This document shows positions 1 to 64,000 of a stretch of DNA of 64,000 nucleotides, piece after piece. Positions within the stretch are counted from its first letter, which is position 1, and every line of letters starts with the position of its first letter. The DNA comes from a virus. The notes below the pieces were generated by a model that saw only the letters and a program-made list of their open reading frames with translations, did not search any database and was not told where the DNA came from. A program made the position numbers and the translations under genes. Where the stretch lies: the IMG/VR virus record IMGVR_UViG_3300027710_000023. One strand, 5' to 3'.

Positions 1-1203
1 TCTAAATTCTTGCAACAGATGGTGCCAGAAGCTAAGTTTACTGACATTGAGTGGCAGTTTACTAATGCAGAGGGTAAAAGATTTGTAGTTAAAGGGTATG
101 GTGCTAAGACTGGGGTACGGGGTTCCAAATCAATGGGTAAACGTCCACAGTTAGCAGTACTTGATGACTTAGTATCGGATGAGGATGCACGAAGTGCAAC
201 AGTAATATCTAGTATTGAAGATACTGTATATAAAGCTGTTGACTATGCATTACACCCAACTAAACGTAAGATTATCTGGTCTGGTACGCCGTTTAATATG
301 CGTGACCCTTTATATAAGGCTGTTGAGTCAGGAGCGTGGGCTGTTAACGTATATCCTGTGTGTGAGAAGTTTCCATGTGATAGAAAAGACTTTAAAGGTT
401 CTTGGCCTGATCGCTTTGATTACGATTACGTGTTAAAGCAGTACACTAAAGCTGTAAAGTCAGGTAAGGTGGATACATTTAACCAAGAGTTGATGCTACG
501 AATCATGAGTGATGAAGATAGATTAATATTAGATGCAGATATACAGTGGTACTCTAAAGTAGCACTTATGGCTAACAAAGGTGTGTTTAACTATTATATA
601 ACTACTGACTTTGCAACTTCAGAGAAAGAAGCAGCAGACTTAAGTGTTATTTCTGTTTGGGCTGTTAATAGTAGTGGTAGATTCTTTTGGATAGACGGTA
701 TTGCTAAAAGACAGCTTATGGACAAGAACTTAGATGATCTTTTTTCATTGGCTCAAAAATATAAGCCTATGGGCGTTGGTGTTGAAGTATCAGGACAACA
801 AGGTGGTTTTATTCCTTGGATCCAAAAAGAAATGGTAACACGGAATATCTTTTTTACATTGGCTTCAGGAAATAACAATAGTAATCCGGGTATTAAACCA
901 ACAACGAATAAAATGGAACGATTTAACGTAGTTGTGCCGTGGTTTAAACAGAAATTATTTTTCTTTCCTGCTGAAATGAAAAATGATCCAACAATGGTAG
1001 AAGCAATGACAGAACTTGAATTAGCTTCACCTTCTGGATTTAAATCAGCTCATGATGACTTTATTGACACCATTTCTCAGTTAGGGTTGATGCAAGTATG
1101 GTTGCCGTCTGATGAGGTACAGATGAACAAGAATGGTGATACCGATATTTGGGAAATTCAGGAGGAAGAAGTGTCTTATCGTATTGGCTCCTATTTGGGT
1201 TAG
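1..1203 (+). CDS. terminase large subunit, partial (5' end outside window)
   Basis: Frame is open from window position 1. The 397+ aa C-terminal portion is nuclease-domain-like. It sits at the edge of the structural module, as N4 gp68 does. Confidence 0.5.
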   Translation, partial: SKFLQQMVPEAKFTDIEWQFTNAEGKRFVVKGYGAKTGVRGSKSMGKRPQLAVLDDLVSDEDARSATVISSIEDTVYKAVDYALHPTKRKIIWSGTPFNMRDPLYKAVESGAWAVNVYPVCEKFPCDRKDFKGSWPDRFDYDYVLKQYTKAVKSGKVDTFNQELMLRIMSDEDRLILDADIQWYSKVALMANKGVFNYYITTDFATSEKEAADLSVISVWAVNSSGRFFWIDGIAKRQLMDKNLDDLFSLAQKYKPMGVGVEVSGQQGGFIPWIQKEMVTRNIFFTLASGNNNSNPGIKPTTNKMERFNVVVPWFKQKLFFFPAEMKNDPTMVEAMTELELASPSGFKSAHDDFIDTISQLGLMQVWLPSDEVQMNKNGDTDIWEIQEEEVSYRIGSYLG

Positions 1204-1239
1204 TGTATACTTAAGGGGTTGATCAACGAGGTTAGCCCC

Positions 1240-1947
1240 ATGAAAATAAGACGAATAATCGAGCACTTAGAACACGGTGTTTTAAGTAAAATCAATTTAG
1301 GAGGTAACACTTCAATGGGTGTTACTTCTTACAACTATCCCGCACTAATTAGCGCAATTGAACTTGGTTTAATTGAGTTATCCCAGTTATTTGACCTAAA
1401 ACAACGTGAAACCTTCTTAAAGCAAGAAGATCATATTAAGGTTTATGAGCTGGACGTTAAATACGCTGTTACTAATACAACTTCAACAGCAACGTATAAG
1501 TATATCAAAGACAGTGTAGATAATCCTTTTAATGGGGATATTTTACGTATCGAAGCTGTTTATGATGAATTAGGTAATAAGTTATCCTTAAATGATGATA
1601 ATGATCCAGATAGTTTGTATACGCCTAGCCTTACCAGTATACAGGTGCCTAGACCTAATGGACAAAACACTTTATGTATCATATATAGCGCTGGTGTTGT
1701 AGAACTTCGTAAGACAGGAGATAACCTGTTAGAACAAGAAGTATATTTACCTAACTCGTTATTACAAGCATTGACTATGTTTGTAGCAGCACAAGTAGTA
1801 ATGGGTAAAGATTCTTTAGAAGCTAAGAACGAAAGTATGGTGTTTGAGCGCAAGTACAAAGAAGCTGTAGCTACTGCAATGAATTACGGTGTAAAAGCTT
1901 CAGATAACACAAACAATATAAATTTGGAGCGTAAAGGATGGGCATGA
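1240..1947 (+). CDS. hypothetical virion-module protein
   Basis: ORF with ATG at 1240 preceded by a GAGG RBS. The track start at 1219 is TTG. Called from position only. Confidence 0.35.
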   Translation: MKIRRIIEHLEHGVLSKINLGGNTSMGVTSYNYPALISAIELGLIELSQLFDLKQRETFLKQEDHIKVYELDVKYAVTNTTSTATYKYIKDSVDNPFNGDILRIEAVYDELGNKLSLNDDNDPDSLYTPSLTSIQVPRPNGQNTLCIIYSAGVVELRKTGDNLLEQEVYLPNSLLQALTMFVAAQVVMGKDSLEAKNESMVFERKYKEAVATAMNYGVKASDNTNNINLERKGWA

Positions 1948-4034
1948 AACCTTCAATACCAGATGATGGTGCTGTAGATTCCCAGATTGGTACAGCCTAT
2001 GATGTGGTTAAGACAGTTGCAGATAACTTACCTGCTTTATTGGAGTTAGCTGAAGATTTTGATAATTTAGAACAGAACTTCGTACCAAAAACACGTACTA
2101 TTAATGGTAAGGACTTAACTGCTAATATTGTAATTAACTATAGCGATTTAGGTAATATTCCAGCTACTTTGACTGATTACAGTAATGGTATTGCTTCTGC
2201 TGGTACTGGTATCTTTAAAAAGACAGCTGCGGGTGTTTGGTCATTTACCTCATTAGTAGCAGCAGATATTCCTGCTTTGGATGCAGGTAAAATAACAAGT
2301 GGTATATTACCGGTTAGTTTGGGTGGTACTGGTAGAAACGATAACAAGTCATCTGCTTGGATCAGCGCAAGAACTTTTACTATTGGTTCAACAGGTAAAA
2401 GTGTAGATGGTAGTGCGGCAGTTACATGGACATTGGCTGAGATCGGTGCTCAACCGGTAGATGCTACATTAACTGCGATGGCTGGGGTTACTACAGCAGC
2501 TGATCGGTATATTTATTTTACTAATTCAGATGTAGCAGTAGCAGGAACTATTACTACATTTGGTCGATCATTAATTGATGATTTGGATGCTGCTGCTGCA
2601 AGAAGTACTTTAGGTCTTGGTAGTGCTGCAACACAAGCATCCACTGCATTTCAGACAGCAGATGCAACATTAACAGCTATTGCTGGGTTAGTTACAGCAG
2701 CAGATAAAGGTATTTACTCAACTAGTGCAGATACATTTGCTACTTATGACTTGTCTGCATTTGGTCGTAGTGTGAGCGCAACTGCTAACGCAACAGCGTT
2801 AAATACACTATTGGGTGTAAGAACTAAAGCTGATCAAGATATACTTGCAAATATTCTTAGTCGTGCAACTGTAGATTATGATTTTTTTACAGGTATTTAC
2901 AAGAAATACCAAGATAGGTATTTAACTCAGTTACCTTTAAATGATTTGTTTACTTTTAATCGTTCAACAGCTTCTACTGCTGAACATCCATACGGTTTAG
3001 TGACATATGATATTAATGAGCCAGTAATTGCTTATAATCCTGTAAATGGTGATCGACTTGGTTTACGTGTTACTCCACAAAATACTAACCTGCTATTGAA
3101 CTCACAGTTTGTTGGTGCAAATGGAGAAACTGCTGCTACTGGATGGGCAATATTCTCAAACAGTGGAATTACAACAACTGAAGCCAGCTCCCGATATGCA
3201 GGTGCAACAAGAATTAAGCACACTGGCAATTTACAAAGGGAAGCTTATTACAGAGCAGTAACTTTGGCTCCGTTGCAAACGTATGTGTTTAGTGTTTATT
3301 TTGCTGCTGGTACAATTGCTGACGGCAATGTACTGCGCGTTTTAGGTGAAAGCGGCGATACACCTACCGGAGTAACTACACTTGCCGGATCAAGCGTTAC
3401 TGGGCCGGGTGTTTACAGTATAACTTTTACAACTGGTGCCGTTGGTGGGACTTATGGTGTTTATGTGGGGCTGGGTTGCACAGGTAACGCAACGGGTACA
3501 GTGATTCACGAAACGCCTCAATTGGAGCTTAATCTGGTTCCAACCGCATACACCCCGACACCTGTTGGAGCTACACAATCAAGAACAACTGATAATATTG
3601 TTGATAGTTGGGTAAATTTACCTGAATTCACTTTATTGTTTGATATAGCGGATAACGGAACAAATGATTTTACTGTTGTCGGTGGTGCTGGCAACACTTT
3701 TAATGACTGTGTTTATGCGGCTGATACAACATGGAATATTCGTAATAACAATGCAGTTGTGGCTACTTTGAACAGTGGTGTAGTAACGAACCAACGTAAC
3801 TGTATTGCCTTGCGCTGTAAAGCTGGTGACTACGCTTCGTTTCGGAATGGGGTAAAGGTTGCAGCAAGTTCAGCAGCAACTGGGCCTGCGCAAAACATGG
3901 CACGTTTTAAAATTGGTTCCGCACCTTGGGAAACAACTGCCACCAACGCAAATACAACAAACCTGACTTATAAGCGGGTAACTATCATCCCAAGAGCATT
4001 GACTGATGCCGAAGCAATCCTGTTGACTCAGTAA
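1938..4034 (+). CDS. tail fibre / receptor-binding protein
   Basis: N-terminal GILPVSLGGTG tail-fibre motif. Repeated TLTAxAGxxTAADxxIY shaft repeats. C-terminal lectin-like domain ending IPRALTDAE. Confidence 0.7.
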   Translation: MGMKPSIPDDGAVDSQIGTAYDVVKTVADNLPALLELAEDFDNLEQNFVPKTRTINGKDLTANIVINYSDLGNIPATLTDYSNGIASAGTGIFKKTAAGVWSFTSLVAADIPALDAGKITSGILPVSLGGTGRNDNKSSAWISARTFTIGSTGKSVDGSAAVTWTLAEIGAQPVDATLTAMAGVTTAADRYIYFTNSDVAVAGTITTFGRSLIDDLDAAAARSTLGLGSAATQASTAFQTADATLTAIAGLVTAADKGIYSTSADTFATYDLSAFGRSVSATANATALNTLLGVRTKADQDILANILSRATVDYDFFTGIYKKYQDRYLTQLPLNDLFTFNRSTASTAEHPYGLVTYDINEPVIAYNPVNGDRLGLRVTPQNTNLLLNSQFVGANGETAATGWAIFSNSGITTTEASSRYAGATRIKHTGNLQREAYYRAVTLAPLQTYVFSVYFAAGTIADGNVLRVLGESGDTPTGVTTLAGSSVTGPGVYSITFTTGAVGGTYGVYVGLGCTGNATGTVIHETPQLELNLVPTAYTPTPVGATQSRTTDNIVDSWVNLPEFTLLFDIADNGTNDFTVVGGAGNTFNDCVYAADTTWNIRNNNAVVATLNSGVVTNQRNCIALRCKAGDYASFRNGVKVAASSAATGPAQNMARFKIGSAPWETTATNANTTNLTYKRVTIIPRALTDAEAILLTQ

Positions 4035-4043
4035 GGAATTATT

Positions 4044-5426
4044 ATGACGAATATTGTTGCTACTGGCATATCCAGTAAATTAAATGACGCTGCAAAACAA
4101 ACCATTCGAGATAACATTGGTTTCGATGCTGGTGTTTTAAAGTACAATCAATTCATGCAATCATTGAAAAAGAAGGCTACTTTATGGCTAGACTTTGCAA
4201 ACAATGAACATAAAGTGTATGAACAATACGGTTTAACCACAAAGGTTCTTACTGATGCAATTACAACTGCTCGTGCAAGTAATGCAACGTATGATGCTCC
4301 AACAGGTATTGCAACAGCTGCTGCAAATATACCTCGTATTACATATGATCCGTTGACTGGTTTATGTCTTGGTTTAGAAGTAGAAGAAGCAAGAACTAAC
4401 TTATTTCTACATAATAGTGATTTTGCCAATGCAGCATGGTCACAGTCGCCTGATGCAGATGTCAACGTTACATCAAACACAATTACAGCACCGGATGGCA
4501 CATTAACAGCTGATAAGTTTTTTGAAGCAACAACTACAAACACATTTCATGATATTTTTCAAAATATCAGTTATACGGTAGGTTTGAGATATTGTTTCAG
4601 TGTTCATGTAAAAGCAAGCGAACGGAATCGTTTACGTCTTGCTTTTGGTGGAACTGGTGCATTTACTTCAGAACGTTTTGTATCAGTTGATTTGGTTGCA
4701 AAAACTGCCACTGCTGGGGGCACGGGTGCAACAGTAGGTATACAAGAACTGCCTAATGGTTGGTTTCGTGTTTGGGTTTGTGCAACTGCTGACGCGACAG
4801 GATCAACTCCAACTTTTGTACGGTTAAATGACGCATTTTCAGGTTCTATTTATCCGGGTGTTGTAAACAGTGGTTTGTTTTTATGGGGTGCTCAAGTTGA
4901 AGCAGGAGTGTTTCCATCAAGTATTATCCCAACTACAACGACTGCACAAAGCAGAACTGTTGATACTATAAGTAGAACTGTTGCAGCAAACACAGAAGGA
5001 ACTATTATTTGTGTTTGCCAAGGTCCAGCTGGCGTAATTGGAACCAACCAAGCAGCATTTGCATTAACTGATGGAACTGCAAATAACCGAGTTGTTATTC
5101 GTAGAAATAATGCAGATGCAGGCAGTCAACACTTAGTTATCTCAGCAGGAACTAACGTTGCTCAAGTTAACACTGCACCAAAAGCTAACGGACAAAGAAC
5201 TGTTTTTGCATTTAGTTGGAAAGAAAACCAGTTTTTATCAACTGAAGATGGTGTAATTGTTTTAAACGATGTATCTGGTGCAGCTCCAGTTAATTTAACG
5301 CAATTGGGTATTGGTAATTCCGGTCCAGCTTTTGCGGGTGCAGAAAGTATTAACGGAACCATTGAACTAATTGCTATGATTCCACGGGCATTAACAGCAG
5401 CAGAGTTACAGCAGGTGAAATTATGA
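4044..5426 (+). CDS. tail fibre / receptor-binding protein, paralog of the C-terminal two-thirds of the upstream fibre
   Basis: Shares a QSRTxD...IPRALTxAE C-terminal domain and a central beta-rich domain with 1938..4034. AAGGA RBS. Confidence 0.6.
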   Translation: MTNIVATGISSKLNDAAKQTIRDNIGFDAGVLKYNQFMQSLKKKATLWLDFANNEHKVYEQYGLTTKVLTDAITTARASNATYDAPTGIATAAANIPRITYDPLTGLCLGLEVEEARTNLFLHNSDFANAAWSQSPDADVNVTSNTITAPDGTLTADKFFEATTTNTFHDIFQNISYTVGLRYCFSVHVKASERNRLRLAFGGTGAFTSERFVSVDLVAKTATAGGTGATVGIQELPNGWFRVWVCATADATGSTPTFVRLNDAFSGSIYPGVVNSGLFLWGAQVEAGVFPSSIIPTTTTAQSRTVDTISRTVAANTEGTIICVCQGPAGVIGTNQAAFALTDGTANNRVVIRRNNADAGSQHLVISAGTNVAQVNTAPKANGQRTVFAFSWKENQFLSTEDGVIVLNDVSGAAPVNLTQLGIGNSGPAFAGAESINGTIELIAMIPRALTAAELQQVKL

Positions 5427-5731
5427 AACCGATGGTTAAAACAGGTATTGCACACGCAGTTGTATCAGTTGGATTACAACTTATTTTCGCAGCATACTTA
5501 TATTATGTTCACGGCTTTAATGTTGAGCATGGGGTATTAGCAGGCGGTATTGCCGCTTGTACTGGGTATGTATTCCGTGAAATGGCTCAACACGAATACA
5601 AAGGTGGTGGCCCAACTAAAGTATCTGGGACTTATGGTTTATTAAACCATTGGACTTTAGATAGTATTATTGATGTTTTATTTCCAATCATTGCAACAGG
5701 TGGCGTATGGATATTAGTGAAATTGGTTTAA
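5423..5731 (+). CDS. putative holin (three predicted TM helices)
   Basis: 102 aa with three hydrophobic segments. Immediately upstream of the endolysin cassette. AGGTGA RBS. Confidence 0.4.
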   Translation: MKPMVKTGIAHAVVSVGLQLIFAAYLYYVHGFNVEHGVLAGGIAACTGYVFREMAQHEYKGGGPTKVSGTYGLLNHWTLDSIIDVLFPIIATGGVWILVKLV

Positions 5732-5943
5732 TCTACGATATGACAAACCCAGAAGAACCATTAGCGTTAGAAGGGTGGCATGTAAATACATTACAGCCTA
5801 TTGATAGTGCTGAAGAGTTTTTGATTACAGTTAACTCACCGAGTCATGGATTTTTTGGTGTTCCTAACGAAAGTGTGTATCACTACAAATTTAGTTCAAA
5901 AGAACAAGCACAAATGTTTTTAAATACAGAAGAGGTGGTTTAA
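5707..5943 (+). CDS. hypothetical acidic protein in the lysis cassette
   Basis: 78-aa ORF with AGGTGG RBS, overlapping its neighbours. Confidence 0.3.
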   Translation: MDISEIGLIYDMTNPEEPLALEGWHVNTLQPIDSAEEFLITVNSPSHGFFGVPNESVYHYKFSSKEQAQMFLNTEEVV

Positions 5944-6182
5944 TGGATATGTTAATGATGGCTTTGCAGAATAAAGGTATTATGCTTTTATCTGATCTGT
6001 TTTCAGCAGCAATGGGTTTATTAATGCTGTTATGTTGTATGTTAGTTGGTGCAAAATTATTAGGAATTGATATTTATGCTGCAATCGATAAAGTTGAAAA
6101 TCATCCTGTTGCATATGCAATTCTTGTTACTGGGCATTTCCTTGGTGCTGCCTACGTACTCGGTTGCACATTCACTGTATGA
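5943..6182 (+). CDS. putative class II holin/antiholin (two TM helices)
   Basis: 79 aa with two hydrophobic helices. GAGGTGG RBS. Its stop abuts the endolysin start. Confidence 0.4.
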   Translation: MDMLMMALQNKGIMLLSDLFSAAMGLLMLLCCMLVGAKLLGIDIYAAIDKVENHPVAYAILVTGHFLGAAYVLGCTFTV

Positions 6183-6186
6183 TAAG

Positions 6187-6663
6187 ATGATAGCCGCTTC
6201 TGCGGCTACTTATATGCCTGAAGTTGATTGGTTATTATGGAAAGCGCAAGTACATACAGAAAGTGCATTTAACCCAAATGCAAAATCACCTGTAGGAGCG
6301 CAAGGGTTATCTCAAGTAATGCCGGGTACATTTATGCAAATTAGTAAAGAATCCGGTATTAATAATAACCCTTATGACCCACAGACTAATTTAATGGCAG
6401 GTGCGTACTATATGGCTAAAATGCGTCGTATATTCAAATCACCAAGACCTGATATTGAAAGACATAAGTTAGCTGTAGCAAGTTATAACGCAGGAGCAGG
6501 ACACATCATTAAAGCACAAGCTTTAGTTGGTAATCCGCCTGAATGGAAACCAGTAGCAGATGTATTACCTAAAATAACTGGTAAACATGCAAAGGAAACA
6601 CAGAACTATGTTGAAAGAATATATCGAACCTATCAAGTTTATTCTATTGGTTCTACTTATTAG
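6187..6663 (+). CDS. endolysin, SLT-domain lytic transglycosylase
   Basis: HTESAFNP...GAQGLSQVMPGTF...AYYM...SYNAG motifs of soluble lytic transglycosylase. An alternative upstream start at 6115 would add a signal/SAR-like hydrophobic N-terminus. Confidence 0.7.
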   Translation: MIAASAATYMPEVDWLLWKAQVHTESAFNPNAKSPVGAQGLSQVMPGTFMQISKESGINNNPYDPQTNLMAGAYYMAKMRRIFKSPRPDIERHKLAVASYNAGAGHIIKAQALVGNPPEWKPVADVLPKITGKHAKETQNYVERIYRTYQVYSIGSTY

Positions 6664-7117
6664 TGGTTCAGGTTATTTAGGTTATGACTACGCTAATAAT
6701 AAGTGGGAAAAGAAAGAAAGTGAAACTATCGCTACTCAAGCTAAAATGATTAGTGATTTACAAGAAAAGTATCGATTAATTGAGAGTAAGACACAAAATG
6801 AATTTACAAAGATTGACAACAGCGATCAACACAAGATTTTGGCTTTACAAAGTGCCATTGATACTAACGAGTCTGTTATTGATAAGTTGCGCGCAGAAAT
6901 TACCAAATATAAAGGAATGTCCAAAATATCCACGAATACCGGAGTTAACAGAGAATTCGCGGCAACAGCCACTACCGCTGTACTGTATGCCGAATTGTTT
7001 GGACGCGCTAACGAAAGAGCAAGAGACTTGGCTATTGTTGCTACAGACACCAGAAACCGAGGATTAAGCTGCGAAGCTAAATACGATGCTATTTATCAGC
7101 AACAGTTTACCTTTTAA
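6608..7117 (+). CDS. i-spanin (Rz-like)
   Basis: N-terminal TM helix (FILLVLLISG) followed by coiled-coil and charged periplasmic sequence. Directly downstream of the endolysin. Confidence 0.55.
   Translation: MLKEYIEPIKFILLVLLISGSGYLGYDYANNKWEKKESETIATQAKMISDLQEKYRLIESKTQNEFTKIDNSDQHKILALQSAIDTNESVIDKLRAEITKYKGMSKISTNTGVNREFAATATTAVLYAELFGRANERARDLAIVATDTRNRGLSCEAKYDAIYQQQFTF
6798..7067 (+). CDS. o-spanin (Rz1-like lipoprotein) embedded in the +1 frame of the i-spanin
   Basis: Signal peptide with lipobox LISC. Short proline-rich mature part with three further Cys. Lies entirely inside 6608..7117. Confidence 0.55.
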   Translation: MNLQRLTTAINTRFWLYKVPLILTSLLLISCAQKLPNIKECPKYPRIPELTENSRQQPLPLYCMPNCLDALTKEQETWLLLLQTPETED

Positions 7118-7142
7118 ATATCATCATGTTAGATTGAAAAGG

Positions 7143-7172
7143 CTTAGTCATACTAAGCTTTTTTCATTTTAA
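7143..7172 (+). terminator. rho-independent terminator after the spanin genes
   Basis: Stem gcttagt / actaagc with loop cat, followed by ttttttcatttt. Confidence 0.6.
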
Positions 7173-7184
7173 TAAGGATGGGTT

Positions 7185-7517
7185 ATGAAACAAAGTTCGT
7201 ATTCACCGTGCAGATCTGAAAGACTTGGGCCACGTAAATACCGGTTACTGGAAGATTGGATTACGCCTTATGGGGTGATCCCCAAAGGGTTTGTGTGTGA
7301 TGGGGTAACTACTTCAGGATTGCGCTTCCTAGCCTCTCCGGGAGGCTCTCTGTTTGAAGCCGCTGTCGTACACGACTGGTTGTATAAAAACGCTGTACGT
7401 ACTAAGAGCTTTGCGGATAAAGCATTCTATCAAACAGCTCTGGCCTATGGGGTTCATGCTATCCGAGCGGAGATCTGTTATCAGGTTGTTCGGTTGTTTG
7501 GACGGGGCAACTACTGA
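7185..7517 (+). CDS. DUF1353-family protein
   Basis: FVCDGVTTSG...HDWLY motif pattern typical of DUF1353. TAAGGA RBS. The coding DNA is noticeably GC-richer than its flanks. Confidence 0.5.
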   Translation: MKQSSYSPCRSERLGPRKYRLLEDWITPYGVIPKGFVCDGVTTSGLRFLASPGGSLFEAAVVHDWLYKNAVRTKSFADKAFYQTALAYGVHAIRAEICYQVVRLFGRGNY

Positions 7518-7528
7518 GCCAAAATAAG

Positions 7529-7552
7529 TAGCCTTCGGGCTACTTTTTCTTA
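7529..7552 (+). terminator. rho-independent terminator
   Basis: agtagcc ttcg ggctact followed by ttttt. Confidence 0.6.
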
Positions 7553-7619
7553 TCGTGCGATCTGCCTTGTGTTAAAGTTACATAGACTGAAAATCCCATA
7601 AAATACATAAGGACAGGTC

Positions 7620-7841
7620 ATGCAAGTAGATATGAATACAATCTTATTATTTCTGCTGGGTGCATTACAAGCTTGGTTTTGGCAAGATAAAGCTCGTGAC
7701 GCAGCAGAAAGAAAGGAAATGAAAGATTCTATTAAAGTAATGGAACAAATCTTATATAAGATGCAATCGGAATTAGCTGTATCACGATTTGCTTTGTTTA
7801 ACAAAGAAAACCCAACAGGTAATACCAAAAATGAACAGTAA
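7620..7841 (+). CDS. small membrane protein
   Basis: 73 aa with an N-terminal TM helix and a charged helical tail. Its end overlaps the next start by 11 nt. Confidence 0.3.
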   Translation: MQVDMNTILLFLLGALQAWFWQDKARDAAERKEMKDSIKVMEQILYKMQSELAVSRFALFNKENPTGNTKNEQ

Positions 7842-8247
7842 ACCGTATAACGTTTTAATTATTGATGATGATGAGTTTGTAGCAAGATACCTTAAAGGTA
7901 TTTTTGAAGATGAGGGGGATGTAGCACATATTTGTACAAATCCTGATTTAGCCTTGGCATTAGCTAAGCAATACATGCCACAGTTGATAATTATTGATGT
8001 ACATATGACACCAACATCAGGATTTGAAGTAGCACTTCAGATCAGGGCTGATAAAGCTCTTCAGGATGTACCACTAGTATTTATTTCTGGTTCAGATGAT
8101 AAAGATACTGGTTTATTGGCATTTACTGTAGGTGCTACAGCATTTCTTAAGAAACCTATTAATGCAAGACAGTTAATTGAAGAAACAGGTATCATGAAAG
8201 ATATTTGTCAATTATCTCGAATTGCAAGAACAATTACAGGTAAATAA
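7831..8247 (+). CDS. stand-alone CheY-like response-regulator receiver (REC) domain protein
   Basis: VLIIDDDE acidic pocket. IIDVHMTP provides the likely phospho-acceptor Asp. FISGSDD and a conserved Lys in FLKKP. About 138 aa with no output domain. The track start at 7789 is TTG, and ATG at 7831 is preferred. Confidence 0.6.
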   Translation: MNSKPYNVLIIDDDEFVARYLKGIFEDEGDVAHICTNPDLALALAKQYMPQLIIIDVHMTPTSGFEVALQIRADKALQDVPLVFISGSDDKDTGLLAFTVGATAFLKKPINARQLIEETGIMKDICQLSRIARTITGK

Positions 8248-8248
8248 T

Positions 8249-8617
8249 ATGGCAGCAGTTCGCTATGACTTCTGTGTAAAGCAAGGTGCTAAGCATACCT
8301 TTCAATTAGATAAAAAAGATGGTTTTGGTAATCCAAAATCACTTGTCAATTATCTTGGTAAAATCAAGATTAAAAAACGACATTCCGATTTAACTATTAT
8401 TGGTGAAGCGCCTATTACATTTTTAGATGCACCAAATAGTAAAATGGAAATTGTTATTCCAGAAACAATGTTTAATGGCCTACAAATTGTAAATCCTAAT
8501 TCTAGTATTAAAGATACCGCTGTATACGATTTATATTTGTATAAACTTGATGGTACAACAGAAGTGGATATTGATCCTTTACTTGAGGGTGAAATTACTA
8601 TTTCAGCTAAGGTGTAA
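8249..8617 (+). CDS. hypothetical beta-rich protein
   Basis: ATG 2 nt after the upstream stop. 123 aa. Confidence 0.4.
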   Translation: MAAVRYDFCVKQGAKHTFQLDKKDGFGNPKSLVNYLGKIKIKKRHSDLTIIGEAPITFLDAPNSKMEIVIPETMFNGLQIVNPNSSIKDTAVYDLYLYKLDGTTEVDIDPLLEGEITISAKV

Positions 8618-8619
8618 CA

Positions 8620-11460
8620 ATGGAACAGCAGATTATTACAGAAAATACCGTTGAACTGGAAGTTCAAGCAGTTGATCAACCATTAGTCAGTATAACTGAG
8701 TCTATTACAAGTGAAGCAATTCATTTAGATTCAACTGTAGATGTTAAGGTTGTTTCAGAAGAATCTGCTGTTCTTTTAGTTTTAACAGAAGGTGGATCGT
8801 TATATAAGTATGCTGTAGCCAATGGTTATAGTGGTACTGAATTAGAGTGGATGACAGAACTACTTGATAGCAAAGCTTCAGTAGAGTTTGTTGTAACAAC
8901 GATTGCAAATGAACAAGTTGCTTATGCAGCTGCATTACTTGCTTTAAAAACAGAAGTTGGTGATACATACGCAAGTAATATTCATTTATCTGAAGTTTTG
9001 GCTCAAAGGGATTTAGCTAGAGCAATCGATTATCAAAACCTAGAAGCCAAGATAAATACAGATGTGCAAGCAAGTTACACATCTTTAATTGATGTATTAG
9101 CTACTAACAATCTTGCGTACACACAAGCTATAAACACATTAACAGCTGATCTTGGTTTATCTGAATCAAGAATAGATAATGTTGAGATTGCTATTGTAAC
9201 TGAAGGTCAAGCACGAGCTGCGGCTATCAGTAACTTAAGCAGTACACTAAATAATAGAATCACTGCTGAAATAGGTACTGTACAAGAGACAATAGTAACA
9301 AATGAACAAGCTACAGCTACACGGTTTGTAAATTTGTCTACTTCATTCAATAACAGATTTGATGCTGAATTAATTGTTATTAATACAGCAATAAGTACAG
9401 AAACTAATGCAAGAGCTTCTCAAATAGAAACATTACGGGTAGATTTTACATCTGGATTGGAAGCAGTACTTACAGAAGTTAATGAAGTTAGGATTGACAT
9501 TAGTGGTAATACTTCAGCTATATCTAGTTTAAGTGGTATGGTAAATAACCCAACAACAGGGTTAGTAGCATCATTTAATAGAGCTAATCAAGCATATACA
9601 CTTGCTGATAATACAGCAGGTAGTTTGTCTGTTATAGAAGGTAAAGTAAATAATCCTACTACTGGTTTAGCTGCAACATATGCATTTGTACAACAGGTAG
9701 AAATTAATGCTAGTACTAATACAGCTACTGCAATTAATAGTTTACGTAATGAAATTACTGCTCCAAATGCAGCATGGACAGCAAATAATACATTTATTCA
9801 ATCTATTGATTCAAAGGCAGGAAATGCGTTAACTAATGCTGCTAATGCACAAAGTAGAGCAGATACGGCATTTACTAATGCAGGTAATGCACAGACAGCA
9901 GCTAATAATGCTAATGCGGAATTATTGGCTATAGCTTCTGATGCTGTATTAAGTAAAGGTGAAAAACCAGCTGTTATTTTAAATTTAACTAACATATTAA
10001 ATGAACAAGCAGGTATTACAGCAGAAGGTGTACGATATGGTATATCGACTCAACGTACTAATTACACTAATGCTATTAATACACTTAATACGTATCTTAA
10101 TGGGTTGTCTCCTTCGTATAGTGATACTACACAAAATACACCCATAGTTGCTGCAACGTTCAGACAAAGATTTTCTGATGTGTATTCAACAAGACAAATT
10201 TTGTTAGATGCTATTGCAGCAGCAGCTAAAGTTTTAGCAGATAACGCTAAAACAGCAGCGGATAATGCACAAGGTACAGCTAATAACGCTGTTACGTTAG
10301 TAACTGATTTAAGTAATAATTTAGAGAATACAGTAAGTGGATATATTGCAGGCAATTCTTTAATTTTAGAAATACAAGATGATTTAGAAGGAAACATACT
10401 TGCAACTAGTACATTAAGTTCTACTGTTACATCTTTAGATGGTTGGAAAACTAATACGGCTTCTGTGCAGTTACAGACGCACACAAATCAATTAGGTACT
10501 CTTGAATCAAGAGCTTTTATTGGTGTTAGTGCTACCGCAGGCGGTAAGGCTGTTGTTGCTGGTTTAACAGTTAATTCAATTAATTACTCATTAAGTTTTC
10601 AAGGTGATATATTTGAGTTAGTTAATACTAGTGGAGTACAACAACTTTATTATGATACCGCACAAGCACAATGGAATTTTGCAGGTAGTCTTGTAGCAGC
10701 ATCATTTAAAACAGCTACTAGTGGTTATCGAGTAGAAATGGATGGTACATCTAACTTTCCTATTTGGTATGGTCAAGGTACTAAAAATAGCAGTAATGGT
10801 TTGTTTTATACTGATAAAAGCGGTAACGTAGTGATGCAAAACGCCACTATGTATAATGCATCTATACAAGGTAAATTAGTAACAGATAGTGGTACTGGTA
10901 TTCGTACAGAAATTGTAGATGATGGTACTTATTTAATTTGGATCGGTAGTGGTGCTAAAACAGACGCAAATGCTATTTTCTGGATTAAAAGAAATCAAAC
11001 TGGTTTTATCAGTGGTGAGTTTTTCCAAGGTGAAATTATAGAAACTAAGTATGCTACATATAGCAGTACTGCAAATGAGGCTGCTCTAGCAACTATTTAT
11101 AATCATAGTTCTGCTGGTAAAACAATGGAACTTACGGGCAATGGTAACGCACGTATTCAATCAGGGCCGGGTACAGGCGATTTAAGTGCAATTATAATAG
11201 AAGCTACTTGTACTCTGTATAGTGATGGTAATGTAATTGCCAGTAATACTGTACAAGTAAGAGGAATATATAACATAGATTTAAATAGAACAAACTGGTT
11301 TTTGTCTTATCCTCTTACTGGTATAAGAACAGGCCAAGGTGTAGGTATACATACGGCGCAATATCAAGTTACATTTGCTCCTATTAATGGTAGTATCAGT
11401 GGTATGGTTTACTTAATTAAAAACTGTTCAGTTAAAACTTTTGAAAATAAACTGGAATAA
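8620..11460 (+). CDS. large virion structural protein (tail fibre/sheath-like, 946 aa)
   Basis: Long repetitive helical N-terminal region with Asn/Thr/Ser-rich repeats and a beta-rich C-terminus. Sits between the lysis genes and the portal. Confidence 0.5.
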   Translation: MEQQIITENTVELEVQAVDQPLVSITESITSEAIHLDSTVDVKVVSEESAVLLVLTEGGSLYKYAVANGYSGTELEWMTELLDSKASVEFVVTTIANEQVAYAAALLALKTEVGDTYASNIHLSEVLAQRDLARAIDYQNLEAKINTDVQASYTSLIDVLATNNLAYTQAINTLTADLGLSESRIDNVEIAIVTEGQARAAAISNLSSTLNNRITAEIGTVQETIVTNEQATATRFVNLSTSFNNRFDAELIVINTAISTETNARASQIETLRVDFTSGLEAVLTEVNEVRIDISGNTSAISSLSGMVNNPTTGLVASFNRANQAYTLADNTAGSLSVIEGKVNNPTTGLAATYAFVQQVEINASTNTATAINSLRNEITAPNAAWTANNTFIQSIDSKAGNALTNAANAQSRADTAFTNAGNAQTAANNANAELLAIASDAVLSKGEKPAVILNLTNILNEQAGITAEGVRYGISTQRTNYTNAINTLNTYLNGLSPSYSDTTQNTPIVAATFRQRFSDVYSTRQILLDAIAAAAKVLADNAKTAADNAQGTANNAVTLVTDLSNNLENTVSGYIAGNSLILEIQDDLEGNILATSTLSSTVTSLDGWKTNTASVQLQTHTNQLGTLESRAFIGVSATAGGKAVVAGLTVNSINYSLSFQGDIFELVNTSGVQQLYYDTAQAQWNFAGSLVAASFKTATSGYRVEMDGTSNFPIWYGQGTKNSSNGLFYTDKSGNVVMQNATMYNASIQGKLVTDSGTGIRTEIVDDGTYLIWIGSGAKTDANAIFWIKRNQTGFISGEFFQGEIIETKYATYSSTANEAALATIYNHSSAGKTMELTGNGNARIQSGPGTGDLSAIIIEATCTLYSDGNVIASNTVQVRGIYNIDLNRTNWFLSYPLTGIRTGQGVGIHTAQYQVTFAPINGSISGMVYLIKNCSVKTFENKLE

Positions 11461-11466
11461 AATAAA

Positions 11467-13644
11467 ATGACAGATAATGTATTAGCAATTAAAGACGATG
11501 AGTTTGAGAAATTAGGTGTACCTGAAGATAAACCTAAGTCACATAAATTTACTGACTGGAAAAAAGAACCTAGTGTTGAAGACTTACGGCGTGATATTAC
11601 TGATTCAGCAGTAGAACATAAAAACCATGTAGCTGATGTAACTAATTGGCTGGATGCTTTATTTATTCGTGGTAAACACCAACCAGCTAAAAGTAAAACA
11701 CATAGTAGTGTACAACCTAAAATTATTCGTAGACAGGCTGAATGGCGTTACGCTTCATTAGTAGAACCATTCTTAAGTACAGATGATTTATTTAATATTG
11801 ATCCTGTTGCTCATGATGACACGAAAGCAGCAGAACAGAATCAATTATTATTAAACAATCAAATTAACACAAGAATGAACAAAACTAAGTTCATTGGTGA
11901 TTATATTCGTACAGCTGTAAACGAAGGTACTGTTGTTTGTAAAGTATCTTGGGTTTATGAAGAACAAGAAATAGAAATTGATGTACCTAACTATGTTGTG
12001 CAGATGGATGAGTCTGAAAGCACAGCACAGATTATCCAATCACTTATTAATGAATATAAGATGGATAGTGAAGTATTTAATGCTAATACGTCACCTGAAT
12101 GGATTGAAGCTGTAAAATTAAGTATGGCTACCGGCACTGTACATGCTCCTATTGAAGATGGTACTAAAAAAGCTAAACAGATGGTTAGTAAACGTAATCA
12201 TCCTTGGGTTGAGGTATTAGGGTATGAAGAGGTTATTGTTGATCCAACATGCAAAGGTGATGTCGATAAAGCTAACTTTGTTATCCACGTATTTGATACA
12301 TCAATGGGTGAATTAAAGAAAGCAGGTATTTATCACAATTTAGATCTTATTGACGTGAGTGCATCTGAATCTGTTGGTTCAAGTGACTTTGAAAACACTC
12401 GTAATACCACATTCCAGTTTTCTGATAAGACACGTAAGAAATTACGCGCACATGAGTACTGGGGTTACTACGATGTAGAAGGTGATGGTGTTTTGGTGCC
12501 TATCGTAGCTACTTTTGTTGGTTCAGTGATGGTACGGTTAGAAAAGAACCCATACCCAGATCAAAAGCTTCCTTTTATATTGGTTCAGTATTTACCAGTA
12601 GTAGGCGGTGTATATGGTGAAGCTGATGCAACATTAATGGAAGAGAACCAACGTATTATTGGTGCTGTTACTCGTGGTGCTATTGATTTGCTTGCGAGAT
12701 CAGCAAATGGACAAATTGGTTATCGTAAAGATGCTTTAGATTATTTAAATAGACGTAAGTTGGTTAATGGTGAAGATTATGAATTTAATCCTAACGTTAA
12801 CCCAGAACAAGCATTTCACATGCACAAGTTCCCAGAGATTCCTAATTCAGCATTAACTTTATTGGGTATGCAGAATCAAGAAGTGGAATCTATGACTGGT
12901 GTGAAATCATTCAATACAGGGATGACAGGAGCGTCACTGGGAAGCACTGCGATTGGTGTACGCTCTGCTATGGATGCTACGGCCAAACGTGATATGGACA
13001 TTCTGAGGCGTCTTGCTAAAGGTGTTGAAGATATTGGCCGGAAGATGATCAGCATGAATGCTGTGTTTTTGGATGAAGTAGAAGTCATTCGGATCACTAA
13101 TAAATCATTTGTGCCTATTCGTCGTGATGATTTGTTAGGAAATTTCGATTTAAGGTTGACTATTAGTACTGCTGAGGCTGATAATCAAAAAGCCGAGGAA
13201 CTGGCTTTTATGCTTCAGACTCTAGGTAATTCTGTAGATTTCAATATCAGTAAAATGCTACTGGCTGATATTGCCAAATTACGTAAAATGCCATCACTGG
13301 CTAAACGTATCGAAGAATATACCCCTGAGCCTGATCCATTAGCTGTTCAAGAGCAACAATTGAAAGTACAGTTGTTACAGGCACAAATTCAAGAATCTGA
13401 AGCTAAAGCTCAACATTGGTTAAGTGGTGTAGATAAAAACGTTACTGGTGCTCAACTGGACAACGCTAAAGCACGTAAGACTAATAGTGAAGCAGATAAA
13501 GCTGATTTGGACTTTATTCAAGAAGAAACTGGTACTAATCATGCCAGAGCACTTGAACAGACTAAAGCACAAGCTGAAGGTAATATTGAGTTAGAAGCTG
13601 TAAAAGCTTTATTAAATCCACCAAAAGATAAACAATCTGCGTAA
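11467..13644 (+). CDS. portal protein (N4 gp59-like)
   Basis: 725 aa with a coiled-coil C-terminus. Synteny: upstream of the scaffold and major capsid genes. Confidence 0.55.
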   Translation: MTDNVLAIKDDEFEKLGVPEDKPKSHKFTDWKKEPSVEDLRRDITDSAVEHKNHVADVTNWLDALFIRGKHQPAKSKTHSSVQPKIIRRQAEWRYASLVEPFLSTDDLFNIDPVAHDDTKAAEQNQLLLNNQINTRMNKTKFIGDYIRTAVNEGTVVCKVSWVYEEQEIEIDVPNYVVQMDESESTAQIIQSLINEYKMDSEVFNANTSPEWIEAVKLSMATGTVHAPIEDGTKKAKQMVSKRNHPWVEVLGYEEVIVDPTCKGDVDKANFVIHVFDTSMGELKKAGIYHNLDLIDVSASESVGSSDFENTRNTTFQFSDKTRKKLRAHEYWGYYDVEGDGVLVPIVATFVGSVMVRLEKNPYPDQKLPFILVQYLPVVGGVYGEADATLMEENQRIIGAVTRGAIDLLARSANGQIGYRKDALDYLNRRKLVNGEDYEFNPNVNPEQAFHMHKFPEIPNSALTLLGMQNQEVESMTGVKSFNTGMTGASLGSTAIGVRSAMDATAKRDMDILRRLAKGVEDIGRKMISMNAVFLDEVEVIRITNKSFVPIRRDDLLGNFDLRLTISTAEADNQKAEELAFMLQTLGNSVDFNISKMLLADIAKLRKMPSLAKRIEEYTPEPDPLAVQEQQLKVQLLQAQIQESEAKAQHWLSGVDKNVTGAQLDNAKARKTNSEADKADLDFIQEETGTNHARALEQTKAQAEGNIELEAVKALLNPPKDKQSA

Positions 13645-13670
13645 GCAGGACACACAAAAGGTAAGTTAAA

Positions 13671-14018
13671 ATGTCTCAACAAGATTTAGAACAAATTGCA
13701 GTAGATTTAAAAGATGCAGAAAAGATGGTTAAAATCGGTGAAGCTTTACACCGTTTATACCAAAATGAAGACTTTAAAAATATTGTACTGGAACAATACT
13801 TTAAAGAAGAACCTGCACGCTGTGTTGTGATGTTAGGTCGTTTACAGCATGATCCTAAAGCATGTGAACGTATTCATAATGACTTAACAGCTATTGGTCT
13901 GTTCCAAGGTTTCTTACAAACAGTAAACCAAGGTTATCATGAAGCATTGCGTTCAATTAGTTCATTGAATGAAGCACAAGTTGCTATTGAACAAGAAATG
14001 CAAGAACAAGGTCAATAA
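13671..14018 (+). CDS. hypothetical head-module protein
   Basis: 115-aa ORF with RBS, lying between the portal and the scaffold. Confidence 0.4.
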   Translation: MSQQDLEQIAVDLKDAEKMVKIGEALHRLYQNEDFKNIVLEQYFKEEPARCVVMLGRLQHDPKACERIHNDLTAIGLFQGFLQTVNQGYHEALRSISSLNEAQVAIEQEMQEQGQ

Positions 14019-14034
14019 TCAATAGGTTTAAAAA

Positions 14035-14062
14035 GAAGCAGGCTTAATGCCTGCTTTTTATT
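14035..14062 (+). terminator. rho-independent terminator
   Basis: agcaggc ttaat gcctgct followed by ttttatt. Confidence 0.5.
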
Positions 14063-14074
14063 CGGAGAAATAAA

Positions 14075-15244
14075 ATGAGTAATAAAAATCCTTTATCAAT
14101 GTCAGATGATGACTTTTTAAAATTAAGTTCTGATGATTTTGAAAATGATGTTATTGAACAGGAAGAAGAAGAGGAAGAAGTAGAAACTGAAGAGTCTACT
14201 GAAGAAGAAGATCAGGAAGACGATACAAGTATTGAGTCTGAAGAAACAGAGGAAGAAACCGATGCTGATTCCGAAGAAGAAGAACAAGAAGAAGAAATTG
14301 ATCAAGATGAGGAAACAACTGAAGTAGAAGAAGATAAGTCAGCAGATAAAACAAATAAAACTACAAAAGCTGTTGAAACTAAAACTACAGAAGATAAGTC
14401 TACTACTGAGATCGATTATAAAGCAGCATATGAAAAGTTAACTGCACCATTTAAAGCTAATGGTTCAGAGCTTAAAGTAGACAATATTGATGACGCTATT
14501 ACCTTAATGCAGAAAGGTGCAAACTATAATGCAAAAATGGTAAGTATAAAGCCTCATTTAAAAATGTTGCGTATGCTTGAAAATCATGGATTATTGGACG
14601 AAACTAAATTAGCGCACTTGATTGACTTATCAAAACATGATAAAAATGCAATCGCAAAGTTAGTGGCAGATGCTAAGATCAATCCACTGGATATTGATGT
14701 AGAGCAGGCCGGTGATTATGTAGAGGGTAACTACAGTGTAACTGATACTGAAATGCGGTTTAATGAGGTAACTGCCGAACTGAAAGGCAAACCATCATAT
14801 GACCGAACTGTTAAGATCATCACTACGGAGTTTGACCCAACAAGTAAAAGGATGATTTCTGAAAACCCTGACGTCTTATTAGTTATAAATTCACAAGTAG
14901 AATCCGGAGTCTACGACATCGTGAAGGCAGAAGTTAATAAGCAACGTATGCTGGGTAAACTGAAGTCAGACTTATCTGATTTGGAAGCTTATGATTTAGT
15001 TGGTACGCAATTACATAATTCTGGTGCATTGGCCAAGTTTTATTCTCCTGAAGAAGACAAACAGCAAAAAGCTCCAGCAGCAAGTAATAAACCACCAATT
15101 AAAAAACAAAGTACACAAAATTCTTTAAATGATCGTAAAAAAGCAGTAGCCCCTGTAACTGGTGCTACCAAGAAAACAAATGCGGATTCTGACTTTAACC
15201 CATTAGCAATGTCAGATGAAGAATTCCTAAAACAGTTTGGTTAA
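14075..15244 (+). CDS. putative scaffolding protein
   Basis: Extremely acidic Glu/Asp-rich low-complexity N-terminus with a helical remainder. Immediately upstream of the capsid gene. GGAG RBS. Confidence 0.5.
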   Translation: MSNKNPLSMSDDDFLKLSSDDFENDVIEQEEEEEEVETEESTEEEDQEDDTSIESEETEEETDADSEEEEQEEEIDQDEETTEVEEDKSADKTNKTTKAVETKTTEDKSTTEIDYKAAYEKLTAPFKANGSELKVDNIDDAITLMQKGANYNAKMVSIKPHLKMLRMLENHGLLDETKLAHLIDLSKHDKNAIAKLVADAKINPLDIDVEQAGDYVEGNYSVTDTEMRFNEVTAELKGKPSYDRTVKIITTEFDPTSKRMISENPDVLLVINSQVESGVYDIVKAEVNKQRMLGKLKSDLSDLEAYDLVGTQLHNSGALAKFYSPEEDKQQKAPAASNKPPIKKQSTQNSLNDRKKAVAPVTGATKKTNADSDFNPLAMSDEEFLKQFG

Positions 15245-15255
15245 GGTGTTAAATC

Positions 15256-16692
15256 ATGACTATGAAATATGGTAACGGTAGTAACTCTACCATTGGCGTA
15301 CAGAATAAGACGAACTACTTCATTAAGAAGGCTCTTATTGAAGCCAAAAAACAAATGTTCTTCTCTCGTTTGGCAGATGTCACATCTATGCCTAAACACA
15401 TGGGTAAAACAATTAAACGCTTCCATTATCTGCCATTACTGGATGATGCGAACATTAACGACCAAGGTTTGGATGCTGCTGGTTTATCTACTGGTTTTGA
15501 AGCAACTATTGTTATTACCCCACCAGATACCCCAACTAACGGTACAGCAATGGGGCCATATGTATCTGATTACGTTGTTGGTAACGCTACAACTAACGCA
15601 ACAGATGCATTAAATAACGCTAAAGTGTTGGCTTTCAACTTACTGAAATATAAGTACAACATTGCTGGTGTTGATTACGCAGCTGCTCGTCCTAATGCTG
15701 TTACAGCAGGTTTTACTATTAATGACACAATTACTGCTGTAAACGGTCATGGTAACTTGTATGGCTCTTCTAAAGATCCGGGCTACATTACTGCACGTTT
15801 ACCGACTCTGACTGAGAACGGTGGTCGTGTAAACAAAGTTGGTTTCAAACGTATTGAAATTGAAGGTACTTTACGTAAGTTTGGTTTTTTCTCTGAATAT
15901 ACTCAAGAATCATTGGATTTTGATAACGATGATATGCTGGAAGAGCATGTAACCCGTGAAATGATCAATGGTGCTAACGAAATCAATGAAGACCTGATTC
16001 AGATGGATCTGTTAGCTGCTGCTGGTGTTCGTCGTTACGGTGGTAGTGCTGTAAACCGTGCAGGTGTAACTGGTGAAGGTACTCCAGCTCAAGCGTCTTT
16101 AGTTAGCTATTCTGGCTTAAGTCGTCTGTCTGTAGAACTGGATATGAACCGTTGCCCTAAATCAACGAAAATGATCACTGGTTCTACAATGAATGATACT
16201 AAAGTTGTTCCGGCAGCTCGTTTCATTCACATTGGCCCAGAACTGGTGCCTACACTGCGTGAACTGGTAGACCCGTTCAACCAACCGGCATTTATCCCAG
16301 TTGAGAAATACGGTGCTGCTACTACTCCAGTAGAAGGCGAAGTAGGTGCAATTGCTGACTTCCGTGTAGTTGTTGTTGAAGAAATGATGAACTATCCGGG
16401 TGCTGGTGCTAACGTAGCTACTAACGGTGGTGTATATCGTAACACTAACGGTAAGTACGATGTATTCCCAATGTTGGTTGTAGGTTCTGAAGCATTTACT
16501 ACAGTTGGTTTCCAAACTGATGGTAAATCTACTAAGTTCACTATTTACCACAAAAAACCGGGCTTAGAAACTGCTGACCGTGTAAGTGATCCATTTGGTG
16601 AATTAGGCTTCATGTCTATCAAATGGTACTATGGTTCAATGGTACTGCGTCCAGAACGTATCGCTGTATACTTCACTGTTGCCAAATGGTAA
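15256..16692 (+). CDS. major capsid protein
   Basis: 478 aa with biased Gly/Ala/Val/Thr composition and highly optimised codons. Followed by the strongest terminator in the window. Synteny. Confidence 0.65.
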   Translation: MTMKYGNGSNSTIGVQNKTNYFIKKALIEAKKQMFFSRLADVTSMPKHMGKTIKRFHYLPLLDDANINDQGLDAAGLSTGFEATIVITPPDTPTNGTAMGPYVSDYVVGNATTNATDALNNAKVLAFNLLKYKYNIAGVDYAAARPNAVTAGFTINDTITAVNGHGNLYGSSKDPGYITARLPTLTENGGRVNKVGFKRIEIEGTLRKFGFFSEYTQESLDFDNDDMLEEHVTREMINGANEINEDLIQMDLLAAAGVRRYGGSAVNRAGVTGEGTPAQASLVSYSGLSRLSVELDMNRCPKSTKMITGSTMNDTKVVPAARFIHIGPELVPTLRELVDPFNQPAFIPVEKYGAATTPVEGEVGAIADFRVVVVEEMMNYPGAGANVATNGGVYRNTNGKYDVFPMLVVGSEAFTTVGFQTDGKSTKFTIYHKKPGLETADRVSDPFGELGFMSIKWYYGSMVLRPERIAVYFTVAKW

Positions 16693-16710
16693 TAAGTGAT
16701 TTACTCTTAA

Positions 16711-16738
16711 GCCCATCCCAGTGATGGGCTTTTTTCTC
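16711..16738 (+). terminator. rho-independent terminator after the capsid gene
   Basis: gcccatc ccagt gatgggc followed by tttttt. Confidence 0.7.
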
Positions 16739-16759
16739 TAAACAAAGGTAACATCAAAA

Positions 16760-17326
16760 ATGACCGAAACAACAACAACACCAACTGAGTTGGAAATTTT
16801 GAAACAACGTGCTGATCAAATGGGTATTACTTACCATCCTTCAATTGGTGTAGATGCTTTACGTGATAAAGTGAATGCTAAATTGAATGGTACACCTGAA
16901 CCAACACAAAATATTACAGTTAATATTAATAGCGAATTTGTACCTTCTGCTGCTGCATTAAAGATGGCTGAAGATCAACGAATTAACTACATCCGTAAGA
17001 ATGCACTTCGTTTGGTTCGTGTACGTATCTCTTGTATGAATCCAAACAAGAAAGAATGGGATAATGAGTTGTTCTCTGTACAGAATGACATCTTAGCTGC
17101 AAAACGTGTAGTTCCATTCAACGTTGATTGGCATGTTGAACAATGTATCTTAGATATGATCCAAGATCGTGTATGTACTGCTTATAAAGAACGTAAAGAC
17201 CAGTATGGGCGTAAACACACAGACCCATACCAAATTAAAGAATACGCTGTAACTATTCTTCCTCCTTTGACTGAAGAAGAGTTAGATGATCTTCGTCAAC
17301 AACAAGCTATGCGTGGTGGCGTGTAA
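16760..17326 (+). CDS. hypothetical virion protein
   Basis: 188-aa ORF downstream of the capsid gene. Confidence 0.4.
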   Translation: MTETTTTPTELEILKQRADQMGITYHPSIGVDALRDKVNAKLNGTPEPTQNITVNINSEFVPSAAALKMAEDQRINYIRKNALRLVRVRISCMNPNKKEWDNELFSVQNDILAAKRVVPFNVDWHVEQCILDMIQDRVCTAYKERKDQYGRKHTDPYQIKEYAVTILPPLTEEELDDLRQQQAMRGGV

Positions 17327-17328
17327 TT

Positions 17329-18174
17329 ATGACTATTCCTACTATTTCAATTACCGATATTACAACTAATCCTGATCATGGTGCAGGAACAGGTGTATTT
17401 GACATTCTTTATGACAAAGTAAAAAAGGAAGTAACAGGAGAGTTTACTACCGGTAAATTGAAAGGTAGTGAGTATGCAGAAGTGGTATTAGGTAGCTTAA
17501 CTGCTACCTTAAACCAATCTATGCAGTTTTTGTTTACTCGTGATGAGTTAAATTACAAATTACAGATTTTAGATTTAGAAAAACAACAACAAGCAGTTGT
17601 TCTTGAAAAATTAAAATTAGAGAAAGATATTCTAGTTTTAAACAAAGATATTTTGGAAAAAAACAAATTAGAGCTGGATGCTAAAATTGATTTAATGAAT
17701 CTGGAAAAAACCACTGTCGCTAAACAACAAGCATTGTTGGATAAACAAGTAGCTACAGAAAACCAGAAAGTATTAAACATGGCTCAAGAGTTACTGTTAA
17801 TTACAGCGCAAAAAGATTTAGCTGTACAACAGAAAGCTAATTTAGTTATTGATGGTCAGAAATTAACACAGGAAGTTACATTAATAAGTAAAAACGCTTT
17901 ACTTGTAGAAGAACAAGTTAACTTGTCTCAAAAGAACAGAGATAAGATTACTTCTGAAATTGCATTACTGACAGCTAAAGTAACTACAGAAAATGCACAA
18001 ACTACAGGTACTGTTGGTGGTTTAATTGGTAAACAAGTTGAATTGTATGAAGCACAGCGCTTAGGGTTTGCAGAAGATGCATCCATTAAACGTGAAAAGA
18101 TTAAAGCAGATGTTTGGTCTGTGGCTCGAACAACTGATCCAGATGCTACACCAATTCCACCACAATGGCAGTAA
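17329..18174 (+). CDS. coiled-coil virion protein
   Basis: Central 200 aa are heptad-rich (LEKxKLE repeats). Confidence 0.4.
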   Translation: MTIPTISITDITTNPDHGAGTGVFDILYDKVKKEVTGEFTTGKLKGSEYAEVVLGSLTATLNQSMQFLFTRDELNYKLQILDLEKQQQAVVLEKLKLEKDILVLNKDILEKNKLELDAKIDLMNLEKTTVAKQQALLDKQVATENQKVLNMAQELLLITAQKDLAVQQKANLVIDGQKLTQEVTLISKNALLVEEQVNLSQKNRDKITSEIALLTAKVTTENAQTTGTVGGLIGKQVELYEAQRLGFAEDASIKREKIKADVWSVARTTDPDATPIPPQWQ

Positions 18175-18221
18175 ACAAACATAATTACGGAGAAGGGAGC
18201 TAAAGGCTCCCTTATTACATT

Positions 18222-20297
18222 ATGGGTATATTCTCTAAAAAGAAAAAAGTAACTGTAGGTGTAAGTGCAGTAAAAGTAATTGATAAGGTAACAAACCCAT
18301 ATCAACAAGTAGTGTTATCATCTGTGTTCGGTAAAAGTGATTTTAATCAAGTATTACAGAAAGAAGCCAGAAATAACTTCTATAGTAAAGCACAGAACTA
18401 TTACCGCTATGGTAAAAATAAATACGTTAACGGTTTACCTGAAGGTTTTAAAAACTATTGTAATATTGACTTAATTGATCTTGGTGCGGTACTTGGACGT
18501 ATATTTGCACAAAGTGTAACAGTAGTTGAAGTTAAGGTAGGTTTTGCTGATCGTACTACATTTGCATATCGTACATTACAAGATATTTATGGTTATGATC
18601 CAACTTCATTACAATTAAGTAAACCTCCAATTGTATATCCTTTAAACACTAAAGTAACTGTAAAAACAATTACTATTAATACTGTAAATACCATTACTGT
18701 GGCTGTTGATATACAAAAGGCTCCTTTACTTCCTACAGATCCTATTCCGCCTTTGGAAAGTACAACATATACATTACCATTTACAGTTAATGAAGAAAAT
18801 ACGTACTTATCTGTTAAATACAAACTAGTAAAAGACATATTGCCTGAAGCAATACGCTATTGGTATTACGACATTAACTCTAATGCATATCCAGAGTTAG
18901 ATACTGTTTTACGTGATGGTTACACAAGTCCATTTTATCCATTGGTTCCAATTAGACAAAACAAAGTAAATGTAAGTACTTTAAATAATCAACTCAAAAC
19001 AGATGTAAGCAAAATGCTTGAGTTGTTGGGTTTGACATTAGATAACTTAACTAGTGCTATTATGAGTACTGAGGATGGTAATAATCCTGAAAATATAGAT
19101 GAGTGTTTTGTTGGGTTTTTTGCCAACTTACATAACCCATCTGAAGCTACAAGGAATTATTTGTGGGAATTGTTTAAAGACTTACATAGCAAACAACAAG
19201 TAACTAAAACTGTATTTAATGACTGGTATGTAAACAAAGGCAGTAGAGATACACCACAAGAAGCTTTGACAATTAAAGAAGCTGATTTCAATATACGTTT
19301 GTTATGGAACTACATAGATAAAACTACCAGCACAAGTAGTAGTAATTCTGTTGGTTCAATTACTATTAATATAACTACTGCTCCTAGATTTATATTAAAT
19401 GATTTTGATTTTGAAGAAAGTGCACTTACAATAGTTAAACAAGTTACAAGCACTCAAATAGAAACAATAACAGTACATGGTTTAGAACATATAGTAGATG
19501 TTTATGAAGGTGAGTTATATAGCACAACTTTAGCTGATTTATCTGATGATGATAGAAAGACTGGATTTTATATACCATTACAAAAAGATATTGTTAAAAA
19601 GATTCCTTTTTTAATGAAAGATCAGCTAGTACAAGATTGTCTACACATAATTGTGTATGCTGTACAGATTACTTACATTAAGTGGTATCAAAGAGGATTC
19701 TTTAAAACACTGATAACTATTGCAGCAATAGTAATAGCTATATACTTTGGTGATTGGGGTAGCATCTTATCTACCGGATTATCATGGACTACTGCTGTAT
19801 CTGTAGCTACATCGATTATAGTTAACATGATTTACTTAGAGGGAGCTAGGTTATTTGTAAATATGGTTGGTGGTGAGTTAGCTGCAATATTTGCAGTAGC
19901 TTTAGCAATATACAGTTTTGTTAATCCACAACTAAAGATGTTTGGTGCTAACCTAGCAACTGATTTTTTAAACTTATCTACTGCTACAATACAAGCAAGT
20001 AATGAGTTGTTTTTAGATGAATACAACAAGATTGTTTCTGATTTAACTGATTTAACTAAATCAATTAAAGAAAAGAAAGAAGAAATTAAAGAAGCATATG
20101 ACATGCTAGGTTCAGCGGATATTAACTACTTTGATATACGTAAAGGTGGTGGTTACTTTAATCCTAATGAAACAGCATCTGAGTTTTTTGAACGAACTGT
20201 TTATAACAAAAATCCGGGAGTACAGGTGTATGATCAGATTTTCTATTTCTATGAAAACGCGCTAAAATCAAGTTTAGCAACTGGATGGAGTAATTAA
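18222..20297 (+). CDS. virion protein with a C-terminal transmembrane-helix cluster (candidate ejection/channel protein)
   Basis: 691 aa. Residues around 480-560 form three to four strongly hydrophobic helices (LITIAAIVIAIYF..., AVSVATSIIVNMIYL..., LAAIFAVALAIYSFV). Confidence 0.45.
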   Translation: MGIFSKKKKVTVGVSAVKVIDKVTNPYQQVVLSSVFGKSDFNQVLQKEARNNFYSKAQNYYRYGKNKYVNGLPEGFKNYCNIDLIDLGAVLGRIFAQSVTVVEVKVGFADRTTFAYRTLQDIYGYDPTSLQLSKPPIVYPLNTKVTVKTITINTVNTITVAVDIQKAPLLPTDPIPPLESTTYTLPFTVNEENTYLSVKYKLVKDILPEAIRYWYYDINSNAYPELDTVLRDGYTSPFYPLVPIRQNKVNVSTLNNQLKTDVSKMLELLGLTLDNLTSAIMSTEDGNNPENIDECFVGFFANLHNPSEATRNYLWELFKDLHSKQQVTKTVFNDWYVNKGSRDTPQEALTIKEADFNIRLLWNYIDKTTSTSSSNSVGSITINITTAPRFILNDFDFEESALTIVKQVTSTQIETITVHGLEHIVDVYEGELYSTTLADLSDDDRKTGFYIPLQKDIVKKIPFLMKDQLVQDCLHIIVYAVQITYIKWYQRGFFKTLITIAAIVIAIYFGDWGSILSTGLSWTTAVSVATSIIVNMIYLEGARLFVNMVGGELAAIFAVALAIYSFVNPQLKMFGANLATDFLNLSTATIQASNELFLDEYNKIVSDLTDLTKSIKEKKEEIKEAYDMLGSADINYFDIRKGGGYFNPNETASEFFERTVYNKNPGVQVYDQIFYFYENALKSSLATGWSN

Positions 20298-20300
20298 AAA

Positions 20301-20705
20301 ATGGCTTATGATGGTACAAATATTAGTTCTATTTTAGGTTGGGACCTAAATAAGTTTGGGGGTATTGGTGGTGCATCTTCTGTAGGTGCGCAGGGATCGC
20401 CTGGACTGTCCACAGATCTGCTTAGCCGAGAATCTATGTTTGGGCAAGGTGGTTGGGCTATGCCTGCTGCTCAAATCGGTGCTGGTGCGTTACAGAGCTT
20501 TCTGGGCCTCAAGCAGATGAAGCTGGCAAAGGATATGTTCCGGCAACAGTCTGAATATGCCGCTACTGATCTGGCTAACCAAGCTAAGTCAGTGAATGAA
20601 CGTCTTGAGACACGCCAGAATCGACGCTTAAAGGAAGGTACTAGCACAGTACCTGTCAGTGAGTTCATGAGCAAATACGCTGTTTCAGGCAAGGCAGGTG
20701 GATAA
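20301..20705 (+). CDS. hypothetical internal virion protein
   Basis: 134 aa with GGAG RBS. The 3' two-thirds lie in a GC-richer patch. Confidence 0.4.
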   Translation: MAYDGTNISSILGWDLNKFGGIGGASSVGAQGSPGLSTDLLSRESMFGQGGWAMPAAQIGAGALQSFLGLKQMKLAKDMFRQQSEYAATDLANQAKSVNERLETRQNRRLKEGTSTVPVSEFMSKYAVSGKAGG

Positions 20706-22270
20706 TGGCTGAGGTTATCACATGGCGGCAAATGGCTGGCCCAAACTTCTCAGGTGCTGCGGCTGCAATGGATGCTGCCGGTGATCGCCTGAAGCAAGGT
20801 ACAGACCTGTTTACTCAGTTTGCAGGTGATCAAACTAAACAATATCAGCAACAGAAAGCAAAGCTCAAAGCAGATAATACTGCTCGTGCTTTGACTGAAA
20901 TTGCTGCTATGCGTGATTTAGGGCAGTTAGATGCAGCTGCACCTGCTTTAACGTTTGAATCTCTTAAAGGTAAGTGGGGTGAAGACATTGATGCAGGAGC
21001 TGTTGCACAAGCAGGTATTAATCAACGTGGTGTTATTCAACAGAACCAATTAAATGATATTAAATTTAATGAGTCTAAGTTATTAGCTGAAGAAGCACCT
21101 ATTGTCGGTGAAGCCAAAGAAGCTATGGCAGCAGCTGTTGCATCTGGTGATAAAGCTAAGATGGCTGAAATAGAAGCATTCTATACACCTAAGTTACGTG
21201 ATGCATCATTTCTTGGTAAAGCTCGTCAAGATTTTGATGAACAACAATTTAATCGTAATTTACAGCAAAATCAGGAAACAAGAGCACAAAAAACATTTGA
21301 TCAAGCTAGTAGTGACAGACAAGCTGAAGTAGATGCTTTTAATTTAGTTAAAGATATTAGCACAGGTAAAATGAATACTGCTGATGCAGCTGCTCGTATA
21401 CGGACACCTGAAGGTTTACAAGCATTTACAACTGCTATTACACAATCAGAAGCGTTTAACGCTTTACCTAAAGATAAACAATTAGAAATAGATTTAGATA
21501 ATAATAATCGTGTTTTAGCAAACACTAAGAAAAGTGAAGAAGCTAAAATGTTATTACAAAGGATTAAAGAAGAACATCCTCAAGAAGATCCTTCAGTAAT
21601 GGCCTACAGAAGTTCTATAGGTGGGGAAAGACAAAAGTTAATTAATACGTTAGGTACTTCTACAGCAGTTTTAGCAAATAAAGTCCGTGAACTAGGCATT
21701 CAAGGTGCTGATTGGGGATTTGAAATTACTGAAAAAGAAGCTGATAGTGTTGATGATTATGTAAGAAATAAACTTAAAGAACGTGGTGTTGATATGGATG
21801 AAGTTGATCCTATTGCAATGGATGCAGCATTATCTAATTTACAAAAAAATAGCGAAGGTAAGTTAGATGAATCAGCTTTGGATCAAAGTATTAATAACAT
21901 CAAAAAATTTAGTGAAAAGCTTCAAACATACAAAGATAACACTAAGCAGTACAAAACACTGGAAAAAGATATACTAACTGAAGAAAGAGATATGAATAAC
22001 GTAGCTTCACAAATAGCTGCAAAAAAATTAAGACTTGCTGAACTAAACAACAAAATAGATGTTGCTCAACAAAACTTAGGAACACTTGATTTTAATGGTG
22101 GACAAAAAGGATATGATGAAGCAAGAAAAGGAAAAGAGTTTATTAATTGGGAAAATGAATTAATGCAAACAATTGATGACATTTCTAAATTAGAGGCATC
22201 TTTACCGAAAAAATTAGATTATTTATCTCTTGCTGAAAAACATGGTTATGGTACAAGTAAGAAAAAATAA
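20705..22270 (+). CDS. internal virion protein, coiled-coil rich
   Basis: 521 aa. Its ATG overlaps the upstream stop (ATAATGG). Lies directly upstream of the giant polymerase gene, like the ejected proteins of N4-like phages. Confidence 0.4.
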   Translation: MAEVITWRQMAGPNFSGAAAAMDAAGDRLKQGTDLFTQFAGDQTKQYQQQKAKLKADNTARALTEIAAMRDLGQLDAAAPALTFESLKGKWGEDIDAGAVAQAGINQRGVIQQNQLNDIKFNESKLLAEEAPIVGEAKEAMAAAVASGDKAKMAEIEAFYTPKLRDASFLGKARQDFDEQQFNRNLQQNQETRAQKTFDQASSDRQAEVDAFNLVKDISTGKMNTADAAARIRTPEGLQAFTTAITQSEAFNALPKDKQLEIDLDNNNRVLANTKKSEEAKMLLQRIKEEHPQEDPSVMAYRSSIGGERQKLINTLGTSTAVLANKVRELGIQGADWGFEITEKEADSVDDYVRNKLKERGVDMDEVDPIAMDAALSNLQKNSEGKLDESALDQSINNIKKFSEKLQTYKDNTKQYKTLEKDILTEERDMNNVASQIAAKKLRLAELNNKIDVAQQNLGTLDFNGGQKGYDEARKGKEFINWENELMQTIDDISKLEASLPKKLDYLSLAEKHGYGTSKKK

Positions 22271-22349
22271 TTGACACTTCATAAAAACAAAGCTAATTTG
22301 TAATTACTGCGACGGCAGTATTGCTCGACATAGGATCTCCCAATTTCAG

Positions 22350-22381
22350 GCACCACTATGGTTTTAGTGGTGCTTTTTTTA
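22350..22381 (+). terminator. rho-independent terminator upstream of the giant gene
   Basis: gcaccact atggtttt agtggtgc followed by ttttttt. Confidence 0.6.
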
Positions 22382-22407
22382 TTGTTGTTTTATACTGGAT
22401 TTATCTG

Positions 22408-22417
22408 CCCAGCTGGG
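22408..22417. promoter_or_regulatory. perfect 10-bp palindrome cccagctggg about 20 bp upstream of the giant gene start, with a tatact -10-like hexamer at 22391
   Basis: Seen directly. Sits between the terminator and the AGGTGA RBS. Confidence 0.3.
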
Positions 22418-22436
22418 TAACATCGCAGGTGAAACA

Positions 22437-25400
22437 ATGGAAAACAACACTCCTCAAACCGGAGAAGAGTTGCGCCAACTGTTATTGACAGAAGGTAATA
22501 CTCCTACCCGTGAATCAAAAGTTGTTATTGGTTCTCAAACCAAACAACAACAACTTCAAAACACTACTAACAAACAAATCAGTGTTAGTAACGCCTCCAC
22601 TAATAAACAAATTAAATTAAAACAAGAAACTGATCCTACTGTACCAGTTAATACGGATTTAGTTTCTTATGTTGATTTTGCAAAGTCTTTTCCTGAAGGA
22701 ACATCATTAATAGATATTGATGTTGAATACTTACGTAATCAACGTGCTACTAATGAAAGAAAACAAGCTGAAATTAATCAAAACTATGAACGTAAACGTG
22801 ATCGTAGTGTTAGTGAGATTGCTTCAGATACTGGACTAAGTTTAGCTAAGAATGCTTCTTTAATTGGTGAAGCGGCTTTAGGCTTTGCTGATTTAGCTGG
22901 TTCTGGTGCTACAGATAACTTTGGTAATAAATTAAACCGAGCTATGGGTGCTGTGCTTGGTAAAGACACTGCTATTCCTAAAGCAGAAGATTTAGACAAA
23001 CAAATGTCTACCAAAGTACAAGCTCAACAAAAAAATATTCAAGATCGTGTTGCTGCTGTTAAGAGAGCAAATGAGACTGCTACAGCTGCTTTAGGTGATA
23101 AAGCTACTTGGTGGGATACAGCTAGTTCTGTTGGTTCAGAATTGAGTGAGAACTTAGTAGCATTAGTTGATAACCCATCTGCTTTAGCTGATGTTGCTCT
23201 TTCATCCGCTTTAGCTTTTACAGTACCTGCTGCTGTGTCAAAAGGTTTAACAAAAGCTGCAATTAAGAATGCTAAGCCTGAAGATATTGCTGAACTGATT
23301 GCTTCAGGCAAATTAGATAAGTTAGGTGAAGCCGGTGCAGTGATTGGTACTGCTGGACTGGAAGGTTTCTCACAAGCTTATTCTGAGAAAGAAAAAGTAC
23401 TGGAAACTGATCCAAGTGCATTACGTGAAACTTCTCCTAAGTTCAGAGAGTTAGAAGATAAGTATGGTACAGATAAAGCAAAACAAATGATTGCTGATTC
23501 TGTATTTCAATCTAACTTAGGATTAACTGCTGTATTAGCTGGTGTAGCAAGTAAAGTTACTGGTGCTGCTAAACTAGAGAAAGATTTATTTGTTGGTTCA
23601 GATACTTTAACTGCAATTGGCAAAGAAGCATTAGAAGAATCATTACAGTCAGCATCTAGTAATACAGTAGCTAACTTAACTGAAAAGACTTATGTAGATA
23701 AGAACCAGACATTAACAGAGAACTTAGGTTCAGCTGTTGCTACTGGATTAGCTGGTGCTGTAGTAAGTACCGCTGCTCTAAGTGGTACTGCTAATGCTGG
23801 TTCTGTATTAGCTGATAAAGTTGATAAGGGTTTAGCCAAAGTACAAGACCAAGCTACTAAGTTAGCTAATGCTCAACAAATTAATACTGAAGTAATGGAA
23901 GCAGCTACAACAGGTAACTTTGATAAATTAACTTCTAATACTAATTTTAGTATGGAAGAAAAAATCAATATGTTACTTAGTGATGATGTTATAGGTAAAG
24001 TACCAGTAGAACAGCAAGCTAAGATTGCTGAATTTGCTGGAAATTACTATGCTTCATTAGAAGCAGAAGATAAAGATAAATTATCTACTGAACAACAAGA
24101 GTTATCTCAGACAACTGAGTTAGTTAAAAATAAAATAGTTAAAGATCAGATTGATCCTATTATTGGTGATTTAGAAAATATTGATGATGAGAAAGAAGGA
24201 ACTATTGTTCGTGCTTTAGGCTCTTCACCTAATTCATTTACACAAGATCAATTAATTCAATTGGCTCCAGTAGTTTCTGAAAGTACTCGTAGTATTGTTG
24301 ATGCTCAAATAGAAGCTAATAAAGCTATTGAAGAAGTGGAAGCTATTCCACGTAAAGCAACACAACAAGTTAATCAGGATGTAATTAAAGGTGGTAAAGG
24401 CTTTTTAGGTTTAAATGATTATCGTAGACGCTTTGAAGCAGCTATTGGCACAGGTAATGTAGAAGCTGCAACTAAAGCAGCAGATATGTTAGCTAACCTT
24501 GCTACATTGCAAGCTGGTAAAGCAGCTGACATGACAGCATTGATGAAACTTCATAATAGTGAAGGTAATTCACAAAGATACCAAGAAGCCACTAAGAACT
24601 ACCAAACTAAATACAATTTGAAACCAACCGATTCTATTCATCGTGGTTCAGATAAATCAGGTATGGTCAGCCTCGTTGTAAGCGAAGCTAAGGCATTAAA
24701 CAAAGCTCATAAGGTGATGGCAGCGGTATTGGGCCACCAGTCTGGTAAGCCAGTACAGGCGCTTAAAGCACCTAAAGCTACTGTGATCCCTGAAGCTGTA
24801 AAAGAGCCTGTAGCGGTTGCTAAGCCACAGCCGGGCATTCCTATGGGTGAACCAAAAGAAGCTTCTGTAGCTACTCCGGTGCCTGCTCCTGTTGAGGAAG
24901 CTAAGCCAGTTGCCAGCAGCGAAGCTGCGACAGCAACGGAGGCGAAAGCTGACGAAACAACAGAACCAGTAAAGAAAGAATTATCTGAGGCTGAAGAGTA
25001 CGCAGATAGTTTTAGTAATGAAACTAAACCAGAAAAACCAACTACACCGCCTATTCATATTAGTATGAAAGAACGTGAAGATAGACAAAGAGAAGTCAAT
25101 AAAAAGAAAAAACGTTTACAGAAGAAGTTAGAACAGAAAGAAGAAGCACTTAAGAAAGCAGAAGAACGTAAAAATGAAATACGTGATCTGGTTAACAAAG
25201 ATGTAGTACAACCAGTTAATGAAGCTATTAAAGCTACTGGTAATTATGGTAATAAAACAAAATTACGTGATTCATTAGTTAAATTTGGTAATGATGTATT
25301 TACTGCATTAAAAACCAAAGGTATTGCTGAAGCGCGTAAACGTGTAGGTAATTATGCTCGTGGTGCCAAGGATGCATTAAATCGTACTGTTGATATGATA

Positions 25401-28400
25401 GAAACAGATTCTGATTATGTAGCTGGAGCTAATGCAGTTAAAAAAGTATTTGCTTTCAAAGCTAACAAATCAATAATCACTAATAAGATTTATGATAATG
25501 GTATTGCTCGTTTCTTTAATACAGTAGATAAAAATACTTTGTTTAATACTACAGGTAATTTAATTGAAGCTATTCAAGAACGTTCAGATGAGTTTGGTGT
25601 ACAAAGTAACTCAAGCCAAGAAGTATTAGATAATTTTGTAGATTTCCATAAAAAATTTAAAGCAAGTGTAGAGAAGTTATTTAAAGCTCCTTATACAGAA
25701 AAAGCAATGGTTGTTAATAATAACTTTATGGGTTATTTCACTAATGCTGAAGGTAAGTTAGATGATGCTATGGTTACTGCTATGGCAGGTGTAGCTTATA
25801 ACTATATGACCGAATCTGCTTCTGACTTAATAGATAACGACGATGATGCTATTCGTAATATCTTAAACATGGAAGATGAAGAAGAAGTATCACCACAAAT
25901 ACGTAATGCTATGCGTTATGTAGGTATTACTTTAAATGTAGTAGCTGAATCAATGGGTGATCAGTTAGTTAGTTCTATTGGTTTAAAATATAAAACCAAT
26001 ATCTCTGAAGCAGAAGAAGCAACAATGAGTGCTTCATTAGGTACGTTTATTGTATCTATGCTTGAAGATGCTGGCTTAATGAAATTAACAAGCTATGGTC
26101 GTGATGCTTATTTAGAAATGGGTTTTGATGAAGCTACTATAGATAAATTCTTACCTGAAAAGTTAAGTGGTTATTTACAAGTACATTATATCCGCCCAGT
26201 AACACAAATGTGGACAGCTACTGATGAAGCTACAGGTAAGTCATTTGAGTATGAAGATTTGATTGAATCTGTTGTTAAGTCAAAAGATTTGTTACGTGCT
26301 GAGAAAGATGATCCTGATAATATGATTGAAGGTTTTAAACCAGTTATTAATAACATCTTTGACATTGAGCCATTAGATAAAGAACCTTTACTTGTTCAAC
26401 CTAAAGAACAAGGTAAGAAAGTTAAACGTAGTCGTCAATCTCAATCAGTAAAACAGAACCAAGCTATTAATAAGATGAGTCAAGAACCTTGGCAATTAGC
26501 TGATACTTTTGAATCATATAACAAGTTATCTGTTGAAGCTAAACAAGCTATTGCAGGCTTTGCTACTGAAGAAGAGATTGCTCATGCTCATGTGAGTAAA
26601 CGTGAAACTATGGCAGCAAATAACAAGAGTATCACTCGTGTTATTAAAAAGTTTGATGACTTTGTTAAGAATGCTGATGGTAAAGATTTCTACTTACCTG
26701 TAGAGGTATGGAAGAACTTACGTATGGGTTATAAGAGCAGTACTATTAATCCACAGACTAATAAAATGATTCGTCGTTTAATTGGTTTGAAGAATGGTAA
26801 TAAGACTGTTGATTTAACTAATGATGCTCATATTAAGACTTTCCGTATGGCATTAATGGAAGCATTCGATATTAAACTGAAATGGGAAAACATTCAGAAT
26901 GATGATGCTTTAAATGCTAAGTTAACTATCCCAGAAGTTAAAGCAGCTGTTGATATGCTTGTTGCTGGTAATATGAGTGAACAGGTATTAGTTAATGCTG
27001 TGAAGAAGCTTGGTACTAATTATCATGCTTATCATGGTTTGATTGCTTATGCTAAATCAGTAAACAACAAAGTGTTTGAAACAGATCTGTTATTTGAATC
27101 AGATGGTGTCGCTAACGGTGTAGCAATTAGTTTATGGCAGTTTGCTGGTGCAAGAACTAAAGAACAGTTTAAACAAGCAATGCAACGTACAGGTGTGTAT
27201 GAAAATAATGAATATGGCTCATATTTAGAATACCAAGCACAACAAGGTAACATGGATTCATACCAAGTACTTGCTAGTCGATGGGGTGCTGCCGTAAATG
27301 AGTTAAAAGGCTATATCAGTAAATCTGATATTGAGTACACTACTTTGTTTGCTAAGTTTAAAACTGAGAAAGGTACAGCTAAGAAATTAGGTTATTTAAT
27401 TAATTTCTTTGGTTCAAATGAGAAAGCTTTAGAAGGTGTAAATGCAATTACATCTTTAGTAGGTGATTTGACTAATACATTAGGTGAAGTTGAAAAGCTT
27501 GGTCGTGATATGGCTAAGTCTCCTACAATGACATCTATTTATAATGCCGGCTTAGATTCTATTTTAGATAAAGTATCTGATGGTATTATTGAAAGAATGT
27601 ACGATCAATTAGAAAATGATGTTAATAAAGGAACTAATAACAAAGAACGTATCGTTAAAGCTTTAAACGTATTGTTTAATGCTAACTTTGATATGGATAG
27701 TCCATTAGAATGGCAACTGTCAAATATTAAAGATAAATACACAATTACTACAATGGAAGGTAAGCAAATTAAAGTAACTGCTGAAGAAGGCTTAAAGCAT
27801 GTTATTGCTATGGTGTATGGCCCTACATTAGATAATGCTATGTATTCTGTGTATGGTAGATTGCTTGATAATCGTCAAACAGCAAACCAAGCTATTACTT
27901 ATGCTTTCCGTGTGTTTAAAGAAATTTATGACATTGAAGAGAAAAATAAGTTAGCTGAGCTGGGTGTTAGTAGTTTATCTAAAGATCAACGTGATGAATT
28001 AATTAATCAACTCAAACCATACTGGCCTGTACTTGCTACTCCTACTTCTAAAGATAACAGTGAAGGTATTCTGTTATTTAAAGAGAAGAAGCGCAAAGGT
28101 TATAAAACTGATGCAAAAGCTAAAGCATTTGCTGTAGTACAAGAGTACGCAGGTAAAATTGGTAGTAACGGTAATAAGCAACGTACTGTCAACGCTAGTG
28201 CTATTGCTTTAGAAGAACCGGGTGCTAGTGGTATTCCTACTGCTGTTCAGATGTTGGATGCTCATACTATGTTTGGTGCATTGTCTGAAGTAGTTGGCTT
28301 GAACGTACATGATGCTATTGGCTCAACTATTGCAGATGCTGATAATAATACCACAGCAATAAACAAAGCTTATAACCAAATGGTTATGGGTAATTATAAC

Positions 28401-31400
28401 ATTGAGACTTCTGTAGAGTTAATGTTAGATAATGCAATTAAAGCAGCACAAGCATATGGTATTGAAGATAAATTAAACAGAATGACAGATAGATATGATC
28501 AAACACTTAATCCAACTGAAGTAAAAGATCAGATTGAATTAAATATTGAAATGTCTAATAAGTTACGTTCATCTTTAAAAGTTAGTACCATATCTCAATA
28601 TGATAAACCTAATGGTGCTTATTTAACTGGTAATAGTGTTATTGATACTGATGAAGTAGTTGTTGAAGAAGTTGTACAAGATGTGTTTAAGGAAATGAAA
28701 GATTTGTTAGGTTCTCAGGATGTAACTAAAGGAACTGAAGACTTTTCACAAGCACAGACTTATAACGCAACTGTTGATAACTCAATGGATATTTTTAATC
28801 AACTGGAAACATTAGGTAGTGTAGAAGACAATACAGAACATAAAGAACACTTACGTTCTGTTTTATCAGAAATGATTAATAAAGTATTACAACCTACGTT
28901 AGTTGTGTTAGGTACTGTAGATGAAGCTACTCGTGGTAGATTCATGCAGGATGTTAATGGTAAACGCCAAATTGAAATTGCTACAAGTGTTGGTGATTTT
29001 GAGTACGGTTTATCTGCACAAGAAGTTTATGTACATGAAATGATCCATAACATTATTGGACATGCTTTATCATCAGGTGCTGTAGAAGTAAAACGTATTA
29101 CTGCTATGTTCAACGCAGTAAAAGATTTAGTGGATAGTGGTGACATTACTTATAAAGATTTTTTATCTTTGGATCAAGCTGGTAATACTATCAGTAATCC
29201 AACACAAGAACAGATTGATGATGCTACAGATAGATTAAATTATATCTTTAATAACACAACGGTACGTGTACGTAAGATTACTGATCCCGCTACAGGAATT
29301 GTTACTACTACTAAGACAAATAGTGCGTTAGAAGAGTTTGTTGCCTTTGGTACTACTAATGCTGCCTTTATGAAAGCATTAAATAAACCAAATGTACTTA
29401 TGGCTCTTAAAACTAAATTAAGACCAGAACACAGTAAAACTAAATCAAATACATGGTTAATCCAGAAATTTGACAGCATAGTTAATGCATTACTGGACAT
29501 GATTCAGTTTGCTATGGATAAGCTGACTGACCGGGTGTTGAACATTGCCGGGAAGAAAGTAGATGCTCAGTTGGCAACGCTTGTATCGGCTCTGGCTGGC
29601 GTTCAGGTGAAACATCAAAGCAAAGTGATGCAAGGTATAGATGCGGTGTTAGCGTTCAGCACAGCCTCAACCGCTAAGCTTAAAGCATGGGTAGTAGCAC
29701 CGATTGTTGCAGCTGCTAATAGCTCACGATTCAAAAACAGCAAGAATACTGTTGTTCGTGTGACTACTAAGGCAATTGCTGTTGCTGGTAACAGTAAAGC
29801 AGGTACTTGGGCTAAAGCGTTACGTCAAACACGTAGTCGTTTAAATATGACCCAAGATAACTTTGCTTTGTCGTTAGCTCAGGAAATTGCAGGTGTTACA
29901 TCTAAAAATAAACACTGGCATAAGTTATTACGTTTATCTAATAAACATATTGACCAATTACGTAAGCATGTAGCAACTACTGTTAAGAATACTCTTAATG
30001 AGCAGTACAGCTACACTTTAAATAAAGAAGAGAAAGCTGCTATTACTAAAGCAGTATTAAAAACTGATTTAACTGCGTTACTGGAATATGGTTACACTTA
30101 TGATGAAATCTATGATTTATTAAAAGATGAATCCAAGTTAACTAAAGTAATTGAAGATAAACAAGCTTTAATTAAGAAAACGTATACTCAAGGTGTTGGT
30201 CGTTGGGTATTAGACCAAAGTACTGGTTTATCTAATAAGATGATCACTGGAACTGAGATTCGTGGTAATCAAGGATTGAATGCTTATCAAATTGCTAACG
30301 GCTTTGGTAATCCAATTATCAAGAAACGTATGCAAGATAATAAGGTAGACAACAACCAATTAGAAAAAGATGTTGATGAATTAGTTACTTTAATGGCTCT
30401 GAACTTAGTTGATTCTAAAGTTAAAGCTAACGTGGTATCTATTTTTGATAAAGAAGTAGCTTCTGGTAAAACACTAAACAACAATGGTTTGAGTTTTACT
30501 ATGGAACATCACCGTAACTACAAAGTAGATTCACGTAATGAAAACTTTGATGGTAATCCAGCATTGATGCGTAAAGGGTATGTCAAAGAAATTACTGATC
30601 CTAATATTGCAGTACAAGTAGTTGACGTAACTGATTTTGTTAAAATTGCAGAGTTAGTTAAAGCAGGATACAAACCAACTCAACAATATATCTATGGTGA
30701 TGTGCGTGATCCTAATGGATCAAAAATGGAGATATACCGTAACACTGCTGCTAAGTTAGCAACTAACTCTGCTGGTATTGTATCCCTGACTTCTAAACAA
30801 AGCATGGGTACAGATATACTGGATGGTTTTGTTAACAAAGATACTATGAGTACTAATATTGGTTTGGATGCTTATTTAAATATCCAAGCAATTAATAAAG
30901 ATATGGAAATTGCAAGTAACGTAGGTATGACTGCATCAGGTAATACTAAGACTGTATTGTTAACACCTGTATTTAACTTAGATGGTGATGTAGTAAATTA
31001 CCGGTATGAAATGTCAGATGCTAATAAAGAAAAGTTGTTAAAAAGACACAATTCTTTTGATGACATTTTATCTGGTATGACTGCACAAATTAAAGATAAA
31101 GCTAATACTAAAACAATTAACAGTGTTGTAGTTGAGACTTTAAAGCAAGAGTTTGATGCAGAGTTTGTTAAGTCACCTAAAGAGTTTGTGTTAGTTGGTA
31201 TTAACAGTACTGATCCAGCAATGAAAGAGTTATGGTTTACTCTTCCAGAAGAAATGCGTATTGAAGCTACTAAGTTATTTGGTACTAAGGGATTATATGT
31301 TAAGAAGAAAGACTTACGTTTAATCTTTGGTTTCCGTAAGTTTACTGTGGGTGAGTGGGCTGAGAAGCTACAGGAACAAAGTAAAGTACAGAACAAGATG

Positions 31401-32357
31401 CTTAACTACGCAGCAAGACATGTACTTGAGTTGTTACAGAAACCTTTAGTACATCAAGGTGAAGAAGTATGGCAAGAAATTGTACGTATGGCTAAAGATA
31501 CTATTGTTGTTAAGACAGGTGCTACTTTAGTTGGTAACGTTATCTCTAACTTTGCAGTACTGATGACTGAAGGTGTTTCTTTCAGTGATATTCTTAAGTA
31601 CCACTCTATTGCATGGAAAGGTGCTAATAAATACCAGAAAGATAAAAACAAGTTGGATAGTTTGAAGTTGGAATTGGAAAACAAAAATAATCTGTCTGTT
31701 ACTGAAGCTGCCAAGATGAAACGTGAGATTGCTTTACTGGAAAACAGTATTAGCACAAACCCAGTTTATTCATTGGTTCAAGAAGGTATTTATCAGACGA
31801 TTGTTGAAGATGTGGACATGGATGAGGATACATTCAGTTATCAGAGTAAATTGGAAAAGGTAACTTATCCACTTACATCTAAAATACCTGATGTTATCAA
31901 AGACATGAGTAAGATTCTGTTTGTAACACATGATACGCAACTTTATAAAGCAATGCGTAATGCTACACAGATTAGTGACTTTGTTGCTCGGTTTACGTTG
32001 CATCAACACAACTTAACCAAACAAAAAATGAGTGAGGAAGATTCTATCAATAATATTGTAGAAACATTTGTTAACTATGACTTACCAACACATAAGAGTA
32101 TTCAGTATCTGAATGACATGGGTTTAGTTATGTTTAGTAAGTTCTTTATACGTATTCAGAAAGTTATCCTAAGACAGTTAACAGAAAGAACTGGTAACGT
32201 GTTGTCATTGTTCTTAGTGCAACAAATCTTAGGAATAAACATTGCTGATATATTTGATGGTGCAGTTGTGATGCCAAATACGATTGAAGCTAAGTTTGCT
32301 GATCCATTGGATCATGTAGACACTTTATTTGGGATTCACCTTTTTAACAACATCTGA
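22437..32357 (+). CDS. virion-encapsidated RNA polymerase (N4 vRNAP-like giant protein, 3306 aa)
   Basis: Single 9.9-kb ORF. The central region carries T7-like RNAP motif-C-like VHDAIGS and LFESDGVANG. Size and position match the N4 gp50 class. Confidence 0.7.
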   Translation: MENNTPQTGEELRQLLLTEGNTPTRESKVVIGSQTKQQQLQNTTNKQISVSNASTNKQIKLKQETDPTVPVNTDLVSYVDFAKSFPEGTSLIDIDVEYLRNQRATNERKQAEINQNYERKRDRSVSEIASDTGLSLAKNASLIGEAALGFADLAGSGATDNFGNKLNRAMGAVLGKDTAIPKAEDLDKQMSTKVQAQQKNIQDRVAAVKRANETATAALGDKATWWDTASSVGSELSENLVALVDNPSALADVALSSALAFTVPAAVSKGLTKAAIKNAKPEDIAELIASGKLDKLGEAGAVIGTAGLEGFSQAYSEKEKVLETDPSALRETSPKFRELEDKYGTDKAKQMIADSVFQSNLGLTAVLAGVASKVTGAAKLEKDLFVGSDTLTAIGKEALEESLQSASSNTVANLTEKTYVDKNQTLTENLGSAVATGLAGAVVSTAALSGTANAGSVLADKVDKGLAKVQDQATKLANAQQINTEVMEAATTGNFDKLTSNTNFSMEEKINMLLSDDVIGKVPVEQQAKIAEFAGNYYASLEAEDKDKLSTEQQELSQTTELVKNKIVKDQIDPIIGDLENIDDEKEGTIVRALGSSPNSFTQDQLIQLAPVVSESTRSIVDAQIEANKAIEEVEAIPRKATQQVNQDVIKGGKGFLGLNDYRRRFEAAIGTGNVEAATKAADMLANLATLQAGKAADMTALMKLHNSEGNSQRYQEATKNYQTKYNLKPTDSIHRGSDKSGMVSLVVSEAKALNKAHKVMAAVLGHQSGKPVQALKAPKATVIPEAVKEPVAVAKPQPGIPMGEPKEASVATPVPAPVEEAKPVASSEAATATEAKADETTEPVKKELSEAEEYADSFSNETKPEKPTTPPIHISMKEREDRQREVNKKKKRLQKKLEQKEEALKKAEERKNEIRDLVNKDVVQPVNEAIKATGNYGNKTKLRDSLVKFGNDVFTALKTKGIAEARKRVGNYARGAKDALNRTVDMIETDSDYVAGANAVKKVFAFKANKSIITNKIYDNGIARFFNTVDKNTLFNTTGNLIEAIQERSDEFGVQSNSSQEVLDNFVDFHKKFKASVEKLFKAPYTEKAMVVNNNFMGYFTNAEGKLDDAMVTAMAGVAYNYMTESASDLIDNDDDAIRNILNMEDEEEVSPQIRNAMRYVGITLNVVAESMGDQLVSSIGLKYKTNISEAEEATMSASLGTFIVSMLEDAGLMKLTSYGRDAYLEMGFDEATIDKFLPEKLSGYLQVHYIRPVTQMWTATDEATGKSFEYEDLIESVVKSKDLLRAEKDDPDNMIEGFKPVINNIFDIEPLDKEPLLVQPKEQGKKVKRSRQSQSVKQNQAINKMSQEPWQLADTFESYNKLSVEAKQAIAGFATEEEIAHAHVSKRETMAANNKSITRVIKKFDDFVKNADGKDFYLPVEVWKNLRMGYKSSTINPQTNKMIRRLIGLKNGNKTVDLTNDAHIKTFRMALMEAFDIKLKWENIQNDDALNAKLTIPEVKAAVDMLVAGNMSEQVLVNAVKKLGTNYHAYHGLIAYAKSVNNKVFETDLLFESDGVANGVAISLWQFAGARTKEQFKQAMQRTGVYENNEYGSYLEYQAQQGNMDSYQVLASRWGAAVNELKGYISKSDIEYTTLFAKFKTEKGTAKKLGYLINFFGSNEKALEGVNAITSLVGDLTNTLGEVEKLGRDMAKSPTMTSIYNAGLDSILDKVSDGIIERMYDQLENDVNKGTNNKERIVKALNVLFNANFDMDSPLEWQLSNIKDKYTITTMEGKQIKVTAEEGLKHVIAMVYGPTLDNAMYSVYGRLLDNRQTANQAITYAFRVFKEIYDIEEKNKLAELGVSSLSKDQRDELINQLKPYWPVLATPTSKDNSEGILLFKEKKRKGYKTDAKAKAFAVVQEYAGKIGSNGNKQRTVNASAIALEEPGASGIPTAVQMLDAHTMFGALSEVVGLNVHDAIGSTIADADNNTTAINKAYNQMVMGNYNIETSVELMLDNAIKAAQAYGIEDKLNRMTDRYDQTLNPTEVKDQIELNIEMSNKLRSSLKVSTISQYDKPNGAYLTGNSVIDTDEVVVEEVVQDVFKEMKDLLGSQDVTKGTEDFSQAQTYNATVDNSMDIFNQLETLGSVEDNTEHKEHLRSVLSEMINKVLQPTLVVLGTVDEATRGRFMQDVNGKRQIEIATSVGDFEYGLSAQEVYVHEMIHNIIGHALSSGAVEVKRITAMFNAVKDLVDSGDITYKDFLSLDQAGNTISNPTQEQIDDATDRLNYIFNNTTVRVRKITDPATGIVTTTKTNSALEEFVAFGTTNAAFMKALNKPNVLMALKTKLRPEHSKTKSNTWLIQKFDSIVNALLDMIQFAMDKLTDRVLNIAGKKVDAQLATLVSALAGVQVKHQSKVMQGIDAVLAFSTASTAKLKAWVVAPIVAAANSSRFKNSKNTVVRVTTKAIAVAGNSKAGTWAKALRQTRSRLNMTQDNFALSLAQEIAGVTSKNKHWHKLLRLSNKHIDQLRKHVATTVKNTLNEQYSYTLNKEEKAAITKAVLKTDLTALLEYGYTYDEIYDLLKDESKLTKVIEDKQALIKKTYTQGVGRWVLDQSTGLSNKMITGTEIRGNQGLNAYQIANGFGNPIIKKRMQDNKVDNNQLEKDVDELVTLMALNLVDSKVKANVVSIFDKEVASGKTLNNNGLSFTMEHHRNYKVDSRNENFDGNPALMRKGYVKEITDPNIAVQVVDVTDFVKIAELVKAGYKPTQQYIYGDVRDPNGSKMEIYRNTAAKLATNSAGIVSLTSKQSMGTDILDGFVNKDTMSTNIGLDAYLNIQAINKDMEIASNVGMTASGNTKTVLLTPVFNLDGDVVNYRYEMSDANKEKLLKRHNSFDDILSGMTAQIKDKANTKTINSVVVETLKQEFDAEFVKSPKEFVLVGINSTDPAMKELWFTLPEEMRIEATKLFGTKGLYVKKKDLRLIFGFRKFTVGEWAEKLQEQSKVQNKMLNYAARHVLELLQKPLVHQGEEVWQEIVRMAKDTIVVKTGATLVGNVISNFAVLMTEGVSFSDILKYHSIAWKGANKYQKDKNKLDSLKLELENKNNLSVTEAAKMKREIALLENSISTNPVYSLVQEGIYQTIVEDVDMDEDTFSYQSKLEKVTYPLTSKIPDVIKDMSKILFVTHDTQLYKAMRNATQISDFVARFTLHQHNLTKQKMSEEDSINNIVETFVNYDLPTHKSIQYLNDMGLVMFSKFFIRIQKVILRQLTERTGNVLSLFLVQQILGINIADIFDGAVVMPNTIEAKFADPLDHVDTLFGIHLFNNI

Positions 32358-32525
32358 TTTGTATTCGATGTACTGGGTTACAAGGAAGTAACCTATTAAG
32401 AAGATAGTTATTGCTACACCAATGTAAGCAGCAACCCATATAGCAGCAAGTATAGCGGCTATCAGTAAAACGATAGCCACTCCACCAAAAATACCAAGAA
32501 TTATCTTCCTGATAGTTTTAATCAT
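32325..32525 (-). CDS. small hydrophobic membrane protein
   Basis: 66 aa, almost entirely TM helix. Its ATG overlaps the upstream stop (ATGA). Overlaps the 3' end of the giant gene on the opposite strand. Confidence 0.3.
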   Translation of the reverse strand: MIKTIRKIILGIFGGVAIVLLIAAILAAIWVAAYIGVAITIFLIGYFLVTQYIEYKSDVVKKVNPK

Positions 32526-32869
32526 TGTTGTGGTACTAACCGAGCAATACGTAAACCTAATGCTTGGCGATACTCACGCATAGCCTGGATTTGGTTTTGT
32601 AATTGACGATGATCAATAGAATCTCGGTCTAAGTTAACTACATAAGCGTTTGCTTTAATAATACGCTCTTCTAGTTCAGACATTTCATCTAACATACGTT
32701 GTTGCCAATCTTCAAGAACAACTGGTGATTCTTGATCACCAACATCATCAGATTGAGTAACTTGCATAGTTACAGTTTCTTCTGCACCTTCAAGAGCAGG
32801 ATCAACAGTAACTACTGTAGTTGGTTCAGTTTTGTTTACTGTGTCAACTTGTTTAGTTTCTTCAGGCAT
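32522..32869 (-). CDS. hypothetical acidic protein
   Basis: 115 aa with an acidic N-terminus and a helical C-terminus. Confidence 0.4.
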   Translation of the reverse strand: MPEETKQVDTVNKTEPTTVVTVDPALEGAEETVTMQVTQSDDVGDQESPVVLEDWQQRMLDEMSELEERIIKANAYVVNLDRDSIDHRQLQNQIQAMREYRQALGLRIARLVPQQ

Positions 32870-32896
32870 TACTTGTACTCCAACAAATTAAAGATA

Positions 32897-32930
32897 CAAA
32901 AAAGCCGCAATTAAGCGGCTTCTTCGTTTA
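32897..32930. terminator. terminator hairpin (serves the minus strand; T-rich on both sides)
   Basis: agccgc aatta agcggct flanked by aaaaaa upstream and ttcgtttattt downstream. Confidence 0.5.
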
Positions 32931-32938
32931 TTTGCTTA

Positions 32939-33208
32939 TTAAGCAAATGCGTCTTCTGGTTCTACTTTAGCAGCAGCAGGAGCTTCTACAGCAGCTTCAG
33001 TAGCTTCAGCTGAGTCAGTTGCTTCTGATTCAACTTCATCGGCTTCCAGAGCTTCACCGATAACGATTTCAGCAGTCAGGCCATTACCTTTACGACCTTT
33101 GGTGAATACGACTTGAGCAGTTTGAACTGCATCACCACCAACACCCAGACCAGCAACATAACCAACCAGAGCAGCTTGAATTTCAGTTTGTTTCAGAGTA
33201 ATACGCAT
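32939..33208 (-). CDS. hypothetical small protein with an acidic Ala/Glu-rich tail
   Basis: 89-aa ORF. Confidence 0.4.
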   Translation of the reverse strand: MRITLKQTEIQAALVGYVAGLGVGGDAVQTAQVVFTKGRKGNGLTAEIVIGEALEADEVESEATDSAEATEAAVEAPAAAKVEPEDAFA

Positions 33209-33219
33209 GATGTTTTCCT

Positions 33220-33777
33220 TTATTTACTTAAGAGTATTGTTTTGAACTCATCGGTAGATATACCAGCTTTGATTGCTGCCATTGCATCTGCCATGTGTTC
33301 GTTGTTGTCGATAAGTATATTATCGCCGTTGGATGTACGAGTCAACCATTTTAATTGAGAATTTTGAGAAAAAGCCCAATTAATCATTTCTCGCTTGGTA
33401 GCTTTCTTGTTATCGGTAGCTGCAAGCTTTACCTCTATCGGTGTAACCTGAATAAGTGGTTTACCAATAGAAGCAAGAAGACCAATACAAATTCCATAAG
33501 AAGCCATTGCACGAGCTGTTTGACTACCTACAGGAATCTCTACACAAACAATGTCAAATCTGTCTACAAATTTAGTTAAGGCTTTGAAGTGATCACGAGC
33601 CAAATCTAAATCTATGCTGTTTTGACGCACTGTTTTTTTCTTTGAGGGTTTGGCAGGACTGTTTAACGCTATCGACGTATATACCAGTTCCTGCGTGTCT
33701 AAATCGAATGTGGCAGCGGCATAACCAAAGTTATTCATGCTTGGGTCAATACCTAAGATCTTTAGTGTACGGGCCAT
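33220..33777 (-). CDS. RuvC-like Holliday-junction resolvase
   Basis: ILGIDPS...FGYA N-terminal motif. VCVEIPVGSQ. HMADAMAAI. Spacing of these acidic residues is typical of the RuvC/RNase H fold. Confidence 0.6.
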   Translation of the reverse strand: MARTLKILGIDPSMNNFGYAAATFDLDTQELVYTSIALNSPAKPSKKKTVRQNSIDLDLARDHFKALTKFVDRFDIVCVEIPVGSQTARAMASYGICIGLLASIGKPLIQVTPIEVKLAATDNKKATKREMINWAFSQNSQLKWLTRTSNGDNILIDNNEHMADAMAAIKAGISTDEFKTILLSK

Positions 33778-33789
33778 ACGTCACCATAA

Positions 33790-33814
33790 ATAAAAAAGCC
33801 CCAATAAAGGGGCT
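33790..33814 (-). terminator. rho-independent terminator after the SSB gene
   Basis: On the minus strand, agcccc tttatt ggggct followed by tttttt. Confidence 0.6.
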
Positions 33815-33832
33815 AGGATTGACTAGGATCGA

Positions 33833-34579
33833 TTAATCACCAAACAGGTCTTCAGCAGGTTCAGTAGCACCACCAGCAGCAGGTAAGACTGCTTTAGTGG
33901 CTTTACCGTTCTTACGAAGTTCCTTAGATTCCTTCGATTCTTTGTCAATTACCTTGTCTTTGTTCTTTTCTAACCATTTACCAGCAAAAGAAGCTTCTGA
34001 GTTACCTAACATCTCAGTTACTGTCTTTTTGGTAGCAGCATCAAAGAACTTTGTGATTTCGTTCTGTTCACGGGTTTCACCGGTAGGGAAATACTTACCA
34101 CCGTTACCTTTCTCAGACTTATCTACAATTTGTTGTTCTACAGCAATACCAACTTCAGCATTGTGCAGTTCAACAAAACAATCTACAGCAGTTGGTACTT
34201 CTTTCTGTTGGGTAGAATCCCACAGAGATAAAGTACGTTTTTCTGTAGTTAATTCGCGATAACTGTTTTTACTAGTTACTAATTTAACTAAAGCGTTAAA
34301 CATCATGACAGAAGGCATTGCTTTCTTTTCTGATGTTTTTTTGTCAATGTAAAAGTCTTCTTTCTTAGCATTAGTAATGTAAGAAGTTTGACGAATGTTT
34401 TTACCTTCGATATTTGCACTAATGTTTACAGCAATGGCACCAGAAGCAGATGCAGATAACCATACTGCTTCTAATTTACCAACATAGATGTTAGTAGGGA
34501 ATAAAGAACGACCACCTAAGACATCTTTGTCTTCTGTTTTAACTGATGCATCTGATTGAATGGTATTTAATAAACTCAT
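33833..34579 (-). CDS. single-stranded DNA-binding protein
   Basis: 248 aa with an acidic C-terminal tail EPAEDLFGD typical of SSB interaction tails. Position matches N4 gp45. Confidence 0.5.
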   Translation of the reverse strand: MSLLNTIQSDASVKTEDKDVLGGRSLFPTNIYVGKLEAVWLSASASGAIAVNISANIEGKNIRQTSYITNAKKEDFYIDKKTSEKKAMPSVMMFNALVKLVTSKNSYRELTTEKRTLSLWDSTQQKEVPTAVDCFVELHNAEVGIAVEQQIVDKSEKGNGGKYFPTGETREQNEITKFFDAATKKTVTEMLGNSEASFAGKWLEKNKDKVIDKESKESKELRKNGKATKAVLPAAGGATEPAEDLFGD

Positions 34580-34605
34580 GGTAATATTCTCTTATTGGTT
34601 CAAAA

Positions 34606-35343
34606 TTATTGTGCAGCAGAAGTATCTGCGTAGTATGAATCTAAACGATCCAGTACAATTTGTAAATCGTTATCAATGTAGGTTTCTTTACGATCCCACA
34701 TAGCTAAAGGAGAGCGAATACGTTCACCTACACTGTTTTTGGTTAAACGTGTTTGGTAAACATACTTAAAGCCATCAATTTCTTCATCTTCAGTGATTTT
34801 GAGATTATCATTCTCATAACCCACTAAGTTACGTAAAGGTACTTTTTTAGTACCTAATACAGTAGTAAATGAAGCTTCAACACCGTTGTTCATGATAGAG
34901 CCTTTGAGTTTTACATAAGTCTCTAAGATTTGCTCAAGCTCATTCATAACATCTACTGTGTGGGCTAAGAAGATTACTTTCTTAGTTGATTTAGCTACTT
35001 TATCTTGCATCAAGTTACTGATGAAGAATTGTGCGTAATCACCCCAAGCTTTTTGTGTGTTATTACTGTTAAGTACATATTGAGATTCATACATACCCAT
35101 AAGGAATGTCAAAGTATCAATAATAATGGTATGTACTTCTGGTTTAGTTTCTGCTTTATCAAAACCAGTAAGTACTTGCATTGGATCAGTAATAGTAATA
35201 CAACGAAATAAAGGTTTAAATGGTAATGCTTTATTGTTTTCACAGTTAAAGTACCATACACCTTGCGGATCACGTAAGTTACGTAACGACATTGATTTAC
35301 CGGTAGCAGACTTACCTGCAATCAATACAATTTTATAGTTCAT
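34606..35343 (-). CDS. AAA_24 / Sak4-like RecA-fold ATPase
   Basis: Walker A IAGKSATGKS. Walker B IIIDTLT. Length is about 245 aa. Confidence 0.5.
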   Translation of the reverse strand: MNYKIVLIAGKSATGKSMSLRNLRDPQGVWYFNCENNKALPFKPLFRCITITDPMQVLTGFDKAETKPEVHTIIIDTLTFLMGMYESQYVLNSNNTQKAWGDYAQFFISNLMQDKVAKSTKKVIFLAHTVDVMNELEQILETYVKLKGSIMNNGVEASFTTVLGTKKVPLRNLVGYENDNLKITEDEEIDGFKYVYQTRLTKNSVGERIRSPLAMWDRKETYIDNDLQIVLDRLDSYYADTSAAQ

Positions 35344-35351
35344 GGATTATC

Positions 35352-37517
35352 CTATGGGTTATCACGTTTAGCTAATGCTTTACGTACAGAAACAAAAATA
35401 GTACGAGCTATCTCAGTTACATCAAGTTTATCTTGGATTTTTTCATTTAATGACAGAATACCGTTCTCAACTTTCTGTTGAGATAAACCTGCTTCAACTA
35501 ACATGTAACCATACTTGATTAATTGGTTACTACGATTACCTTCACCAGTGTTATTGATAAACCAACGTTCTAAGTTAGTAAAGTTTGTTTGACCTTCTAA
35601 CTTGTTACGACGTTCATCGTTCTTAGCTGTTTTAGGAATAAACGGCAATACATCAAACATTTTACCATCGTTGTGATAAACAATACCGTTAGCATTAGTC
35701 ATCCACTTTCTTGCACGTTGAGCAGTCTGTTCATCCGATTCAAATGGCAACCATTGGAATACGTTTGACATAAACTCTTTGTACTCAACATCTGTAAGCT
35801 TAAGTACATGGCTCATTGGGAAAATGATACGATAGCGGTCAATACCGTTGTTGTTTTCGTTATGTCGTTTAGTTGTGTAAAGTAAGTAGGTGTATTCCTT
35901 AAATAACTCTTGGAATGTCTTAATGGCAAAGCCTTTATCAACATCAAGAATCAGTAAGTTAAAACCTTGGATTGCATTGTTTTCTTGACGATGTTCATCA
36001 ATAAATGCATGATTTGTAAAATGCAAATCAGGTTTCAGTACAAACTTCTGTAATTGATCGAAACGAACAGTAACTGGTTTATAGTCTTTAGCAAAGTCAT
36101 TACTATAAGACAATGTGACTTTATCAATGGTGGTTTCTTTTAGAGATTCCCCACGAATAAACTCAATACCATCTAAGTAACTACGTTTGATAATGATGTT
36201 ATTTTTGTAACCATATGCAGTAGCAAGACTCATTAATTCCTGTTTCTGCGCAGCGGAGCCGCGATAGTATGGTAAGTCATCTACTAAATCAGCTTGAGTT
36301 AAATCTTGCTCACATGAAGCAATATAACGAGCTAACTTAACATAAGGACGATCACGAGACATCATTTGTTCAAATGCTTTACCTGACTCTTCTGCAAGCT
36401 TAATAGCTGCATACAAGTGGTCTTCTGTAATCTCTGGAGCACCATCAATAAACGCATATGCACCAGCAAGCTTAAGTGCTTTAAAATAACGGTGATTGAT
36501 TTCTGCTTTACGGATTTCATCATGTTCAGGTAAGGTTTCTGCTAACTCTTCACATCTTAACTTATATTCGATATAAGCTAAGGTAACATTCTGGTCTACC
36601 AATAATGTTTTGTTAAAGTTCATGATGTCAGCTAAATCAAGTAACTGTACAGATAAGTCAGTTAGGAACTGATCATTACCGGGGTCAGTCATCATAGCTA
36701 AGATTTCTTGAGCAGTTTTCTTACCTGTCTTTTTGTTATCACGAGTATAACCAAAGAAACAGCGACGACCAAAGCCAGTATCTAACATTGTAACTAATTC
36801 AGCTTCTACTTTACCGCCATCGAATAATTTAGATGGAGTACCATATAACATCATGTTAGTTGGTGTACGACCATCAATTTCTTCTGCACGAGTGTTCTCA
36901 GCAGTATTTTTGGTAAGTTTTTGTTTAATACGACCTACATCGTACAATTCAAGAAATGTATTTAATACATCTACGTTACCAAGTAAGTTAGAACCGATTT
37001 CATCAATTTCAAGATTAACTGAACCAGCTGTAGCCATTAATAGCTTATGACGCATCTGTTTGATAGCAGCAGGTGTACCACTGTCAAAACTGAATACCAT
37101 AGTACCAGCGTTCTCGTATTCTTTCTCTACTTTGATGATTTCTGTATCAGGATCAGATAATCCTTTCTTATTGGCTCGCTTTGCAGCTAAATTACGTAAA
37201 CTGGTTTCACAGATTAACGGTAAAGTTTCTTCTAAGAATCTTTCACGAAATAGAGAGATAACTTGTTCTTCCATTACGTTAGTACTTAAACCTTTACCAT
37301 AACCTGATGTGGCAAGGTTAATTGCGTACATATTGACAGGAATTTTACCTCTGTCTTTAGTAGCAATATCACAGCGCATAAATGATGCAATTTTAGACCA
37401 GTAATAGCCAACCAGTATTCTGAAGAACAATGGATTACTATTTTGAGTCTTTTGACATAAGATTTGCGCTAGTTGTTCACTTACTGGGTGATGTGCAACC
37501 GTACTTAAATCTTTCAT
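35352..37517 (-). CDS. primase-like replication protein (N4 gp43-sized)
   Basis: 721 aa. The C-terminal half contains an hhhDhD motif LLILDVDKG resembling AEP primase motif I. Position in the replication module. Confidence 0.4.
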   Translation of the reverse strand: MKDLSTVAHHPVSEQLAQILCQKTQNSNPLFFRILVGYYWSKIASFMRCDIATKDRGKIPVNMYAINLATSGYGKGLSTNVMEEQVISLFRERFLEETLPLICETSLRNLAAKRANKKGLSDPDTEIIKVEKEYENAGTMVFSFDSGTPAAIKQMRHKLLMATAGSVNLEIDEIGSNLLGNVDVLNTFLELYDVGRIKQKLTKNTAENTRAEEIDGRTPTNMMLYGTPSKLFDGGKVEAELVTMLDTGFGRRCFFGYTRDNKKTGKKTAQEILAMMTDPGNDQFLTDLSVQLLDLADIMNFNKTLLVDQNVTLAYIEYKLRCEELAETLPEHDEIRKAEINHRYFKALKLAGAYAFIDGAPEITEDHLYAAIKLAEESGKAFEQMMSRDRPYVKLARYIASCEQDLTQADLVDDLPYYRGSAAQKQELMSLATAYGYKNNIIIKRSYLDGIEFIRGESLKETTIDKVTLSYSNDFAKDYKPVTVRFDQLQKFVLKPDLHFTNHAFIDEHRQENNAIQGFNLLILDVDKGFAIKTFQELFKEYTYLLYTTKRHNENNNGIDRYRIIFPMSHVLKLTDVEYKEFMSNVFQWLPFESDEQTAQRARKWMTNANGIVYHNDGKMFDVLPFIPKTAKNDERRNKLEGQTNFTNLERWFINNTGEGNRSNQLIKYGYMLVEAGLSQQKVENGILSLNEKIQDKLDVTEIARTIFVSVRKALAKRDNP

Positions 37518-37637
37518 ATTGGGATTACTCTTAGTACTCTGAGTGTTGATATGTTTTGTACTTGGCTCAAAAACCTATGAGCCAAGGGGTGATATTTAAT
37601 CACTATAAGGGTACTTAGGCCAAGGGTTTTTTAAGGT

Positions 37638-38633
37638 TTATACCTCTAGTGATCCATCGAATATGAGGCGGTCTTTTTGCTTGCATTCTGAGAACGCAGA
37701 GCAGTATAGACAGGCTTTGACCTTACCCTTGACCTCATCTACTACCCCTACATGTCCGTCCTCAGCAAGCTTCGCATAGGCGTCTTGGTAGTTGTCAAAA
37801 TTCTTGGTAGAGCGTGTTTTCTTTTCCGGGTTTTTGTAATACTTGAATACCGGTTCACTACGCCAAAGTTCTTCTTCAGTACATTCAGGTAATGCTTCTT
37901 CTGGAGCTTCCCAAAGTTCTTCTAATAAATCTAACTTGGTAGTAATGAAGCTTTGTGTGTGATTTAAAGATAATAATGGTATTTTTTGAGAATACAGTTG
38001 TGATGGTGGATAATCAGGTTGAAACGATTGAGCTGCACTAAAATCAGTAAAGACAAAGTGAATTAACATTGTATCTTTAGTGAATGTAGGAATAGGTTGT
38101 CCAGCATCAATCCAACGATACATACTACCTTGTAATGCGTAATCATCTGTCTTACGTGCTTTAATATACGTATATACAGATGTTGACTTAAGGTCTTGTA
38201 CTTCACCATCAAACAAGATGTCATATTGACCTGTTACAGTCCAGCCATTAACCTGACGTTCTTTGCGTTGCTCAAAGTAAAGAGGAATGCAATCTTCATC
38301 ACTTGGATCAGGATTAATCTTTACTTTAGCAATAACACGATCAGGATAACCTAATGACTTGAGTGTTGTAGGTAATGTTGATGATTTCCATGCATTTTCA
38401 AGTGCAAGGTGTAATGCATGACCAATTTGTGATTTAGCTAATGAAGCAACATCAGTTGGTACTTCGGTTTTAACAACACGACTGGATAAAATAATCTGTC
38501 GTACTGGTTTTAATAAAGTAGTAACACTAATTGTTTTTGGGCCAACAGGTGCAGAGTAATCACGATGTGCTAACCATACAGCTAATACGGTATGTATTCC
38601 TGTTTGGTTAGTATAAATAGTATTGTTTGACAT
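37638..38633 (-). CDS. PD-(D/E)XK nuclease with Cas4-like Cys cluster
   Basis: YDILFDGEVQDLKS (D...E.K motif). C-terminal CLYCSAFSEC (Cx2Cx5C). Confidence 0.5.
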   Translation of the reverse strand: MSNNTIYTNQTGIHTVLAVWLAHRDYSAPVGPKTISVTTLLKPVRQIILSSRVVKTEVPTDVASLAKSQIGHALHLALENAWKSSTLPTTLKSLGYPDRVIAKVKINPDPSDEDCIPLYFEQRKERQVNGWTVTGQYDILFDGEVQDLKSTSVYTYIKARKTDDYALQGSMYRWIDAGQPIPTFTKDTMLIHFVFTDFSAAQSFQPDYPPSQLYSQKIPLLSLNHTQSFITTKLDLLEELWEAPEEALPECTEEELWRSEPVFKYYKNPEKKTRSTKNFDNYQDAYAKLAEDGHVGVVDEVKGKVKACLYCSAFSECKQKDRLIFDGSLEV

Positions 38634-38671
38634 AGGTTTCTCCTTAAAGTCACACTGTTCGCCGTAGGCGA

Positions 38672-39157
38672 TTACAAATCAGGGGTATTTGTTTCTTCTA
38701 TTGCAGTTTGAATAATTTTTTGCATTTTTTCAGTAATGAATTTACGACAATGCTTAATGATAGCAGTTGTTTGATCACTAAAGAAGTTTTCTAAACGAAT
38801 GTTAATTTCTGCTTTAAATTGATTTAAAGCTTCTTCTTCCATTTCAGCAAATAGTTCTTTAGCAGTACTTCTAATTTGTTGATTAATAAGTTGTGTAACA
38901 TAATCTTTAATGTTTTCTCTAGCTTTATCAGATAAACCGCATGTGGTGTAAGCACTACCGGAAGTTTGATTTTTTAAAACATCAATAAATTGTTTTTTAA
39001 TAAATTGTTCATGTACATATGCTTCTAAATCAGCTGTAGGAGCCATACGATCTACAATTTGATTAATAGCATATTGCTTAATTTCTAAAAATGCTTCTGT
39101 TCCCGGTGGAAACAATCTTTCTAAAGCAGCGCCGTTTAATACTAATCTTGCGTCCAT
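38672..39157 (-). CDS. hypothetical protein
   Basis: 161-aa ORF. Confidence 0.4.
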   Translation of the reverse strand: MDARLVLNGAALERLFPPGTEAFLEIKQYAINQIVDRMAPTADLEAYVHEQFIKKQFIDVLKNQTSGSAYTTCGLSDKARENIKDYVTQLINQQIRSTAKELFAEMEEEALNQFKAEINIRLENFFSDQTTAIIKHCRKFITEKMQKIIQTAIEETNTPDL

Positions 39158-39233
39158 AAATCACCAATAAAACAATCCCCTGAAGCTCCGCAAGCGAGCA
39201 GCGCAGCGAGAGCGGTAAGGGGATTGTTGTTTA

Positions 39234-39725
39234 TTAAAATACAAGAGAATTGATTTCTTCTAATGCATCTAATGCTTTTTGTACATCACCCAGCATTACT
39301 TGATCTTTAGCATAAGTAATACGAGCATTTAATTTTGTAATACGTTCAGAGATTTCTTTTAAAACAACACGAGTACCAAAACAAGTTTTAGCTACTGTAT
39401 GTGTATCAAGTTCTTCTTGTTCAGAAGTTAAATAATTACGATCACGTACAACATCTAACATAAAAGTGGGTTTATTTAGTAAAATACGTGCAGTAGTTCC
39501 ATCAAAATAAACATTTAATCCAATTTGTTTATTGTAATTGCTTTTATTTAATTTAATTAACTCGGGATTAGTTGAAATGATTGCAATTGCTTCTTCGTAT
39601 GTAATTGAGTAATGCCGGTTATGAGCTTCAACCAATAAATCATTTTCAGCCAGAATAGCTAAAGTTTTTTGTTTATGTAAATCTTCTAAACGTTTAAGTG
39701 TATACCTACGTTGAGTGATATTCAT
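39234..39725 (-). CDS. hypothetical protein
   Basis: 163-aa ORF. Confidence 0.4.
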   Translation of the reverse strand: MNITQRRYTLKRLEDLHKQKTLAILAENDLLVEAHNRHYSITYEEAIAIISTNPELIKLNKSNYNKQIGLNVYFDGTTARILLNKPTFMLDVVRDRNYLTSEQEELDTHTVAKTCFGTRVVLKEISERITKLNARITYAKDQVMLGDVQKALDALEEINSLVF

Positions 39726-39772
39726 ATTTGTTTACCTGTTAAAAAAGCCCAGATTAACTGGGCTTATTAAAT

Positions 39773-40045
39773 TTAATCAGAGGGTTGAGCTACAGCTCTT
39801 ACTAATGCCATTGTACCTGTCTGAATATCTGTTTTAGCAATAGCTGCCCAACGAAGAGGTGTTGTACGTAAAAGATGTTCAGTTGTTTCTGGTGTGGCGT
39901 TAACACCTTGGTTTTGTAAATACAAAATTACTTCTTCATGTAAAGCTAACATTTCACGTTGTTTTTCTTTGATTCGGTTCATTAAATCAATTTCAACTTG
40001 AGTCAGTTCACGATAACCTTTAATATAACGATGTTGGTTTTCCAT
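39773..40045 (-). CDS. hypothetical protein
   Basis: 90-aa ORF. Confidence 0.35.
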   Translation of the reverse strand: MENQHRYIKGYRELTQVEIDLMNRIKEKQREMLALHEEVILYLQNQGVNATPETTEHLLRTTPLRWAAIAKTDIQTGTMALVRAVAQPSD

Positions 40046-40054
40046 AAGTATTCC

Positions 40055-40984
40055 TTAAAATTTAGCTTTATCGTGATTAGGAATCAATTGACGATTCTGA
40101 ATCCAACCACAGAAGTTACCAGACCATAAATCACAATTGCGATCCATATGTGTTACACCTTCCGGCCAATTACTTGTTTCTGTGAAAGAACCGATAAATT
40201 TAGGAATAGGTGTAGCTTGATGTTCTGATGGAGAAGCATGTACTTTTTTACCAGTAAACAACTTATCAATTACTGTTTCTGTCTTTTCATCTGAGTAATC
40301 TTCTTTACGGAAAGAAGTTTGAGCACAAATCGACATACTAAGTTCAATTGCTTCTTTAACTGTAAGTACTGCATCTGTTTCAGGATGGCGGTAGATAATT
40401 TCAGCTGTATCAGGATCAACTTCACGTTTGATGAATGGTACGTGCCACTCACCTTCAGCCAACTGTAAGTATTTATTGTTGGTTCGAGCTTCCAACATTA
40501 ACTTAGCTAACTGTTCAATTTCAGGTTGAGCAGCTACGTCTACACGTAACCAATCCCAGTTTTCCCACTCAGTTGATGTAAGTACAACACGAATGTTTTG
40601 AAATGGTTCTAAATAACGTGCAGCATGTTGTTTATGTACATTTAAGCCACCATCTTTAGATGGTAAACCTAATTGTAACACACCTTGTTTAACAGCTTTC
40701 CACATTGCAGATTTAACAAAGTTAATTTCTTCTAATTCATCAACATCAGTAATTAAATCACCTGACATACCGGGTTGATTACTTGTCCACATAAATACAG
40801 CTGGGTTATCTTCAATTTGTTGAATAGCTGCTTTAATTGGTACAGCTCGTGAACTTGAAGAGTTTTTACTAAATACTCGATGAGTAAGTAGCTGTGCGTG
40901 AATACTGCGTGGGTATTCTAGTACTAACGTGCAAATCTTTACATCATTAGCAATAGAACCTTGGATAAATTCAACTTTAATCAT
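40055..40984 (-). CDS. thyX: flavin-dependent thymidylate synthase
   Basis: ThyX signature LTHRVFSKNSSSSRAVP (RHRxxSxNxxSxR pattern). 309 aa. Confidence 0.7.
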   Translation of the reverse strand: MIKVEFIQGSIANDVKICTLVLEYPRSIHAQLLTHRVFSKNSSSSRAVPIKAAIQQIEDNPAVFMWTSNQPGMSGDLITDVDELEEINFVKSAMWKAVKQGVLQLGLPSKDGGLNVHKQHAARYLEPFQNIRVVLTSTEWENWDWLRVDVAAQPEIEQLAKLMLEARTNNKYLQLAEGEWHVPFIKREVDPDTAEIIYRHPETDAVLTVKEAIELSMSICAQTSFRKEDYSDEKTETVIDKLFTGKKVHASPSEHQATPIPKFIGSFTETSNWPEGVTHMDRNCDLWSGNFCGWIQNRQLIPNHDKAKF

Positions 40985-43599
40985 TTAAACTTTTTCCCAT
41001 GTTCTGACATAAGTGTTTTTAAGGTTTGATGGTCTGCATGTGGAGGTAATGCTAATTTGTGCTCCCATGACGGGTAGAACAACTCAACATCACCACCTAT
41101 CTTGACTTCATCATGTTCAATCTCAGGTAAGCCTTGCCAAGCCATATGATGCGGTAAGCGATCATTATGGTATTGCACCACATCTATATTACTACGCAAC
41201 AGGAAGTACTGAGCGTCGTGTATATGACATGATGGGAGTATCTGAGTGCGGTATGGTGAATGCCAATACTCGGTCTGGTATGATACAGCAGCCCTGTTAT
41301 TGAGCAAGCCATAGCTCTGCCCAAGCGCGTTACCAGCGGTTCTACCTTCGGCCTTAGCTTCGTATGGCATAGTAGACGAACCCCAGATGCATTGAGCAAT
41401 GAGGGGTGTACGCACCTTCATACCAAAAGCTACTGTTACATAACCATCAATAGAAGCTTGTTGTAACTTATCTTGAACCCACTTATCAGATACTTCGTAC
41501 ATGATATGGTAGTTAGCTTCAATAGATTTAGCTAATTCTTTAGGTAATCCACAGTTGTTCATTAAACCAAAACAAGTACCACCATAAGTAAGCAGAAAAG
41601 TAGGTTCTTTACTGTCTTGACGATACTTCTTGTATTCTGGATGATCAGCAATGCTATTAATTGAATCAACAGAGTTAGGATCAATATCTGGCATTTTTTC
41701 TGAGTAATAATAATAAGCACGTAAACAGTGACCATCATAACCATCAGTATATACTTTTAGTTTATTTGGATCTTTAGTTGTCAGTGCTGATATACGATCT
41801 TCCAGTGAAGCAAAGTCAGCACCAGAAAATATCCATCCCGGTGGAGCTTTGAAGCAAGACTTAATTAACTTGGCATAGATTGAACCAGTAGAAGGAATAT
41901 TCTGTAAATTTGGTTCAGAACTACTCAAACGACCTGATACAGTACCACCTAAATTAAAGTTACCGTGTATCCACCACCAACCATCTTCATGTTGAATACT
42001 CTTAGTTAAGAAAGCATTCAAGAAGTTATCAAGAATGATTGATACATCAGCCAATGCTATTAGTTTTTCAAATAACAGCTTATCGTTAGGAGACTTAGCT
42101 AAATGGATCAGTTTCTTGAGGGTATCGTTACCTGTTGCTGGTTGTCCACCATCTGTCTTGTCGATAACAGCATAGCCGAGCTGTGTGTATATAAGACGTT
42201 GTAACTGAGTGCTAGAATTGGGATTAAAAGTAACATAATCAAAATAACTAAGCGGTTCTGATTTTTTCTTCCACGCTTCATTACATGAAACGTATTCTTC
42301 ATATCTGAGCATTTCTTGAAAGGAAAGCACAGAATTGAGATTAAAAATATCAATAAGAATGTTATTTCTAATTGTGTTAAGTTCATTGTTTACTTCCCGT
42401 ACCTTTTCAATATCTAAAGGCATTCCTACCAATTCCATCTGTATAATTACACGGACAGATGGTAAGAACACACTGTAGTAAGGTCTAGCTTGTTGTTCTT
42501 CCTGAAGTATGGGATACCACTTATCATACAAGTAGAAAGTGGATAAACCATCGATTAAGTTGTAATTGAGTATTTTTTCAGATGGATGTACAGAAATATC
42601 TGTTACATCAATACCGTAGTTACCAGCAAACTCAAATGCAGCAGCTTTAAGAGATAACTCGTTTTTAACTGTATTATTGGTGCAGAGATAATAAATAAGT
42701 TTAGTATCTTGCATGTTACGTGTAAGTGTTTCAATACCATGAATCATTTCCTCATATGCATTGAATTTACCTTCCATGAATAACCAGAAGACAAGTACTT
42801 TAATATCGTAACAAGAGTTGTGATAAACAGGAATACCCCGGTATTTTAAGAAGAATTGTTTAAGAATGTTTCTTCTTTTTAAATTAGGAATTAATCTGTG
42901 ATATTTACCGTCAATTGGACTATCGTAGTCAGCTAGGTCAACAGTAAAGGCCATGCCTTCGTGTTTATCCCAACAGAATGTAATAGTTGCAATACCTGAT
43001 TCATAAAAGCGTAATGAGTAAGCTTCTATGTCTATTGCTAATACTTTAGCAGATTTAAGTAACTCTTTAAGTTTAGCGATGATTTGTTCATCTGAAGTAG
43101 GATAATAAGCTACTTTGATGATGTCATGAAAAATAGGTGTATTTTGGTAATGACCTATGATTGCTTGTAAAGAGTAATCTAGTTTTTCTTGAAGTAATGG
43201 ATTGTAGTACAGTGCTTGATATGACACACCGAATACAACCTTGATATGTTCATAAGACGGTACGGAACAGTTATGTACATAGCCATACTCATGTTTAACA
43301 TTTTTTAGTCCAGCTAACTCTTTAAAGTAAGCTGAATCAGCAACGTATAATATTTCAATACCTAATCTAGCCAGTTTAGGAACCAACTCATTTAAGTATT
43401 CGCGGATTAACGTAATTGGTGCTTTACCAGCACTGTTGTACGCAAGAGAGACACCAATGCAATCAGCTTTTTCTAACACCTTGGAGAGTGGATCAATATA
43501 TGCTGACTGCATTGGATTTACTTGTAATGCTTCACGTTTCATCAGAAACGCTGCCTTATATTGCTTTGAAGGATTCGTATCAAATAAAATGTGATGCAT
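40981..43599 (-). CDS. DNA polymerase, family A
   Basis: RLSSSEPNLQNIP (motif A region of Pol I). GADFASLEDRISA (DYSQIELR equivalent). IHDAQYF (motif C). 872 aa. Confidence 0.8.
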   Translation of the reverse strand: MHHILFDTNPSKQYKAAFLMKREALQVNPMQSAYIDPLSKVLEKADCIGVSLAYNSAGKAPITLIREYLNELVPKLARLGIEILYVADSAYFKELAGLKNVKHEYGYVHNCSVPSYEHIKVVFGVSYQALYYNPLLQEKLDYSLQAIIGHYQNTPIFHDIIKVAYYPTSDEQIIAKLKELLKSAKVLAIDIEAYSLRFYESGIATITFCWDKHEGMAFTVDLADYDSPIDGKYHRLIPNLKRRNILKQFFLKYRGIPVYHNSCYDIKVLVFWLFMEGKFNAYEEMIHGIETLTRNMQDTKLIYYLCTNNTVKNELSLKAAAFEFAGNYGIDVTDISVHPSEKILNYNLIDGLSTFYLYDKWYPILQEEQQARPYYSVFLPSVRVIIQMELVGMPLDIEKVREVNNELNTIRNNILIDIFNLNSVLSFQEMLRYEEYVSCNEAWKKKSEPLSYFDYVTFNPNSSTQLQRLIYTQLGYAVIDKTDGGQPATGNDTLKKLIHLAKSPNDKLLFEKLIALADVSIILDNFLNAFLTKSIQHEDGWWWIHGNFNLGGTVSGRLSSSEPNLQNIPSTGSIYAKLIKSCFKAPPGWIFSGADFASLEDRISALTTKDPNKLKVYTDGYDGHCLRAYYYYSEKMPDIDPNSVDSINSIADHPEYKKYRQDSKEPTFLLTYGGTCFGLMNNCGLPKELAKSIEANYHIMYEVSDKWVQDKLQQASIDGYVTVAFGMKVRTPLIAQCIWGSSTMPYEAKAEGRTAGNALGQSYGLLNNRAAVSYQTEYWHSPYRTQILPSCHIHDAQYFLLRSNIDVVQYHNDRLPHHMAWQGLPEIEHDEVKIGGDVELFYPSWEHKLALPPHADHQTLKTLMSEHGKKFK

Positions 43600-43604
43600 G
43601 ATGA

Positions 43605-44135
43605 TTAAAAGTCCAATAGTACGTGTTTAAACAAAGCTTCATGTATAGCAAACAAATACTGAGAATGTTTGGTTTTAAAAGCTTCAATCTCTTCTGGTAG
43701 TAGTGTCTGAGGCTTAGTTAATAACTCACTTGCAAAAGATACTTGCGTTAAAGCTTCTGCTGGAATTAACTGTTTTAAGTCTGCTACTGTATTTGCAAAA
43801 GCACAAGCATTTACAATGATAGACTTAATACGAGCTGAAGCTAATTCATATGGCTCAAATAAAGCTAAAAACGCAGGCATACGACTATGTAGAGATTTGT
43901 GTAATGGATGTGCTTTAGCCCACGCAGTAGACTCAATATCTTCTAGTGATCTGTATTCTTTCCCTCGGTAAATAAACCGAATAGGTGTATTTTCAGGGAT
44001 TAAACACAATTCTTTCTGATCATTAAGTAGCGGGTATAGTAAAAGATTAATTTGTTGGATCTGAGGCTTCAACAAATAACCATTTACTATTGAAAACAGA
44101 CTAAGTTTACTTTTTTGATCAAATGGTAGTGCCAT
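43605..44135 (-). CDS. hypothetical protein
   Basis: ATG at 44135 placed 1 nt after the helicase stop. The track ORF extends further upstream but overlaps the helicase. Confidence 0.4.
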   Translation of the reverse strand: MALPFDQKSKLSLFSIVNGYLLKPQIQQINLLLYPLLNDQKELCLIPENTPIRFIYRGKEYRSLEDIESTAWAKAHPLHKSLHSRMPAFLALFEPYELASARIKSIIVNACAFANTVADLKQLIPAEALTQVSFASELLTKPQTLLPEEIEAFKTKHSQYLFAIHEALFKHVLLDF

Positions 44136-44136
44136 T

Positions 44137-45417
44137 TTAAGCTCCACGTATATATAAAGTATCTGTAGGTCTTGTACAAACAGTATATGCCATACGTGCA
44201 AACATAGTCTTATCTGAGCAGGTACGGAAGTCAGCCATATCAATTAATACATTTTTAAATGTACTTCCTTGAGCTTTATGTCCTGTCATTGAATTTGTTT
44301 GACGTAAATCAGCATAACGATTTTTAATAGTAAAATAATCAGAATACTGACGATCACGATATAACTTACCAAGAATTGTACGTAATTGTTCTGGATATTT
44401 AAAACAGTAAGTAATTACTTCTGTGTTATCATTATTAAATAAAGACTTTAATGTTACACGATAAATTGGGTATTGTACACCTTGAATTTCATCAGCAGTT
44501 TCTGAACAGTTAATAACTCTTACGTAATTATTATTACCAAACAATACTTTTTGACCATCTTTAGCTAAAATTGGGCCGTTAGTTACTAAGATTTCTTTTG
44601 GTTGAAACAAATCACTATCGTAGAATTTCTTACGAATGTAACTACCATATTCAACACATTTCTTATTAGTAAAAGTAATAACTTTAGCATCTAAGAAGTT
44701 TTGATCCACTGAATGAAATAAATTATCAATAGTTGATTTAGTTTGTTTACCATCAAGCAATACAATAGTGTCAGCTGGTTTAATGATAGGTGCTTCACCT
44801 GTGTAAATCATTTGTCTGAATTGTTCACCCAACATAGTGATTGGGTTATCTGCTGCTGCACGGCAGTATTCAACAAGGGTAATGGAGTACTTAGTTGAGA
44901 TAAGTAAACCTGTTGGTTCATTAGAATCTACTGCAAGAATTTGATCTGGATCACCAATACGAACAATTTTACATGTGTTCATATCAATAGACGATTGAAT
45001 AAAATCTTCAAGTTCTTGATTAATCATTGAAGCTTCGTCAATAAATACAATTGAGTTGTAAATTTTATTGAATGCTTTGTTTGATTGACGTAATTCTGTT
45101 TTACCTGTGTGATAGTTGTCTTTTACCGTTAATGACAGTAATGAATGAATTGTTGTTACGGGTATGTGTGTTGAGTACGATAACCGTTCTGCTGCTTGGT
45201 TAGTAGTAGCAGTTACGAATACGGTGTAAGGAGAGTGGCTATCGTTAATAGTCATCATGAATTCATCATGATGTTTAATTAAATTGAGCATTTCAGCTGC
45301 AATAAATGTTTTACCTTTACCTGAACCACCGCTCAAAACAAAGTTTGGTTCTGTTGGGTCAGAAAGAAATTGATAAAACAGATCAAGAGCTTGTTGTTGT
45401 GAAGGTGTGTAGTTCAT
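44137..45417 (-). CDS. Dda/RecD-like SF1 DNA helicase
   Basis: Walker A SGGSGKGKT. FIDEASM motif II typical of RecD/Dda helicases. Confidence 0.65.
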   Translation of the reverse strand: MNYTPSQQQALDLFYQFLSDPTEPNFVLSGGSGKGKTFIAAEMLNLIKHHDEFMMTINDSHSPYTVFVTATTNQAAERLSYSTHIPVTTIHSLLSLTVKDNYHTGKTELRQSNKAFNKIYNSIVFIDEASMINQELEDFIQSSIDMNTCKIVRIGDPDQILAVDSNEPTGLLISTKYSITLVEYCRAAADNPITMLGEQFRQMIYTGEAPIIKPADTIVLLDGKQTKSTIDNLFHSVDQNFLDAKVITFTNKKCVEYGSYIRKKFYDSDLFQPKEILVTNGPILAKDGQKVLFGNNNYVRVINCSETADEIQGVQYPIYRVTLKSLFNNDNTEVITYCFKYPEQLRTILGKLYRDRQYSDYFTIKNRYADLRQTNSMTGHKAQGSTFKNVLIDMADFRTCSDKTMFARMAYTVCTRPTDTLYIRGA

Positions 45418-45600
45418 ATAAAACCTATGGATAAAACTGAAAGATTTGAATTAATAAGTGACAAGCATCATATTGCGTATCTTGGGGTACACTACAAACT
45501 GGTTCTTTGTTTTTGTTAAACTGTAGATGAGGGCACTGTTTACAGCTAGAGACAGAAACATTGCTGTTAACTGTCTCTTGTTGTTCACATGGGTAAATAA

Positions 45601-46797
45601 TTAACTCCTTGTGTCAATATGAATCAGAGTACCAAAGTTTACTTTGGCATACTTGTTATCGGCACATAACCACACTGTTTCAAATGGTGTTGGTTGAGCA
45701 ATAGCACGACAATCAAGATCTGAATACACTACTAACAATCTTGGATTAAGTTTTCTTGTTCTTTCAAACAAATCTTCTAAACATGTACCACCAAGACCTT
45801 CAAACTCTAATGAACGAACATCATCACCTTGTTCAAAGGTTTTGGTCATTCGTACTTTAGTATCAAAGGACATAATGGTAATTTTTTCTGGTTTGATGTA
45901 ATCCTGCACATATTGGATATGTCCAATAAAAGATGCACATTGTTCATCAGTCATTGAGCCAGAAGTATCAAAACCAAAGATTACTTCACCATATGACTCT
46001 GAATAGAGTGATGGCAACATAAAGTCTGGTAAAAAGCGTCTATTGAAGCGACTATAGGAATAGTCTTCTTTAGCGTAGCTTGACAGAATGTTTTGGAAGA
46101 TTGTTTCCCAGCACAAAGGAGGGTTTGTAATGGCTTCCAGCTCATGTTTTAAAGAGTCTGGTATATGAGCACCATGCCCTGTCATACGCGCTGCTGTAGC
46201 CGCTTTGACGAGGTTTGAGTTGATAGTGGCATCAACGGTAGCATCTGGAAGTGGCTTGCCTTCAGGGTCTTTGGGCTTGCTAAAATCAGGCTGTCCTGAT
46301 CCTAATCCAGTACCCGGCCCAGCTGCATTACCTGCTGATGGGTTTGGTTTCTGCATATGTTGTTGGAATAAATCAGCATAAATAGCTTCTTTTTCCCAAT
46401 TAGCATATTTAGGATCACAACACCAAGTATCTGGTATTTCATATGGACAAGTGTTAGTTGTCTTACTCACATATTTTTTAAGCATGTGGTTATTGTAGTG
46501 ATCACATGCTTCATTCCAAATATCTGGGATTTTGTTTCCTACACGTAGCATATCTTTAAATGCTACATGCCAAGCTTCATGTGCTAATGCACTAACTCTT
46601 GCTTTAGGGGTTAAGCTCATATAAAAACTGGGATTAATAAATAAATTAATCCCATCTGTAGCTAATGTTGGAATTTCATCAGTCCAGTGCAGTTTTAAAG
46701 AAAATAGCATAGTAGCAATGAAAATACTTCCATTGTCTTTAATTAAACCATACTTAGCTTTATCATGAGCTAGTCGGACTTCATCAGAAATTTCCAT
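45601..46797 (-). CDS. vWA-domain protein with N-terminal HExxH metallopeptidase-like domain
   Basis: HEAWH zinc-binding motif. C-terminal MIDAS motif FDTSGSM. Confidence 0.6.
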   Translation of the reverse strand: MEISDEVRLAHDKAKYGLIKDNGSIFIATMLFSLKLHWTDEIPTLATDGINLFINPSFYMSLTPKARVSALAHEAWHVAFKDMLRVGNKIPDIWNEACDHYNNHMLKKYVSKTTNTCPYEIPDTWCCDPKYANWEKEAIYADLFQQHMQKPNPSAGNAAGPGTGLGSGQPDFSKPKDPEGKPLPDATVDATINSNLVKAATAARMTGHGAHIPDSLKHELEAITNPPLCWETIFQNILSSYAKEDYSYSRFNRRFLPDFMLPSLYSESYGEVIFGFDTSGSMTDEQCASFIGHIQYVQDYIKPEKITIMSFDTKVRMTKTFEQGDDVRSLEFEGLGGTCLEDLFERTRKLNPRLLVVYSDLDCRAIAQPTPFETVWLCADNKYAKVNFGTLIHIDTRS

Positions 46798-46799
46798 AA

Positions 46800-47921
46800 T
46801 TAGTCTCGTAAGTTATTAACGTTTCGTGTAATCCAACTAGATACAGCAGGATTTGCTGTAAGTGATGGTTTAGATTTATAGAACATACGTACTGCAATGA
46901 TTTGATTTTCAAGAGGCAGACGAGAGAGATATTTCATTAATGGATCAACGTTAGTATCATCAATCTTTTCACCAATCAACGAAGCCATAGCAAATACCGC
47001 TGATGGTTCATGTGGTACAGGTACTGTCATTGGTGACGCAATAATTGATGTTAATGGTACTAATTGACCATAGATTTGACAGAATGAAATAAACTCTAAT
47101 GCTGGGCCTTCACTAACACAACCAGCAATTAAGTATTGATGTTCGTGTCCAATAGATACAGCTTTATTCTTTTTAGTTTGGTACTTTTCAATACCTTTAA
47201 CGGTTTGACTTACAAATTCCCAAGTACGTTCACAAGGGAAAGTATGGTCATTATGATTTGGATTAAATTTGTTTAACAGTTCTGGACGGGATTGAATAAA
47301 GGCAATTACACGATAATCAAAACCAGAATTAGCTGCATGATTAACCCAAGCAGTATGATCAGTAGTAACAGTAAAATGCTGCATACGTGATTGTAGTGCT
47401 GTAGACATACGCTGTACGATAGCGTTATCTGTTTCTTTGTTACCTAAACCAATCTGAAATACATTACGATGTAGTTTACGTTGACCTACTTCTTTCTCTA
47501 ACAAGATCTTGTAAGCGGCGGCTTGAACCGCTTTAGAAGCAGATGTAATCTCATCATAAATGATCATCCAACCATTATAACGTACAGCTGGTTTAACAAC
47601 TTGTGTTTTACCTGCTACTACTTTAGTAACTTCAGCTTCTTTGATTGGTAACTCATCACCTTCTAATGGAAACGTATCCATTGGTACATATGAGGCTTTA
47701 CCATTAGTAATTTGAGGGAAGCCATTTAAATCTGTTGGATCGCATTGAGCCAAACGAATATCAATAACTTTTAAGTTAAGATCTGCTGCTAATTGACGAG
47801 CAATAGAAGTTTTGCCAATGCCCGGTGATGAACGGACAATAGGTACTGTTTTTGAATAAAAAGCAATTTCTAGCGCTTCTTTTAAAGCACCAAGAGGAAG
47901 TTCAATCATAAATCTCTCCAA
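46800..47921 (-). CDS. MoxR-like AAA ATPase
   Basis: Walker A SPGIGKTS. hhhDE Walker B MIIYDEI. Paired with the downstream vWA gene. Confidence 0.6.
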   Translation of the reverse strand: MERFMIELPLGALKEALEIAFYSKTVPIVRSSPGIGKTSIARQLAADLNLKVIDIRLAQCDPTDLNGFPQITNGKASYVPMDTFPLEGDELPIKEAEVTKVVAGKTQVVKPAVRYNGWMIIYDEITSASKAVQAAAYKILLEKEVGQRKLHRNVFQIGLGNKETDNAIVQRMSTALQSRMQHFTVTTDHTAWVNHAANSGFDYRVIAFIQSRPELLNKFNPNHNDHTFPCERTWEFVSQTVKGIEKYQTKKNKAVSIGHEHQYLIAGCVSEGPALEFISFCQIYGQLVPLTSIIASPMTVPVPHEPSAVFAMASLIGEKIDDTNVDPLMKYLSRLPLENQIIAVRMFYKSKPSLTANPAVSSWITRNVNNLRD

Positions 47922-47936
47922 GATGTATTGTTTTGT

Positions 47937-48149
47937 TTAAAATGGGTTGTGTGGAATTAATTCAGGATGTTTTTCATAAATAGCTTTGAGTTCTGATTCT
48001 AACTCTAAAAGCTCTTTACTTTTGTTTACGAAATAACGCTCACCTAACTTTCTTGCAGCGTATAAGAAAAACTTATCTCTACTGAATCCAGTTTTGACAT
48101 ATTGAGCTAACTCATCAATAGTCATGTTGTCAATCATGGTTTGGTTCAT
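47937..48149 (-). CDS. hypothetical protein
   Basis: 70-aa ORF with ATGA overlap. Confidence 0.35.
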   Translation of the reverse strand: MNQTMIDNMTIDELAQYVKTGFSRDKFFLYAARKLGERYFVNKSKELLELESELKAIYEKHPELIPHNPF

Positions 48150-48625
48150 TTAAATACTCCTTTCTTTTTACCTTTAGAATAGTTGTATTGAAATGTGGAA
48201 TGAGACATCCCATGTAATGCACACGCTTCCCGTTGAGACATGTTTTTTGTAGACATAGTTTTTAAGACGTTAGAAACTAATTTAAAACTAGCTTCTTCTC
48301 TTTGAATATTATTTACTTGTTGATTATACAAATAAAACATTCTTTGTAAGTAAGGTACAGATATACCTGCTGTTTTAGCAGCAACATCAAAAGGATTACC
48401 TTGTTTTAATATAGTAAATGCAAGTTCCAGCTTAACAGTAAGTTTAAAAGGCTGACTTACTTTTTTATTTTGTTTTGTTTTTTTAGATAATATAATTTTG
48501 TGTTTTCTACAGCAATAGTAGAATTGTTGTAGGGAAACACCATACAAAACAGCTAGATCTTTAGCATCTTTTTCAAGTAATTGCTTAAGTAGGGTTTCTT
48601 TTGACACTTCTGGCATTCTGTTCAT
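48146..48625 (-). CDS. putative DNA-binding protein with three tandem helix-turn-helix repeats
   Basis: Three about 45-aa repeats, each containing an HTH-like segment (LAVLYGVSLQQFYY, VAAKTAGISVPYLQRMF, EACALHGMSHSTFQYNY). Confidence 0.4.
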   Translation of the reverse strand: MNRMPEVSKETLLKQLLEKDAKDLAVLYGVSLQQFYYCCRKHKIILSKKTKQNKKVSQPFKLTVKLELAFTILKQGNPFDVAAKTAGISVPYLQRMFYLYNQQVNNIQREEASFKLVSNVLKTMSTKNMSQREACALHGMSHSTFQYNYSKGKKKGVFK

Positions 48626-48634
48626 ACAGTTACC

Positions 48635-48850
48635 TTACGGATTGCGCTCAAACACTTTAATTTTATCTTCAGCTGCTAATAATAAATTAAGTGCAGCCAT
48701 ATTTTTACCACGAAAGTCTTTTTTAAGTTTTGCTAACTTTTGTGAAGTATCAAAACCAACTCGATGTAAAACAGAGTAAATAGCATCTCTATTTTTACAA
48801 GCATTGATTTCTTTAACTAAAGTAGATAAATCTGTTGTTTTAATAGGCAT
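48635..48850 (-). CDS. hypothetical protein
   Basis: 71-aa ORF. Confidence 0.35.
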   Translation of the reverse strand: MPIKTTDLSTLVKEINACKNRDAIYSVLHRVGFDTSQKLAKLKKDFRGKNMAALNLLLAAEDKIKVFERNP

Positions 48851-49148
48851 CGATTAGTTCCTGTATTTCTGTAATTGCTTTGTTTAATTTAGTGTAGCAC
48901 TTCATGAATACATCTAAATCTTTGGTCATTAAACCAATAGAGTCAATGTAATACGTACTTGATGTTGTGCAGTAGTATGCTATTGCTCTTAAATTACCAA
49001 AAGGTACTTTACCTGCACATTCTGTAGATATATAGATTCTGTACATACCCATGTTAGGAATTAAGTATGTGTTGACCAATCCCCAATCTACTAGCGTAAC
49101 TTTGAGTTCTTGTGTTTTTGTAGGAATGTCAATAATTTTTACTGGCAT
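48840..49148 (-). CDS. hypothetical protein
   Basis: 102 aa. First gene of the minus-strand operon, next to a divergent promoter region. Confidence 0.35.
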   Translation of the reverse strand: MPVKIIDIPTKTQELKVTLVDWGLVNTYLIPNMGMYRIYISTECAGKVPFGNLRAIAYYCTTSSTYYIDSIGLMTKDLDVFMKCYTKLNKAITEIQELIDAY

Positions 49149-49235
49149 TTGGGATTTTTCCTTTATTCAGTGGTACACTTTTATCAATTGCAGATGGCGG
49201 AGCCATCCTAACTAATTATTATTTGGAGCATTGAT

Positions 49236-49895
49236 ATGACTAAAGTAGAATATTTAGAATCTCAACGTGGTCAAAGCTACACTTTCATAGTTAATAATCA
49301 ACCAACAGTTGATACTATTGGTTCAATTACAGCAGAACATGTTCAAGAGATGACTACTATTCTTGCAGAAGGTTTAAGACTGGAAGTAGATAGTTATGTT
49401 GCTACAGAAGAGACTAAACAACTTTATAGCGCAGTAAAAGTAGCATTAAGTCCTGAACATATTTACAGTCCAGATTTTAAGATCAATTTTAGTTTACCTA
49501 ATATCTGGGGAACATTTCAGCTTGCAGTACAAGCAGGTATTATTTTACAAAGTTCTGCTGATAAACTAGTTAATCTTGCTACATATAAGAAAAATGTATT
49601 AAAAGTAACAAGACAAGATTGTATTGATTATTTTAGTTTAGATTGGGTAAACCCAACACCAATTAATATTGGCTCAAGTCGTCAAATTGAAATTAAATTA
49701 AATCAACAAAGTGTTGAAAGCACCTACTTAATTTTTGAAATGTCTAGAGATGGTGTTAATTGGGTTCCTGCTGGTAGTGTACACGGGCTTTACAAGTCTG
49801 GGGTATACTTAGGTAGTATTCCACCTTATGGTAGCTCACGTTTCATCCGGTGGCGTGGAGAATACGATTTAGATGTGACCATAGAAGGTATCTAA
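49236..49895 (+). CDS. hypothetical protein (first gene of the plus-strand island)
   Basis: 219 aa with GGAG RBS. Confidence 0.4.
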   Translation: MTKVEYLESQRGQSYTFIVNNQPTVDTIGSITAEHVQEMTTILAEGLRLEVDSYVATEETKQLYSAVKVALSPEHIYSPDFKINFSLPNIWGTFQLAVQAGIILQSSADKLVNLATYKKNVLKVTRQDCIDYFSLDWVNPTPINIGSSRQIEIKLNQQSVESTYLIFEMSRDGVNWVPAGSVHGLYKSGVYLGSIPPYGSSRFIRWRGEYDLDVTIEGI

Positions 49896-49896
49896 T

Positions 49897-51444
49897 ATGA
49901 CTTGGGCGCTAAAGTTCAATCCCGAAGGTAACGCTGGTAATGATGTTGTTACACTAGGTACTGCGCTAGTTCCGGGAATAGGTGTTGGTACTTCAAATTG
50001 GGCTATCGAATTTCGTATGAAGTTAGATGCTCTGCCTGCGTCTGGTAACTGGTATATTCTTGGTTCCGGCTCTGCATCACAAAATGCAGGTTTTGTTATA
50101 CGTTCTGCGTCTGGATCTGGTGTATTAGCTTTAGTTAGTGCAGGTACACATATCTCAGCAGCAGACTCTCCTGTTGGATTTTTAATAGCTGATGGGGAGT
50201 TTCATACATATCGAATTGTACGTGTTGCTGGCACATCTATTAGTTTTTACAGAGATGGCGCTACAATACAGTTAAATAAATCATGGGCTACTACAAGTAA
50301 CTTTACACTTAGTCTTAACCGTTTTGGTCGAGGTAGTATCAGCGGTACTGGTGGTGTTACTCCAATGGAGTTGGAGTGGTTTGACGCTACCGAATTTGAT
50401 ACTACCAATGGTCAGCGATGGGAATCAGATTTAGCAAATGGTTCTGGTACTGTTTGGCCTACAGTTAGTGGTAATAACCAAGGTACATTGGTTAACTTTA
50501 CTGCTGGTGCTGAATGGGTATTTTATGGTAGTACACCTGAGTTTACTGCTGTTGTAAGTGCAACATATGGATCATATACAGCTACAGTTGCAGCAGATAG
50601 CACAAGACCAACCAATTCACTATCTATTGCTGCACAGTATGCAAGTTATATTGCAGCAGTAAACAGTACCAATACAAAACCAGTTAAGACAATTAGTATT
50701 AATACACAATACCCAGCTTATACAGTATCTGTAAATGCTACAGGTGGTGTACCTGCTTATAATGTGAGTATTAATTCTAATTACCCTATTTATGTAGGTA
50801 GTGTTGTAGGAACAAATACTAAACCTGTTAAAACAAGTCAGATAAGTGCTACATACGCTACGTATACAGCAAATGCTACTTGTAGTAACACAAAACCAAT
50901 TAAAACAATAAGTATTAGTAGTCAGTATCCTGTTTTTAGTGTTAGTGTTGTAGCCACAAAACAGGCTAGTGGGCATACAGCTAGTATATTAGCAACATAC
51001 CCTAATTACACTGGTTCAGTTAATAGTACAAACACTAAACCAATTAAAACAGTAATAGTAACAGGAATATATCCTAGTTATATAGTAAATGTAGTTGGTA
51101 CAAATAACAAACCTGTTAAAACAGTTATTGTATCTACTACTTATAGTAGTTATACAGCAAGTGTAGTTGCTAACGTTGTTAGAAATAATGTTATATCTAT
51201 AAATAGTACTTATCCAAGATATACAGCTAATGTTGTATGTGGACAAGAAATACCAGATAAAACATTAACTATTAATTCAACATATCCAAAGTATATTGGT
51301 ATAGTTGTATTAGGTGATTTTGTGAATATGCCTTACCGTGGTGGTAAGGGAGCACATTTGGTTATCTCATCTGGTTCCAGAGAGATTAAAATTAAAGACA
51401 AAAGTCGTAATGTTAAATGGAGAGTAGAAAATGCCCGGTTATAA
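49897..51444 (+). CDS. lectin-like (concanavalin A/LamG-like) protein with about ten tandem 22-aa repeats
   Basis: The N-terminal about 200 aa are beta-sandwich-like (WAIEFRMKLDA...FHTYRIVRV...FYRDGA). Residues about 221-460 are degenerate repeats of the form YxxYTAxVxxTNTKPVKTxxI. Confidence 0.5.
   Translation: MTWALKFNPEGNAGNDVVTLGTALVPGIGVGTSNWAIEFRMKLDALPASGNWYILGSGSASQNAGFVIRSASGSGVLALVSAGTHISAADSPVGFLIADGEFHTYRIVRVAGTSISFYRDGATIQLNKSWATTSNFTLSLNRFGRGSISGTGGVTPMELEWFDATEFDTTNGQRWESDLANGSGTVWPTVSGNNQGTLVNFTAGAEWVFYGSTPEFTAVVSATYGSYTATVAADSTRPTNSLSIAAQYASYIAAVNSTNTKPVKTISINTQYPAYTVSVNATGGVPAYNVSINSNYPIYVGSVVGTNTKPVKTSQISATYATYTANATCSNTKPIKTISISSQYPVFSVSVVATKQASGHTASILATYPNYTGSVNSTNTKPIKTVIVTGIYPSYIVNVVGTNNKPVKTVIVSTTYSSYTASVVANVVRNNVISINSTYPRYTANVVCGQEIPDKTLTINSTYPKYIGIVVLGDFVNMPYRGGKGAHLVISSGSREIKIKDKSRNVKWRVENARL
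50557..51277 (+). repeat. degenerate tandem repeat array, about 66-bp unit, about 10 copies, coding
   Basis: Repeated aaaccagttaagacaat / acaaaaccaattaaaacaat cores seen in the DNA. Matches the protein repeats. Confidence 0.5.
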
Positions 51445-51781
51445 CTTAGCAATGCGTAATGCTGTTAATGATGCAATTGCAGCACAAGTAGGCGGTGGTA
51501 CTAACACATTAGAAGTACTTACAGCAGCTAACGCTGTATTGGCAACACATAGTAATATTCCATCATTTCCGGCATCAGTTAATGGTAGTACTACTTTGAC
51601 TACTGTTGCAGATGATGTAATTGATGCAAACGGCACTGCAACTAAAGTACGTGTTACTAAAGGTGGTTCAGTAAATGAATATGGCCCCGGTGAAGTAACG
51701 TTTGGTGATCCTGCTTATGTTGTTGGTGGTGTGTCAAAAGTAACTAGTATTACTATTGCATTCCCTAGTGGTGGATTATGA
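51431..51781 (+). CDS. hypothetical beta-rich protein
   Basis: 116-aa ORF overlapping its neighbours by 14 and 4 nt. Confidence 0.4.
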   Translation: MPGYNLAMRNAVNDAIAAQVGGGTNTLEVLTAANAVLATHSNIPSFPASVNGSTTLTTVADDVIDANGTATKVRVTKGGSVNEYGPGEVTFGDPAYVVGGVSKVTSITIAFPSGGL

Positions 51782-52104
51782 GTTGTAATACAGCTGTTAT
51801 TCGTCCTTATCAATGGGATAAACCCATTAAGCAAGGTAAAGTTGATCTATATTCTATTGATTTAACTGATTGGCTTGGAGAAGATGAATTAGGAACAGTT
51901 GTAGCAACATCAACAAATAATTTAGTAACTATTGTTGGTTCAGGAAAAGCAGCAAACGAGGCAGGGCAAGCTAACAAGTGTGCTACTGTCACTGTAGCAG
52001 GTATAACGCCCGGACTTGATGAGATACGCTTTAGCGTAGCCACAGCAAGCACTGGGCGTACAGACGGGATGTCAATACAACTGATTGTATCCAAGTATCC
52101 ATAA
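51778..52104 (+). CDS. hypothetical beta-rich protein
   Basis: 108-aa ORF, the last in the plus-strand island. Confidence 0.4.
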   Translation: MSCNTAVIRPYQWDKPIKQGKVDLYSIDLTDWLGEDELGTVVATSTNNLVTIVGSGKAANEAGQANKCATVTVAGITPGLDEIRFSVATASTGRTDGMSIQLIVSKYP

Positions 52105-52129
52105 GCCCCTTACGGGGCTTACTTTATTT
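52103..52129 (+). terminator. rho-independent terminator at the convergent junction
   Basis: aagcccc ttac ggggctt followed by actttattt. Confidence 0.55.
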
Positions 52130-53002
52130 CACTTCAATAAAAGGCAATGGGCCGGAATTACCGGTGTAAACTGGTAACTTACCATCCCACTTATCAATAG
52201 CATTTAATTGAACAACTGATGGGTTTTCACGAATAGCTTTACCTTTTAAGGCAATTGCTTCGGCTTCGGCACTTGCTAAAGTTAATTTAGCGTCTGCTTC
52301 GCCTTTTGCTTGTTCACGAGCTTTATCAGCTTCAGCTTTAACTTGTGCTACTTCATTTTCACGTTGTAGTGTTTTTTGTGTAGCGGTAATTTTAGCATTG
52401 ATTGCTTCAGTAACTTGTTGTGGTACACCGATATCACCAAGTAAAAATACTTGTTCTACATTAATACCAGCTGGTTTAAGTTTAGCTGTAACAATGTCAT
52501 TTACATCTTTAAGTAACTGTACTTTACCTTCACCATAGATGTATTCTACTTTGTATTTAGCAGCAGCTGCAATAAATGCATCTTGTACGATACGACGTAC
52601 ATAGCTGTCACTAATTTCTACAATACCTTTACGAAATTTCTGAAAGATGTCACTTACTTTAGTTGGATCAACTGCAAAAGCAATACCGACATCAGCCCAT
52701 ACTTTCATGCCTTCAGATGTTTGAAAGCGGATAGCTTCGTCTGTAGAACTATCTGCACAGCCTTTACCTTCAACTGGTGTAGCTGTCCATTGACAGTTTT
52801 GAGTAAAAGTAGGAAATACATACAGTTCTTCATTAACACCGATCCAGTAACGTCCCGGAGTTAATTCTTGTGTAGATACACCTTTTTCTGAACCAAGTAA
52901 GTTAACTTTAATACCTACATGGCCTGATTCTACACGACTACAAGCAGTAGCAGCTAAAGCAATTACACCTAGAAGTACAGCACGTAACAATTTATTCTTC
53001 AT
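52124..53002 (-). CDS. SPFH/band-7 (stomatin/HflC-like) lipoprotein
   Basis: N-terminal MKNKLLRAVLLGVIALAATAC signal with lipobox-like TAC. SPFH body with C-terminal Ala/Glu/Lys-rich coiled coil. Confidence 0.6.
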   Translation of the reverse strand: MKNKLLRAVLLGVIALAATACSRVESGHVGIKVNLLGSEKGVSTQELTPGRYWIGVNEELYVFPTFTQNCQWTATPVEGKGCADSSTDEAIRFQTSEGMKVWADVGIAFAVDPTKVSDIFQKFRKGIVEISDSYVRRIVQDAFIAAAAKYKVEYIYGEGKVQLLKDVNDIVTAKLKPAGINVEQVFLLGDIGVPQQVTEAINAKITATQKTLQRENEVAQVKAEADKAREQAKGEADAKLTLASAEAEAIALKGKAIRENPSVVQLNAIDKWDGKLPVYTGNSGPLPFIEVK

Positions 53003-53210
53003 GGTTTTTCTCTTCTGTTGATGGATCAATTATTTTTGGAAACATTACTTTTACTGCAATGTGAATTAAACACAGACAGTAAGCAATCATTAATACAAAT
53101 CCTGAAAGTACCATAATGGTATCTTTTTCAGAAATTAAGTAGGGTAAAACTACACCAAACATAGCAATGGTTGATATAGCAATTAGTAAAGCTAAATATA
53201 CATATTTCAT
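52992..53210 (-). CDS. small two-TM membrane protein
   Basis: 72-aa hydrophobic ORF. Overlaps the SPFH start by 11 nt. Confidence 0.35.
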   Translation of the reverse strand: MKYVYLALLIAISTIAMFGVVLPYLISEKDTIMVLSGFVLMIAYCLCLIHIAVKVMFPKIIDPSTEEKNHEE

Positions 53211-53827
53211 TAATCACCCCAAGGTAAGTTAGAAGTTATTGTTGTTGATCCATTTGTATTAAGTTTAATTGAACCTGATTTAATTTGTTCATTCCAGATA
53301 TTCATATCTCTGTTATAGAGATCTTCTCTTAAGAAATCATCATAAGTTCTTTCAGTATCTAATACAAAGGTAGTTAGTTTGGTTTTAATACCGCTAAAAA
53401 CCTTATAAGTTATTAATCCCCATGCAGTGAGCATAGTTAAAATACTTAATGCCGGTATAATACCAGATGTTAAAAGAAGTGTTCCTGTTAATCCTGTAAT
53501 AGCGATTAAAGAAAACAATGTATAAAACACAACAGTTAAAAATATTTTTAAAGTCATGTCTTCTACAGGATCTTGTTTATTTGGTATATGGGTTACTATG
53601 TTCTTTCGAGATAAGTGTTCAATGAATTTACGTATACGTTTATTGTTATCTGTATCAGAATCAATACGTAAACGAGTCATGTACTTGTTTACTGTTTCTA
53701 CGCAGTTAGGGCACATTACTTTGACTGTATTGGTTTGATATGTTTCAACAATAACAGATACATCGTTTTTAGGTATATGTTCTTTACAACAGTCACATGT
53801 TACAAGTGATTTAATCATATGCACCAA
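53210..53827 (-). CDS. zinc-ribbon protein with C-terminal TM helices
   Basis: CDCCKEH...CPNC in the N-terminus. Two hydrophobic helices near the C-terminus. Confidence 0.4.
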   Translation of the reverse strand: MVHMIKSLVTCDCCKEHIPKNDVSVIVETYQTNTVKVMCPNCVETVNKYMTRLRIDSDTDNNKRIRKFIEHLSRKNIVTHIPNKQDPVEDMTLKIFLTVVFYTLFSLIAITGLTGTLLLTSGIIPALSILTMLTAWGLITYKVFSGIKTKLTTFVLDTERTYDDFLREDLYNRDMNIWNEQIKSGSIKLNTNGSTTITSNLPWGD

Positions 53828-54510
53828 CTAGGTTTAATTATACCGTAAATATCATACAATCGCTGATCCCAAGGTACAGGCATATTATAAGGAAATGTAC
53901 TAAGATAAGGTCTAGCCATAAATCCAGATAAATAACTTTCTTGTATGTTTAAACGAGCATGTATAAATGATAAATAGGCTATTTGTACTGTTGGATCTGT
54001 ATAAGTGTAATTTCCGTAGCAATTTACTGATTTGTGTAAAGACATATTACAGAAGAAACTTTCAAACTGTTGAAAATGTTTAAACAGATCATCAGTCCAA
54101 TAACAATAAAACAATTCAATAAATGAACATATTTTATCTACTAGTGCTGATACGGGAGTTTGCATGGATTTTTGTAATCCCATATCTTGATTAAGTTCTT
54201 CAATTAACTTAGTTAATTCTTCACTGAGTGTTAAAAGCTCCCCGTATTTAGATGTACTGTCATCAAATGAATCAATTCTTTCTTCAGCTCTTTTTAAGAA
54301 ATAAGAATATTTAGTTTCTAAAGTTGGATCGCCAAGCAAGTCACCAACTTCTTTTAAATTTTTTAAAATATCAGAAGAACTGATTTTGTCTAAGTGGTGA
54401 TATAAAGCTTCATTATTACTAGCAACTTCTTTTTTTAAATTAACTAAGCTAGTCAATGTAACATCGATAAGATAACAGATTTCAGGTACTGTTCTTGAAG
54501 AATTAAGCAT
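53815..54510 (-). CDS. hypothetical protein
   Basis: 231-aa ORF. Confidence 0.4.
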   Translation of the reverse strand: MLNSSRTVPEICYLIDVTLTSLVNLKKEVASNNEALYHHLDKISSSDILKNLKEVGDLLGDPTLETKYSYFLKRAEERIDSFDDSTSKYGELLTLSEELTKLIEELNQDMGLQKSMQTPVSALVDKICSFIELFYCYWTDDLFKHFQQFESFFCNMSLHKSVNCYGNYTYTDPTVQIAYLSFIHARLNIQESYLSGFMARPYLSTFPYNMPVPWDQRLYDIYGIIKPSWCI

Positions 54511-54704
54511 TAATCATCTCCCGATAAAACCCATACAACAATACACATACAAGCAAATGCTAACCAAGGTTCATTAATGTAAAACCAATAAATAATATTT
54601 AACATTCCAAAAGTAGCTACTTTGAATTTCATTCTGCACCGCCTTGCTGTTTGGCTTCTAAATAATCCTGAACGGAGCATTCCGGGTTGCTTGAATAGAT
54701 ACAT
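54510..54704 (-). CDS. small membrane protein
   Basis: 64-aa ORF with one TM helix. Overlaps its neighbour. Confidence 0.3.
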   Translation of the reverse strand: MYLFKQPGMLRSGLFRSQTARRCRMKFKVATFGMLNIIYWFYINEPWLAFACMCIVVWVLSGDD

Positions 54705-54880
54705 TCAATTTCTTTGCAGGTTTTTGAATGTGTTGACAGACCTAATTCATCCATTTCGCGTACAAATTGGCGAATCATTTCTAAGTACCATTCTTCGCGT
54801 TGGCTGTGGTGTTCATTGACTTTGGTAAGTAAATCAATTTTAGCCTGCATTTTACGAACTAATGCTTTAGTGTCCATCAC
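54629..54880 (-). CDS. hypothetical protein
   Basis: 83 aa, helical. Ends QQGGAE. Confidence 0.35.
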   Translation of the reverse strand: MMDTKALVRKMQAKIDLLTKVNEHHSQREEWYLEMIRQFVREMDELGLSTHSKTCKEIECIYSSNPECSVQDYLEAKQQGGAE

Positions 54881-55230
54881 GCACCGCCTTGCCGGATGCG
54901 CTCGGCATATCTGTCAGCGTCGGAAAATACCATGCCTTCTTCGCTCTTTAGTCCCATCCACGACAGACACGCCGCCACGTAACCAGCCCGCCCAGCCTCA
55001 ACGCGCACCTGCGCAAGACAGGCGGCTGGTGTTGGCAGTTCTTTTTCGAAATTTAAAAGAAACGCTGGAATGTTAAGTTCATCAACTCCGCGTATTTGCA
55101 AGTCGAGCTTGTAGCCGTGAATAAGCATGTTTTTTAACACCTCAACCTGCGCGGCCAGTTCTTCATACGTTGGTTTAGTCATTTTATTGCTCCAATGTTT
55201 TAATAAAATCAAAATACTCTTTAGAAGCAC
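54877..55230 (-). CDS. hypothetical protein with GC-rich 3' half
   Basis: 117 aa, ending RQGGA. The coding DNA from about 54880 to 55080 is conspicuously GC-rich. Confidence 0.35.
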   Translation of the reverse strand: MLLKSILILLKHWSNKMTKPTYEELAAQVEVLKNMLIHGYKLDLQIRGVDELNIPAFLLNFEKELPTPAACLAQVRVEAGRAGYVAACLSWMGLKSEEGMVFSDADRYAERIRQGGA

Positions 55231-55528
55231 GAACTACGTTAGATGCAGTTAAGGATTTAGCGTATTCAGGATTAACTAAATTAAAGTAATAGCGCATTAC
55301 ACATAATGCTTGATGATCTTTTTCATATGATGTACATCCACAATAAGTACAATCAATAGCTATTAGATTAATCCGAGGTTCATCATTACTATATAAAAAA
55401 CGTACTCTTTTTGTTTTTACTAATATAGAAAAAGAGTGTACTTTTCCACAAATACCACAAGTATGTATGACAATATTGTCTGTATTAGGCTTGGGATTGT
55501 TGTTGGAGTCTGAGTTGACTGTTTTCAC
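55184..55528 (-). CDS. zinc-ribbon protein
   Basis: HTCGICGK...CTYCGC (two CxxC pairs). Confidence 0.35.
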   Translation of the reverse strand: MKTVNSDSNNNPKPNTDNIVIHTCGICGKVHSFSILVKTKRVRFLYSNDEPRINLIAIDCTYCGCTSYEKDHQALCVMRYYFNLVNPEYAKSLTASNVVRASKEYFDFIKTLEQ

Positions 55529-55682
55529 TTTCTAACTCCGCAATACGTTTAGCTAAAGTAGCATTGCTAATTTGAGCATCAGCAACTTCTTTTAACTTTA
55601 ATACAAAGTCAGTATTAGGATGTTCGTTGTAAACATTAACTAAACGACCAGCAATCCAATGTAAAAAATCTTTATTTGTCAT
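55485..55682 (-). CDS. hypothetical small helical protein
   Basis: 65-aa ORF. Confidence 0.3.
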   Translation of the reverse strand: MTNKDFLHWIAGRLVNVYNEHPNTDFVLKLKEVADAQISNATLAKRIAELESENSQLRLQQQSQA

Positions 55683-56107
55683 TAGATGCCTCTTATTGTT
55701 TTACCTGATGCTCTACCACCAGCTGTATAAGCAAGACTGTCAACGTAATCATCTTTAATATAATAAAAATTTGAATTGGTGTTTTCATCAATACCAAGTA
55801 AAGTTTTTACAGTTTCAACGTATGAATCAAACGTTTTGCGTACATCTACAGGATCATTAGCTTTATGTGGGTATTTATTAAGAGTTAGCCATCTTGACTT
55901 AAGTTGCCACTTAACAAGTACACCTTTAGTACCACACTTTGTACAAGTATGCACATATTTACCTAACTGTGGCCCAAAATAAGGTTGTGTTACAGTAGGT
56001 ACGTAAATTGCATCGTTGTAATTACAATGACGACAATTATGTAACACATACAGTAGATTACTGGGGTGTTGTGAAACACGTTTATAAATATAAGATTCTT
56101 TACGCAT
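55682..56107 (-). CDS. zinc-ribbon protein
   Basis: CRHCNY...CTKCGTKG (two CxxC pairs). Confidence 0.4.
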   Translation of the reverse strand: MRKESYIYKRVSQHPSNLLYVLHNCRHCNYNDAIYVPTVTQPYFGPQLGKYVHTCTKCGTKGVLVKWQLKSRWLTLNKYPHKANDPVDVRKTFDSYVETVKTLLGIDENTNSNFYYIKDDYVDSLAYTAGGRASGKTIRGI

Positions 56108-56375
56108 GTTATGTCCTTAAAATTGAATTGGTGGAGTGAAGCCCTCTACACAACAGTAGGAACCACTTCTGTTATGTAAACATCACTCCACCGAAAAAGA
56201 ATTGTTGGTTGTGGATACCACTAACCAAGTTAAACTCTAGCTTGCAGCTACTTAAGTACTTATTTTTCTTATTGGCTCATGTGTACTGTCTAACTCTTTA
56301 ACAATATAAATAGAAGCCCCCTAAACATTGTTTGGGAGAACATTAATTGAAAAATTATGTCTAGGAGACTTTTAT

Positions 56376-56585
56376 TTATTCTGTTAGTAACTCTTTAAGT
56401 CGTAACTGTCTTAATTTTCTAGTTCTACATCTACTTCTACAGTAAATATGATTCTTGTTACGGGATAAAAACCATTCTTGACATATAGGACATTGTGTAA
56501 GCGTTGAACCACAATAAATACACTTACCATTGTGTGTAACGTGTTTCTGTGACATTTCCTTTTTACCTTGGCTCAATTGATCCAA
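56376..56585 (-). CDS. zinc-ribbon protein
   Basis: CIYCGS...CPIC followed by HIYCRSRCR. 69 aa, basic. Confidence 0.45.
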   Translation of the reverse strand: MDQLSQGKKEMSQKHVTHNGKCIYCGSTLTQCPICQEWFLSRNKNHIYCRSRCRTRKLRQLRLKELLTE

Positions 56586-56601
56586 ATAAATTATAGGTTA
56601 T

Positions 56602-56619
56602 TGGCGCTTTAGTGGCGCT
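56602..56619. promoter_or_regulatory. 7-bp direct repeat tggcgct x2 (11-bp periodicity) in the divergent promoter region
   Basis: tggcgctttagtggcgct, about 20 bp upstream of the GGAG RBS of 56638..57354. Confidence 0.3.
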
Positions 56620-56637
56620 CTAACCGGAGAAAAGAAA

Positions 56638-57354
56638 ATGGCTACATTTAATGAAGACGTAATCACCCGTGGGTTTGCAGGCGGTTCTGACGGCTTTGGT
56701 GGTGGTATGGGTGGTGGTTTGTTACTTGGTTTATTGCTCGGTCGAGTAGGTTTATTTGGCAATCAAAACGGTGAAGGCTGCGTTACAAATGAAACTATCA
56801 ACCAACAAACGCTTGGCGATATTAAAGCTGCGATCCCGCTGTCAGAAGCACAGGTTCAGCTTGCTTTAGCTGGCGCACAGGCTTCTTTGTCTAGCCAAGC
56901 AACCCAAGATACCCAGTATTTAAGTAATCAAACACAGGCTTTGGCAATTGCTCAAATGCAATTAGCTGCCGGGCTTTCTCGTGAAATTACTGCTGTAGAT
57001 ACTAATGTTGATCGTCAATCTACTGCTATTCAACAAGCAGTATTTAGTGATGGTGAACGTACAAGACAATTAATTACCAATAATCGCATTAGTGATCTTG
57101 AACAACAATTAACTGTTGCACAGCTTGGTAGTGCTGAACAGCGTGCAATTAACCGTGAAATTACCAATACTAATACAATTACTATTGGTATGAATCAACA
57201 ACAAGCTCAACAGCAACAACAACTACAAGCTTTACAATGGCAATTACAAGCATTGTTTGGTCAAGTAGCTCAAGCAACTAACAGTAATGTTATTGTTGGC
57301 TCAACCGGTGTACGTACTGATCAAGCAGCTAATCCTACTAATGTAAGGGCATAA
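56638..57354 (+). CDS. Gly-rich / Gln-rich low-complexity protein (reverse-oriented in the early region)
   Basis: Strong RBS (GGAGaaaagaaaATG). N-terminal GGSDGFGGGMGGGLLLGLLLGRVGLFG. Long Q/A-rich helical region with QQQAQQQQQLQALQWQLQALFGQ. Confidence 0.5.
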   Translation: MATFNEDVITRGFAGGSDGFGGGMGGGLLLGLLLGRVGLFGNQNGEGCVTNETINQQTLGDIKAAIPLSEAQVQLALAGAQASLSSQATQDTQYLSNQTQALAIAQMQLAAGLSREITAVDTNVDRQSTAIQQAVFSDGERTRQLITNNRISDLEQQLTVAQLGSAEQRAINREITNTNTITIGMNQQQAQQQQQLQALQWQLQALFGQVAQATNSNVIVGSTGVRTDQAANPTNVRA

Positions 57355-57355
57355 T

Positions 57356-57523
57356 ATGCTAGTTGATTTCAAATCAGATGGTACAATGGTTATTGTTCCA
57401 GAATGTGTTACGGAACTAATGGCATTGAAGTACTGGATGTACGAATTTCAAAAACATGGAGTTAAAATGCTTGAAGTAATGATTGAAACACACACAGAAG
57501 TAGTTCCAGAAGTTTTACGTTAA
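57356..57523 (+). CDS. small 55-aa ORF co-oriented and likely translationally coupled with 56638..57354
   Basis: ATG 2 nt after the upstream stop. TAAGGG RBS. Not in the supplied ORF track (below its length cut-off). Confidence 0.3.
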   Translation: MLVDFKSDGTMVIVPECVTELMALKYWMYEFQKHGVKMLEVMIETHTEVVPEVLR

Positions 57524-57723
57524 TCTGTATGAACTACACAGTAAAAAGAGGTGCCGTTAACTCTGGCATCTCTTCCACCAAAGTAAGGATCGTAATATTT
57601 ATCAATTACATCTTGAACTGTAGTACCAACAGAGCAGTTACCCCATATTTTCTCATGAGCATAACCTGATTCACGTTTAGTAACTATCATTTCTGGTTCT
57701 GGTTTAAATACATCACTTGTCAT
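57520..57723 (-). CDS. hypothetical protein
   Basis: 67-aa ORF. Confidence 0.35.
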   Translation of the reverse strand: MTSDVFKPEPEMIVTKRESGYAHEKIWGNCSVGTTVQDVIDKYYDPYFGGRDARVNGTSFYCVVHTD

Positions 57724-57955
57724 ATTAATTCCTTAGATGGGTGCTATACACGACCGTGACAACTGCCGGAGACTCCGTTAGCCCTAAAGGTCATAGTGTA
57801 TAGCGATTTATAGGGTCAAAACCAAAGAACCATAGTTAGGTGTTATTTGTGTTTAACTTAACTTCCGATTCTAATCTGGTACTTGCTACGAGAGCTTAAC
57901 TGTCACAACACAGTCTTACAATAGCGTTTTCCCTTCAGCCAGTCGCCTTATGGAT

Positions 57956-58258
57956 TCATTTTATATCAGTTAATTGATTCAACTGTTTTACAGCAACTAA
58001 AGCTGTATTAAGCAAAACAATTTGCTCTTTAATACGTTCTTCAACAGTTGGAAATGGATAATCAAGTGCTTTGTATTCTAAATAGTTATTAGATACATCG
58101 TAATAACTTTGGATCATTTCAACAGGTACTGTCATGATATTACCAAAGTCACTAAGTACAATAAAATGACCATTACCTGTTTCATTAATAATAATAGCAT
58201 TAGTGTGTGCTTGACTATTATTAGTACAAAGTATTGTACCTACGGCATATTTACTCAT
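57956..58258 (-). CDS. hypothetical protein
   Basis: 100-aa ORF. Confidence 0.35.
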   Translation of the reverse strand: MSKYAVGTILCTNNSQAHTNAIIINETGNGHFIVLSDFGNIMTVPVEMIQSYYDVSNNYLEYKALDYPFPTVEERIKEQIVLLNTALVAVKQLNQLTDIK

Positions 58259-58761
58259 TTTATTTTACCTGCTTCATAATCACGTAACCACTTTTTACTT
58301 TTAGTCCAACGTTGAAGTTTACCTTTACGTTTAGAGTTTTTTTGTTGTTCTTCTAAAATATAATCAAATATTCTTCTTTTAGCATACATCTTAATACGAG
58401 GACTATTTGCTGTCTTAAGTTCAAGCTTAAACCAATTTAATGTTCTTCTTCGTTTAACATACTCAGATTTAGTTAATTTAGGTTGATTACTTTCTTTATA
58501 AAAGTTTTGCCAACTGTAAGATCTTTTTTCTTCCCATTCATTAAGAATAACATCAAGTGTGGTATTCTTATGGTAAGCATAGTGAGTAGCACGAGCAATT
58601 ACCCATTGAAATTTGGTTTTTGCTTGTTTCTTTTCTCTTTCAACGTAGTAAGTGTTTTTATCACCTTTGTAACGTTGTAACTTTTGTAAGTCTTTTTCAT
58701 ATGTAGCTTTTAAGGACTTATAACCAAAAGACTGACATACTGTTTTCCAATCTATTTTCAT
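58255..58761 (-). CDS. highly basic Lys/Arg-rich protein (putative nucleic-acid binding)
   Basis: 168 aa with a very high K/R content. ATGA overlap with its neighbour. Confidence 0.4.
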   Translation of the reverse strand: MKIDWKTVCQSFGYKSLKATYEKDLQKLQRYKGDKNTYYVEREKKQAKTKFQWVIARATHYAYHKNTTLDVILNEWEEKRSYSWQNFYKESNQPKLTKSEYVKRRRTLNWFKLELKTANSPRIKMYAKRRIFDYILEEQQKNSKRKGKLQRWTKSKKWLRDYEAGKIK

Positions 58762-58773
58762 AAGTCCTCTTAT

Positions 58774-59097
58774 TTATTTCTCTGGTTTAACTAAGATTAC
58801 TTCAGCAATACCAATAAAACCGTCATTACCAAAAGTACTTTTATGTTTATTAATGACTTTTTTAGTTTGTGGGAAATTTGATACCATATATTTTTGATTA
58901 GGGTATTCGTAAGCATAAACAAAACCTAATGATTTTGGTTTAGCTTGTTTAAAAAGCCTATTGATATCTTCATTAATTGTGTATATACGGTTTTGTTCTT
59001 TAACATGATTTAATTCATAGTTAAGAGCTTTAATTTCTTTAAAACAATATAAATTAAACAATACAGATACAACTAATGCAATTGCAATAGGTTCCAT
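58774..59097 (-). CDS. small protein with N-terminal signal/TM helix
   Basis: 107 aa. Hydrophobic N-terminus MEPIAIALVVSVLFNLY. Confidence 0.35.
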   Translation of the reverse strand: MEPIAIALVVSVLFNLYCFKEIKALNYELNHVKEQNRIYTINEDINRLFKQAKPKSLGFVYAYEYPNQKYMVSNFPQTKKVINKHKSTFGNDGFIGIAEVILVKPEK

Positions 59098-59289
59098 AAC
59101 AAATTCCTTAATGTTGAATTAGTGCCAACTAAATATCTAACTAGTAATACCAATTAGTATTTTGCGCTATGCCTCGTCGTTGTGGCCCCGACCCTCCTTA
59201 CGTGTAGCACCCACGCTATAGCCTACCCCTTAACTATAGATAACTCTGTTTACGACAGTAAGATGTCAGCTAGGGCGTTGAACTGGTAC

Positions 59290-59499
59290 TTAATTTATTG
59301 GTTCAATTTCATTAGGTGTACAGTAGTAAAACTTTTCATTTTTAAAGATCCAATTAGATAAAGTTAATTTTACTTGTACACGTAAACAAGTTAATGGATC
59401 ATATGCACTATCAATGTATGTAGTTCTATTACCCATGTATTCAAAACCAGTGATATAACCCTCACCATGAGGTACTTTTACTTTATCACCTAATTGCAT
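59290..59499 (-). CDS. hypothetical protein
   Basis: 69-aa ORF. Confidence 0.3.
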   Translation of the reverse strand: MQLGDKVKVPHGEGYITGFEYMGNRTTYIDSAYDPLTCLRVQVKLTLSNWIFKNEKFYYCTPNEIEPIN

Positions 59500-59501
59500 A
59501 A

Positions 59502-60218
59502 CTATTCCTTTGGTAATTGTAGAAGACCTGCTTTATAAAGCATTTTGGCTAAATTAGCAATATTACTATTATCATTAATTTGCCATTCATGAATAACAAT
59601 ACAGGCTTTATTAACTAACAAAGATTTTTGTTTCTCTTCTTCTTTTGTTTTTAAGTAATCACTAATAACTTTTTCTAAGTGAATATTGTTTTCACTTAAA
59701 ATAAAATCAAACTCTTCTTCTGTTAAGTTAGAAACAAGATCAAGTAATTTTTTTAAGTTTGTTTTTATACTTTTTTTAGAATGTTGATTCGGATTACCGA
59801 GATAACTAACATCTCTAGGTTGATACTTCGGATCAATAATTTTAAAAGAAGTAACACCTTCCCAATTAAGTTGATGAAACCAACATTCAGCAGATGTAAA
59901 ACCATCCCACCATTCAATTTTAATTTTTGGTTTAATATTTGGTTTTGTACCATTGTAATTATAGCGAATACCCCAACGATAACCGTCGATATAACCTAAT
60001 TCTTTAGCAGTAAATTCAAAGATGTTACGATCACAGACTAAACTAAAGTATTCTTTGTCATAAGCAGTACTACCAAAGACAAAATCATTTATTTGGTAAT
60101 CTTCTACAGATTTAGTACAAATTAATAAAACTTCTTTCTCTGAGGTGTGTATGGTTACATTAGACCATAAACCCTTATGTTCATGTACAGCTAATTCAAT
60201 TAATTCTTGTGTTGTCAT
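59502..60218 (-). CDS. hypothetical protein
   Basis: 238 aa. AAGGA RBS upstream of the ATG. Confidence 0.4.
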   Translation of the reverse strand: MTTQELIELAVHEHKGLWSNVTIHTSEKEVLLICTKSVEDYQINDFVFGSTAYDKEYFSLVCDRNIFEFTAKELGYIDGYRWGIRYNYNGTKPNIKPKIKIEWWDGFTSAECWFHQLNWEGVTSFKIIDPKYQPRDVSYLGNPNQHSKKSIKTNLKKLLDLVSNLTEEEFDFILSENNIHLEKVISDYLKTKEEEKQKSLLVNKACIVIHEWQINDNSNIANLAKMLYKAGLLQLPKE

Positions 60219-60228
60219 TTATGGATTC

Positions 60229-60262
60229 CTTAAAAACAAAAAGGAACCATAAAGGTTCCATA
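60229..60262 (-). terminator. rho-independent terminator (minus strand) just upstream of the 59502..60218 start
   Basis: On the minus strand, ggaacc ttta tggttcc followed by tttttgttttt. Confidence 0.5.
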
Positions 60263-61043
60263 ATAGGCAATGAGCTGGCTATCTCTGCGATAGCACCAAA
60301 CCGGAAAGGCTTCGGGTTTGCTTAACAGCATGACCTGCGCATTCAGCTCATTGGTTTGATGCTTTAAACTCGCTTACAGGCCACCAAGGCTCAGGCGAAT
60401 CGAACGCTTCCCGTCCACGCATCTAAAACACCAAACCAATAAACTAAAGTTGCTGGTTACGTTATCCAGCGTTAATAATGAAGTAGCATTATTAACCGTA
60501 CTGATTCAATCGTCTTAGAGGTTGACAACCATCAGTTGCAGACATTATTACCGCTTATCAACGTCCTTTACTGTCAGCAAAGGCTTCAGCTTCCCGTTAC
60601 AAGGCGTGGATTACCATCATCTGCTGGGACACCATCTTTATCGCGCATGGCGATGTTACACATGAAGCACCTTGATACTTCTGTCTGATGTTTACATCAC
60701 CACTTATCTCTAGGCATGAGAACAAGTACACAATGATTTAAGATGTAAACACCAGACAGAAATACCTAAAAACCTAGTATAAGTATTTCTGGGTTATTTA
60801 AACCAGTAACCAAGGTTGAGTTTTTTAACAAGCTGTATGTACACCAAAACAGTTAATTTCATAATGGACTTACTACTTACGATGCCAGTAGTAGGCTAAA
60901 TCAGTCGATGTTGTTTCATTTGCTAATATTCCTGGGTTTTAATAAAATTAGTCTAAACAACCTTCATTGTAGCTGACATTACTGCCACCGCCACCAACAC
61001 AAGTTAATCCCAATATTCTTCACACATTACACCCCCTATAGTG

Positions 61044-61071
61044 TTAAAAAAGACCGGTATTTCTACCGGTC
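61044..61071 (-). terminator. rho-independent terminator (minus strand) after 61151..61678
   Basis: gaccggta gaaa taccggtc followed by tttttt on the minus strand. Confidence 0.6.
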
Positions 61072-61150
61072 AAAACAAGGACACATCAACAGCGTCAGTT
61101 CCCTGACCCCTGCACTATATATGTAGGGCTATAAGCTGTCCAGAATTGAT

Positions 61151-61678
61151 TTACAGCGATTGTTTATTGCCCCGTGCTCTTGGCCTGCGTGGCTTACGAG
61201 CAACGGTTACACGGCCATCAGACACTGTTACAGTGCCTTGTGATTTTGAGTCAGCCACAGGATCTGTCTGAGGCTTATCAGCTTCTTTGGCACCAGTAGC
61301 AAATAACAGTTGTTCAGATAAAGTATTAACTTTAGTTACTAACTGTGTATTATCTTCAATATACACGTTAATTCTGGTTTGAAGAATGTCATTTGCTTTT
61401 TGATTAGCATCAGCCATATTTTTGTAATGGTTTACTTCATTACGTGAATCTTCAAGACGATTTAACGTTGATTGATGTATATCACTGTTATCTCTGATCA
61501 TTTGATTAAGAGATTTAACTCTGTCGTTGTACTCTTTATAAAGAGAGTTAGTAGTCTCTTTACTGTTTTCTAACTCGATAATTAAATCAAGCTTAGTACG
61601 TTTTTCTTTTTCAATTAGTAAAGCTAAACTAATTGTCAATACTGACAATAAAGCAATCATCATATATTCAAACATCAT
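61151..61678 (-). CDS. membrane-anchored coiled-coil protein with basic C-terminus
   Basis: N-terminal TM helix. Heptad-rich middle. RKPRRPRARGNK tail. Confidence 0.4.
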   Translation of the reverse strand: MMFEYMMIALLSVLTISLALLIEKEKRTKLDLIIELENSKETTNSLYKEYNDRVKSLNQMIRDNSDIHQSTLNRLEDSRNEVNHYKNMADANQKANDILQTRINVYIEDNTQLVTKVNTLSEQLLFATGAKEADKPQTDPVADSKSQGTVTVSDGRVTVARKPRRPRARGNKQSL

Positions 61679-62025
61679 TCCACTCCTACGTATGGTAAAT
61701 CTAAATCAATTAACTGATTGATTTGATCTAAGGTTAATACACAGTACTTTGTTGTGATTTCTTTAGCTGTTGCTTCAGTAAAGTCTTCAATAAACGAAGG
61801 TACATTTGCTACAGGAACCAACATACTTAAAGTAATTGGTTTACCATCTAAACTATGAGTAGTTGCATTAACTACTTCAAAATCATCTTTTACAATGCCT
61901 GTAGCTTGTATTAATAGTTGTCTTACTAATGGTGTTGTAGCACCAGAGTCAACTAAATTAATATTAGCCATGAAGCCTTTACAAAAGACAATCTTATTCA
62001 AGATTTGTGTCATTTTATTCTCCAA
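61675..62025 (-). CDS. hypothetical protein
   Basis: 116-aa ORF with ATGA overlap. Confidence 0.4.
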   Translation of the reverse strand: MENKMTQILNKIVFCKGFMANINLVDSGATTPLVRQLLIQATGIVKDDFEVVNATTHSLDGKPITLSMLVPVANVPSFIEDFTEATAKEITTKYCVLTLDQINQLIDLDLPYVGVE

Positions 62026-62044
62026 TTACAAGCGCCGGAGGTGC

Positions 62045-62719
62045 TTATTTGTTTTTACGTACAATACGATCATCAGTGTTATTTGCATTAACTGATTCAC
62101 GTAAGTAGTGTCGATGACCAAAAAACTTAATCTTTTCTGCATCACGTAATGAAGTGTTACCAGATTTCTCTAAACCAAGAGTACGAGCAGCAGCTGTACG
62201 CCAAATAGCTTTAAAAGCATTGGCTTCAGCATATGTCATATTTAAAGATTCCATAATATCACCACACTCTGCAATATATGGAACTTGTGTCTCAGTTATA
62301 GGATGAGTAACACCAACACGGTAGTAATCACAAGCAAAACCAGATTGTTCTGGTACTGGTTCGATTCTTGGATCAATATTAAAATGTGTTTTCATACCTG
62401 AACCAGTAAGGTAAAGACTAGTGTCTTCTTTTTTAGGTGATTCAGTACCAACAACAAAAGGATATTCTTTTACTTTTGGTTCAGTAACTTCACGTAAATT
62501 CAATGCTTCAACAATACTTAGTAATAACTTATTAGTAATATTACTACTGTGTTTCCATTTGTCGTTACCAACTAAATACAAAGCATAGTCGTGTTCAGAT
62601 TCTGAAGATAACTTATAAGTTACTTCAGGTTGTGGTATAACCACATAACCTAATTCATGTAAATAATCTACATCATCTACATTAATAGTGTACATTGTAC
62701 TTTTTTCAAAAGGTTTCAT
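62045..62719 (-). CDS. hypothetical protein
   Basis: 224-aa ORF. Confidence 0.4.
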   Translation of the reverse strand: MKPFEKSTMYTINVDDVDYLHELGYVVIPQPEVTYKLSSESEHDYALYLVGNDKWKHSSNITNKLLLSIVEALNLREVTEPKVKEYPFVVGTESPKKEDTSLYLTGSGMKTHFNIDPRIEPVPEQSGFACDYYRVGVTHPITETQVPYIAECGDIMESLNMTYAEANAFKAIWRTAAARTLGLEKSGNTSLRDAEKIKFFGHRHYLRESVNANNTDDRIVRKNK

Positions 62720-62723
62720 TAAT

Positions 62724-63065
62724 TTACTCCTGAAATACTAATATTTCATCCTGTGCAACAGGATGTGTGGATAAAGCAATTAAATCATTAGTTGAAAACA
62801 ATAAAACTGTATGCTGAAAATAAGTTATGTTTTCAACAAGTTTTCTAATTCTGTTGTTAATATCTACACATATTACTAAACCCGCATGTTCATATACAGG
62901 AACCAATAACATATCAGAATCAATATCACCTAAATAGTATATTGGTATTCTAGTATGTGAATTTAGGTTATTGCCTGTAACAGTATACGTTTTTCTCCCT
63001 GTATTAACAGGGAGCAACAAGTAATTATTTTTGCACAGTGGAGTAGGCACTTGTAAGGTAATCAT
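62724..63065 (-). CDS. hypothetical protein
   Basis: 113-aa ORF. Confidence 0.35.
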   Translation of the reverse strand: MITLQVPTPLCKNNYLLLPVNTGRKTYTVTGNNLNSHTRIPIYYLGDIDSDMLLVPVYEHAGLVICVDINNRIRKLVENITYFQHTVLLFSTNDLIALSTHPVAQDEILVFQE

Positions 63066-63720
63066 ACACTAATCCATATACATTAGATGTATTAGCCATA
63101 TCCAAGTTATCAATGAAGTTCATTAAGAAGTAGTTATCTTCTTTATCACCTTCAGCATCAGATTCCCAGATCTTTTGATAAGTACCTTGCTTATAGCCGT
63201 TATTTGCACGGAAAGCATTTAATGCATTCTTTGCAATATAACCTTTGTACAGATCTTCCCATGACAGTTCAGCTTGCTCACACAAGCTAGCAAAACACAT
63301 AAACATAGGTGTAGGTTGCTCAGTTACCATATAATAAAGCATACTGTAATTTGCTGCGGCAAATTTAGGTTTTTCTTCTGTTTCACCAGCATAACTCATT
63401 GCTTTAACAATGCTTTGAGCTAACTTGTCTAAATCTAATTCTTTGTCTTTTTCAATTACAAAAGAAGTAAGAAAATGGTAAATATCAATAAGTTCTAAAC
63501 GAACATTATTCATATCTGGTGTTTGTTTCTTCCACCATTTATAACCATAAGATTCCATCATTTCAGCAGATTCACATAGTACTGCTGTTTCCCAGTCTTG
63601 TCCTGCTGTTTTCCAATCAGGATTAACTTGTGTGTTGAATTGATCTTGTAATACCAACAGTTCTTTAACTTGTTGGATCGTTACTTGTGTTGCATTCTTC
63701 ATTGTGTTGATCAGGGACAT
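63025..63720 (-). CDS. all-alpha NTP pyrophosphohydrolase-like protein (dimeric dUTPase/MazG-like)
   Basis: WETAVLCESAEMMESYGYKWWKK and ELIDIYHF motifs resemble dimeric-dUTPase/MazG-type metal-binding helices. Confidence 0.35.
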   Translation of the reverse strand: MSLINTMKNATQVTIQQVKELLVLQDQFNTQVNPDWKTAGQDWETAVLCESAEMMESYGYKWWKKQTPDMNNVRLELIDIYHFLTSFVIEKDKELDLDKLAQSIVKAMSYAGETEEKPKFAAANYSMLYYMVTEQPTPMFMCFASLCEQAELSWEDLYKGYIAKNALNAFRANNGYKQGTYQKIWESDAEGDKEDNYFLMNFIDNLDMANTSNVYGLVYDYLTSAYSTVQK

Positions 63721-64000
63721 TCCAAGCTCCTAAAGCTTCAAATACACGAGCAATATGCTCTTCTGTTAAATCCACATCTACTATAGTTGTGAACCATCCT
63801 GCGGTGATAAACCGCTCTTTATTAAACGTTTTCAACATTTCTTGATGACGTTCATTGAACTTAGCAGCAAGATCATTCTGTAAACAACGAGTACCAATGT
63901 ATTCAACTTTTAAATCCATGTAACCACGGCTAGAGTCCTTATTTTTCATACCAAATACACCATAGTGCATTAAGTAATGGAACGGTAACTCTCTTAGATC
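63665..64000 (-). CDS. hypothetical protein, probably truncated by the window end
   Basis: Reading frame is open to the window edge. Overlaps the previous gene by 56 nt. Confidence 0.3.
   Translation of the reverse strand, partial: DLRELPFHYLMHYGVFGMKNKDSSRGYMDLKVEYIGTRCLQNDLAAKFNERHQEMLKTFNKERFITAGWFTTIVDVDLTEEHIARVFEALGAWNVPDQHNEECNTSNDPTS

Follow-up and report, generated by a model that had tools for sequence, protein, structure and literature searches.

What is a stand-alone receiver domain doing between the lysis genes and the structural genes of an N4-like phage? The question is raised by a 64,000-nucleotide stretch of viral DNA (IMG/VR record IMGVR_UViG_3300027710_000023; 'the window' below), in which an earlier annotation (the original prediction) described positions 7185–8617 as an accessory islet encoding a CheY-like receiver. 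The window is a divergent N4-like phage with a GC content of 35.7%, in which no tRNAs were found. Its portal homologues, which are spread across many host genera, are at most 49% identical, and a megablast search with positions 6500–9500 gave no match among GenBank phages.

A canonical single-domain receiver

The forward-strand ORF at 7831–8247 encodes 138 aa and is, as judged from its sequence, a bona fide single-domain receiver (REC) with a canonical, intact acceptor site. There are several lines of evidence. First, it matches Pfam Response_reg (PF00072) with E = 2e-20 and 73.5 bits (cutoff 30.2), residues 8–117 spanning profile positions 1–108 of 111. Second, in alignment with E. coli CheY as the reference, REC D12/D13 pair with CheY D12/D13, D56 (within IIIDVHMTP) with D57, and S86, F105 and K108-P109 with T87, Y106 and K109-P110; D56 also pairs with D53 of PleD. 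Third, the phospho-site residues are identical across 11 sequences of the window's own clade (clade 1), and all five, together with the aromatic switch residue, are kept in 14 of 15 family members. Finally, the top PDB fold matches of two AlphaFold models are all receivers, the first 77–89 aligned columns superposing at 1.0–3.5 Å. The model built from 11 sequences has a pLDDT of 73 and a mis-modelled C-terminal half; that built from 15 sequences is better (pLDDT 84.5), with alpha4-beta5 still uncertain. This region is of low confidence and non-canonical in both, possibly due to alignments of 11–15 sequences.

What follows the receiver domain is just a C-terminal helix, conserved and some 20 aa long (..IMKDICQLSRIAR..), and there is no output domain. 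Likewise, none of the 64 other window ORFs of at least 50 aa contains a HisKA, HATPase_c, Hpt, CheA/W or second REC domain. REC is probably phosphorylatable, and with no phage-encoded kinase any phosphorylation must come from host or small-molecule donors. The original prediction is borne out on these points: it had described a receiver of about 138 aa with the full signature, no output domain and no kinase nearby, and had looked to a Response_reg match and to the pairing of the Asp in IIDVHM with CheY D57.

Organization of the locus

Upstream of REC is a lysis cassette. A candidate holin (5943–6182, + strand), so called for the two hydrophobic helices in its 79-aa product and without a family match, is immediately upstream of an SLT-domain endolysin, a lytic transglycosylase (6181–6663, +; Pfam SLT, E = 4.6e-23; phrog_669 endolysin, 5.6e-37). 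The Rz-like i-spanin gene that follows (6587–7117, +) is of the DUF2514 type (Pfam DUF2514, 1.8e-13; phrog_312 Rz-like spanin, 6.4e-26), and embedded within it at 6780–7067 is an o-spanin candidate with a hydrophobic leader ending in LLISC, the lipobox being judged by eye. After the spanin gene comes a terminator-like hairpin with a 13-bp stem and a T-run (7136–7172, +; hairpin 7136–7164), and the stem is maintained via compensatory changes in four relatives (loci L001, L005, L007 and L011). A DUF1353 gene (7185–7517, +; Pfam E = 9.6e-12; phrog_1158) separates this hairpin from a second one, GTAGCC-TTCG-GGCTAC, also with a T-run (7526–7555, +; hairpin 7526–7545), which is kept in L001, L005 and L007 and missing in L011. 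Alignment of the relatives also reveals a conserved and putatively functional upstream element, CTTGTGTTAAAGTTA (7566–7604, +), overlapped by a weak sigma-70-like promoter-like site (7577–7604; 9/12 matches).

Downstream of REC, and beginning 1 nt past its stop codon, is a gene for a 122-aa protein (8249–8617, +) that is conserved in both N4-like clades described below and matches phrog_1084 (4.2e-8, and 2.1e-13 with the clade-2 homologue as query); tblastn against phages gave no match. The product is probably structural. A further 2 nt separate it from the gene for a 946-aa protein (8620–11460, +), which lies before the portal gene and closes the module. This protein varies between 744 and 967 aa in relatives, has no family match except a weak Ala-zipper, and is probably a fibre or appendage.

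A putative membrane partner

REC is directly preceded by a gene for a 73-aa protein (7620–7841, +), the small membrane protein that the original prediction had placed beside it. An N-terminal hydrophobic helix ending in AWFWQDK is followed by a charged helical tail. The helix has a Wimley-White 19-residue sum of −8.4 kcal/mol, against +0.9 and +1.6 in soluble controls, and is borderline by Kyte-Doolittle; the membrane topology is predicted from the charge distribution only. Homologues of 46–92% identity are found upstream of every family REC, the dN/dS of the gene is about 0.12, and its end overlaps the beginning of REC in both clades, by 11 nt in the window. The partner and REC form a translationally coupled gene pair. 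A motif derived post hoc from these sequences, [WY][FV][WF].DK, had 20 matches in 1.37 million six-frame residues, all 20 of them in ORFs that immediately precede a stand-alone REC. Other searches with the partner were negative: tblastn against phages (E up to 1) gave no match, the profile found nothing in bacterial genomes, and its single match among metagenome contigs (L025) was a false positive with no related ORF there. Neither the coupling of the two genes nor their membership of a lysis-gene neighbourhood was part of the original prediction.

A second clade and a degenerate receiver

A second N4-like clade (clade 2) keeps the pair at 43–47% identity, and there it sits between endolysin and spanins. 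The order in locus L021 is M15 endolysin, partner, REC, i-spanin, o-spanin (lipobox LSGC) and a two-helix holin-like protein; in the window the spanins are instead upstream, and it is the phrog_1084 gene that follows REC rather than i-spanin, o-spanin and holin-like genes. The pair lies in or beside the lysis cassette in two N4-like clades. In the lineage of P0162 (locus L023) the DD pair, the Ser/Thr and the Lys are lost, with the C-terminal helix, the partner and the neighbours retained, and phosphorylation therefore cannot be required, at least there.

Several further candidates were set aside. Four IMG/VR loci (L017–L020) encode ordinary OmpR- or NtrC-type regulators or have no partner. 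A match in 'Pseudomonas phage Y11', an unverified and unannotated record, is surrounded by ORFs that read as P. aeruginosa-type REC-GGDEF and chemoreceptor-like proteins, and the match in OQ658365 has transaldolase and tRNA-dihydrouridine-synthase genes beside it; neither entry supports the presence of RECs in phages.

An islet or a resident gene?

The features by which a moron is recognized are atypical composition, its own transcription signals and patchy presence, and REC does not show them. Its GC content is 0.34 against 0.36 for the genome (GC3 0.18–0.23), its dN/dS is 0.07–0.09, it is present in every metagenomic relative found, and the gene order is identical in the loci of all 11 (L001–L011). 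These patterns indicate a gene long resident in the phage lineage and under strong purifying selection, and the presence of the pair in a second clade points the same way. The DUF1353 gene, by contrast, alone largely displays the moron features. Its GC content is 0.48 (0.40–0.44 in relatives), it is absent from clade 2, and its homologues occur in jumbo and other phages with none in N4-like ones; its own dN/dS is about 0.1. It appears to be the sole moron-like unit of the 7185–8617 stretch, GC-richer than its surroundings and flanked by two terminators. The islet reading of the original prediction, including its two terminators and its GC-rich DUF1353 gene, thus stands for that gene and fails for REC, and treating the stretch as one islet also passed over a fourth gene, that of the phrog_1084 protein.

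Relation to cellular and other phage receivers

The designation 'CheY-like', also taken from the original prediction, does not hold in the chemotaxis sense, and we reject CheY orthology. REC is 26% identical to E. coli CheY, which is no more than its identity to RECs in general; its scores stay far from the NCBIfam cutoffs for CheY and for every other equivalog; and the best PDB match is PleD Rec1, the closest solved relatives being PleD, NtrX, PhoB-type and DivK-type receivers. Among the best 25 of 93 NCBIfam matches the sole CheY model, CheY_Halo, reaches 40 bits where 200 are required, and it is outscored by PhoB-, DivK-, NtrX- and PleD-type models, none of which reaches its cutoff. No domains of cheA, cheW or other che genes are present in the 64 other window ORFs. 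The nearest cellular RECs (35–40% identity; best scores 70–94 bits) are parts of Hpt-REC-REC and hybrid-kinase phosphorelay proteins, and no cellular homologue exceeds 36–40% identity in a genome scan of 185,579 species and a representative library. A REC profile run against bacterial genomes matched generic RECs only (at most 36% identity), and so offers no clue to donor or host.

REC shares with the bacterial single-domain regulators (CheY, DivK, Spo0F and CpdR-type) the domain itself, the five active-site residues, the aromatic switch and the lack of an output domain, these regulators acting through contacts with other proteins or by shuttling or draining phosphate. However, it is an orthologue of none of them, missing the NCBIfam equivalog cutoffs by a wide margin, and differs in being phage-encoded, in having no cognate kinase and in its obligatory pairing with a small membrane protein. 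Jumbo phages encode divergent cREC domains linked to NAD+/ADP-ribose-processing enzymes (PMC7824862), which are likewise phage-encoded REC folds without a histidine kinase. We considered and rejected this identity for the window REC, which scores as a classical REC, unlike the divergent cREC; no NAD+/ADP-ribose-processing domains are among the Pfam matches of the window's other ORFs. A PADLOC match to the REC part of PD-T4-6 (16.6 bits) is not meaningful.

Analogous pairs in Alteromonas phages

Stand-alone receivers have been described in two Alteromonas phages, the schitovirus A5 (gp11) and the myovirus V22 (gp30), where each is annotated as 'CheY-like protein, class II AMG' and treated as a signalling AMG in a 'host recognition module' (PMC10579305, PMC7289586). 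The original prediction knew of no such protein in N4-like phages, and A5 gp11 is thus a precedent (PMC10579305); we found no link of REC domains to lysis cassettes or Schitoviridae in the literature searched besides that paper. There are several points of likeness. First, the A5 and V22 proteins are 147–149 aa long with an intact acceptor site, including the five phospho-site residues and the aromatic switch, and a C-terminal helix. Second, the gene before each encodes a membrane protein with a single helix, which terminates in WFWYDKK where the window has AWFWQDK. Third, the REC gene of A5, itself a schitovirus, is found between tail-fibre genes and the portal region. Fourth, in a V22-like locus (L086) and in A5 or an A5-like locus (L087) the order is partner, REC, i-spanin, o-spanin and holin-like gene, that of clade 2. 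We define a partner–REC lysis-cassette module on this pattern, with A5 gp10–gp13 and V22 gp29–gp32 as its type; it corresponds to no curated family. In a 16-sequence database, the clade-2 partner, i-spanin and o-spanin find their positional counterparts in the A5/V22-type cassettes as best matches (i-spanin E = 8e-10, o-spanin 1e-6, partner 1e-4 to 1e-5). The spanins and holin around REC were left unannotated in the A5 and V22 papers, and this arrangement suggests that the published module contains an unrecognized lysis cassette.

The receivers themselves are only distantly related. The window REC is 23–32% identical to A5 gp11 and V22 gp30, no better than to generic RECs, and scores 42 bits against A5 and 66 bits against V22, below the best cellular RECs. 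The window clade also differs in having spanins of the DUF2514 type, placed upstream, and an inserted DUF1353 gene. A partner-family HMM gave no significant match to V22 gp29 (E = 0.31 among 1,447 ORFs; hhalign probability 10%), and any whole-protein homology of the two would have only the motif and the position-specific best matches in its favor.

The closest matches in cultured phages, at 33% identity over 91% of the length, are in the siphoviruses R9Y1-3 (REC gene _12) and the Autographiviridae phage H4/4 (gp44). In both R9Y2 and H4/4 REC begins before the stop of an overlapping gene, which encodes a one-helix, coiled-coil protein, the order being partner, REC and lysozyme in R9Y2 and class II holin, partner and REC in H4/4. 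Their partners do not have the WFWxDK motif and represent a separate sequence type, and the RECs of the window, A5, V22 and R9Y2 are mutually 23–33% identical, no closer than to generic cellular RECs; the phospho-site and switch residues are again all present in R9Y2 and H4/4, as they are in locus L016. H4/4 gp44 is annotated as a 'DNA-binding response regulator', but its 153 aa leave no room for a DNA-binding domain. Four cultured Alteromonas phages (A5, V22, R9Y2 and H4/4) thus carry analogous pairs among endolysin, spanin and/or holin genes.

Possible roles of the pair

We tentatively propose that REC and its partner act as a phospho-switch tethered to the membrane, through which lysis timing or late events at the envelope are tuned, a reading that we prefer and yet hold to be somewhat short of probable. 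Late in infection the partner would be anchored to the inner membrane, exposing its charged helix to the cytoplasm, and would bind REC, whose D56 would receive its phosphate from a histidine kinase or Hpt protein of the host or from acetyl phosphate. The phosphorylation state of REC would alter the action of the partner on the holin/endolysin/spanin machinery, the two resembling a cytoplasmic antiholin or lysis regulator, and in this way the timing of lysis, or some late event at the envelope, would be matched to the physiological state of the host. A form of this proposal that we consider rather unlikely is that the pair is an antiholin-like phospho-switch in which host-derived phosphorylation of D56 sets the lysis clock, as part of a mobile lysis cassette common to podo-, myo- and siphoviruses. 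We know of no antiholin with a phospho-accepting domain. Lysis timing is indeed modulated by small accessory proteins whose genes accompany those for holin, endolysin and spanin, as the T4 RI/RIII antiholins and the N4 lysis regulator gp62 illustrate, and N4 itself inhibits lysis in response to a cytoplasmic input not yet identified (PMC12642591). N4-type phages delay lysis on a cytoplasmic signal, and the likeness to the pair lies in the proposed working, not in sequence. The 'Receiver domain' of N4 gp63 (PMC12642591) is a label for a region beside a membrane helix and not a REC fold.

The lysis-gene surroundings of the pair in clade 2, A5 and V22, and the recurrence of a partner and REC beside lysis genes in an independent sequence type (R9Y2 and H4/4), favor this lysis proposal. 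Against it, the pair in the window follows the spanins and two terminators and is co-oriented with the structural genes, not placed between lysis genes. Furthermore, unrelated accessory genes are well known to accumulate where lysis genes meet tail-fibre genes, a classic hot spot, and the adjacency could therefore be permissive and not functional. The low identity among the phage RECs, the non-significant HMM match to V22 gp29 and the degenerate P0162 also weigh against the proposal.

Alternatively, a partner-tethered REC may be a phosphate sink or decoy that drains a host histidine kinase or Hpt protein, blunting the response of the host late in infection and leaving the lysis proteins untouched; we regard this as possible but doubtful. 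It generalizes the interception of a host phosphorelay suggested in the original prediction. The affected pathway could be one of envelope stress, of pilus or motility functions or of receptor regulation. Single-domain receivers are established as phosphate sinks in bacteria, and an intact acceptor site in a phage without a kinase of its own, together with nearest cellular relatives from phosphorelay proteins, fits such a role, as does the membrane tethering, which would put REC beside membrane kinases. However, the REC gene is in a late structural/lysis block, a late moment for rewiring host transcription, no cellular homologue is close enough to suggest mimicry of a specific host regulator, and the pseudo-receiver P0162 cannot accept phosphate and yet is retained with its partner. 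In favor of a sink, the phage protein PIT4 is an example of phage targeting of two-component systems (PMC10714779).

The degenerate P0162, with its C-terminal helix and neighbours kept, also fits a phosphorylation-independent adaptor or assembly factor that binds the partner or neighbouring products (the phrog_1084 protein or the fibre) and might be a virion component. The close packing of REC with the phrog_1084 gene, and of that gene with the 946-aa gene, would be in keeping with such a role, as would the published placement of the A5 and V22 genes in a host recognition module. We consider it improbable, nonetheless. The near-invariance of the five phospho-site residues and the aromatic switch (14/15, and also in A5, V22, R9Y2, H4/4 and L016) is unexpected were catalysis irrelevant, and in clade 2, V22 and A5 the neighbours of the gene are endolysin and spanins rather than structural genes. 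Finally, we hold it highly improbable that REC is a genuine CheY mimic, altering host motility by binding the flagellar switch or by accepting phosphate from CheA: REC is a single domain of CheY-like size and JGI annotators call one relative a 'CheY-like chemotaxis protein', but its low CheY identity and CheY_Halo score, its solved relatives and the lack of che genes in the window argue otherwise, and chemotaxis has no counterpart of the membrane-anchored partner.

Implications

The decision when to lyse is well understood only in a few model phage systems, and for N4-type phages it has yet to be established which cytoplasmic signal delays lysis. Built into a lysis cassette, a receiver would offer a ready-made reading of the phosphorylation or energy state of the host at the time when lysis is decided, and the pair may thus let the phage read host signalling late in infection. 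Because cultured Alteromonas phages (A5, V22, R9Y2 and H4/4) carry analogous modules, the lysis proposal is directly testable. Should REC instead be a phosphate sink, the pair would represent a compact, kinase-less viral tap on bacterial two-component signalling; if it is a phospho-switch regulating lysis, it would be the first two-component-type input to the timing of phage lysis.

A divergent N4-like genome

The window represents the genome of a divergent N4-like (Schitoviridae-type) phage, with a GC content of 35.7% and an ORF of the size of a virion RNA polymerase (3,306 aa; 22437–32357). Its portal protein (11467–13644) is at most 49% identical to the portals of cultured N4-like phages, and no close phage relative was found by megablast. 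The gene order around the receiver gene begins with tail-spike-sized genes and continues through two small membrane proteins, an SLT endolysin (6181–6663), a DUF2514 Rz-like i-spanin (6587–7117) with an o-spanin candidate embedded within it, a terminator-like hairpin, a DUF1353 gene (7185–7517), a second terminator-like hairpin, a 73-aa ORF (7620–7841), the receiver ORF (7831–8247), a 122-aa phrog_1084 ORF (8249–8617) and a 946-aa ORF that precedes the portal gene. Elsewhere, an 89-aa ORF (39773–40045, minus strand) matches Pfam PF24729 (Acb2/Tad1 hairpin domain; E=2.2e-16) and could encode a cyclic-nucleotide sponge (anti-CBASS or anti-Thoeris), and the ORFs between 39773 and 57351 include one encoding a Band_7/SPFH (stomatin-like) protein (Pfam 1.9e-25). 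A stomatin-like "AMG" is also listed for the Alteromonas phage V22, another carrier of a CheY-like gene; both genes encode membrane-associated accessory functions, and their joint presence in the window and V22 may be coincidence.

A stand-alone receiver domain

The original prediction gave the 138-aa product of 7831–8247 a full receiver signature, and this is borne out by a Pfam Response_reg match with E=2e-20 (73.5 bits against a cutoff of 30.2). In alignments to PleD (HMMER) and to E. coli CheY (BLASTP), D12/D13 fall on the acidic pair, D56, the Asp of the IIDVHM segment, falls on the phospho-acceptor (PleD D53, CheY D57), and S86, F105 and K108-P109 correspond to T87, Y106 and K109-P110. 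As also predicted, there is no output domain in the protein, alpha5 being followed only by a conserved helix of 20 residues (..IMKDICQLSRIAR..), and no kinase is encoded, with HisKA, HATPase_c, Hpt, CheA/W and a second receiver domain (REC) all absent from the 64 other window ORFs of at least 50 aa. Two AlphaFold models (pLDDT 73 from 11 sequences and 84.5 from 15) match only receiver domains in the PDB; good superposition is limited to the first 77–89 aligned columns (1.0–3.5 Å) and alpha4-beta5 is of low confidence, so the assignment rests on sequence and not on the models. The protein is a member of the receiver-domain superfamily. It was rejected as a CheY orthologue, or as a member of any named response-regulator family, since every NCBIfam cutoff is missed by a wide margin; the highest-scoring models, all below cutoff, are of the PhoB, DivK, NtrX and PleD types, and PleD Rec1 is the best solved relative. 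Among bacterial genomes (185,579 species representatives) there is no motif-sharing REC above 36% identity, and therefore no donor can be named, nor any host regulator that the protein would mimic.

The receiver gene and the DUF1353 gene

A word-indexed protein search returned ten REC clusters (67–96% identity), all metagenomic. Loci recovered for three of these (P0003, P0006 and P0010), designated L001–L011, have a uniform gene order of SLT, Rz, DUF1353, an ORF of about 72 aa, REC, the phrog_1084 ORF, a large protein whose length varies, and portal. The GC content of the REC gene (0.34; GC3 0.18–0.23) is that of the phage background, and its dN/dS of 0.07–0.09 is the lowest among the four genes compared. 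The DUF1353 gene, predicted to be GC-richer than its surroundings, has a GC content of 0.48 versus 0.36 for the genome, exceeds the genome value in every relative, and diverges faster; its homologues are from jumbo and other phages, with none from N4-like phages. Both predicted terminators were recovered as hairpins on either side of it (7136–7555); in a comparison of the window with L001, L005, L007 and L011, the stem of the first is kept by compensatory substitutions, with an entirely different sequence in L011, and the second is absent from L011. Of the whole stretch, only the DUF1353 gene resembles a moron. The accessory islet originally proposed between the lysis and structural genes therefore holds at most for this GC-rich, terminator-bracketed gene, and does not extend to the receiver gene, with its native composition, low dN/dS and fixed gene order. 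Upstream of the 73-aa ORF, the motif CTTGTGTTAAAGTTA (7566–7580) is conserved across the clade, partly so in L011, and may be a late-promoter or regulatory element.

A membrane partner shared with a second clade

The small membrane protein anticipated beside the receiver is the 73-aa product, which has a single N-terminal hydrophobic helix with a Wimley-White sum of -8.4 kcal/mol, similar to the holin candidate (soluble controls are positive), and borderline by Kyte-Doolittle. Its putative membrane topology is read only from the distribution of charge. An exhaustive HMMER search of 1.84 billion representative proteins yielded one further single-domain relative of the receiver, P0035 (47% identity, C-terminal helix included), below which the matches are generic RECs, mostly of multi-REC phosphorelay proteins. 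P0035 and its relatives P0160–P0162 constitute a second clade, one of whose members is carried by a 69.6-kb contig that also encodes an SU10/N4-type portal. The order in the clade-2 locus L021 is M15 endolysin, 71-aa partner, REC, 126-aa i-spanin, o-spanin (overlapping the i-spanin, with lipobox LSGC), a two-helix holin-like protein and the phrog_1084 ORF, and the REC start overlaps the partner stop. The 71-aa protein is homologous to the 73-aa window ORF (46–52% identity), and the DUF1353 gene is absent from clade 2. The unit that is conserved is therefore the pair of partner and REC, translationally coupled and in clade 2 located inside the lysis cassette. In one member, P0162 (3516–3941 in L023), the acidic pair is changed (DDD to HNN) and the Ser/Thr and Lys-Pro are lost, whereas D56 and the C-terminal helix remain, as do the membrane partner and the spanin(s) downstream; P0162 is a pseudo-receiver, and at least one lineage would thus work without phosphorylation.

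Predicted lysis cassettes of Alteromonas phages

There is a precedent among N4-like phages for a stand-alone REC, since A5 gp11 (a schitovirus) and V22 gp30 (a myovirus) have been published as "CheY-like" class II AMGs in a shared host-recognition module (PMC10579305, PMC7289586); the former annotation already puts such a protein on record. The RECs of the window and of the Alteromonas phages are no more similar to each other than to generic RECs. In A5 (gp10–gp14; L083 4631–6745), gp10, with one helix ending SWFWYDKK, is followed by the gp11 REC, an i-spanin, an o-spanin (its lipobox seen in the A5-like locus L087), a two-helix holin-like protein and endolysin gp14. V22 (gp28–gp32; L012 5202–7281) has the gp28 amidase, gp29, the gp30 REC, gp31 (a phrog Rz-like spanin match, 7e-6), an o-spanin (seen in the V22-like locus L086) and gp32. 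Judged by this content in the four loci (amidase or endolysin, Rz-like i-spanin, overlapping lipobox o-spanin and two-helix holin-like protein), part of the published module looks like an unannotated lysis cassette; the lipobox o-spanin is annotated in neither the V22 nor the A5 record.

The clade-2 i-spanin (E=8e-10), o-spanin (1e-6) and partner (1e-4 to 1e-5) each have as best hit their positional counterpart in A5/V22-type cassettes, these values being from a database of 16 sequences, as several of our E-values are from very small custom databases. The motif [WY][FV][WF].DK, defined after the sequences were seen, occurs 20 times in six-frame translations of all retrieved loci (1.37 million residues), in every case (20/20) in the ORF directly upstream of a stand-alone REC. 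Whole-protein homology between the partners of the window family and V22 gp29 is not significant (HMM, hhalign). A distinct sequence type follows the same principle: in R9Y2 a coiled-coil protein with one helix precedes the REC, which is followed by lysozyme, and the autographivirus H4/4 has holin, a one-helix protein and REC, in that order. Pollock, a typical N4-like phage, has its lysis cassette in the equivalent genomic slot and carries no REC.

The survey of other phages was opportunistic and not systematic. Dominant host genera are hardly shared between 488 portal-positive phage records and 62 records with a REC hit, no schitovirus is among the inspected REC hits, and A5 was retrieved only with V22 gp30 as query. 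Two records were rejected as sources of phage RECs. In L014 (OQ572412.1, "Pseudomonas phage Y11", UNVERIFIED and unannotated) the hit ORFs are REC-GGDEF and chemoreceptor-like, and in L084 (OQ658365.1) transaldolase and tRNA-dihydrouridine-synthase genes adjoin the hit; both look like host DNA at the hit, from database contamination or prophage flanks. A high-GC viral contig (IMGVR_UViG_3300005436_000125; L016 5186–6378) has a tail-spike-like gene, then a gene whose product has a hydrophobic helix (ending AWVFFDK) and a long coiled coil and whose stop overlaps the start of a stand-alone 127-aa REC (39% identity to the window REC); the contig ends soon downstream.

Possible roles

A role in lysis or the late envelope is suggested by the conserved coupling to a membrane partner, the recurrence among lysis genes across several phage families, and the intact acceptor site without a phage kinase. 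We tentatively favor a membrane-tethered phospho-switch, in which the partner would hold the REC at the membrane, host kinases or acetyl phosphate would feed phosphate to it, and the switch would modulate holin, endolysin or spanin function. Accessory genes are known to accumulate at the junction of lysis and tail-fibre genes, so adjacency by itself does not prove a lysis role. In N4 itself, lysis inhibition responds to some cytoplasmic input (PMC12642591); what that preprint calls a "Receiver domain" was rejected as a REC, since it lacks the REC fold.

The main rival to the phospho-switch, a phosphate sink for a host kinase, is somewhat less likely. A phosphorylation-independent adaptor or assembly role, suggested by both the pseudo-receiver P0162 and the tight packing of the REC with structural genes in the window, is unlikely, and a true mimic of chemotaxis CheY is very improbable.

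The receiver itself is canonical, with an annotated precedent in a schitovirus. What appears to be new, and apparently undescribed before, is its obligatory membrane partner and its recurrent location in lysis cassettes, and the cultured Alteromonas phages make the idea of a role in lysis testable.

Follow-up and report, generated by a model that had tools for sequence, protein, structure and literature searches.

A displaced four-gene island of an N4-like podophage may encode an accessory fibre with a lectin-type head

Introduction

Why would a phage carry a compact set of late-strand genes in a region that is transcribed in the opposite direction? This question is raised by a 64,000-nucleotide stretch of viral DNA (IMG/VR record IMGVR_UViG_3300027710_000023, here called the window), which derives from an N4-like podophage of the family Schitoviridae and holds an island of four genes between its minus-strand replication genes and its early genes. 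A preliminary description, made from the sequence, called the island displaced from the structural module, and this is true: the main late module, running from terminase to vRNAP, occupies 1..32357 and is read from the same strand as the island.

Phage fibres built like beads on a rope have been seen only recently, in GP4, Sf14 and Bas63. In the Ralstonia podophage GP4, Fiber I, a rope and the adaptor gp77 are assembled together (PDB 8JOU), and the rope is reported to hold five dimers (PMC11445570, PMC12609058); fifteen copies of gp77 encircle the dodecameric head-to-tail adaptor as a ring that anchors the fibres (PMC11445570). A collar-whisker complex has been resolved for the Felixounavirus myophages Bas63 and Sf14 (PDB 9MT4, 9C39). 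The Bas63 whiskers, each with an N-terminal helix and an incomplete sandwich, form dimers that wrap a rope “such as beads on a string”; the rope completes the sandwiches of the whisker dimers and runs N to C into the collar (PMC12609058). In the N4-like Pseudomonas phage DEV, which belongs to the same virus family as the window phage, the N-terminal beta-barrel of the long fibre gp53 is reported to superimpose on the GP4 adaptor, and 15 copies of it make a collar on the head-to-tail adaptor (PMC11445570). A collar of this kind can therefore dock on a Schitoviridae neck.

Results

Organization of the island

The open reading frame list of the window places four plus-strand genes, spanning 49236..52104, at exactly the borders given in Table 1. 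The four genes are translationally coupled: 1 nt separates genes 1 and 2, genes 2 and 3 overlap by 14 nt, and genes 3 and 4 share an ATGA. As first described, they run against the local flow, with minus-strand genes on both flanks: the convergent gene for an SPFH lipoprotein on one side, and on the other small genes followed by those for an AAA-ATPase and for a vWFA protein.

The hairpin at the end of gene 4 is a real intrinsic terminator, in agreement with the strong terminator claimed earlier for the convergent junction. Its stem (52102..52121) has 8 bp, five of them G-C pairs, with CTTTATTT directly 3′, and its folding energy of -13.5 kcal/mol (z = -4.3 against shuffles) was equalled by 0 of 200 shuffled sequences. 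Upstream of the island, six of eight aligned loci (the window, L004, L006, L007, L011 and L012) carry the motif TTCAGT(A/G)GTACAC or one close to it. The window holds one exact copy, and matches with two mismatches occur there at chance level; since the motif is unique in the window, we rejected it as a shared late-promoter element.

Table 1. Coordinates of the island, its parts and its neighbours in the window
Feature	Position	Strand	Remarks
Divergent intergenic region	49149..49235	.	Between the minus-strand gene starting at 49148 and gene 1
Conserved 13-nt motif TTCAGTGGTACAC	49166..49178		In the upstream intergenic region
Gene 1	49236..49895	+	219 aa
Gene 2	49897..51444	+	515 aa
Predicted LamG/ConA-like jelly-roll head of gene 2	49897..50529	+	aa 1-211; AF2 and Foldseek
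Repeat region of gene 2	50545..51333	+	aa 217-479; 11 tandem 24-residue units
Conserved C-terminal tail of gene 2, RGGKGAHLVISSGSREIKIKDKSRNVKWRVENARL	51334..51444	+	aa 480-515 plus stop
Gene 3, putative bead/whisker-like subunit	51431..51781	+	116 aa; structure model
Gene 4, putative Ig-like collar/fibre-tail adaptor of the GP4 gp77 type	51778..52104	+	108 aa; Pfam PF23148
Intrinsic terminator	52102..52131	+	Hairpin TAAGCCCC-TTAC-GGGGCTTA, then CTTTATTTCA; overlaps the gene 4 stop codon
SPFH lipoprotein gene	52124..53029	-	Convergent neighbour of the island

Head, repeats and tail of the gene 2 product

The N-terminus of the gene 2 product is, according to a confident model (AF2 pLDDT about 85 for aa 1-211), a LamG/ConA-like two-sheet jelly-roll, much as had been suspected from the sequence of this largest gene. 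Foldseek matched it to neurexin LNS, laminin G, CBM40 and BoNT Hc with E values of 1.4e-5 to 1e-3 and TM scores to the target of 0.5-0.6, and GH16 jelly-rolls were also among the matches, at the level of the fold only. No Pfam family of the LamG type matched the head, and the family profile matched no PDB sequence. The preliminary description had supposed that the C-termini of the fibres are of the same fold class; a search of the window's open reading frames with the gene 2 profile matched no other frame.

A second part of the protein is made of tandem repeats with a consensus of roughly T-I-S-I-N-S-T-Y-P-x-Y-T-A-S-V-V-x-T-N-T-K-P-V-K. Tandem repeats had been noticed before, as about ten degenerate copies of 22 residues ending in TNTKPVKT. 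Their existence stands, but there are 11 units of 24 residues, with tyrosine anchors at aa 224, 248 and so on to 463 and a single spacing of 23, and the ending is not a shared one: TNTKP(V/I)K occurs in only 5 of the 11 units, with the variant TNNKPVK in a sixth. The autocorrelation of the protein peaks at an offset of 24 (z = 14) with harmonics at 48 and 72; Tandem Repeats Finder detected no repeats in the DNA. When folded alone, the repeats are predicted to form beta-hairpins, at pLDDT below 50. Their number varies among relatives, a point that the preliminary description had raised, with 9 to 11 copies in the homologs at a constant period of 24. Three proteins that share the head (P0015, which lacks gene 3 and gene 4 neighbours, P0020 and P0021) have repeat periods of 22 or 20 residues.

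The C-terminal tail is nearly invariant across most homologs, and a second type of tail is found in P0002, P0003 and P0009. Which tail is present follows how far genes 3 and 4 have diverged (Spearman 0.73 and 0.77). The head behaves differently, its divergence being uncorrelated with that of the rest of the island. It is replaced by other domains in five homologs (P0007/13/14/18/19), and heads of the gene 2 type are joined to different C-terminal halves in five more (P0015/16/17/20/21); the breakpoint in locus L008 falls exactly at the junction of head and repeats. Pfam assigns nothing to the alternative head domains and finds no hydrolase, lyase or esterase domain in them, and we have accordingly not named them beta-helices or enzymes.

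Genes 3, 4 and 1

The two small downstream genes had been called beta-rich, and this description holds for the beta-sandwich modelled for gene 3 as well as for the Ig-like family matched by gene 4. The gene 3 model is a confident one, in which an N-terminal helix leads into a small, incomplete beta-sandwich, in the whisker size range of about 110-140 residues. By two methods, the structures that it matches best are neck chains of Sf14 and Bas63, a 139-aa chain of the phage 7-7-1 fibre complex, and GP4 gp80, with the Sf14/Bas63 chains at the top of the Foldseek results. As modelled, gene 3 thus folds like the GP4 Fiber I subunit gp80 and the Bas63/Sf14 neck whisker. At the level of sequence, none of eight family members matched PF23140, the family of gp80, at E values up to 10, and hhalign gave the gene 3 family and gp80 a probability of 0.1%.

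By profile comparison, gene 4 probably belongs to the family of the Ig-like fibre-tail adaptor gp77 of GP4. The window protein scored 20.3 bits against PF23148 (E 8.3e-4), under the 27-bit gathering cutoff; all eight members of its family match this entry (best E 6.5e-7), and one homolog, P0033, is already annotated with it. Among 13 GP4 proteins the family profile singled out gp77 (hhalign E 1.9e-4). The protein is 108 aa long and its relatives 91-108, lengths that agree with the range of single-domain Ig-like adaptors (about 90-110 residues), and four of the eight family members show weak fn3 matches. No sequence link was found between gene 4 and the main fibre of the window.

Gene 1 gave no match in Pfam, PHROGs or the PDB. 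The N-terminal half of its product is probably helical and the C-terminal half beta-rich, and a search of 1.84 billion proteins yielded a small family of 33 representative clusters. It is also a mosaic, with identities of 23-37% in most relatives and of 81-88% in L008 and L010. The position of gene 1 is always directly upstream of a head-bearing gene, even in L009, where it precedes a LamG-head gene although genes 3 and 4 are absent; neither PHROGs nor Pfam assigned a type to the surroundings of that locus, in which a 128-aa neighbour is a weak candidate for a bead. One further match to gene 1, the 2,542-aa P0075, was set aside as a bacterial surface protein with Big_2 repeats that inflate the match. 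Scans of IMG/VR returned one locus with gene 1 and none with gene 3.

PHROGs held nothing for any island gene, and profile searches of the PDB sequences with all four families found nothing. The earlier suggestion of a depolymerase-type module is not supported: Pfam and PHROGs place none of the four proteins in an enzymatic family, and the head resembles binding modules as well as GH16 jelly-rolls.

Relatives of the island

The island is found at the same place and in the same orientation in at least seven related metagenomic contigs. Over 28 pairs of loci, variation is correlated among the repeats, the C-terminal tail and genes 3 and 4 (Spearman 0.63-0.88). The annotated N4-like phages pVa5 and S6 were searched for the same island, and it was not found in them. 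When the island was compared with deposited phages by nucleotide and protein BLAST, the sole match was a weak one of gene 2 to the cultured Alteromonas siphophage vB_AmaS-R9Y3 (OM732337).

This siphophage carries a homologous four-gene cassette, gp17-gp14, annotated as hypothetical, in which the order of the genes is kept and gene 2 (E 1.4e-20), gene 3 (E 2.4e-9) and gene 4 (E 5.5e-10) have recognizable homologs. Both cassettes have a LamG-type head and repeats of exactly 24 residues. They differ in that R9Y3 R16 has 12 copies whose sequence is unrelated to the gene 2 repeats, in that the gene at the gene 1 position is only weakly similar to gene 1, and in that the R9Y3 cassette ends a tail module, on the same strand as the hub, megatron and tail-fibre genes that precede it.

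Because the head is swapped among relatives and a homologous cassette exists in a siphophage, sequence comparison supports a modular cassette that has been exchanged horizontally. The proposal that the island was acquired separately is not supported if a recent, one-off gain by the window phage is meant, given its conservation in the seven related contigs.

Discussion

What, then, might the island make? We propose, with confidence evenly balanced for and against, that its late-strand genes form an operon encoding an accessory virion fibre, laid out by analogy on the plan of the GP4 Fiber I and adaptor and of the Bas63/Sf14 collar and whiskers. The small Ig-like protein from gene 4 would encircle the neck or tail as a ring, or collar. 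Gene 2 would supply a single chain whose C-terminal tail interlocks with this collar, whose eleven two-strand 24-residue repeats make up an extended rope, and whose N-terminal LamG head is the distal, ligand-binding tip. Gene 3 subunits, each a helix with an incomplete beta-sandwich, would be threaded on the rope as dimeric beads; our guess is that one dimer sits on each 24-residue repeat and that the rope strands complete the sandwiches, in which case the number of repeats would set the length of the fibre. By binding a surface glycan or another host ligand, the exchangeable head would provide a reversible first contact, beside the ordinary tail fibre. Gene 1 would be an unexplained fifth element tied to the head-bearing genes.

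From the co-variation of the repeats, the tail and genes 3 and 4, and from the 24-residue period that R9Y3 keeps with an unrelated sequence, we infer that the repeats act as the rope, that the tail docks in the gene 4 collar and that the head forms the distal tip. The co-variation could simply reflect contiguous segments that are inherited together. Presence in the virion, mutual assembly, stoichiometry, docking site and ligand binding are likewise features that we infer. The main fibre of the phage may already occupy the head-to-tail adaptor, and in a siphophage the collar must attach elsewhere. The earlier claim of an extra adhesin-type module is supported, in that the island would be a virion-surface module with a lectin-fold domain.

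Each known system resembles the proposed fibre in some respects and departs from it in others. The GP4 genes lie inside the structural module, whereas those of the window phage, a member of a different family, form a separate island on the opposite strand; there are 11 repeats here against five dimers on the GP4 rope, the proposed rope has a LamG head and repeats strictly every 24 residues, and by sequence gene 3 does not match the gp80 family. The GP4 structure is reportedly that of Zheng et al. (J Mol Biol, 2023). As candidates for its rope, GP4 gp78 and gp79 were searched against the PDB, and neither is there by sequence. The polarity of Bas63, with a rope running N to C into the collar, agrees with a C-terminal anchor for gene 2. 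However, it is the collar protein itself that extends at its N-terminus to make the Bas63 rope, with room for only two dimers, whereas the island has separate rope and collar genes with the bead gene in between. No lectin-type head has been described on the Bas63 rope, and since that rope bears no globular head, a head on a rope is without solved precedent. The collar domain of DEV is fused to a trimeric fibre that bears an esterase, and there is no separate adaptor, bead or rope. The preliminary description did not link genes 3 and 4 to the GP4 Fiber I/adaptor and Bas63 collar-whisker assemblies.

A more conventional fibre might also be built from these parts. In such a fibre, gene 2 would form a homotrimer whose 24-residue repeats are a beta-helical or beta-spiral shaft anchored at its C-terminus through a gene 4 ring, and gene 3 would be a garland-like decorating dimer or an assembly factor. 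The rope role of the repeats is itself drawn by analogy, and a homotrimeric beta-shaft could look equally disordered when modelled as a monomer and could keep a fixed period. Nevertheless, we consider this arrangement unlikely. A C-terminal anchor with an N-terminal globular head is the reverse of what most trimeric tail fibres display, neither a coiled coil nor a trimerisation module or intramolecular chaperone came to light, and the joint presence of gp77-like and gp80/whisker-like proteins is a signature of rope-type assemblies.

We regard as quite improbable a capsid decoration or head fibre in which the gene 2 tail binds the capsid lattice and the LamG head points outward, as in Hoc. T4 Hoc has the same polarity, with a conserved C-terminal anchor and a variable N-terminal projection, the Hoc-like gp17 of N4 is encoded at a nearly equivalent position, between RNAPII and the gp20 lipoprotein, and GP4 Fiber I rests against the capsid. 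The profiles of all four families, however, found nothing in N4 gp17 by hmmsearch or hhalign, gene 4 probably falls in a neck/tail collar family, and the R9Y3 cassette closes a cluster of tail genes. The surface-decoration cassette suggested before is, if capsid decoration is meant, not supported in view of the first two of these results.

That the products are intracellular or host-surface proteins, acting for example in superinfection exclusion or modification of the host envelope, is very improbable: the island does lie among non-structural genes and adjoins that for the SPFH lipoprotein, and N4 has exclusion and membrane genes in the corresponding area, but the genes are on the late strand, their N-terminal sequences show no signal peptide or transmembrane segment apparent by eye, solved virion structures contain relatives of the products of genes 3 and 4, and the R9Y3 homologs are within the tail module.

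If the accessory fibre on the collar-and-rope plan is real, its rope would have an obvious sequence signature in the strict 24-residue period. The fusion of a lectin-fold head to this rope would then imply binding to the host or a glycan, and not mere bracing of head and tail. The fibre would be a second, exchangeable adsorption device for N4-like phages, whose host attachment is poorly understood; it would give an annotation to a set of hypothetical genes in marine phages, and the cultured Alteromonas phage R9Y3 would offer a tractable system.

A broader reading, possible but somewhat doubtful, is that the cassette is a portable molecular-ruler fibre kit shared between morphotypes, here an N4-like podophage and an RcGTA-like siphophage. 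An exchangeable lectin-type head, a rope of 24-residue period that templates the stacking of bead dimers, a repeat number that sets length and a universal Ig-like collar would be its components. If true, this would take the beads-on-a-rope principle of GP4 and Bas63 beyond ornamenting the neck, to a receptor-binding device that is modular and programmable in length. Should the model be wrong, the island would still be an accessory fibre module that is conserved and whose head can be swapped, and would bear on the prediction of host range.

Genome organization and setting of the island

The window is most of the genome of an N4-like podophage (Schitoviridae), with replication and early genes on the minus strand in the part that follows the late set. 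The four plus-strand open reading frames of the island lie at the coordinates assigned to them in the preliminary description, and they are translationally coupled: 1 nt separates genes 1 and 2, genes 2 and 3 overlap by 14 nt, and genes 3 and 4 share an ATGA. One border of the island is a divergent 87-bp region, and at the other, where convergent genes meet, there is a good intrinsic terminator (free energy -13.5 kcal/mol; 0 of 200 shuffles fold equally well). The flanking minus-strand genes are counterparts of N4 gp20 (SPFH lipoprotein), gp24 (ATPase) and gp25 (vWFA). The equivalent neighbourhood of N4 carries the head-decoration gene gp17, co-oriented with its neighbours, and profile comparison with N4 gp17 revealed no resemblance to it in any of the island protein families. 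Location of the island on the late-gene strand suggests that it is expressed late.

Within the divergent region is a 13-nt motif, TTCAGTGGTACAC, that is conserved in six related loci (consensus TTCAGT(A/G)GTACAC) and occurs only once in the whole window. Read on the opposite strand, the motif shortly precedes the ribosome-binding site belonging to the minus-strand gene starting at 49148, and either transcription unit could use it as a promoter or regulatory site.

Coordinates of the island and of other features of the window
Feature	Coordinates	Strand	Remarks
Gene 1	49236..49895	+	219 aa
Gene 2	49897..51444	+	515 aa; head 1-211, repeats 217-479, tail 480-515
Gene 3	51431..51781	+	116 aa
Gene 4	51778..52104	+	108 aa
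Upstream motif	49166..49178		
Late set	1..32357	+	terminase, gp67-like virion protein, 698-aa tail fibre, 460-aa tail protein, endolysin, spanin, DUF1353 fibre-chaperone-like protein, portal
Main tail fibre	1938..4034	+	
CheY-like response-regulator receiver domain, stand-alone	7789..8247	+	152 aa; Pfam PF00072, E 2.6e-20, above cutoff
Late protein with alanine-zipper-like segment	8620..11460	+	946 aa; PHROG matches weak, all of unknown function
Capsid-like ORF	15256..16692		~52% identity to major capsid proteins of N4-like Vibrio phages
3,306-aa ORF	22437..32357	+	position expected for virion RNA polymerase
Family-A DNA polymerase	40981..43599		872 aa, one ORF

Several observations concern genes elsewhere in the window. 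The receiver-domain gene sits within the late module directly after the lysis genes, and its product shares 33% identity (E 7e-23) with gp12 of the cultured Alteromonas siphophage vB_AmaS-R9Y3 (OM732337; hereafter R9Y3), which is encoded two genes downstream of the R9Y3 fibre cassette and adjoins a lysozyme gene. The position of the 946-aa late protein is often occupied in N4-like phages by an additional tail or fibre component. For the N-terminal ~100 residues of the main tail fibre, no relative was detected among deposited phages, and residues 104-131 share ~80% identity with a short motif of P2/phiCTX-type tail fibres of Pseudomonas phages. The DNA polymerase is split into two ORFs in the related metagenomic contigs L004 (1..3849) and L007 (512..3829), and in L004 two genes separate the halves, one for an HNH endonuclease and a further small one.

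A lectin-fold head and periodic repeats in gene 2

An AlphaFold2 model of gene 2, built from a 21-sequence alignment, has a confident beta-sandwich at residues 1-211 followed by a string of hairpins with pLDDT below 50 (residues 212-515). Because Foldseek places the head among LamG/LNS-type jelly-rolls, together with CBM40, clostridial-toxin binding and GH16 domains, the concanavalin-A/LamG-like domain proposed earlier is correct at the level of fold, although gene 2 matches no Pfam LamG family. The preliminary observation is otherwise largely correct except in repeat length and count: rather than about ten 22-residue repeats there are 11 units of 24 residues (the autocorrelation signal at offset 24 has z = 14, and harmonics appear at 48 and 72). 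Secondary peaks at offsets 11 and 13 indicate that each unit has two strand-like halves.

All 21 homologs of gene 2 are metagenomic and lack a name. Variation in repeat number, which had been raised as a possibility, is indeed found among them, with 9 to 11 units and an unchanged period. Three modules can be told apart in their alignment: the head, which varies, the repeats, and a C-terminal tail that hardly changes apart from one alternative type. Most heads are LamG-type, with a different domain in four homologs and a longer head in one; five proteins have the head alone in common.

Collar-like and bead-like products, and gene 1

The gene 4 protein of the window matches Pfam PF23148 ('Podophage GP4 fiber-tail adaptor protein gp77') with a score below cutoff, and all eight members of its family match this entry (best E 6.5e-7). 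When the family profile was compared with 13 proteins of the Ralstonia podophage GP4, gp77 was singled out. As summarised in PMC11445570, the GP4 adaptor is an Ig-like protein of 93 residues, 15 copies of which encircle the dodecameric head-to-tail adaptor as a ring and hold the fibres. The long fibre of DEV, an N4-like phage, has an N-terminal barrel with GP4-adaptor topology that forms the collar (PMC11445570). Stand-alone gp77 homologs among deposited phages come from podophages of the GP4/Bcep22 type, from mycobacterial siphophages and from a few further phages; none of these phages is N4-like.

Sequence searches with gene 3 found no match. Its AlphaFold2 model, which is confident (pLDDT 87.9), consists of a helix at residues 4-18 and then a small sandwich, and the best Foldseek matches, with moderate scores, are ~107-aa chains from the Sf14 neck and Bas63 connector reconstructions. 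The Bas63 whisker monomer comprises an N-terminal helix and an incomplete sandwich, and whisker dimers encircle, in beads-on-a-string fashion, a 'rope' that is an N-terminal extension of the Ig-like collar (PMC12609058). In GP4, according to the same source, the rope is a separate protein carrying five gp80 dimers. A 139-aa chain from the fibre complex of phage 7-7-1 also matches gene 3; fibres of this phage bear small homodimeric 'garland' proteins (PMC12796354), of which this chain is probably one. A candidate for the rope protein of GP4 itself is gp79 (8948..9925 of locus L014, 325 aa, annotated as virion-associated), in which a glycine-rich pattern (G.G..I.L) recurs at intervals of ~10-12 residues and whose sequence is not represented in the PDB.

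Gene 1 belongs to a small family (33 representative clusters in 1.84 billion proteins) for which searches of Pfam, PHROGs and the PDB detected no relatives. It is mosaic among relatives, is invariably directly upstream of the head-bearing gene, and is barely similar to the R9Y3 gene at the same position. It may be an assembly factor or a head partner.

Conservation and co-variation

Seven related contigs, some 57-75 kb long, carry the full island with position and orientation unchanged. It is therefore a feature of the clade and not the private, recent gain that 'acquired separately' might be taken to mean. Contig L009 (63.6 kb) has a gene 1 homolog directly upstream of a LamG-head protein at the end of a long same-strand cluster, and genes 3 and 4 are absent. 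The L009 frame at 10001..11173 joins a LamG head of the island type to repeats of another kind, ~22 residues long (LYxPSVxKxK), and to a helix at the C-terminus; upstream, 8766..9152 encodes a 128-aa protein (phrog_644) that is the top but insignificant match to the gene 3 profile (E 0.077). These two may be a second rope/bead pairing.

In comparisons of eight loci, the repeats, tail, gene 3 and gene 4 diverge in a correlated manner (Spearman 0.63-0.88), while head divergence is uncorrelated with everything and gene 1 behaves as its own unit. Contig L008 shares 85-92% identity with the window over gene 1 and the head, against only 27-49% over the remainder of the island (repeats, tail, gene 3 and gene 4), which places a breakpoint where the head meets the repeats. 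In R9Y3, the tail module ends with homologs of genes 2, 3 and 4 in unchanged order; the gene 2 homolog has exactly 24 residues in each of its 12 repeats, and their sequence is unrelated to the repeat of the window. Retention of the period without the sequence is what one would expect of a ruler that fits a partner of constant size. Three other head-sharing proteins (P0015, from L009, P0020 and P0021) have a period of 22 or 20 residues.

A putative rope, bead and collar fibre

The gp77-like collar gene and the gp80/whisker-like bead gene adjoin, and immediately before both is gene 2, whose C-terminal three-fifths is predicted to be a segment of beta-strands with strict periodicity that fails to fold by itself. 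We propose that this segment would serve as the rope, that the conserved tail would dock in the gene 4 collar, and that the LamG head would form the distal end of the fibre. One might speculate that each 24-residue unit binds one bead dimer, since each unit has two strand-like halves. Physical partnership is supported by the co-variation, the L008 breakpoint and the R9Y3 cassette with its 24-residue period.

We consider the chances of the rope model, as specified, to be about even. The periodic segment could instead be a homotrimeric shaft, which could likewise hold the period fixed and look disordered as a monomer. The co-variation may also reflect mere linkage, with contiguous segments sharing a history. 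A depolymerase, one of the roles suggested at the outset, is judged to be wrong; searches of Pfam and PHROGs matched none of the four proteins to an enzyme family.

The island very probably encodes a virion fibre or appendage module of some kind, and the original suggestion of an extra adhesin-type module was right in spirit. On our best reading, by analogy with the recently described collar/rope/bead fibres, the island would specify a variant of these structures common to a podophage clade and a siphophage, in which the new element would be a lectin-fold head fused to the rope.

Follow-up and report, generated by a model that had tools for sequence, protein, structure and literature searches.

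Why would a phage carry a gene for an SPFH/band-7 protein, and does the small membrane protein encoded immediately before it belong to the same system? The question arose at a locus in a 64,000-nucleotide stretch of viral DNA (IMG/VR record IMGVR_UViG_3300027710_000023), referred to here in its full length as the window. Since 2022, SPFH cages, among them those of HflK/C, prohibitin, stomatin, flotillin and erlin, have drawn much attention from cryo-EM. In a 2026 paper on a Schitoviridae phage, the reason for the presence of the SPFH gene "remains unclear" (PMC13239085), and our literature search found no functional characterisation of the SPFH-partner pair.

The window is assigned by its encoded proteins to a divergent N4-like phage (Schitoviridae). 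It contains a vRNAP-like ORF of 3306 aa and its relatives are N4-like, which bears out the phage origin given in the first-pass annotation. No match came back when the region was run by megablast against 50,697 phage genomes; the phage is novel at the DNA level, and identification had to proceed through protein searches. A tRNA scan found none, and a scan for sigma70 promoters gave fewer matches than in shuffled sequence and is uninformative; N4-like phages use RNA polymerases of their own. A neighbouring 515-aa gene has repeats at the protein level only, TRF having found no tandem repeats in its DNA. The features of the locus are collected in Table 1.

Table 1. Features at the SPFH locus, in window coordinates.
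Feature	Position	Strand	Evidence
SPFH/Band_7 gene, predicted lipoprotein, 292 aa	52124..53002	-	Pfam Band_7, phrog_200, AF2, Foldseek
72-aa predicted two-TM hairpin partner, phrog_1130 family	52992..53210	-	phrog_1130, partner HMM, topology
202-aa CxCC...CxxC protein, lineage-specific	53210..53818	-	Cys pattern, TM helices, translational coupling
231-aa protein, lineage-specific, upstream member of the coupled string	53815..54510	-	coupling, dN/dS 0.31
40-aa single-TM mini-protein (MKFKVATFGML...), probable	54510..54632	-	weak phrog_8459 match, E=1.7e-3
GC-rich hairpin TAAGCCCC-TTAC-GGGGCTTA	52102..52121	.	lies between the SPFH stop and a convergent plus-strand gene ending at 52104

Five genes, from the 40-aa ORF to the SPFH gene, are joined by ATGA, TAATG or 11-nt overlaps. 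The 40-aa ORF is joined by ATGA to an 83-aa ORF upstream of it and by TAATG to the 231-aa gene; the 202-aa gene is coupled on both sides, by ATGA upstream and by a TAA that overlaps the partner ATG (TAATG); and the partner stop codon (52994-52992) lies within the SPFH gene, whose ATG is at 53002-53000, giving the 11-nt overlap. The last of these agrees with the earlier description of a co-transcribed 72-aa two-TM protein whose end overlaps the SPFH start. The GC-rich hairpin marks the end of the minus-strand operon, although the scan for intrinsic terminators scored it on the plus strand only, and on the minus strand it is not followed by a T-run. Comparison with the relative L083 shows purifying selection on all four genes compared, with dN/dS of 0.13 in the SPFH gene and 0.31-0.35 in the remaining three. 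Recent horizontal acquisition was rejected on compositional grounds, GC3 being 17-20% in all four; the higher GC of the SPFH gene is due to its amino-acid content.

The mechanically called SPFH ORF runs from a TTG start (52124..53029), but the ATG at 53002 is likely the real start of a 292-aa protein that opens MKNKLLRAVLLGVIALAATAC. Pfam Band_7 (PF01145) matches residues 32-234, scoring 90.4 bits where the cut-off is 23.6 (E=1.9e-25), which upholds the original family call, and phrog_200 matches with E=1.2e-85. The protein consists of a domain at about residues 22-190, a single long helix at 195-259, which is also present in the AF2 monomer (pLDDT 80), and a conserved C-terminal tail, KWDGKLP...PF. 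The motif in this tail, KW(D/N)GxLP..PF, is conserved but has low confidence in the monomer model. Over its full length the model matched prohibitin, HflK/C, erlin, stomatin, flotillin and QmcA in Foldseek (E=1e-14 to 1e-8). The modelled structure thus has the SPFH architecture of alpha/beta domain, long coiled-coil helix and C-terminal oligomerisation segment. A 13-aa insertion carrying a second Cys sets the domain of the window protein apart from those of other phage pairs. Where the first-pass annotation implied rarity, the gene in fact belongs to a large phage family and is ordinary within it: phrog_200 homologs are present in 779 phage genomes, coliphage N4 included.

The signal peptide and lipobox occupy SPFH residues 1-21 (nt 53002-52940) and include an n-region with K2, K4 and R7, the hydrophobic core AVLLGVIALAA and the lipobox A-A-T-A-C21. 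This N-terminus fits the PROSITE PS51257-type lipoprotein pattern, in which the Cys is allowed at positions 15-35, and Cys21 is invariant in an alignment of 54 SPFH sequences of 52-92% identity. The window protein is accordingly classed, as had been proposed, as a predicted lipoprotein of the SPase II substrate type. At position +2 after the lipid Cys it has Ser, unlike other phage pairs, in which Asp, Glu or Tyr-Asp is found; all Enterobacterales copies have Asp or Glu, or in N4 Tyr-Asp. The canonical signal for Lol avoidance is an Asp at +2. The anchor itself is interchangeable among lineages, being a lipobox, one TM segment or a TM hairpin ahead of the same domain start. Interchangeable anchors, together with Asp or Glu at +2 in the enteric copies, suggest an SPFH domain outside the cytoplasmic membrane, and we infer that it lies on the outer face of that membrane, as in HflK/C. 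Ser at +2 would predict outer-membrane sorting if the host were enteric; retention of the window protein in the inner membrane is extrapolated from its relatives.

The same residue is a point in favour of viewing the product as an outer-membrane lipoprotein, either a receptor mask (Llp/Cor-like) or a host-facing antigen or virulence factor, with the 72-aa ORF as an unrelated neighbour. A homolog in phage Piffle is annotated "outer membrane lipoprotein", and the HflK/C-like protein PM0222 from a Pasteurella multocida prophage, a possible member of the same subfamily, was detected in outer-membrane vesicles and exerts its effect via TLR1/2 (PMC9872710). We regard this explanation as very improbable, given the Asp or Glu at +2 in enterobacterial copies, the TM anchoring in the cytoplasmic membrane of relatives that have no lipobox, a 30-kDa cage-type fold unlike small receptor-blocking lipoproteins, and a linkage to the partner, documented below, that is far above chance.

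Among solved structures the top match is the human prohibitin PHB1/2 cage (PDB 8rrh, 9o9z; E=2.8e-14), which is similar in length and domain order. It differs in being a hetero-oligomer of eukaryotic mitochondria, 14-17% identical, that is anchored by an N-terminal TM segment and lacks a hairpin partner. The Escherichia coli HflK/HflC-FtsH complex (PDB 7vhp, 7wi3, 9cz2) has the same architecture, in which an SPFH domain is followed by a long helix and a C-terminal cap, matches over the full length with Foldseek E-values of about 1e-13 to 1e-10 at an identity of 15-18%, and has its SPFH domain on the periplasmic face of the cytoplasmic membrane, the location predicted for the window protein. 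These resemblances raise the prospect of an HflK/C mimic, a periplasm-facing SPFH cage that captures or displaces host FtsH and so alters the turnover of membrane and regulatory proteins. Such a role would fit the putatively shared orientation and the full-length matches to the FtsH complexes, as well as the position of the pair in lambdoid prophages and phage Hali, where it occupies the place of cIII, the FtsH inhibitor of lambda. JGI annotates homologs as "regulator of protease activity HflC", and the best NCBIfam matches, though weak, are to HflC and HflK. Yet these equivalog scores are far under cut-off, at 22.2 bits against 134.4 (TIGR01932), 21.9 against 427 (NF008259) and 17.7 against 159.4 (TIGR01933), and prohibitin, erlin and stomatin match equally well. 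In place of the two HflK/C paralogues there is a single SPFH gene, both in the window and in all 169 SPFH loci collected; the anchor is a predicted lipid rather than a TM segment, and there is a dedicated hairpin partner. Strictly virulent phages also commonly carry the pair, as do Gram-positive and haloarchaeal viruses. We consider FtsH mimicry unlikely.

The 72-aa protein matches phrog_1130 (E=1.2e-9), which PHROG places in the category "moron, auxiliary metabolic gene and host takeover". It contains two hydrophobic helices, and the positive-inside rule predicts an N-in/C-in topology in all of 108 unique partners. The turn between the helices, predicted to be extracytoplasmic, is conserved; it reads P-Y-L-I-S-E-K-D-T in the window and follows the motif [P/E]-x-[LI]-[IV]-S in the family, with the Ser present in 96 of the 108. 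The partner had been likened to NfeD, the small membrane protein with which bacterial SPFH genes typically pair, and this identification had to be abandoned. There was no match to the NfeD Pfam model (PF01957) at E<=0.1, a search with 27 diverse partners likewise found no NfeD, and a partner profile run against the PDB matched neither YbbJ nor any other chain at E<=10. At 72 aa the protein is, moreover, too short for the NfeD OB-fold. It is not NfeD by homology; it may be at most a functional analogue. E. coli QmcA-YbbJ (SPFH-NfeD, PDB 8z5g) is likewise a two-gene operon of an SPFH protein and a small membrane partner, and QmcA gives both a Foldseek match (E=4.5e-8) and the best PDB sequence match (E=1e-4) to the window SPFH protein. 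Its arrangement, with the helix bundle of the partner on the cage, offers a plausible analogy for the window pair. The window partner, by contrast, lacks an NfeD/OB domain and shows no detectable similarity to YbbJ, and its gene precedes and overlaps the SPFH gene, unlike the order in QmcA-YbbJ. QmcA faces the cytoplasm, whereas the window family would face outward.

Partner HMMs match at 141 of the 169 SPFH loci, drawn from phages, viral contigs and bacterial genomes, so that the module does occur in other phages, where the first-pass annotation had recommended looking for it. All 113 matches to the first of these HMMs, among 11,363 ORFs, are linked to an SPFH gene, and 109 directly abut it. 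Two more are parted from the SPFH gene solely by an IS insertion, which explains why the partner in E. coli and Shigella looks non-adjacent. In about 17% of SPFH loci the HMMs detect no partner, so the partner may not be obligatory. Partner subtype follows the type of SPFH anchor, with 79 and 47 concordant loci, and a Mantel comparison of partner and SPFH distances gives r=0.83, a value reached by none of 999 permutations. The two proteins thus co-evolve, which demonstrates co-inheritance and not physical contact. On this genomic record the 72-aa protein is best described as a real, dedicated SPFH partner. All-vs-all clustering of neighbours across lineages revealed no third conserved member, only antisense artefacts and lineage-specific genes.

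The nearest known systems are the N4-type pair (locus tags _190/_200 of vB_EcoP_3HA13, probably N4 gp19/gp20) and the phrog_1130 plus phrog_200 pairs of other phages: Piffle, KpCHEMY26, Seunavirus KE23, Hali and the P1-like MH422554. These have an SPFH lipoprotein 39-53% identical to that of the window, a homologous two-TM partner with the same turn motif, and an identical gene order with the same start/stop overlaps. Unlike them, the window lineage has added the coupled upstream 202-aa and 231-aa genes.

The 202-aa protein, whose real ATG is at 53818, had been described as a zinc-ribbon protein with two C-terminal TM helices lying further upstream. It is indeed Cys-rich, with five cysteines (Cys8, 10, 11, 36 and 39) that three relatives share, and does have two TM helices. 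Its gene, on the other hand, is immediately adjacent to that of the partner, and the helices, at about residues 90-136, are followed by a conserved cytoplasmic tail of about 65 aa and are thus central. The "zinc ribbon" label derives from the Cys pattern only; profile searches gave no family match, and the AF2 model (pLDDT 51) is unusable. A search of 5.8 billion proteins gave only three homologs, each from a close relative of the window phage, and none of the 166 SPFH loci outside that lineage encodes the protein, so that its suggested membership in the module falls away. The 231-aa protein, also without a family match in profile searches, is conserved only in L083 and L084. Both were rejected as cassette components, having homologs in close relatives only and being absent from other loci.

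The two-gene cassette is mobile, since its genomic position differs between phages. In virulent phages the pair lies among non-structural genes of early or middle type, and in temperate phages in the immunity/pL accessory region. In Rhodanobacteraceae it is chromosomal, syntenic in about 25 chromosomes and outside any prophage; there it is divergent from an adjoining BlaI/BlaR1 sensor-repressor operon, an adjacency that in Dyella amounts to no more than an association. This chromosomal setting beside BlaI/BlaR1 points to an envelope-related, cell-autonomous role.

Such contexts bear on superinfection exclusion, in which cage and hairpin would block DNA translocation or the periplasmic steps of entry by competing phages and, in lysogens, would protect the host. 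Phage lipoproteins are classic exclusion factors. The pair lies downstream of the repressor in temperate phages, in N4 and in Ackermannviridae it adjoins a gene of the P22 gene-17 type (Pfam GP17, "superinfection exclusion"), and the PHROG class of the partner includes both "moron" and "host takeover". That the window and most SPFH loci lack the GP17-type gene, that the Rhodanobacteraceae pair is stably chromosomal, and that our literature search found no reported phenotype all weigh the other way. PADLOC-DB defence models gave noise-level matches only (E>=0.016), a result that counts against exclusion systems of known type and leaves room for one of an undescribed kind. We judge exclusion to be a doubtful explanation for the family.

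In Staphylococcus Kayviruses a more distant homolog, MbpS (about 24% identity), is likewise immediately preceded by a gene for a small membrane protein, mbpV. MbpV has 102 aa, one TM segment and a basic tail, and is not recognised by the partner HMMs; the host is Gram-positive and therefore has no periplasm. Unlike the window pair, mbpV-mbpS sits in a lysis module, between holA-lysK and tgl, and could be read as a helper of lysis timing or secretion, a microdomain that organises holin, endolysin or Sec export, or that delays membrane collapse and lengthens the latent period. Delayed lysis is a known property of N4, and would suit such a role. According to a suggestion by the authors of the Kayvirus work, MbpS may assist the Sec-dependent export of Tgl. 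As a general function this seems improbable to us, because recognisable lysis genes are not found beside the pair in the window, N4, Piffle or KE23, and no lysis context surrounds the chromosomal copy in Dyella.

The reading we prefer, at a probability of about 0.5, is that the final two genes of the operon form a self-contained mobile cassette, a lipid-anchored SPFH scaffold with a hairpin partner of 55-85 aa, that has a membrane-conditioning role. The SPFH protein would be exported, lipidated at Cys21 and kept on the periplasmic face of the cytoplasmic membrane, where its 65-residue helix and C-terminal tail may build a ring or cage, by analogy with every solved SPFH family. Translational coupling would supply the partner in fixed proportion. 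Inserted N-in/C-in, with its conserved turn at the same membrane surface as the SPFH protein, the partner might serve as a membrane-spanning rim or nucleator of the cage, like the TM parts of NfeD or HflK/C. The resulting microdomain could protect or compartmentalise the host cytoplasmic membrane during infection, a step that is the least certain and a guess from context; it would be an accessory "envelope-conditioning" function and not a block of outer-membrane receptors.

A broader version of the cassette reading, which we advance tentatively as possible but not probable, holds that the pair represents a distinct and undescribed class of SPFH-partner system, non-NfeD and outward-facing, in which an envelope-stress-regulated scaffold of cells, linked to BlaI/BlaR1 in Rhodanobacteraceae, would have been captured by hundreds of unrelated phages to armour or partition the host membrane. 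If so, the pair could serve to fend off superinfecting phages or abortive-infection effectors that depolarise the membrane. Some 780 sequenced phages carry this SPFH subfamily, including the model phage N4 and the therapeutic Staphylococcus Kayviruses, and two common annotation faults are corrected: labelling the SPFH gene "outer membrane lipoprotein" and, as often happens, missing the small ORF. The SPFH gene almost always travels with a dedicated hairpin partner, and the pair also exists as a stand-alone cellular module. A vague "lipoprotein" annotation thereby becomes a defined two-component system, directly testable in E. coli and N4.

Megablast with the 51-56 kb region finds nothing among 50,697 phage genomes. 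The single window protein used for comparison with known N4-like phages shares only about 37% identity with its counterparts in those of Klebsiella, Vibrio, Pantoea, and Pseudoalteromonas. N4-like phages (Schitoviridae) have a giant virion RNA polymerase as their hallmark, and an ORF of 3306 aa is vRNAP-like by size; the window is therefore a divergent member of that family. Same-strand genes flanking the operon are of nucleotide- or DNA-metabolism type (MazG-like NTP-PPase, PNK-like domain, SSB, RuvC, and Sak4), which places it in the non-structural part of the genome. Two plus-strand genes lie nearby. The 515-aa protein, adjoining fibre-adaptor-like genes, carries about ten tandem 24-residue repeats (Y-[PAS]-x-[YF] every 24 aa across residues 248-463, with TNTKP(V/I)KT in some units) and probably serves as a repetitive shaft of tail-fibre or decoration type; TRF finds no DNA-level repeat array in its gene. 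The 238-aa ORF, alone between minus-strand blocks, has a Gly-rich hydrophobic N-terminus (GGSDGFGGGMGGGLLLGLLLG), is otherwise Gln-rich and coiled-coil-like, and has no informative family match.

Features of the window discussed in the text
Feature	Coordinates	Strand	Remarks
3306-aa ORF	22437..32357	+	vRNAP-like
Protein compared with N4-like phages	45601-46797		
515-aa repeat protein	49897-51444	+	
GC-rich hairpin	52102-52121		Ends the gene string; shared with convergent plus-strand gene
SPFH gene	52124..53002	-	Band_7 lipoprotein
72-aa partner ORF	53210..52992	-	Stop 11 nt within SPFH gene
202-aa Cys-rich/TM protein	53818..53210	-	Real ATG at 53818; TAATG joins its end to the 72-aa ORF start
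231-aa gene	53815..54510	-	Directly 5' of the 202-aa gene; ATGA common to its end and the 202-aa start
40-aa one-TM ORF (probable)	54632..54510	-	Overlap-coupled on both sides
Three paired-CxxC proteins	55184-56585	-	141 aa, CRHC/CTKC; 114 aa, CGIC/CTYC; 69 aa, CIYC/CPIC
238-aa ORF	56638-57354	+	

The three ORFs named in the first-pass annotation were all found on the minus strand, and its assignment of one to the SPFH/Band_7 family is unambiguous (Pfam Band_7, 90.4 bits, E=1.9e-25). The 292-aa product begins MKNKLLRAVLLGVIALAATAC-SRVESGHVGIKVN, and translation most likely initiates from the ATG at 53002 rather than from an upstream TTG at 53029. The lipoprotein-type signal that had been read there fits a PROSITE-type lipobox pattern, with Cys21 invariant in an alignment of 54 homologs of 52-92% identity, and the described overlap of the 72-aa two-TM ORF with the SPFH start is present. 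The zinc-ribbon protein with two TM helices exists as well, directly adjacent rather than further upstream; its helices, said to be C-terminal, are instead central (about residues 90-136) and followed by a 65-aa tail. We infer its zinc ribbon from the conserved C8-x-C10-C11...C36-x-x-C39; the AF2 model (pLDDT 51) is too poor for use. Three further small proteins upstream in the same operon have paired CxxC motifs and no family match. Counting the 202-aa protein, the operon is unusually rich in putative zinc-ribbon mini-proteins.

The SPFH protein matches phrog_200 'lipoprotein' (E=1e-85). A tblastn search for the module in other phages, an idea already present in the first-pass annotation, found SPFH homologs in 779 phage records: Staphylococcus Kayvirus (275), Pseudomonas, Erwinia, Klebsiella, Escherichia, Burkholderia, Bacillus, Caulobacter, haloarchaeal viruses, and others. 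Among them is vB_EcoP_3HA13 (species Enquatrovirus N4), where a 68-aa ORF overlaps an 'SPFH domain protein' directly 3' of the RNAPII genes; the family's type phage thus has the pair. Giant eukaryotic viruses have SPFH folds too. An AF2 model (pLDDT 80) comprises an N-terminal anchor helix, a beta-rich SPFH domain, and a 65-residue helix (195-259), followed by a conserved C-terminal tail, KW(D/N)GxLP...PF, modeled with low confidence. By full-length Foldseek comparison it matches all solved cage-forming SPFH families at 13-18% identity with no clear favourite (prohibitin, E=2.8e-14; HflC/K, about 1e-13; QmcA-YbbJ, 4.5e-8; also erlin, stomatin, and flotillin). Sequence-profile likeness to solved proteins is marginal (QmcA, 1e-4; HflC, 1e-3), and HflC/HflK equivalog models score far under cut-off. 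The protein therefore represents a distinct SPFH subfamily and is no HflK/C orthologue. Action as an HflK/C-like modulator of FtsH, with which the structural likeness to HflC/K would agree and the equivalog scores would not, is unlikely.

Among 80 IMG/VR loci encoding relatives with as little as 26% identity, nearly all place a two-TM ORF of 55-85 aa by the SPFH gene, ending -14 to +15 nt relative to its start. A hidden Markov model built from ten partners and scored against all ORFs of at least 35 aa, at every locus and in the whole window, matched only ORFs directly upstream of SPFH; after iteration it gave 113 matches among 11,363 ORFs, 109 of which abut SPFH. The other four are two ORF-calling artefacts at the SPFH gene and two IS-split partners (E. 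coli, Shigella) about 770 nt upstream. Exactly one match occurs at 69 of 80 bacterial-genome loci, always on the same strand and, save at the two IS-split loci, directly abutting SPFH (67/69). A second model, from divergent 'E-Y-x-I-S-R' partners, converges with the first (23 matches in common), and the two combined detect a partner at 141 of 169 loci. At the IS-split loci (Shigella flexneri SFBU1023 and E. coli ECMA0423, about 4230-5000 of L151 and L152), the ~770-bp element between partner and SPFH is one that 5044 of 5426 E. coli genomes also carry; the uninterrupted locus of E. coli E110019 has the usual overlap, of 4 nt.

All 108 unique partners are predicted to be N-in/C-in by the positive-inside rule (mean K+R of 2.0 in the N flank, 0.6 in the loop, and 3.3 in the C flank). 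Their only strongly conserved motif is the short outward turn, [P/E]-x-[L/I]-[I/V]-S-[A/R/S]-x-[S/D]-[T/N], whose Ser is found in 96. Partner subtype follows SPFH anchor type, P-type accompanying a lipobox or single TM (79 loci) and E-type an N-terminal TM hairpin (47 loci). Partner and SPFH distance matrices are correlated (Mantel r=0.83, 0/999 permutations; r=0.87 within P-type), which shows inheritance of the pair as one cassette; the correlation is compatible with physical interaction and does not prove it. On this comparative evidence the 72-aa protein is a dedicated SPFH partner. Its database label is only phrog_1130 'membrane protein', and the NfeD-like character once suggested for it does not hold: there is no NfeD domain, 27 diverse partners have no Pfam family in common, and a PDB comparison with the partner profile gives nothing at E<=10, not even YbbJ from the QmcA-YbbJ complex.

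An unannotated ORF in the P1-like phage MH422554.1 (record about 63838-64074; L087:2784-3020) belongs to the partner family (E=4e-9) and lies directly upstream of an annotated 'putative SPFH domain protein'; other records, too, probably under-annotate the small gene. At five IMG/VR loci of a single-TM-anchor SPFH sub-lineage (L023-L027), the upstream gene encodes a ~137-aa one-TM protein, not the hairpin partner, and may represent an alternative or fused partner type.

SPFH anchors are interchangeable across the family (lipobox, single signal-anchor helix, or N-terminal TM hairpin), and every type precedes the same domain start, ER(V/I)xxGHVG(I/V)KVN, which in the TM-anchored lineages puts the domain outside the cytoplasm, attached to the cytoplasmic membrane. 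In Enterobacterales the classical signal for Lol avoidance (inner-membrane retention) is Asp at +2, and in all lipobox copies from that order the lipid Cys is followed by an acidic or aromatic-acidic signal: C-D in E. coli, Shigella, Salmonella, Yersinia, Kluyvera, Buttiauxella, Pantoea, Klebsiella phages KpCHEMY26 and Pylas, and the P1-like phage; C-E in Xenorhabdus, Morganella, Chimaeribacter, and phage KE23; C-Y-D in N4. Pseudomonas, Dyella, and the window have Ser at +2, where this enteric rule may not apply. Because anchor types, sorting signals, and a hairpin partner with its conserved turn facing the same side agree, the prediction that is most coherent puts the domain on the cytoplasmic membrane's periplasmic face, in HflK/C topology. 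The outer membrane, as in some annotations, is disfavoured by the sorting signals, the TM-anchored relatives, and the inner-membrane partner, and a receptor-masking or host-facing lipoprotein is most improbable. In the window and its close relative L083, two extra Cys (residues 70 and 82) absent from most homologs are located in or next to a 13-aa insertion (NCQW...GKGCADS); a disulfide there would be in keeping with the predicted periplasmic location.

Operon genes other than the cassette are lineage-specific. Among 5.8 billion proteins, the zinc-ribbon/TM and 72-aa proteins have three matches each, all on contigs of close relatives, two of which (L083 and L084) keep the order 231 aa, zinc ribbon, 72 aa, SPFH. 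Outside the close relatives, no SPFH locus has homologs of the zinc-ribbon protein, the 231-aa protein, or a 64-aa ORF, and no third gene family recurs across lineages. Compared with L083, SPFH is 92% identical (dN/dS 0.13) and the three upstream genes 65-69% (dN/dS 0.31-0.35). Across 52124-54510, SPFH is also more conserved at synonymous sites (dS 0.37 versus 0.57-0.92 for its coupled neighbours), which could reflect codon constraint or recent SPFH recombination between related phages. GC3 is uniform at 17-20% and so gives no compositional sign of recent import.

In about 25 Dyella/Rhodanobacteraceae genomes the pair occupies a single syntenic site on the chromosome, flanked by ribonucleotide reductase and a divergent BlaI-type repressor (Penicillinase_R, E=3e-25) accompanied by a BlaR1-type M56 sensor-protease (L113:1848-4395 in Dyella jiangningensis, and about 24 other loci). 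The pair therefore works without other phage genes. The BlaI/BlaR1 operon and the pair may be regulator and target, and their adjacency, an association only, hints at envelope-stress regulation. E. coli E110019 and Pseudomonas phage Hali have the pair downstream of a cI-like repressor and upstream of integrase, in the accessory region that in lambda houses rexAB, sieB, cIII, and kil. Virulent phages carry it among early/middle-type genes: after RNAPII in N4; beside tRNAs, ThyX, and rIIA in Piffle; beside ligase, NTP-PPase, and exonuclease in KE23. Directly upstream of the pair in N4, and beside SPFH in Vi01-like phages (PhiSH19, Cba120; Ackermannviridae), is a gene homologous to gene 17 of P22 (Pfam GP17 'superinfection exclusion', E=1e-55; L085:2377-2691 in 3HA13); the window has none. 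Superinfection exclusion at the inner membrane, for which such neighbours might speak, seems to us a doubtful role for the pair. The Kayvirus pair lies between lysK and tgl, a setting that might suit a lysis-timing or secretion helper; set beside the early/middle-type placement elsewhere, that role is improbable.

We favour, at roughly even odds (about 0.5), an SPFH cage with a hairpin partner that would condition or protect the host membrane, the structural part being stronger than the physiological. On the outer side of the cytoplasmic membrane, the lipoprotein would oligomerise into a ring or cage; the partner, co-produced through translational coupling, would form its membrane-spanning rim or nucleator; and the resulting microdomain would act on the host membrane during infection.

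Full-text literature searches found no functional study of the family. A 2026 Schitoviridae phage description states that why the gene is there 'remains unclear' (PMC13239085), a Kayvirus paper offers Sec-dependent export as speculation only (PMC7150955), and an HflK/C-like protein of a P. multocida prophage, perhaps of another subfamily, acts as a virulence factor and occurs in OMVs (PMC9872710). The window gene adds one more member to a phage family that is already known and widespread, though uncharacterised, and in itself would not surprise a specialist. The literature searched does not describe how systematically SPFH is paired with a hairpin partner of non-NfeD type, nor the signals for inner-membrane sorting, nor the chromosomal BlaI/BlaR1-linked version. 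The definition of the cassette is the useful part, and its pairing, sorting signals, and chromosomal version make the family experimentally tractable.
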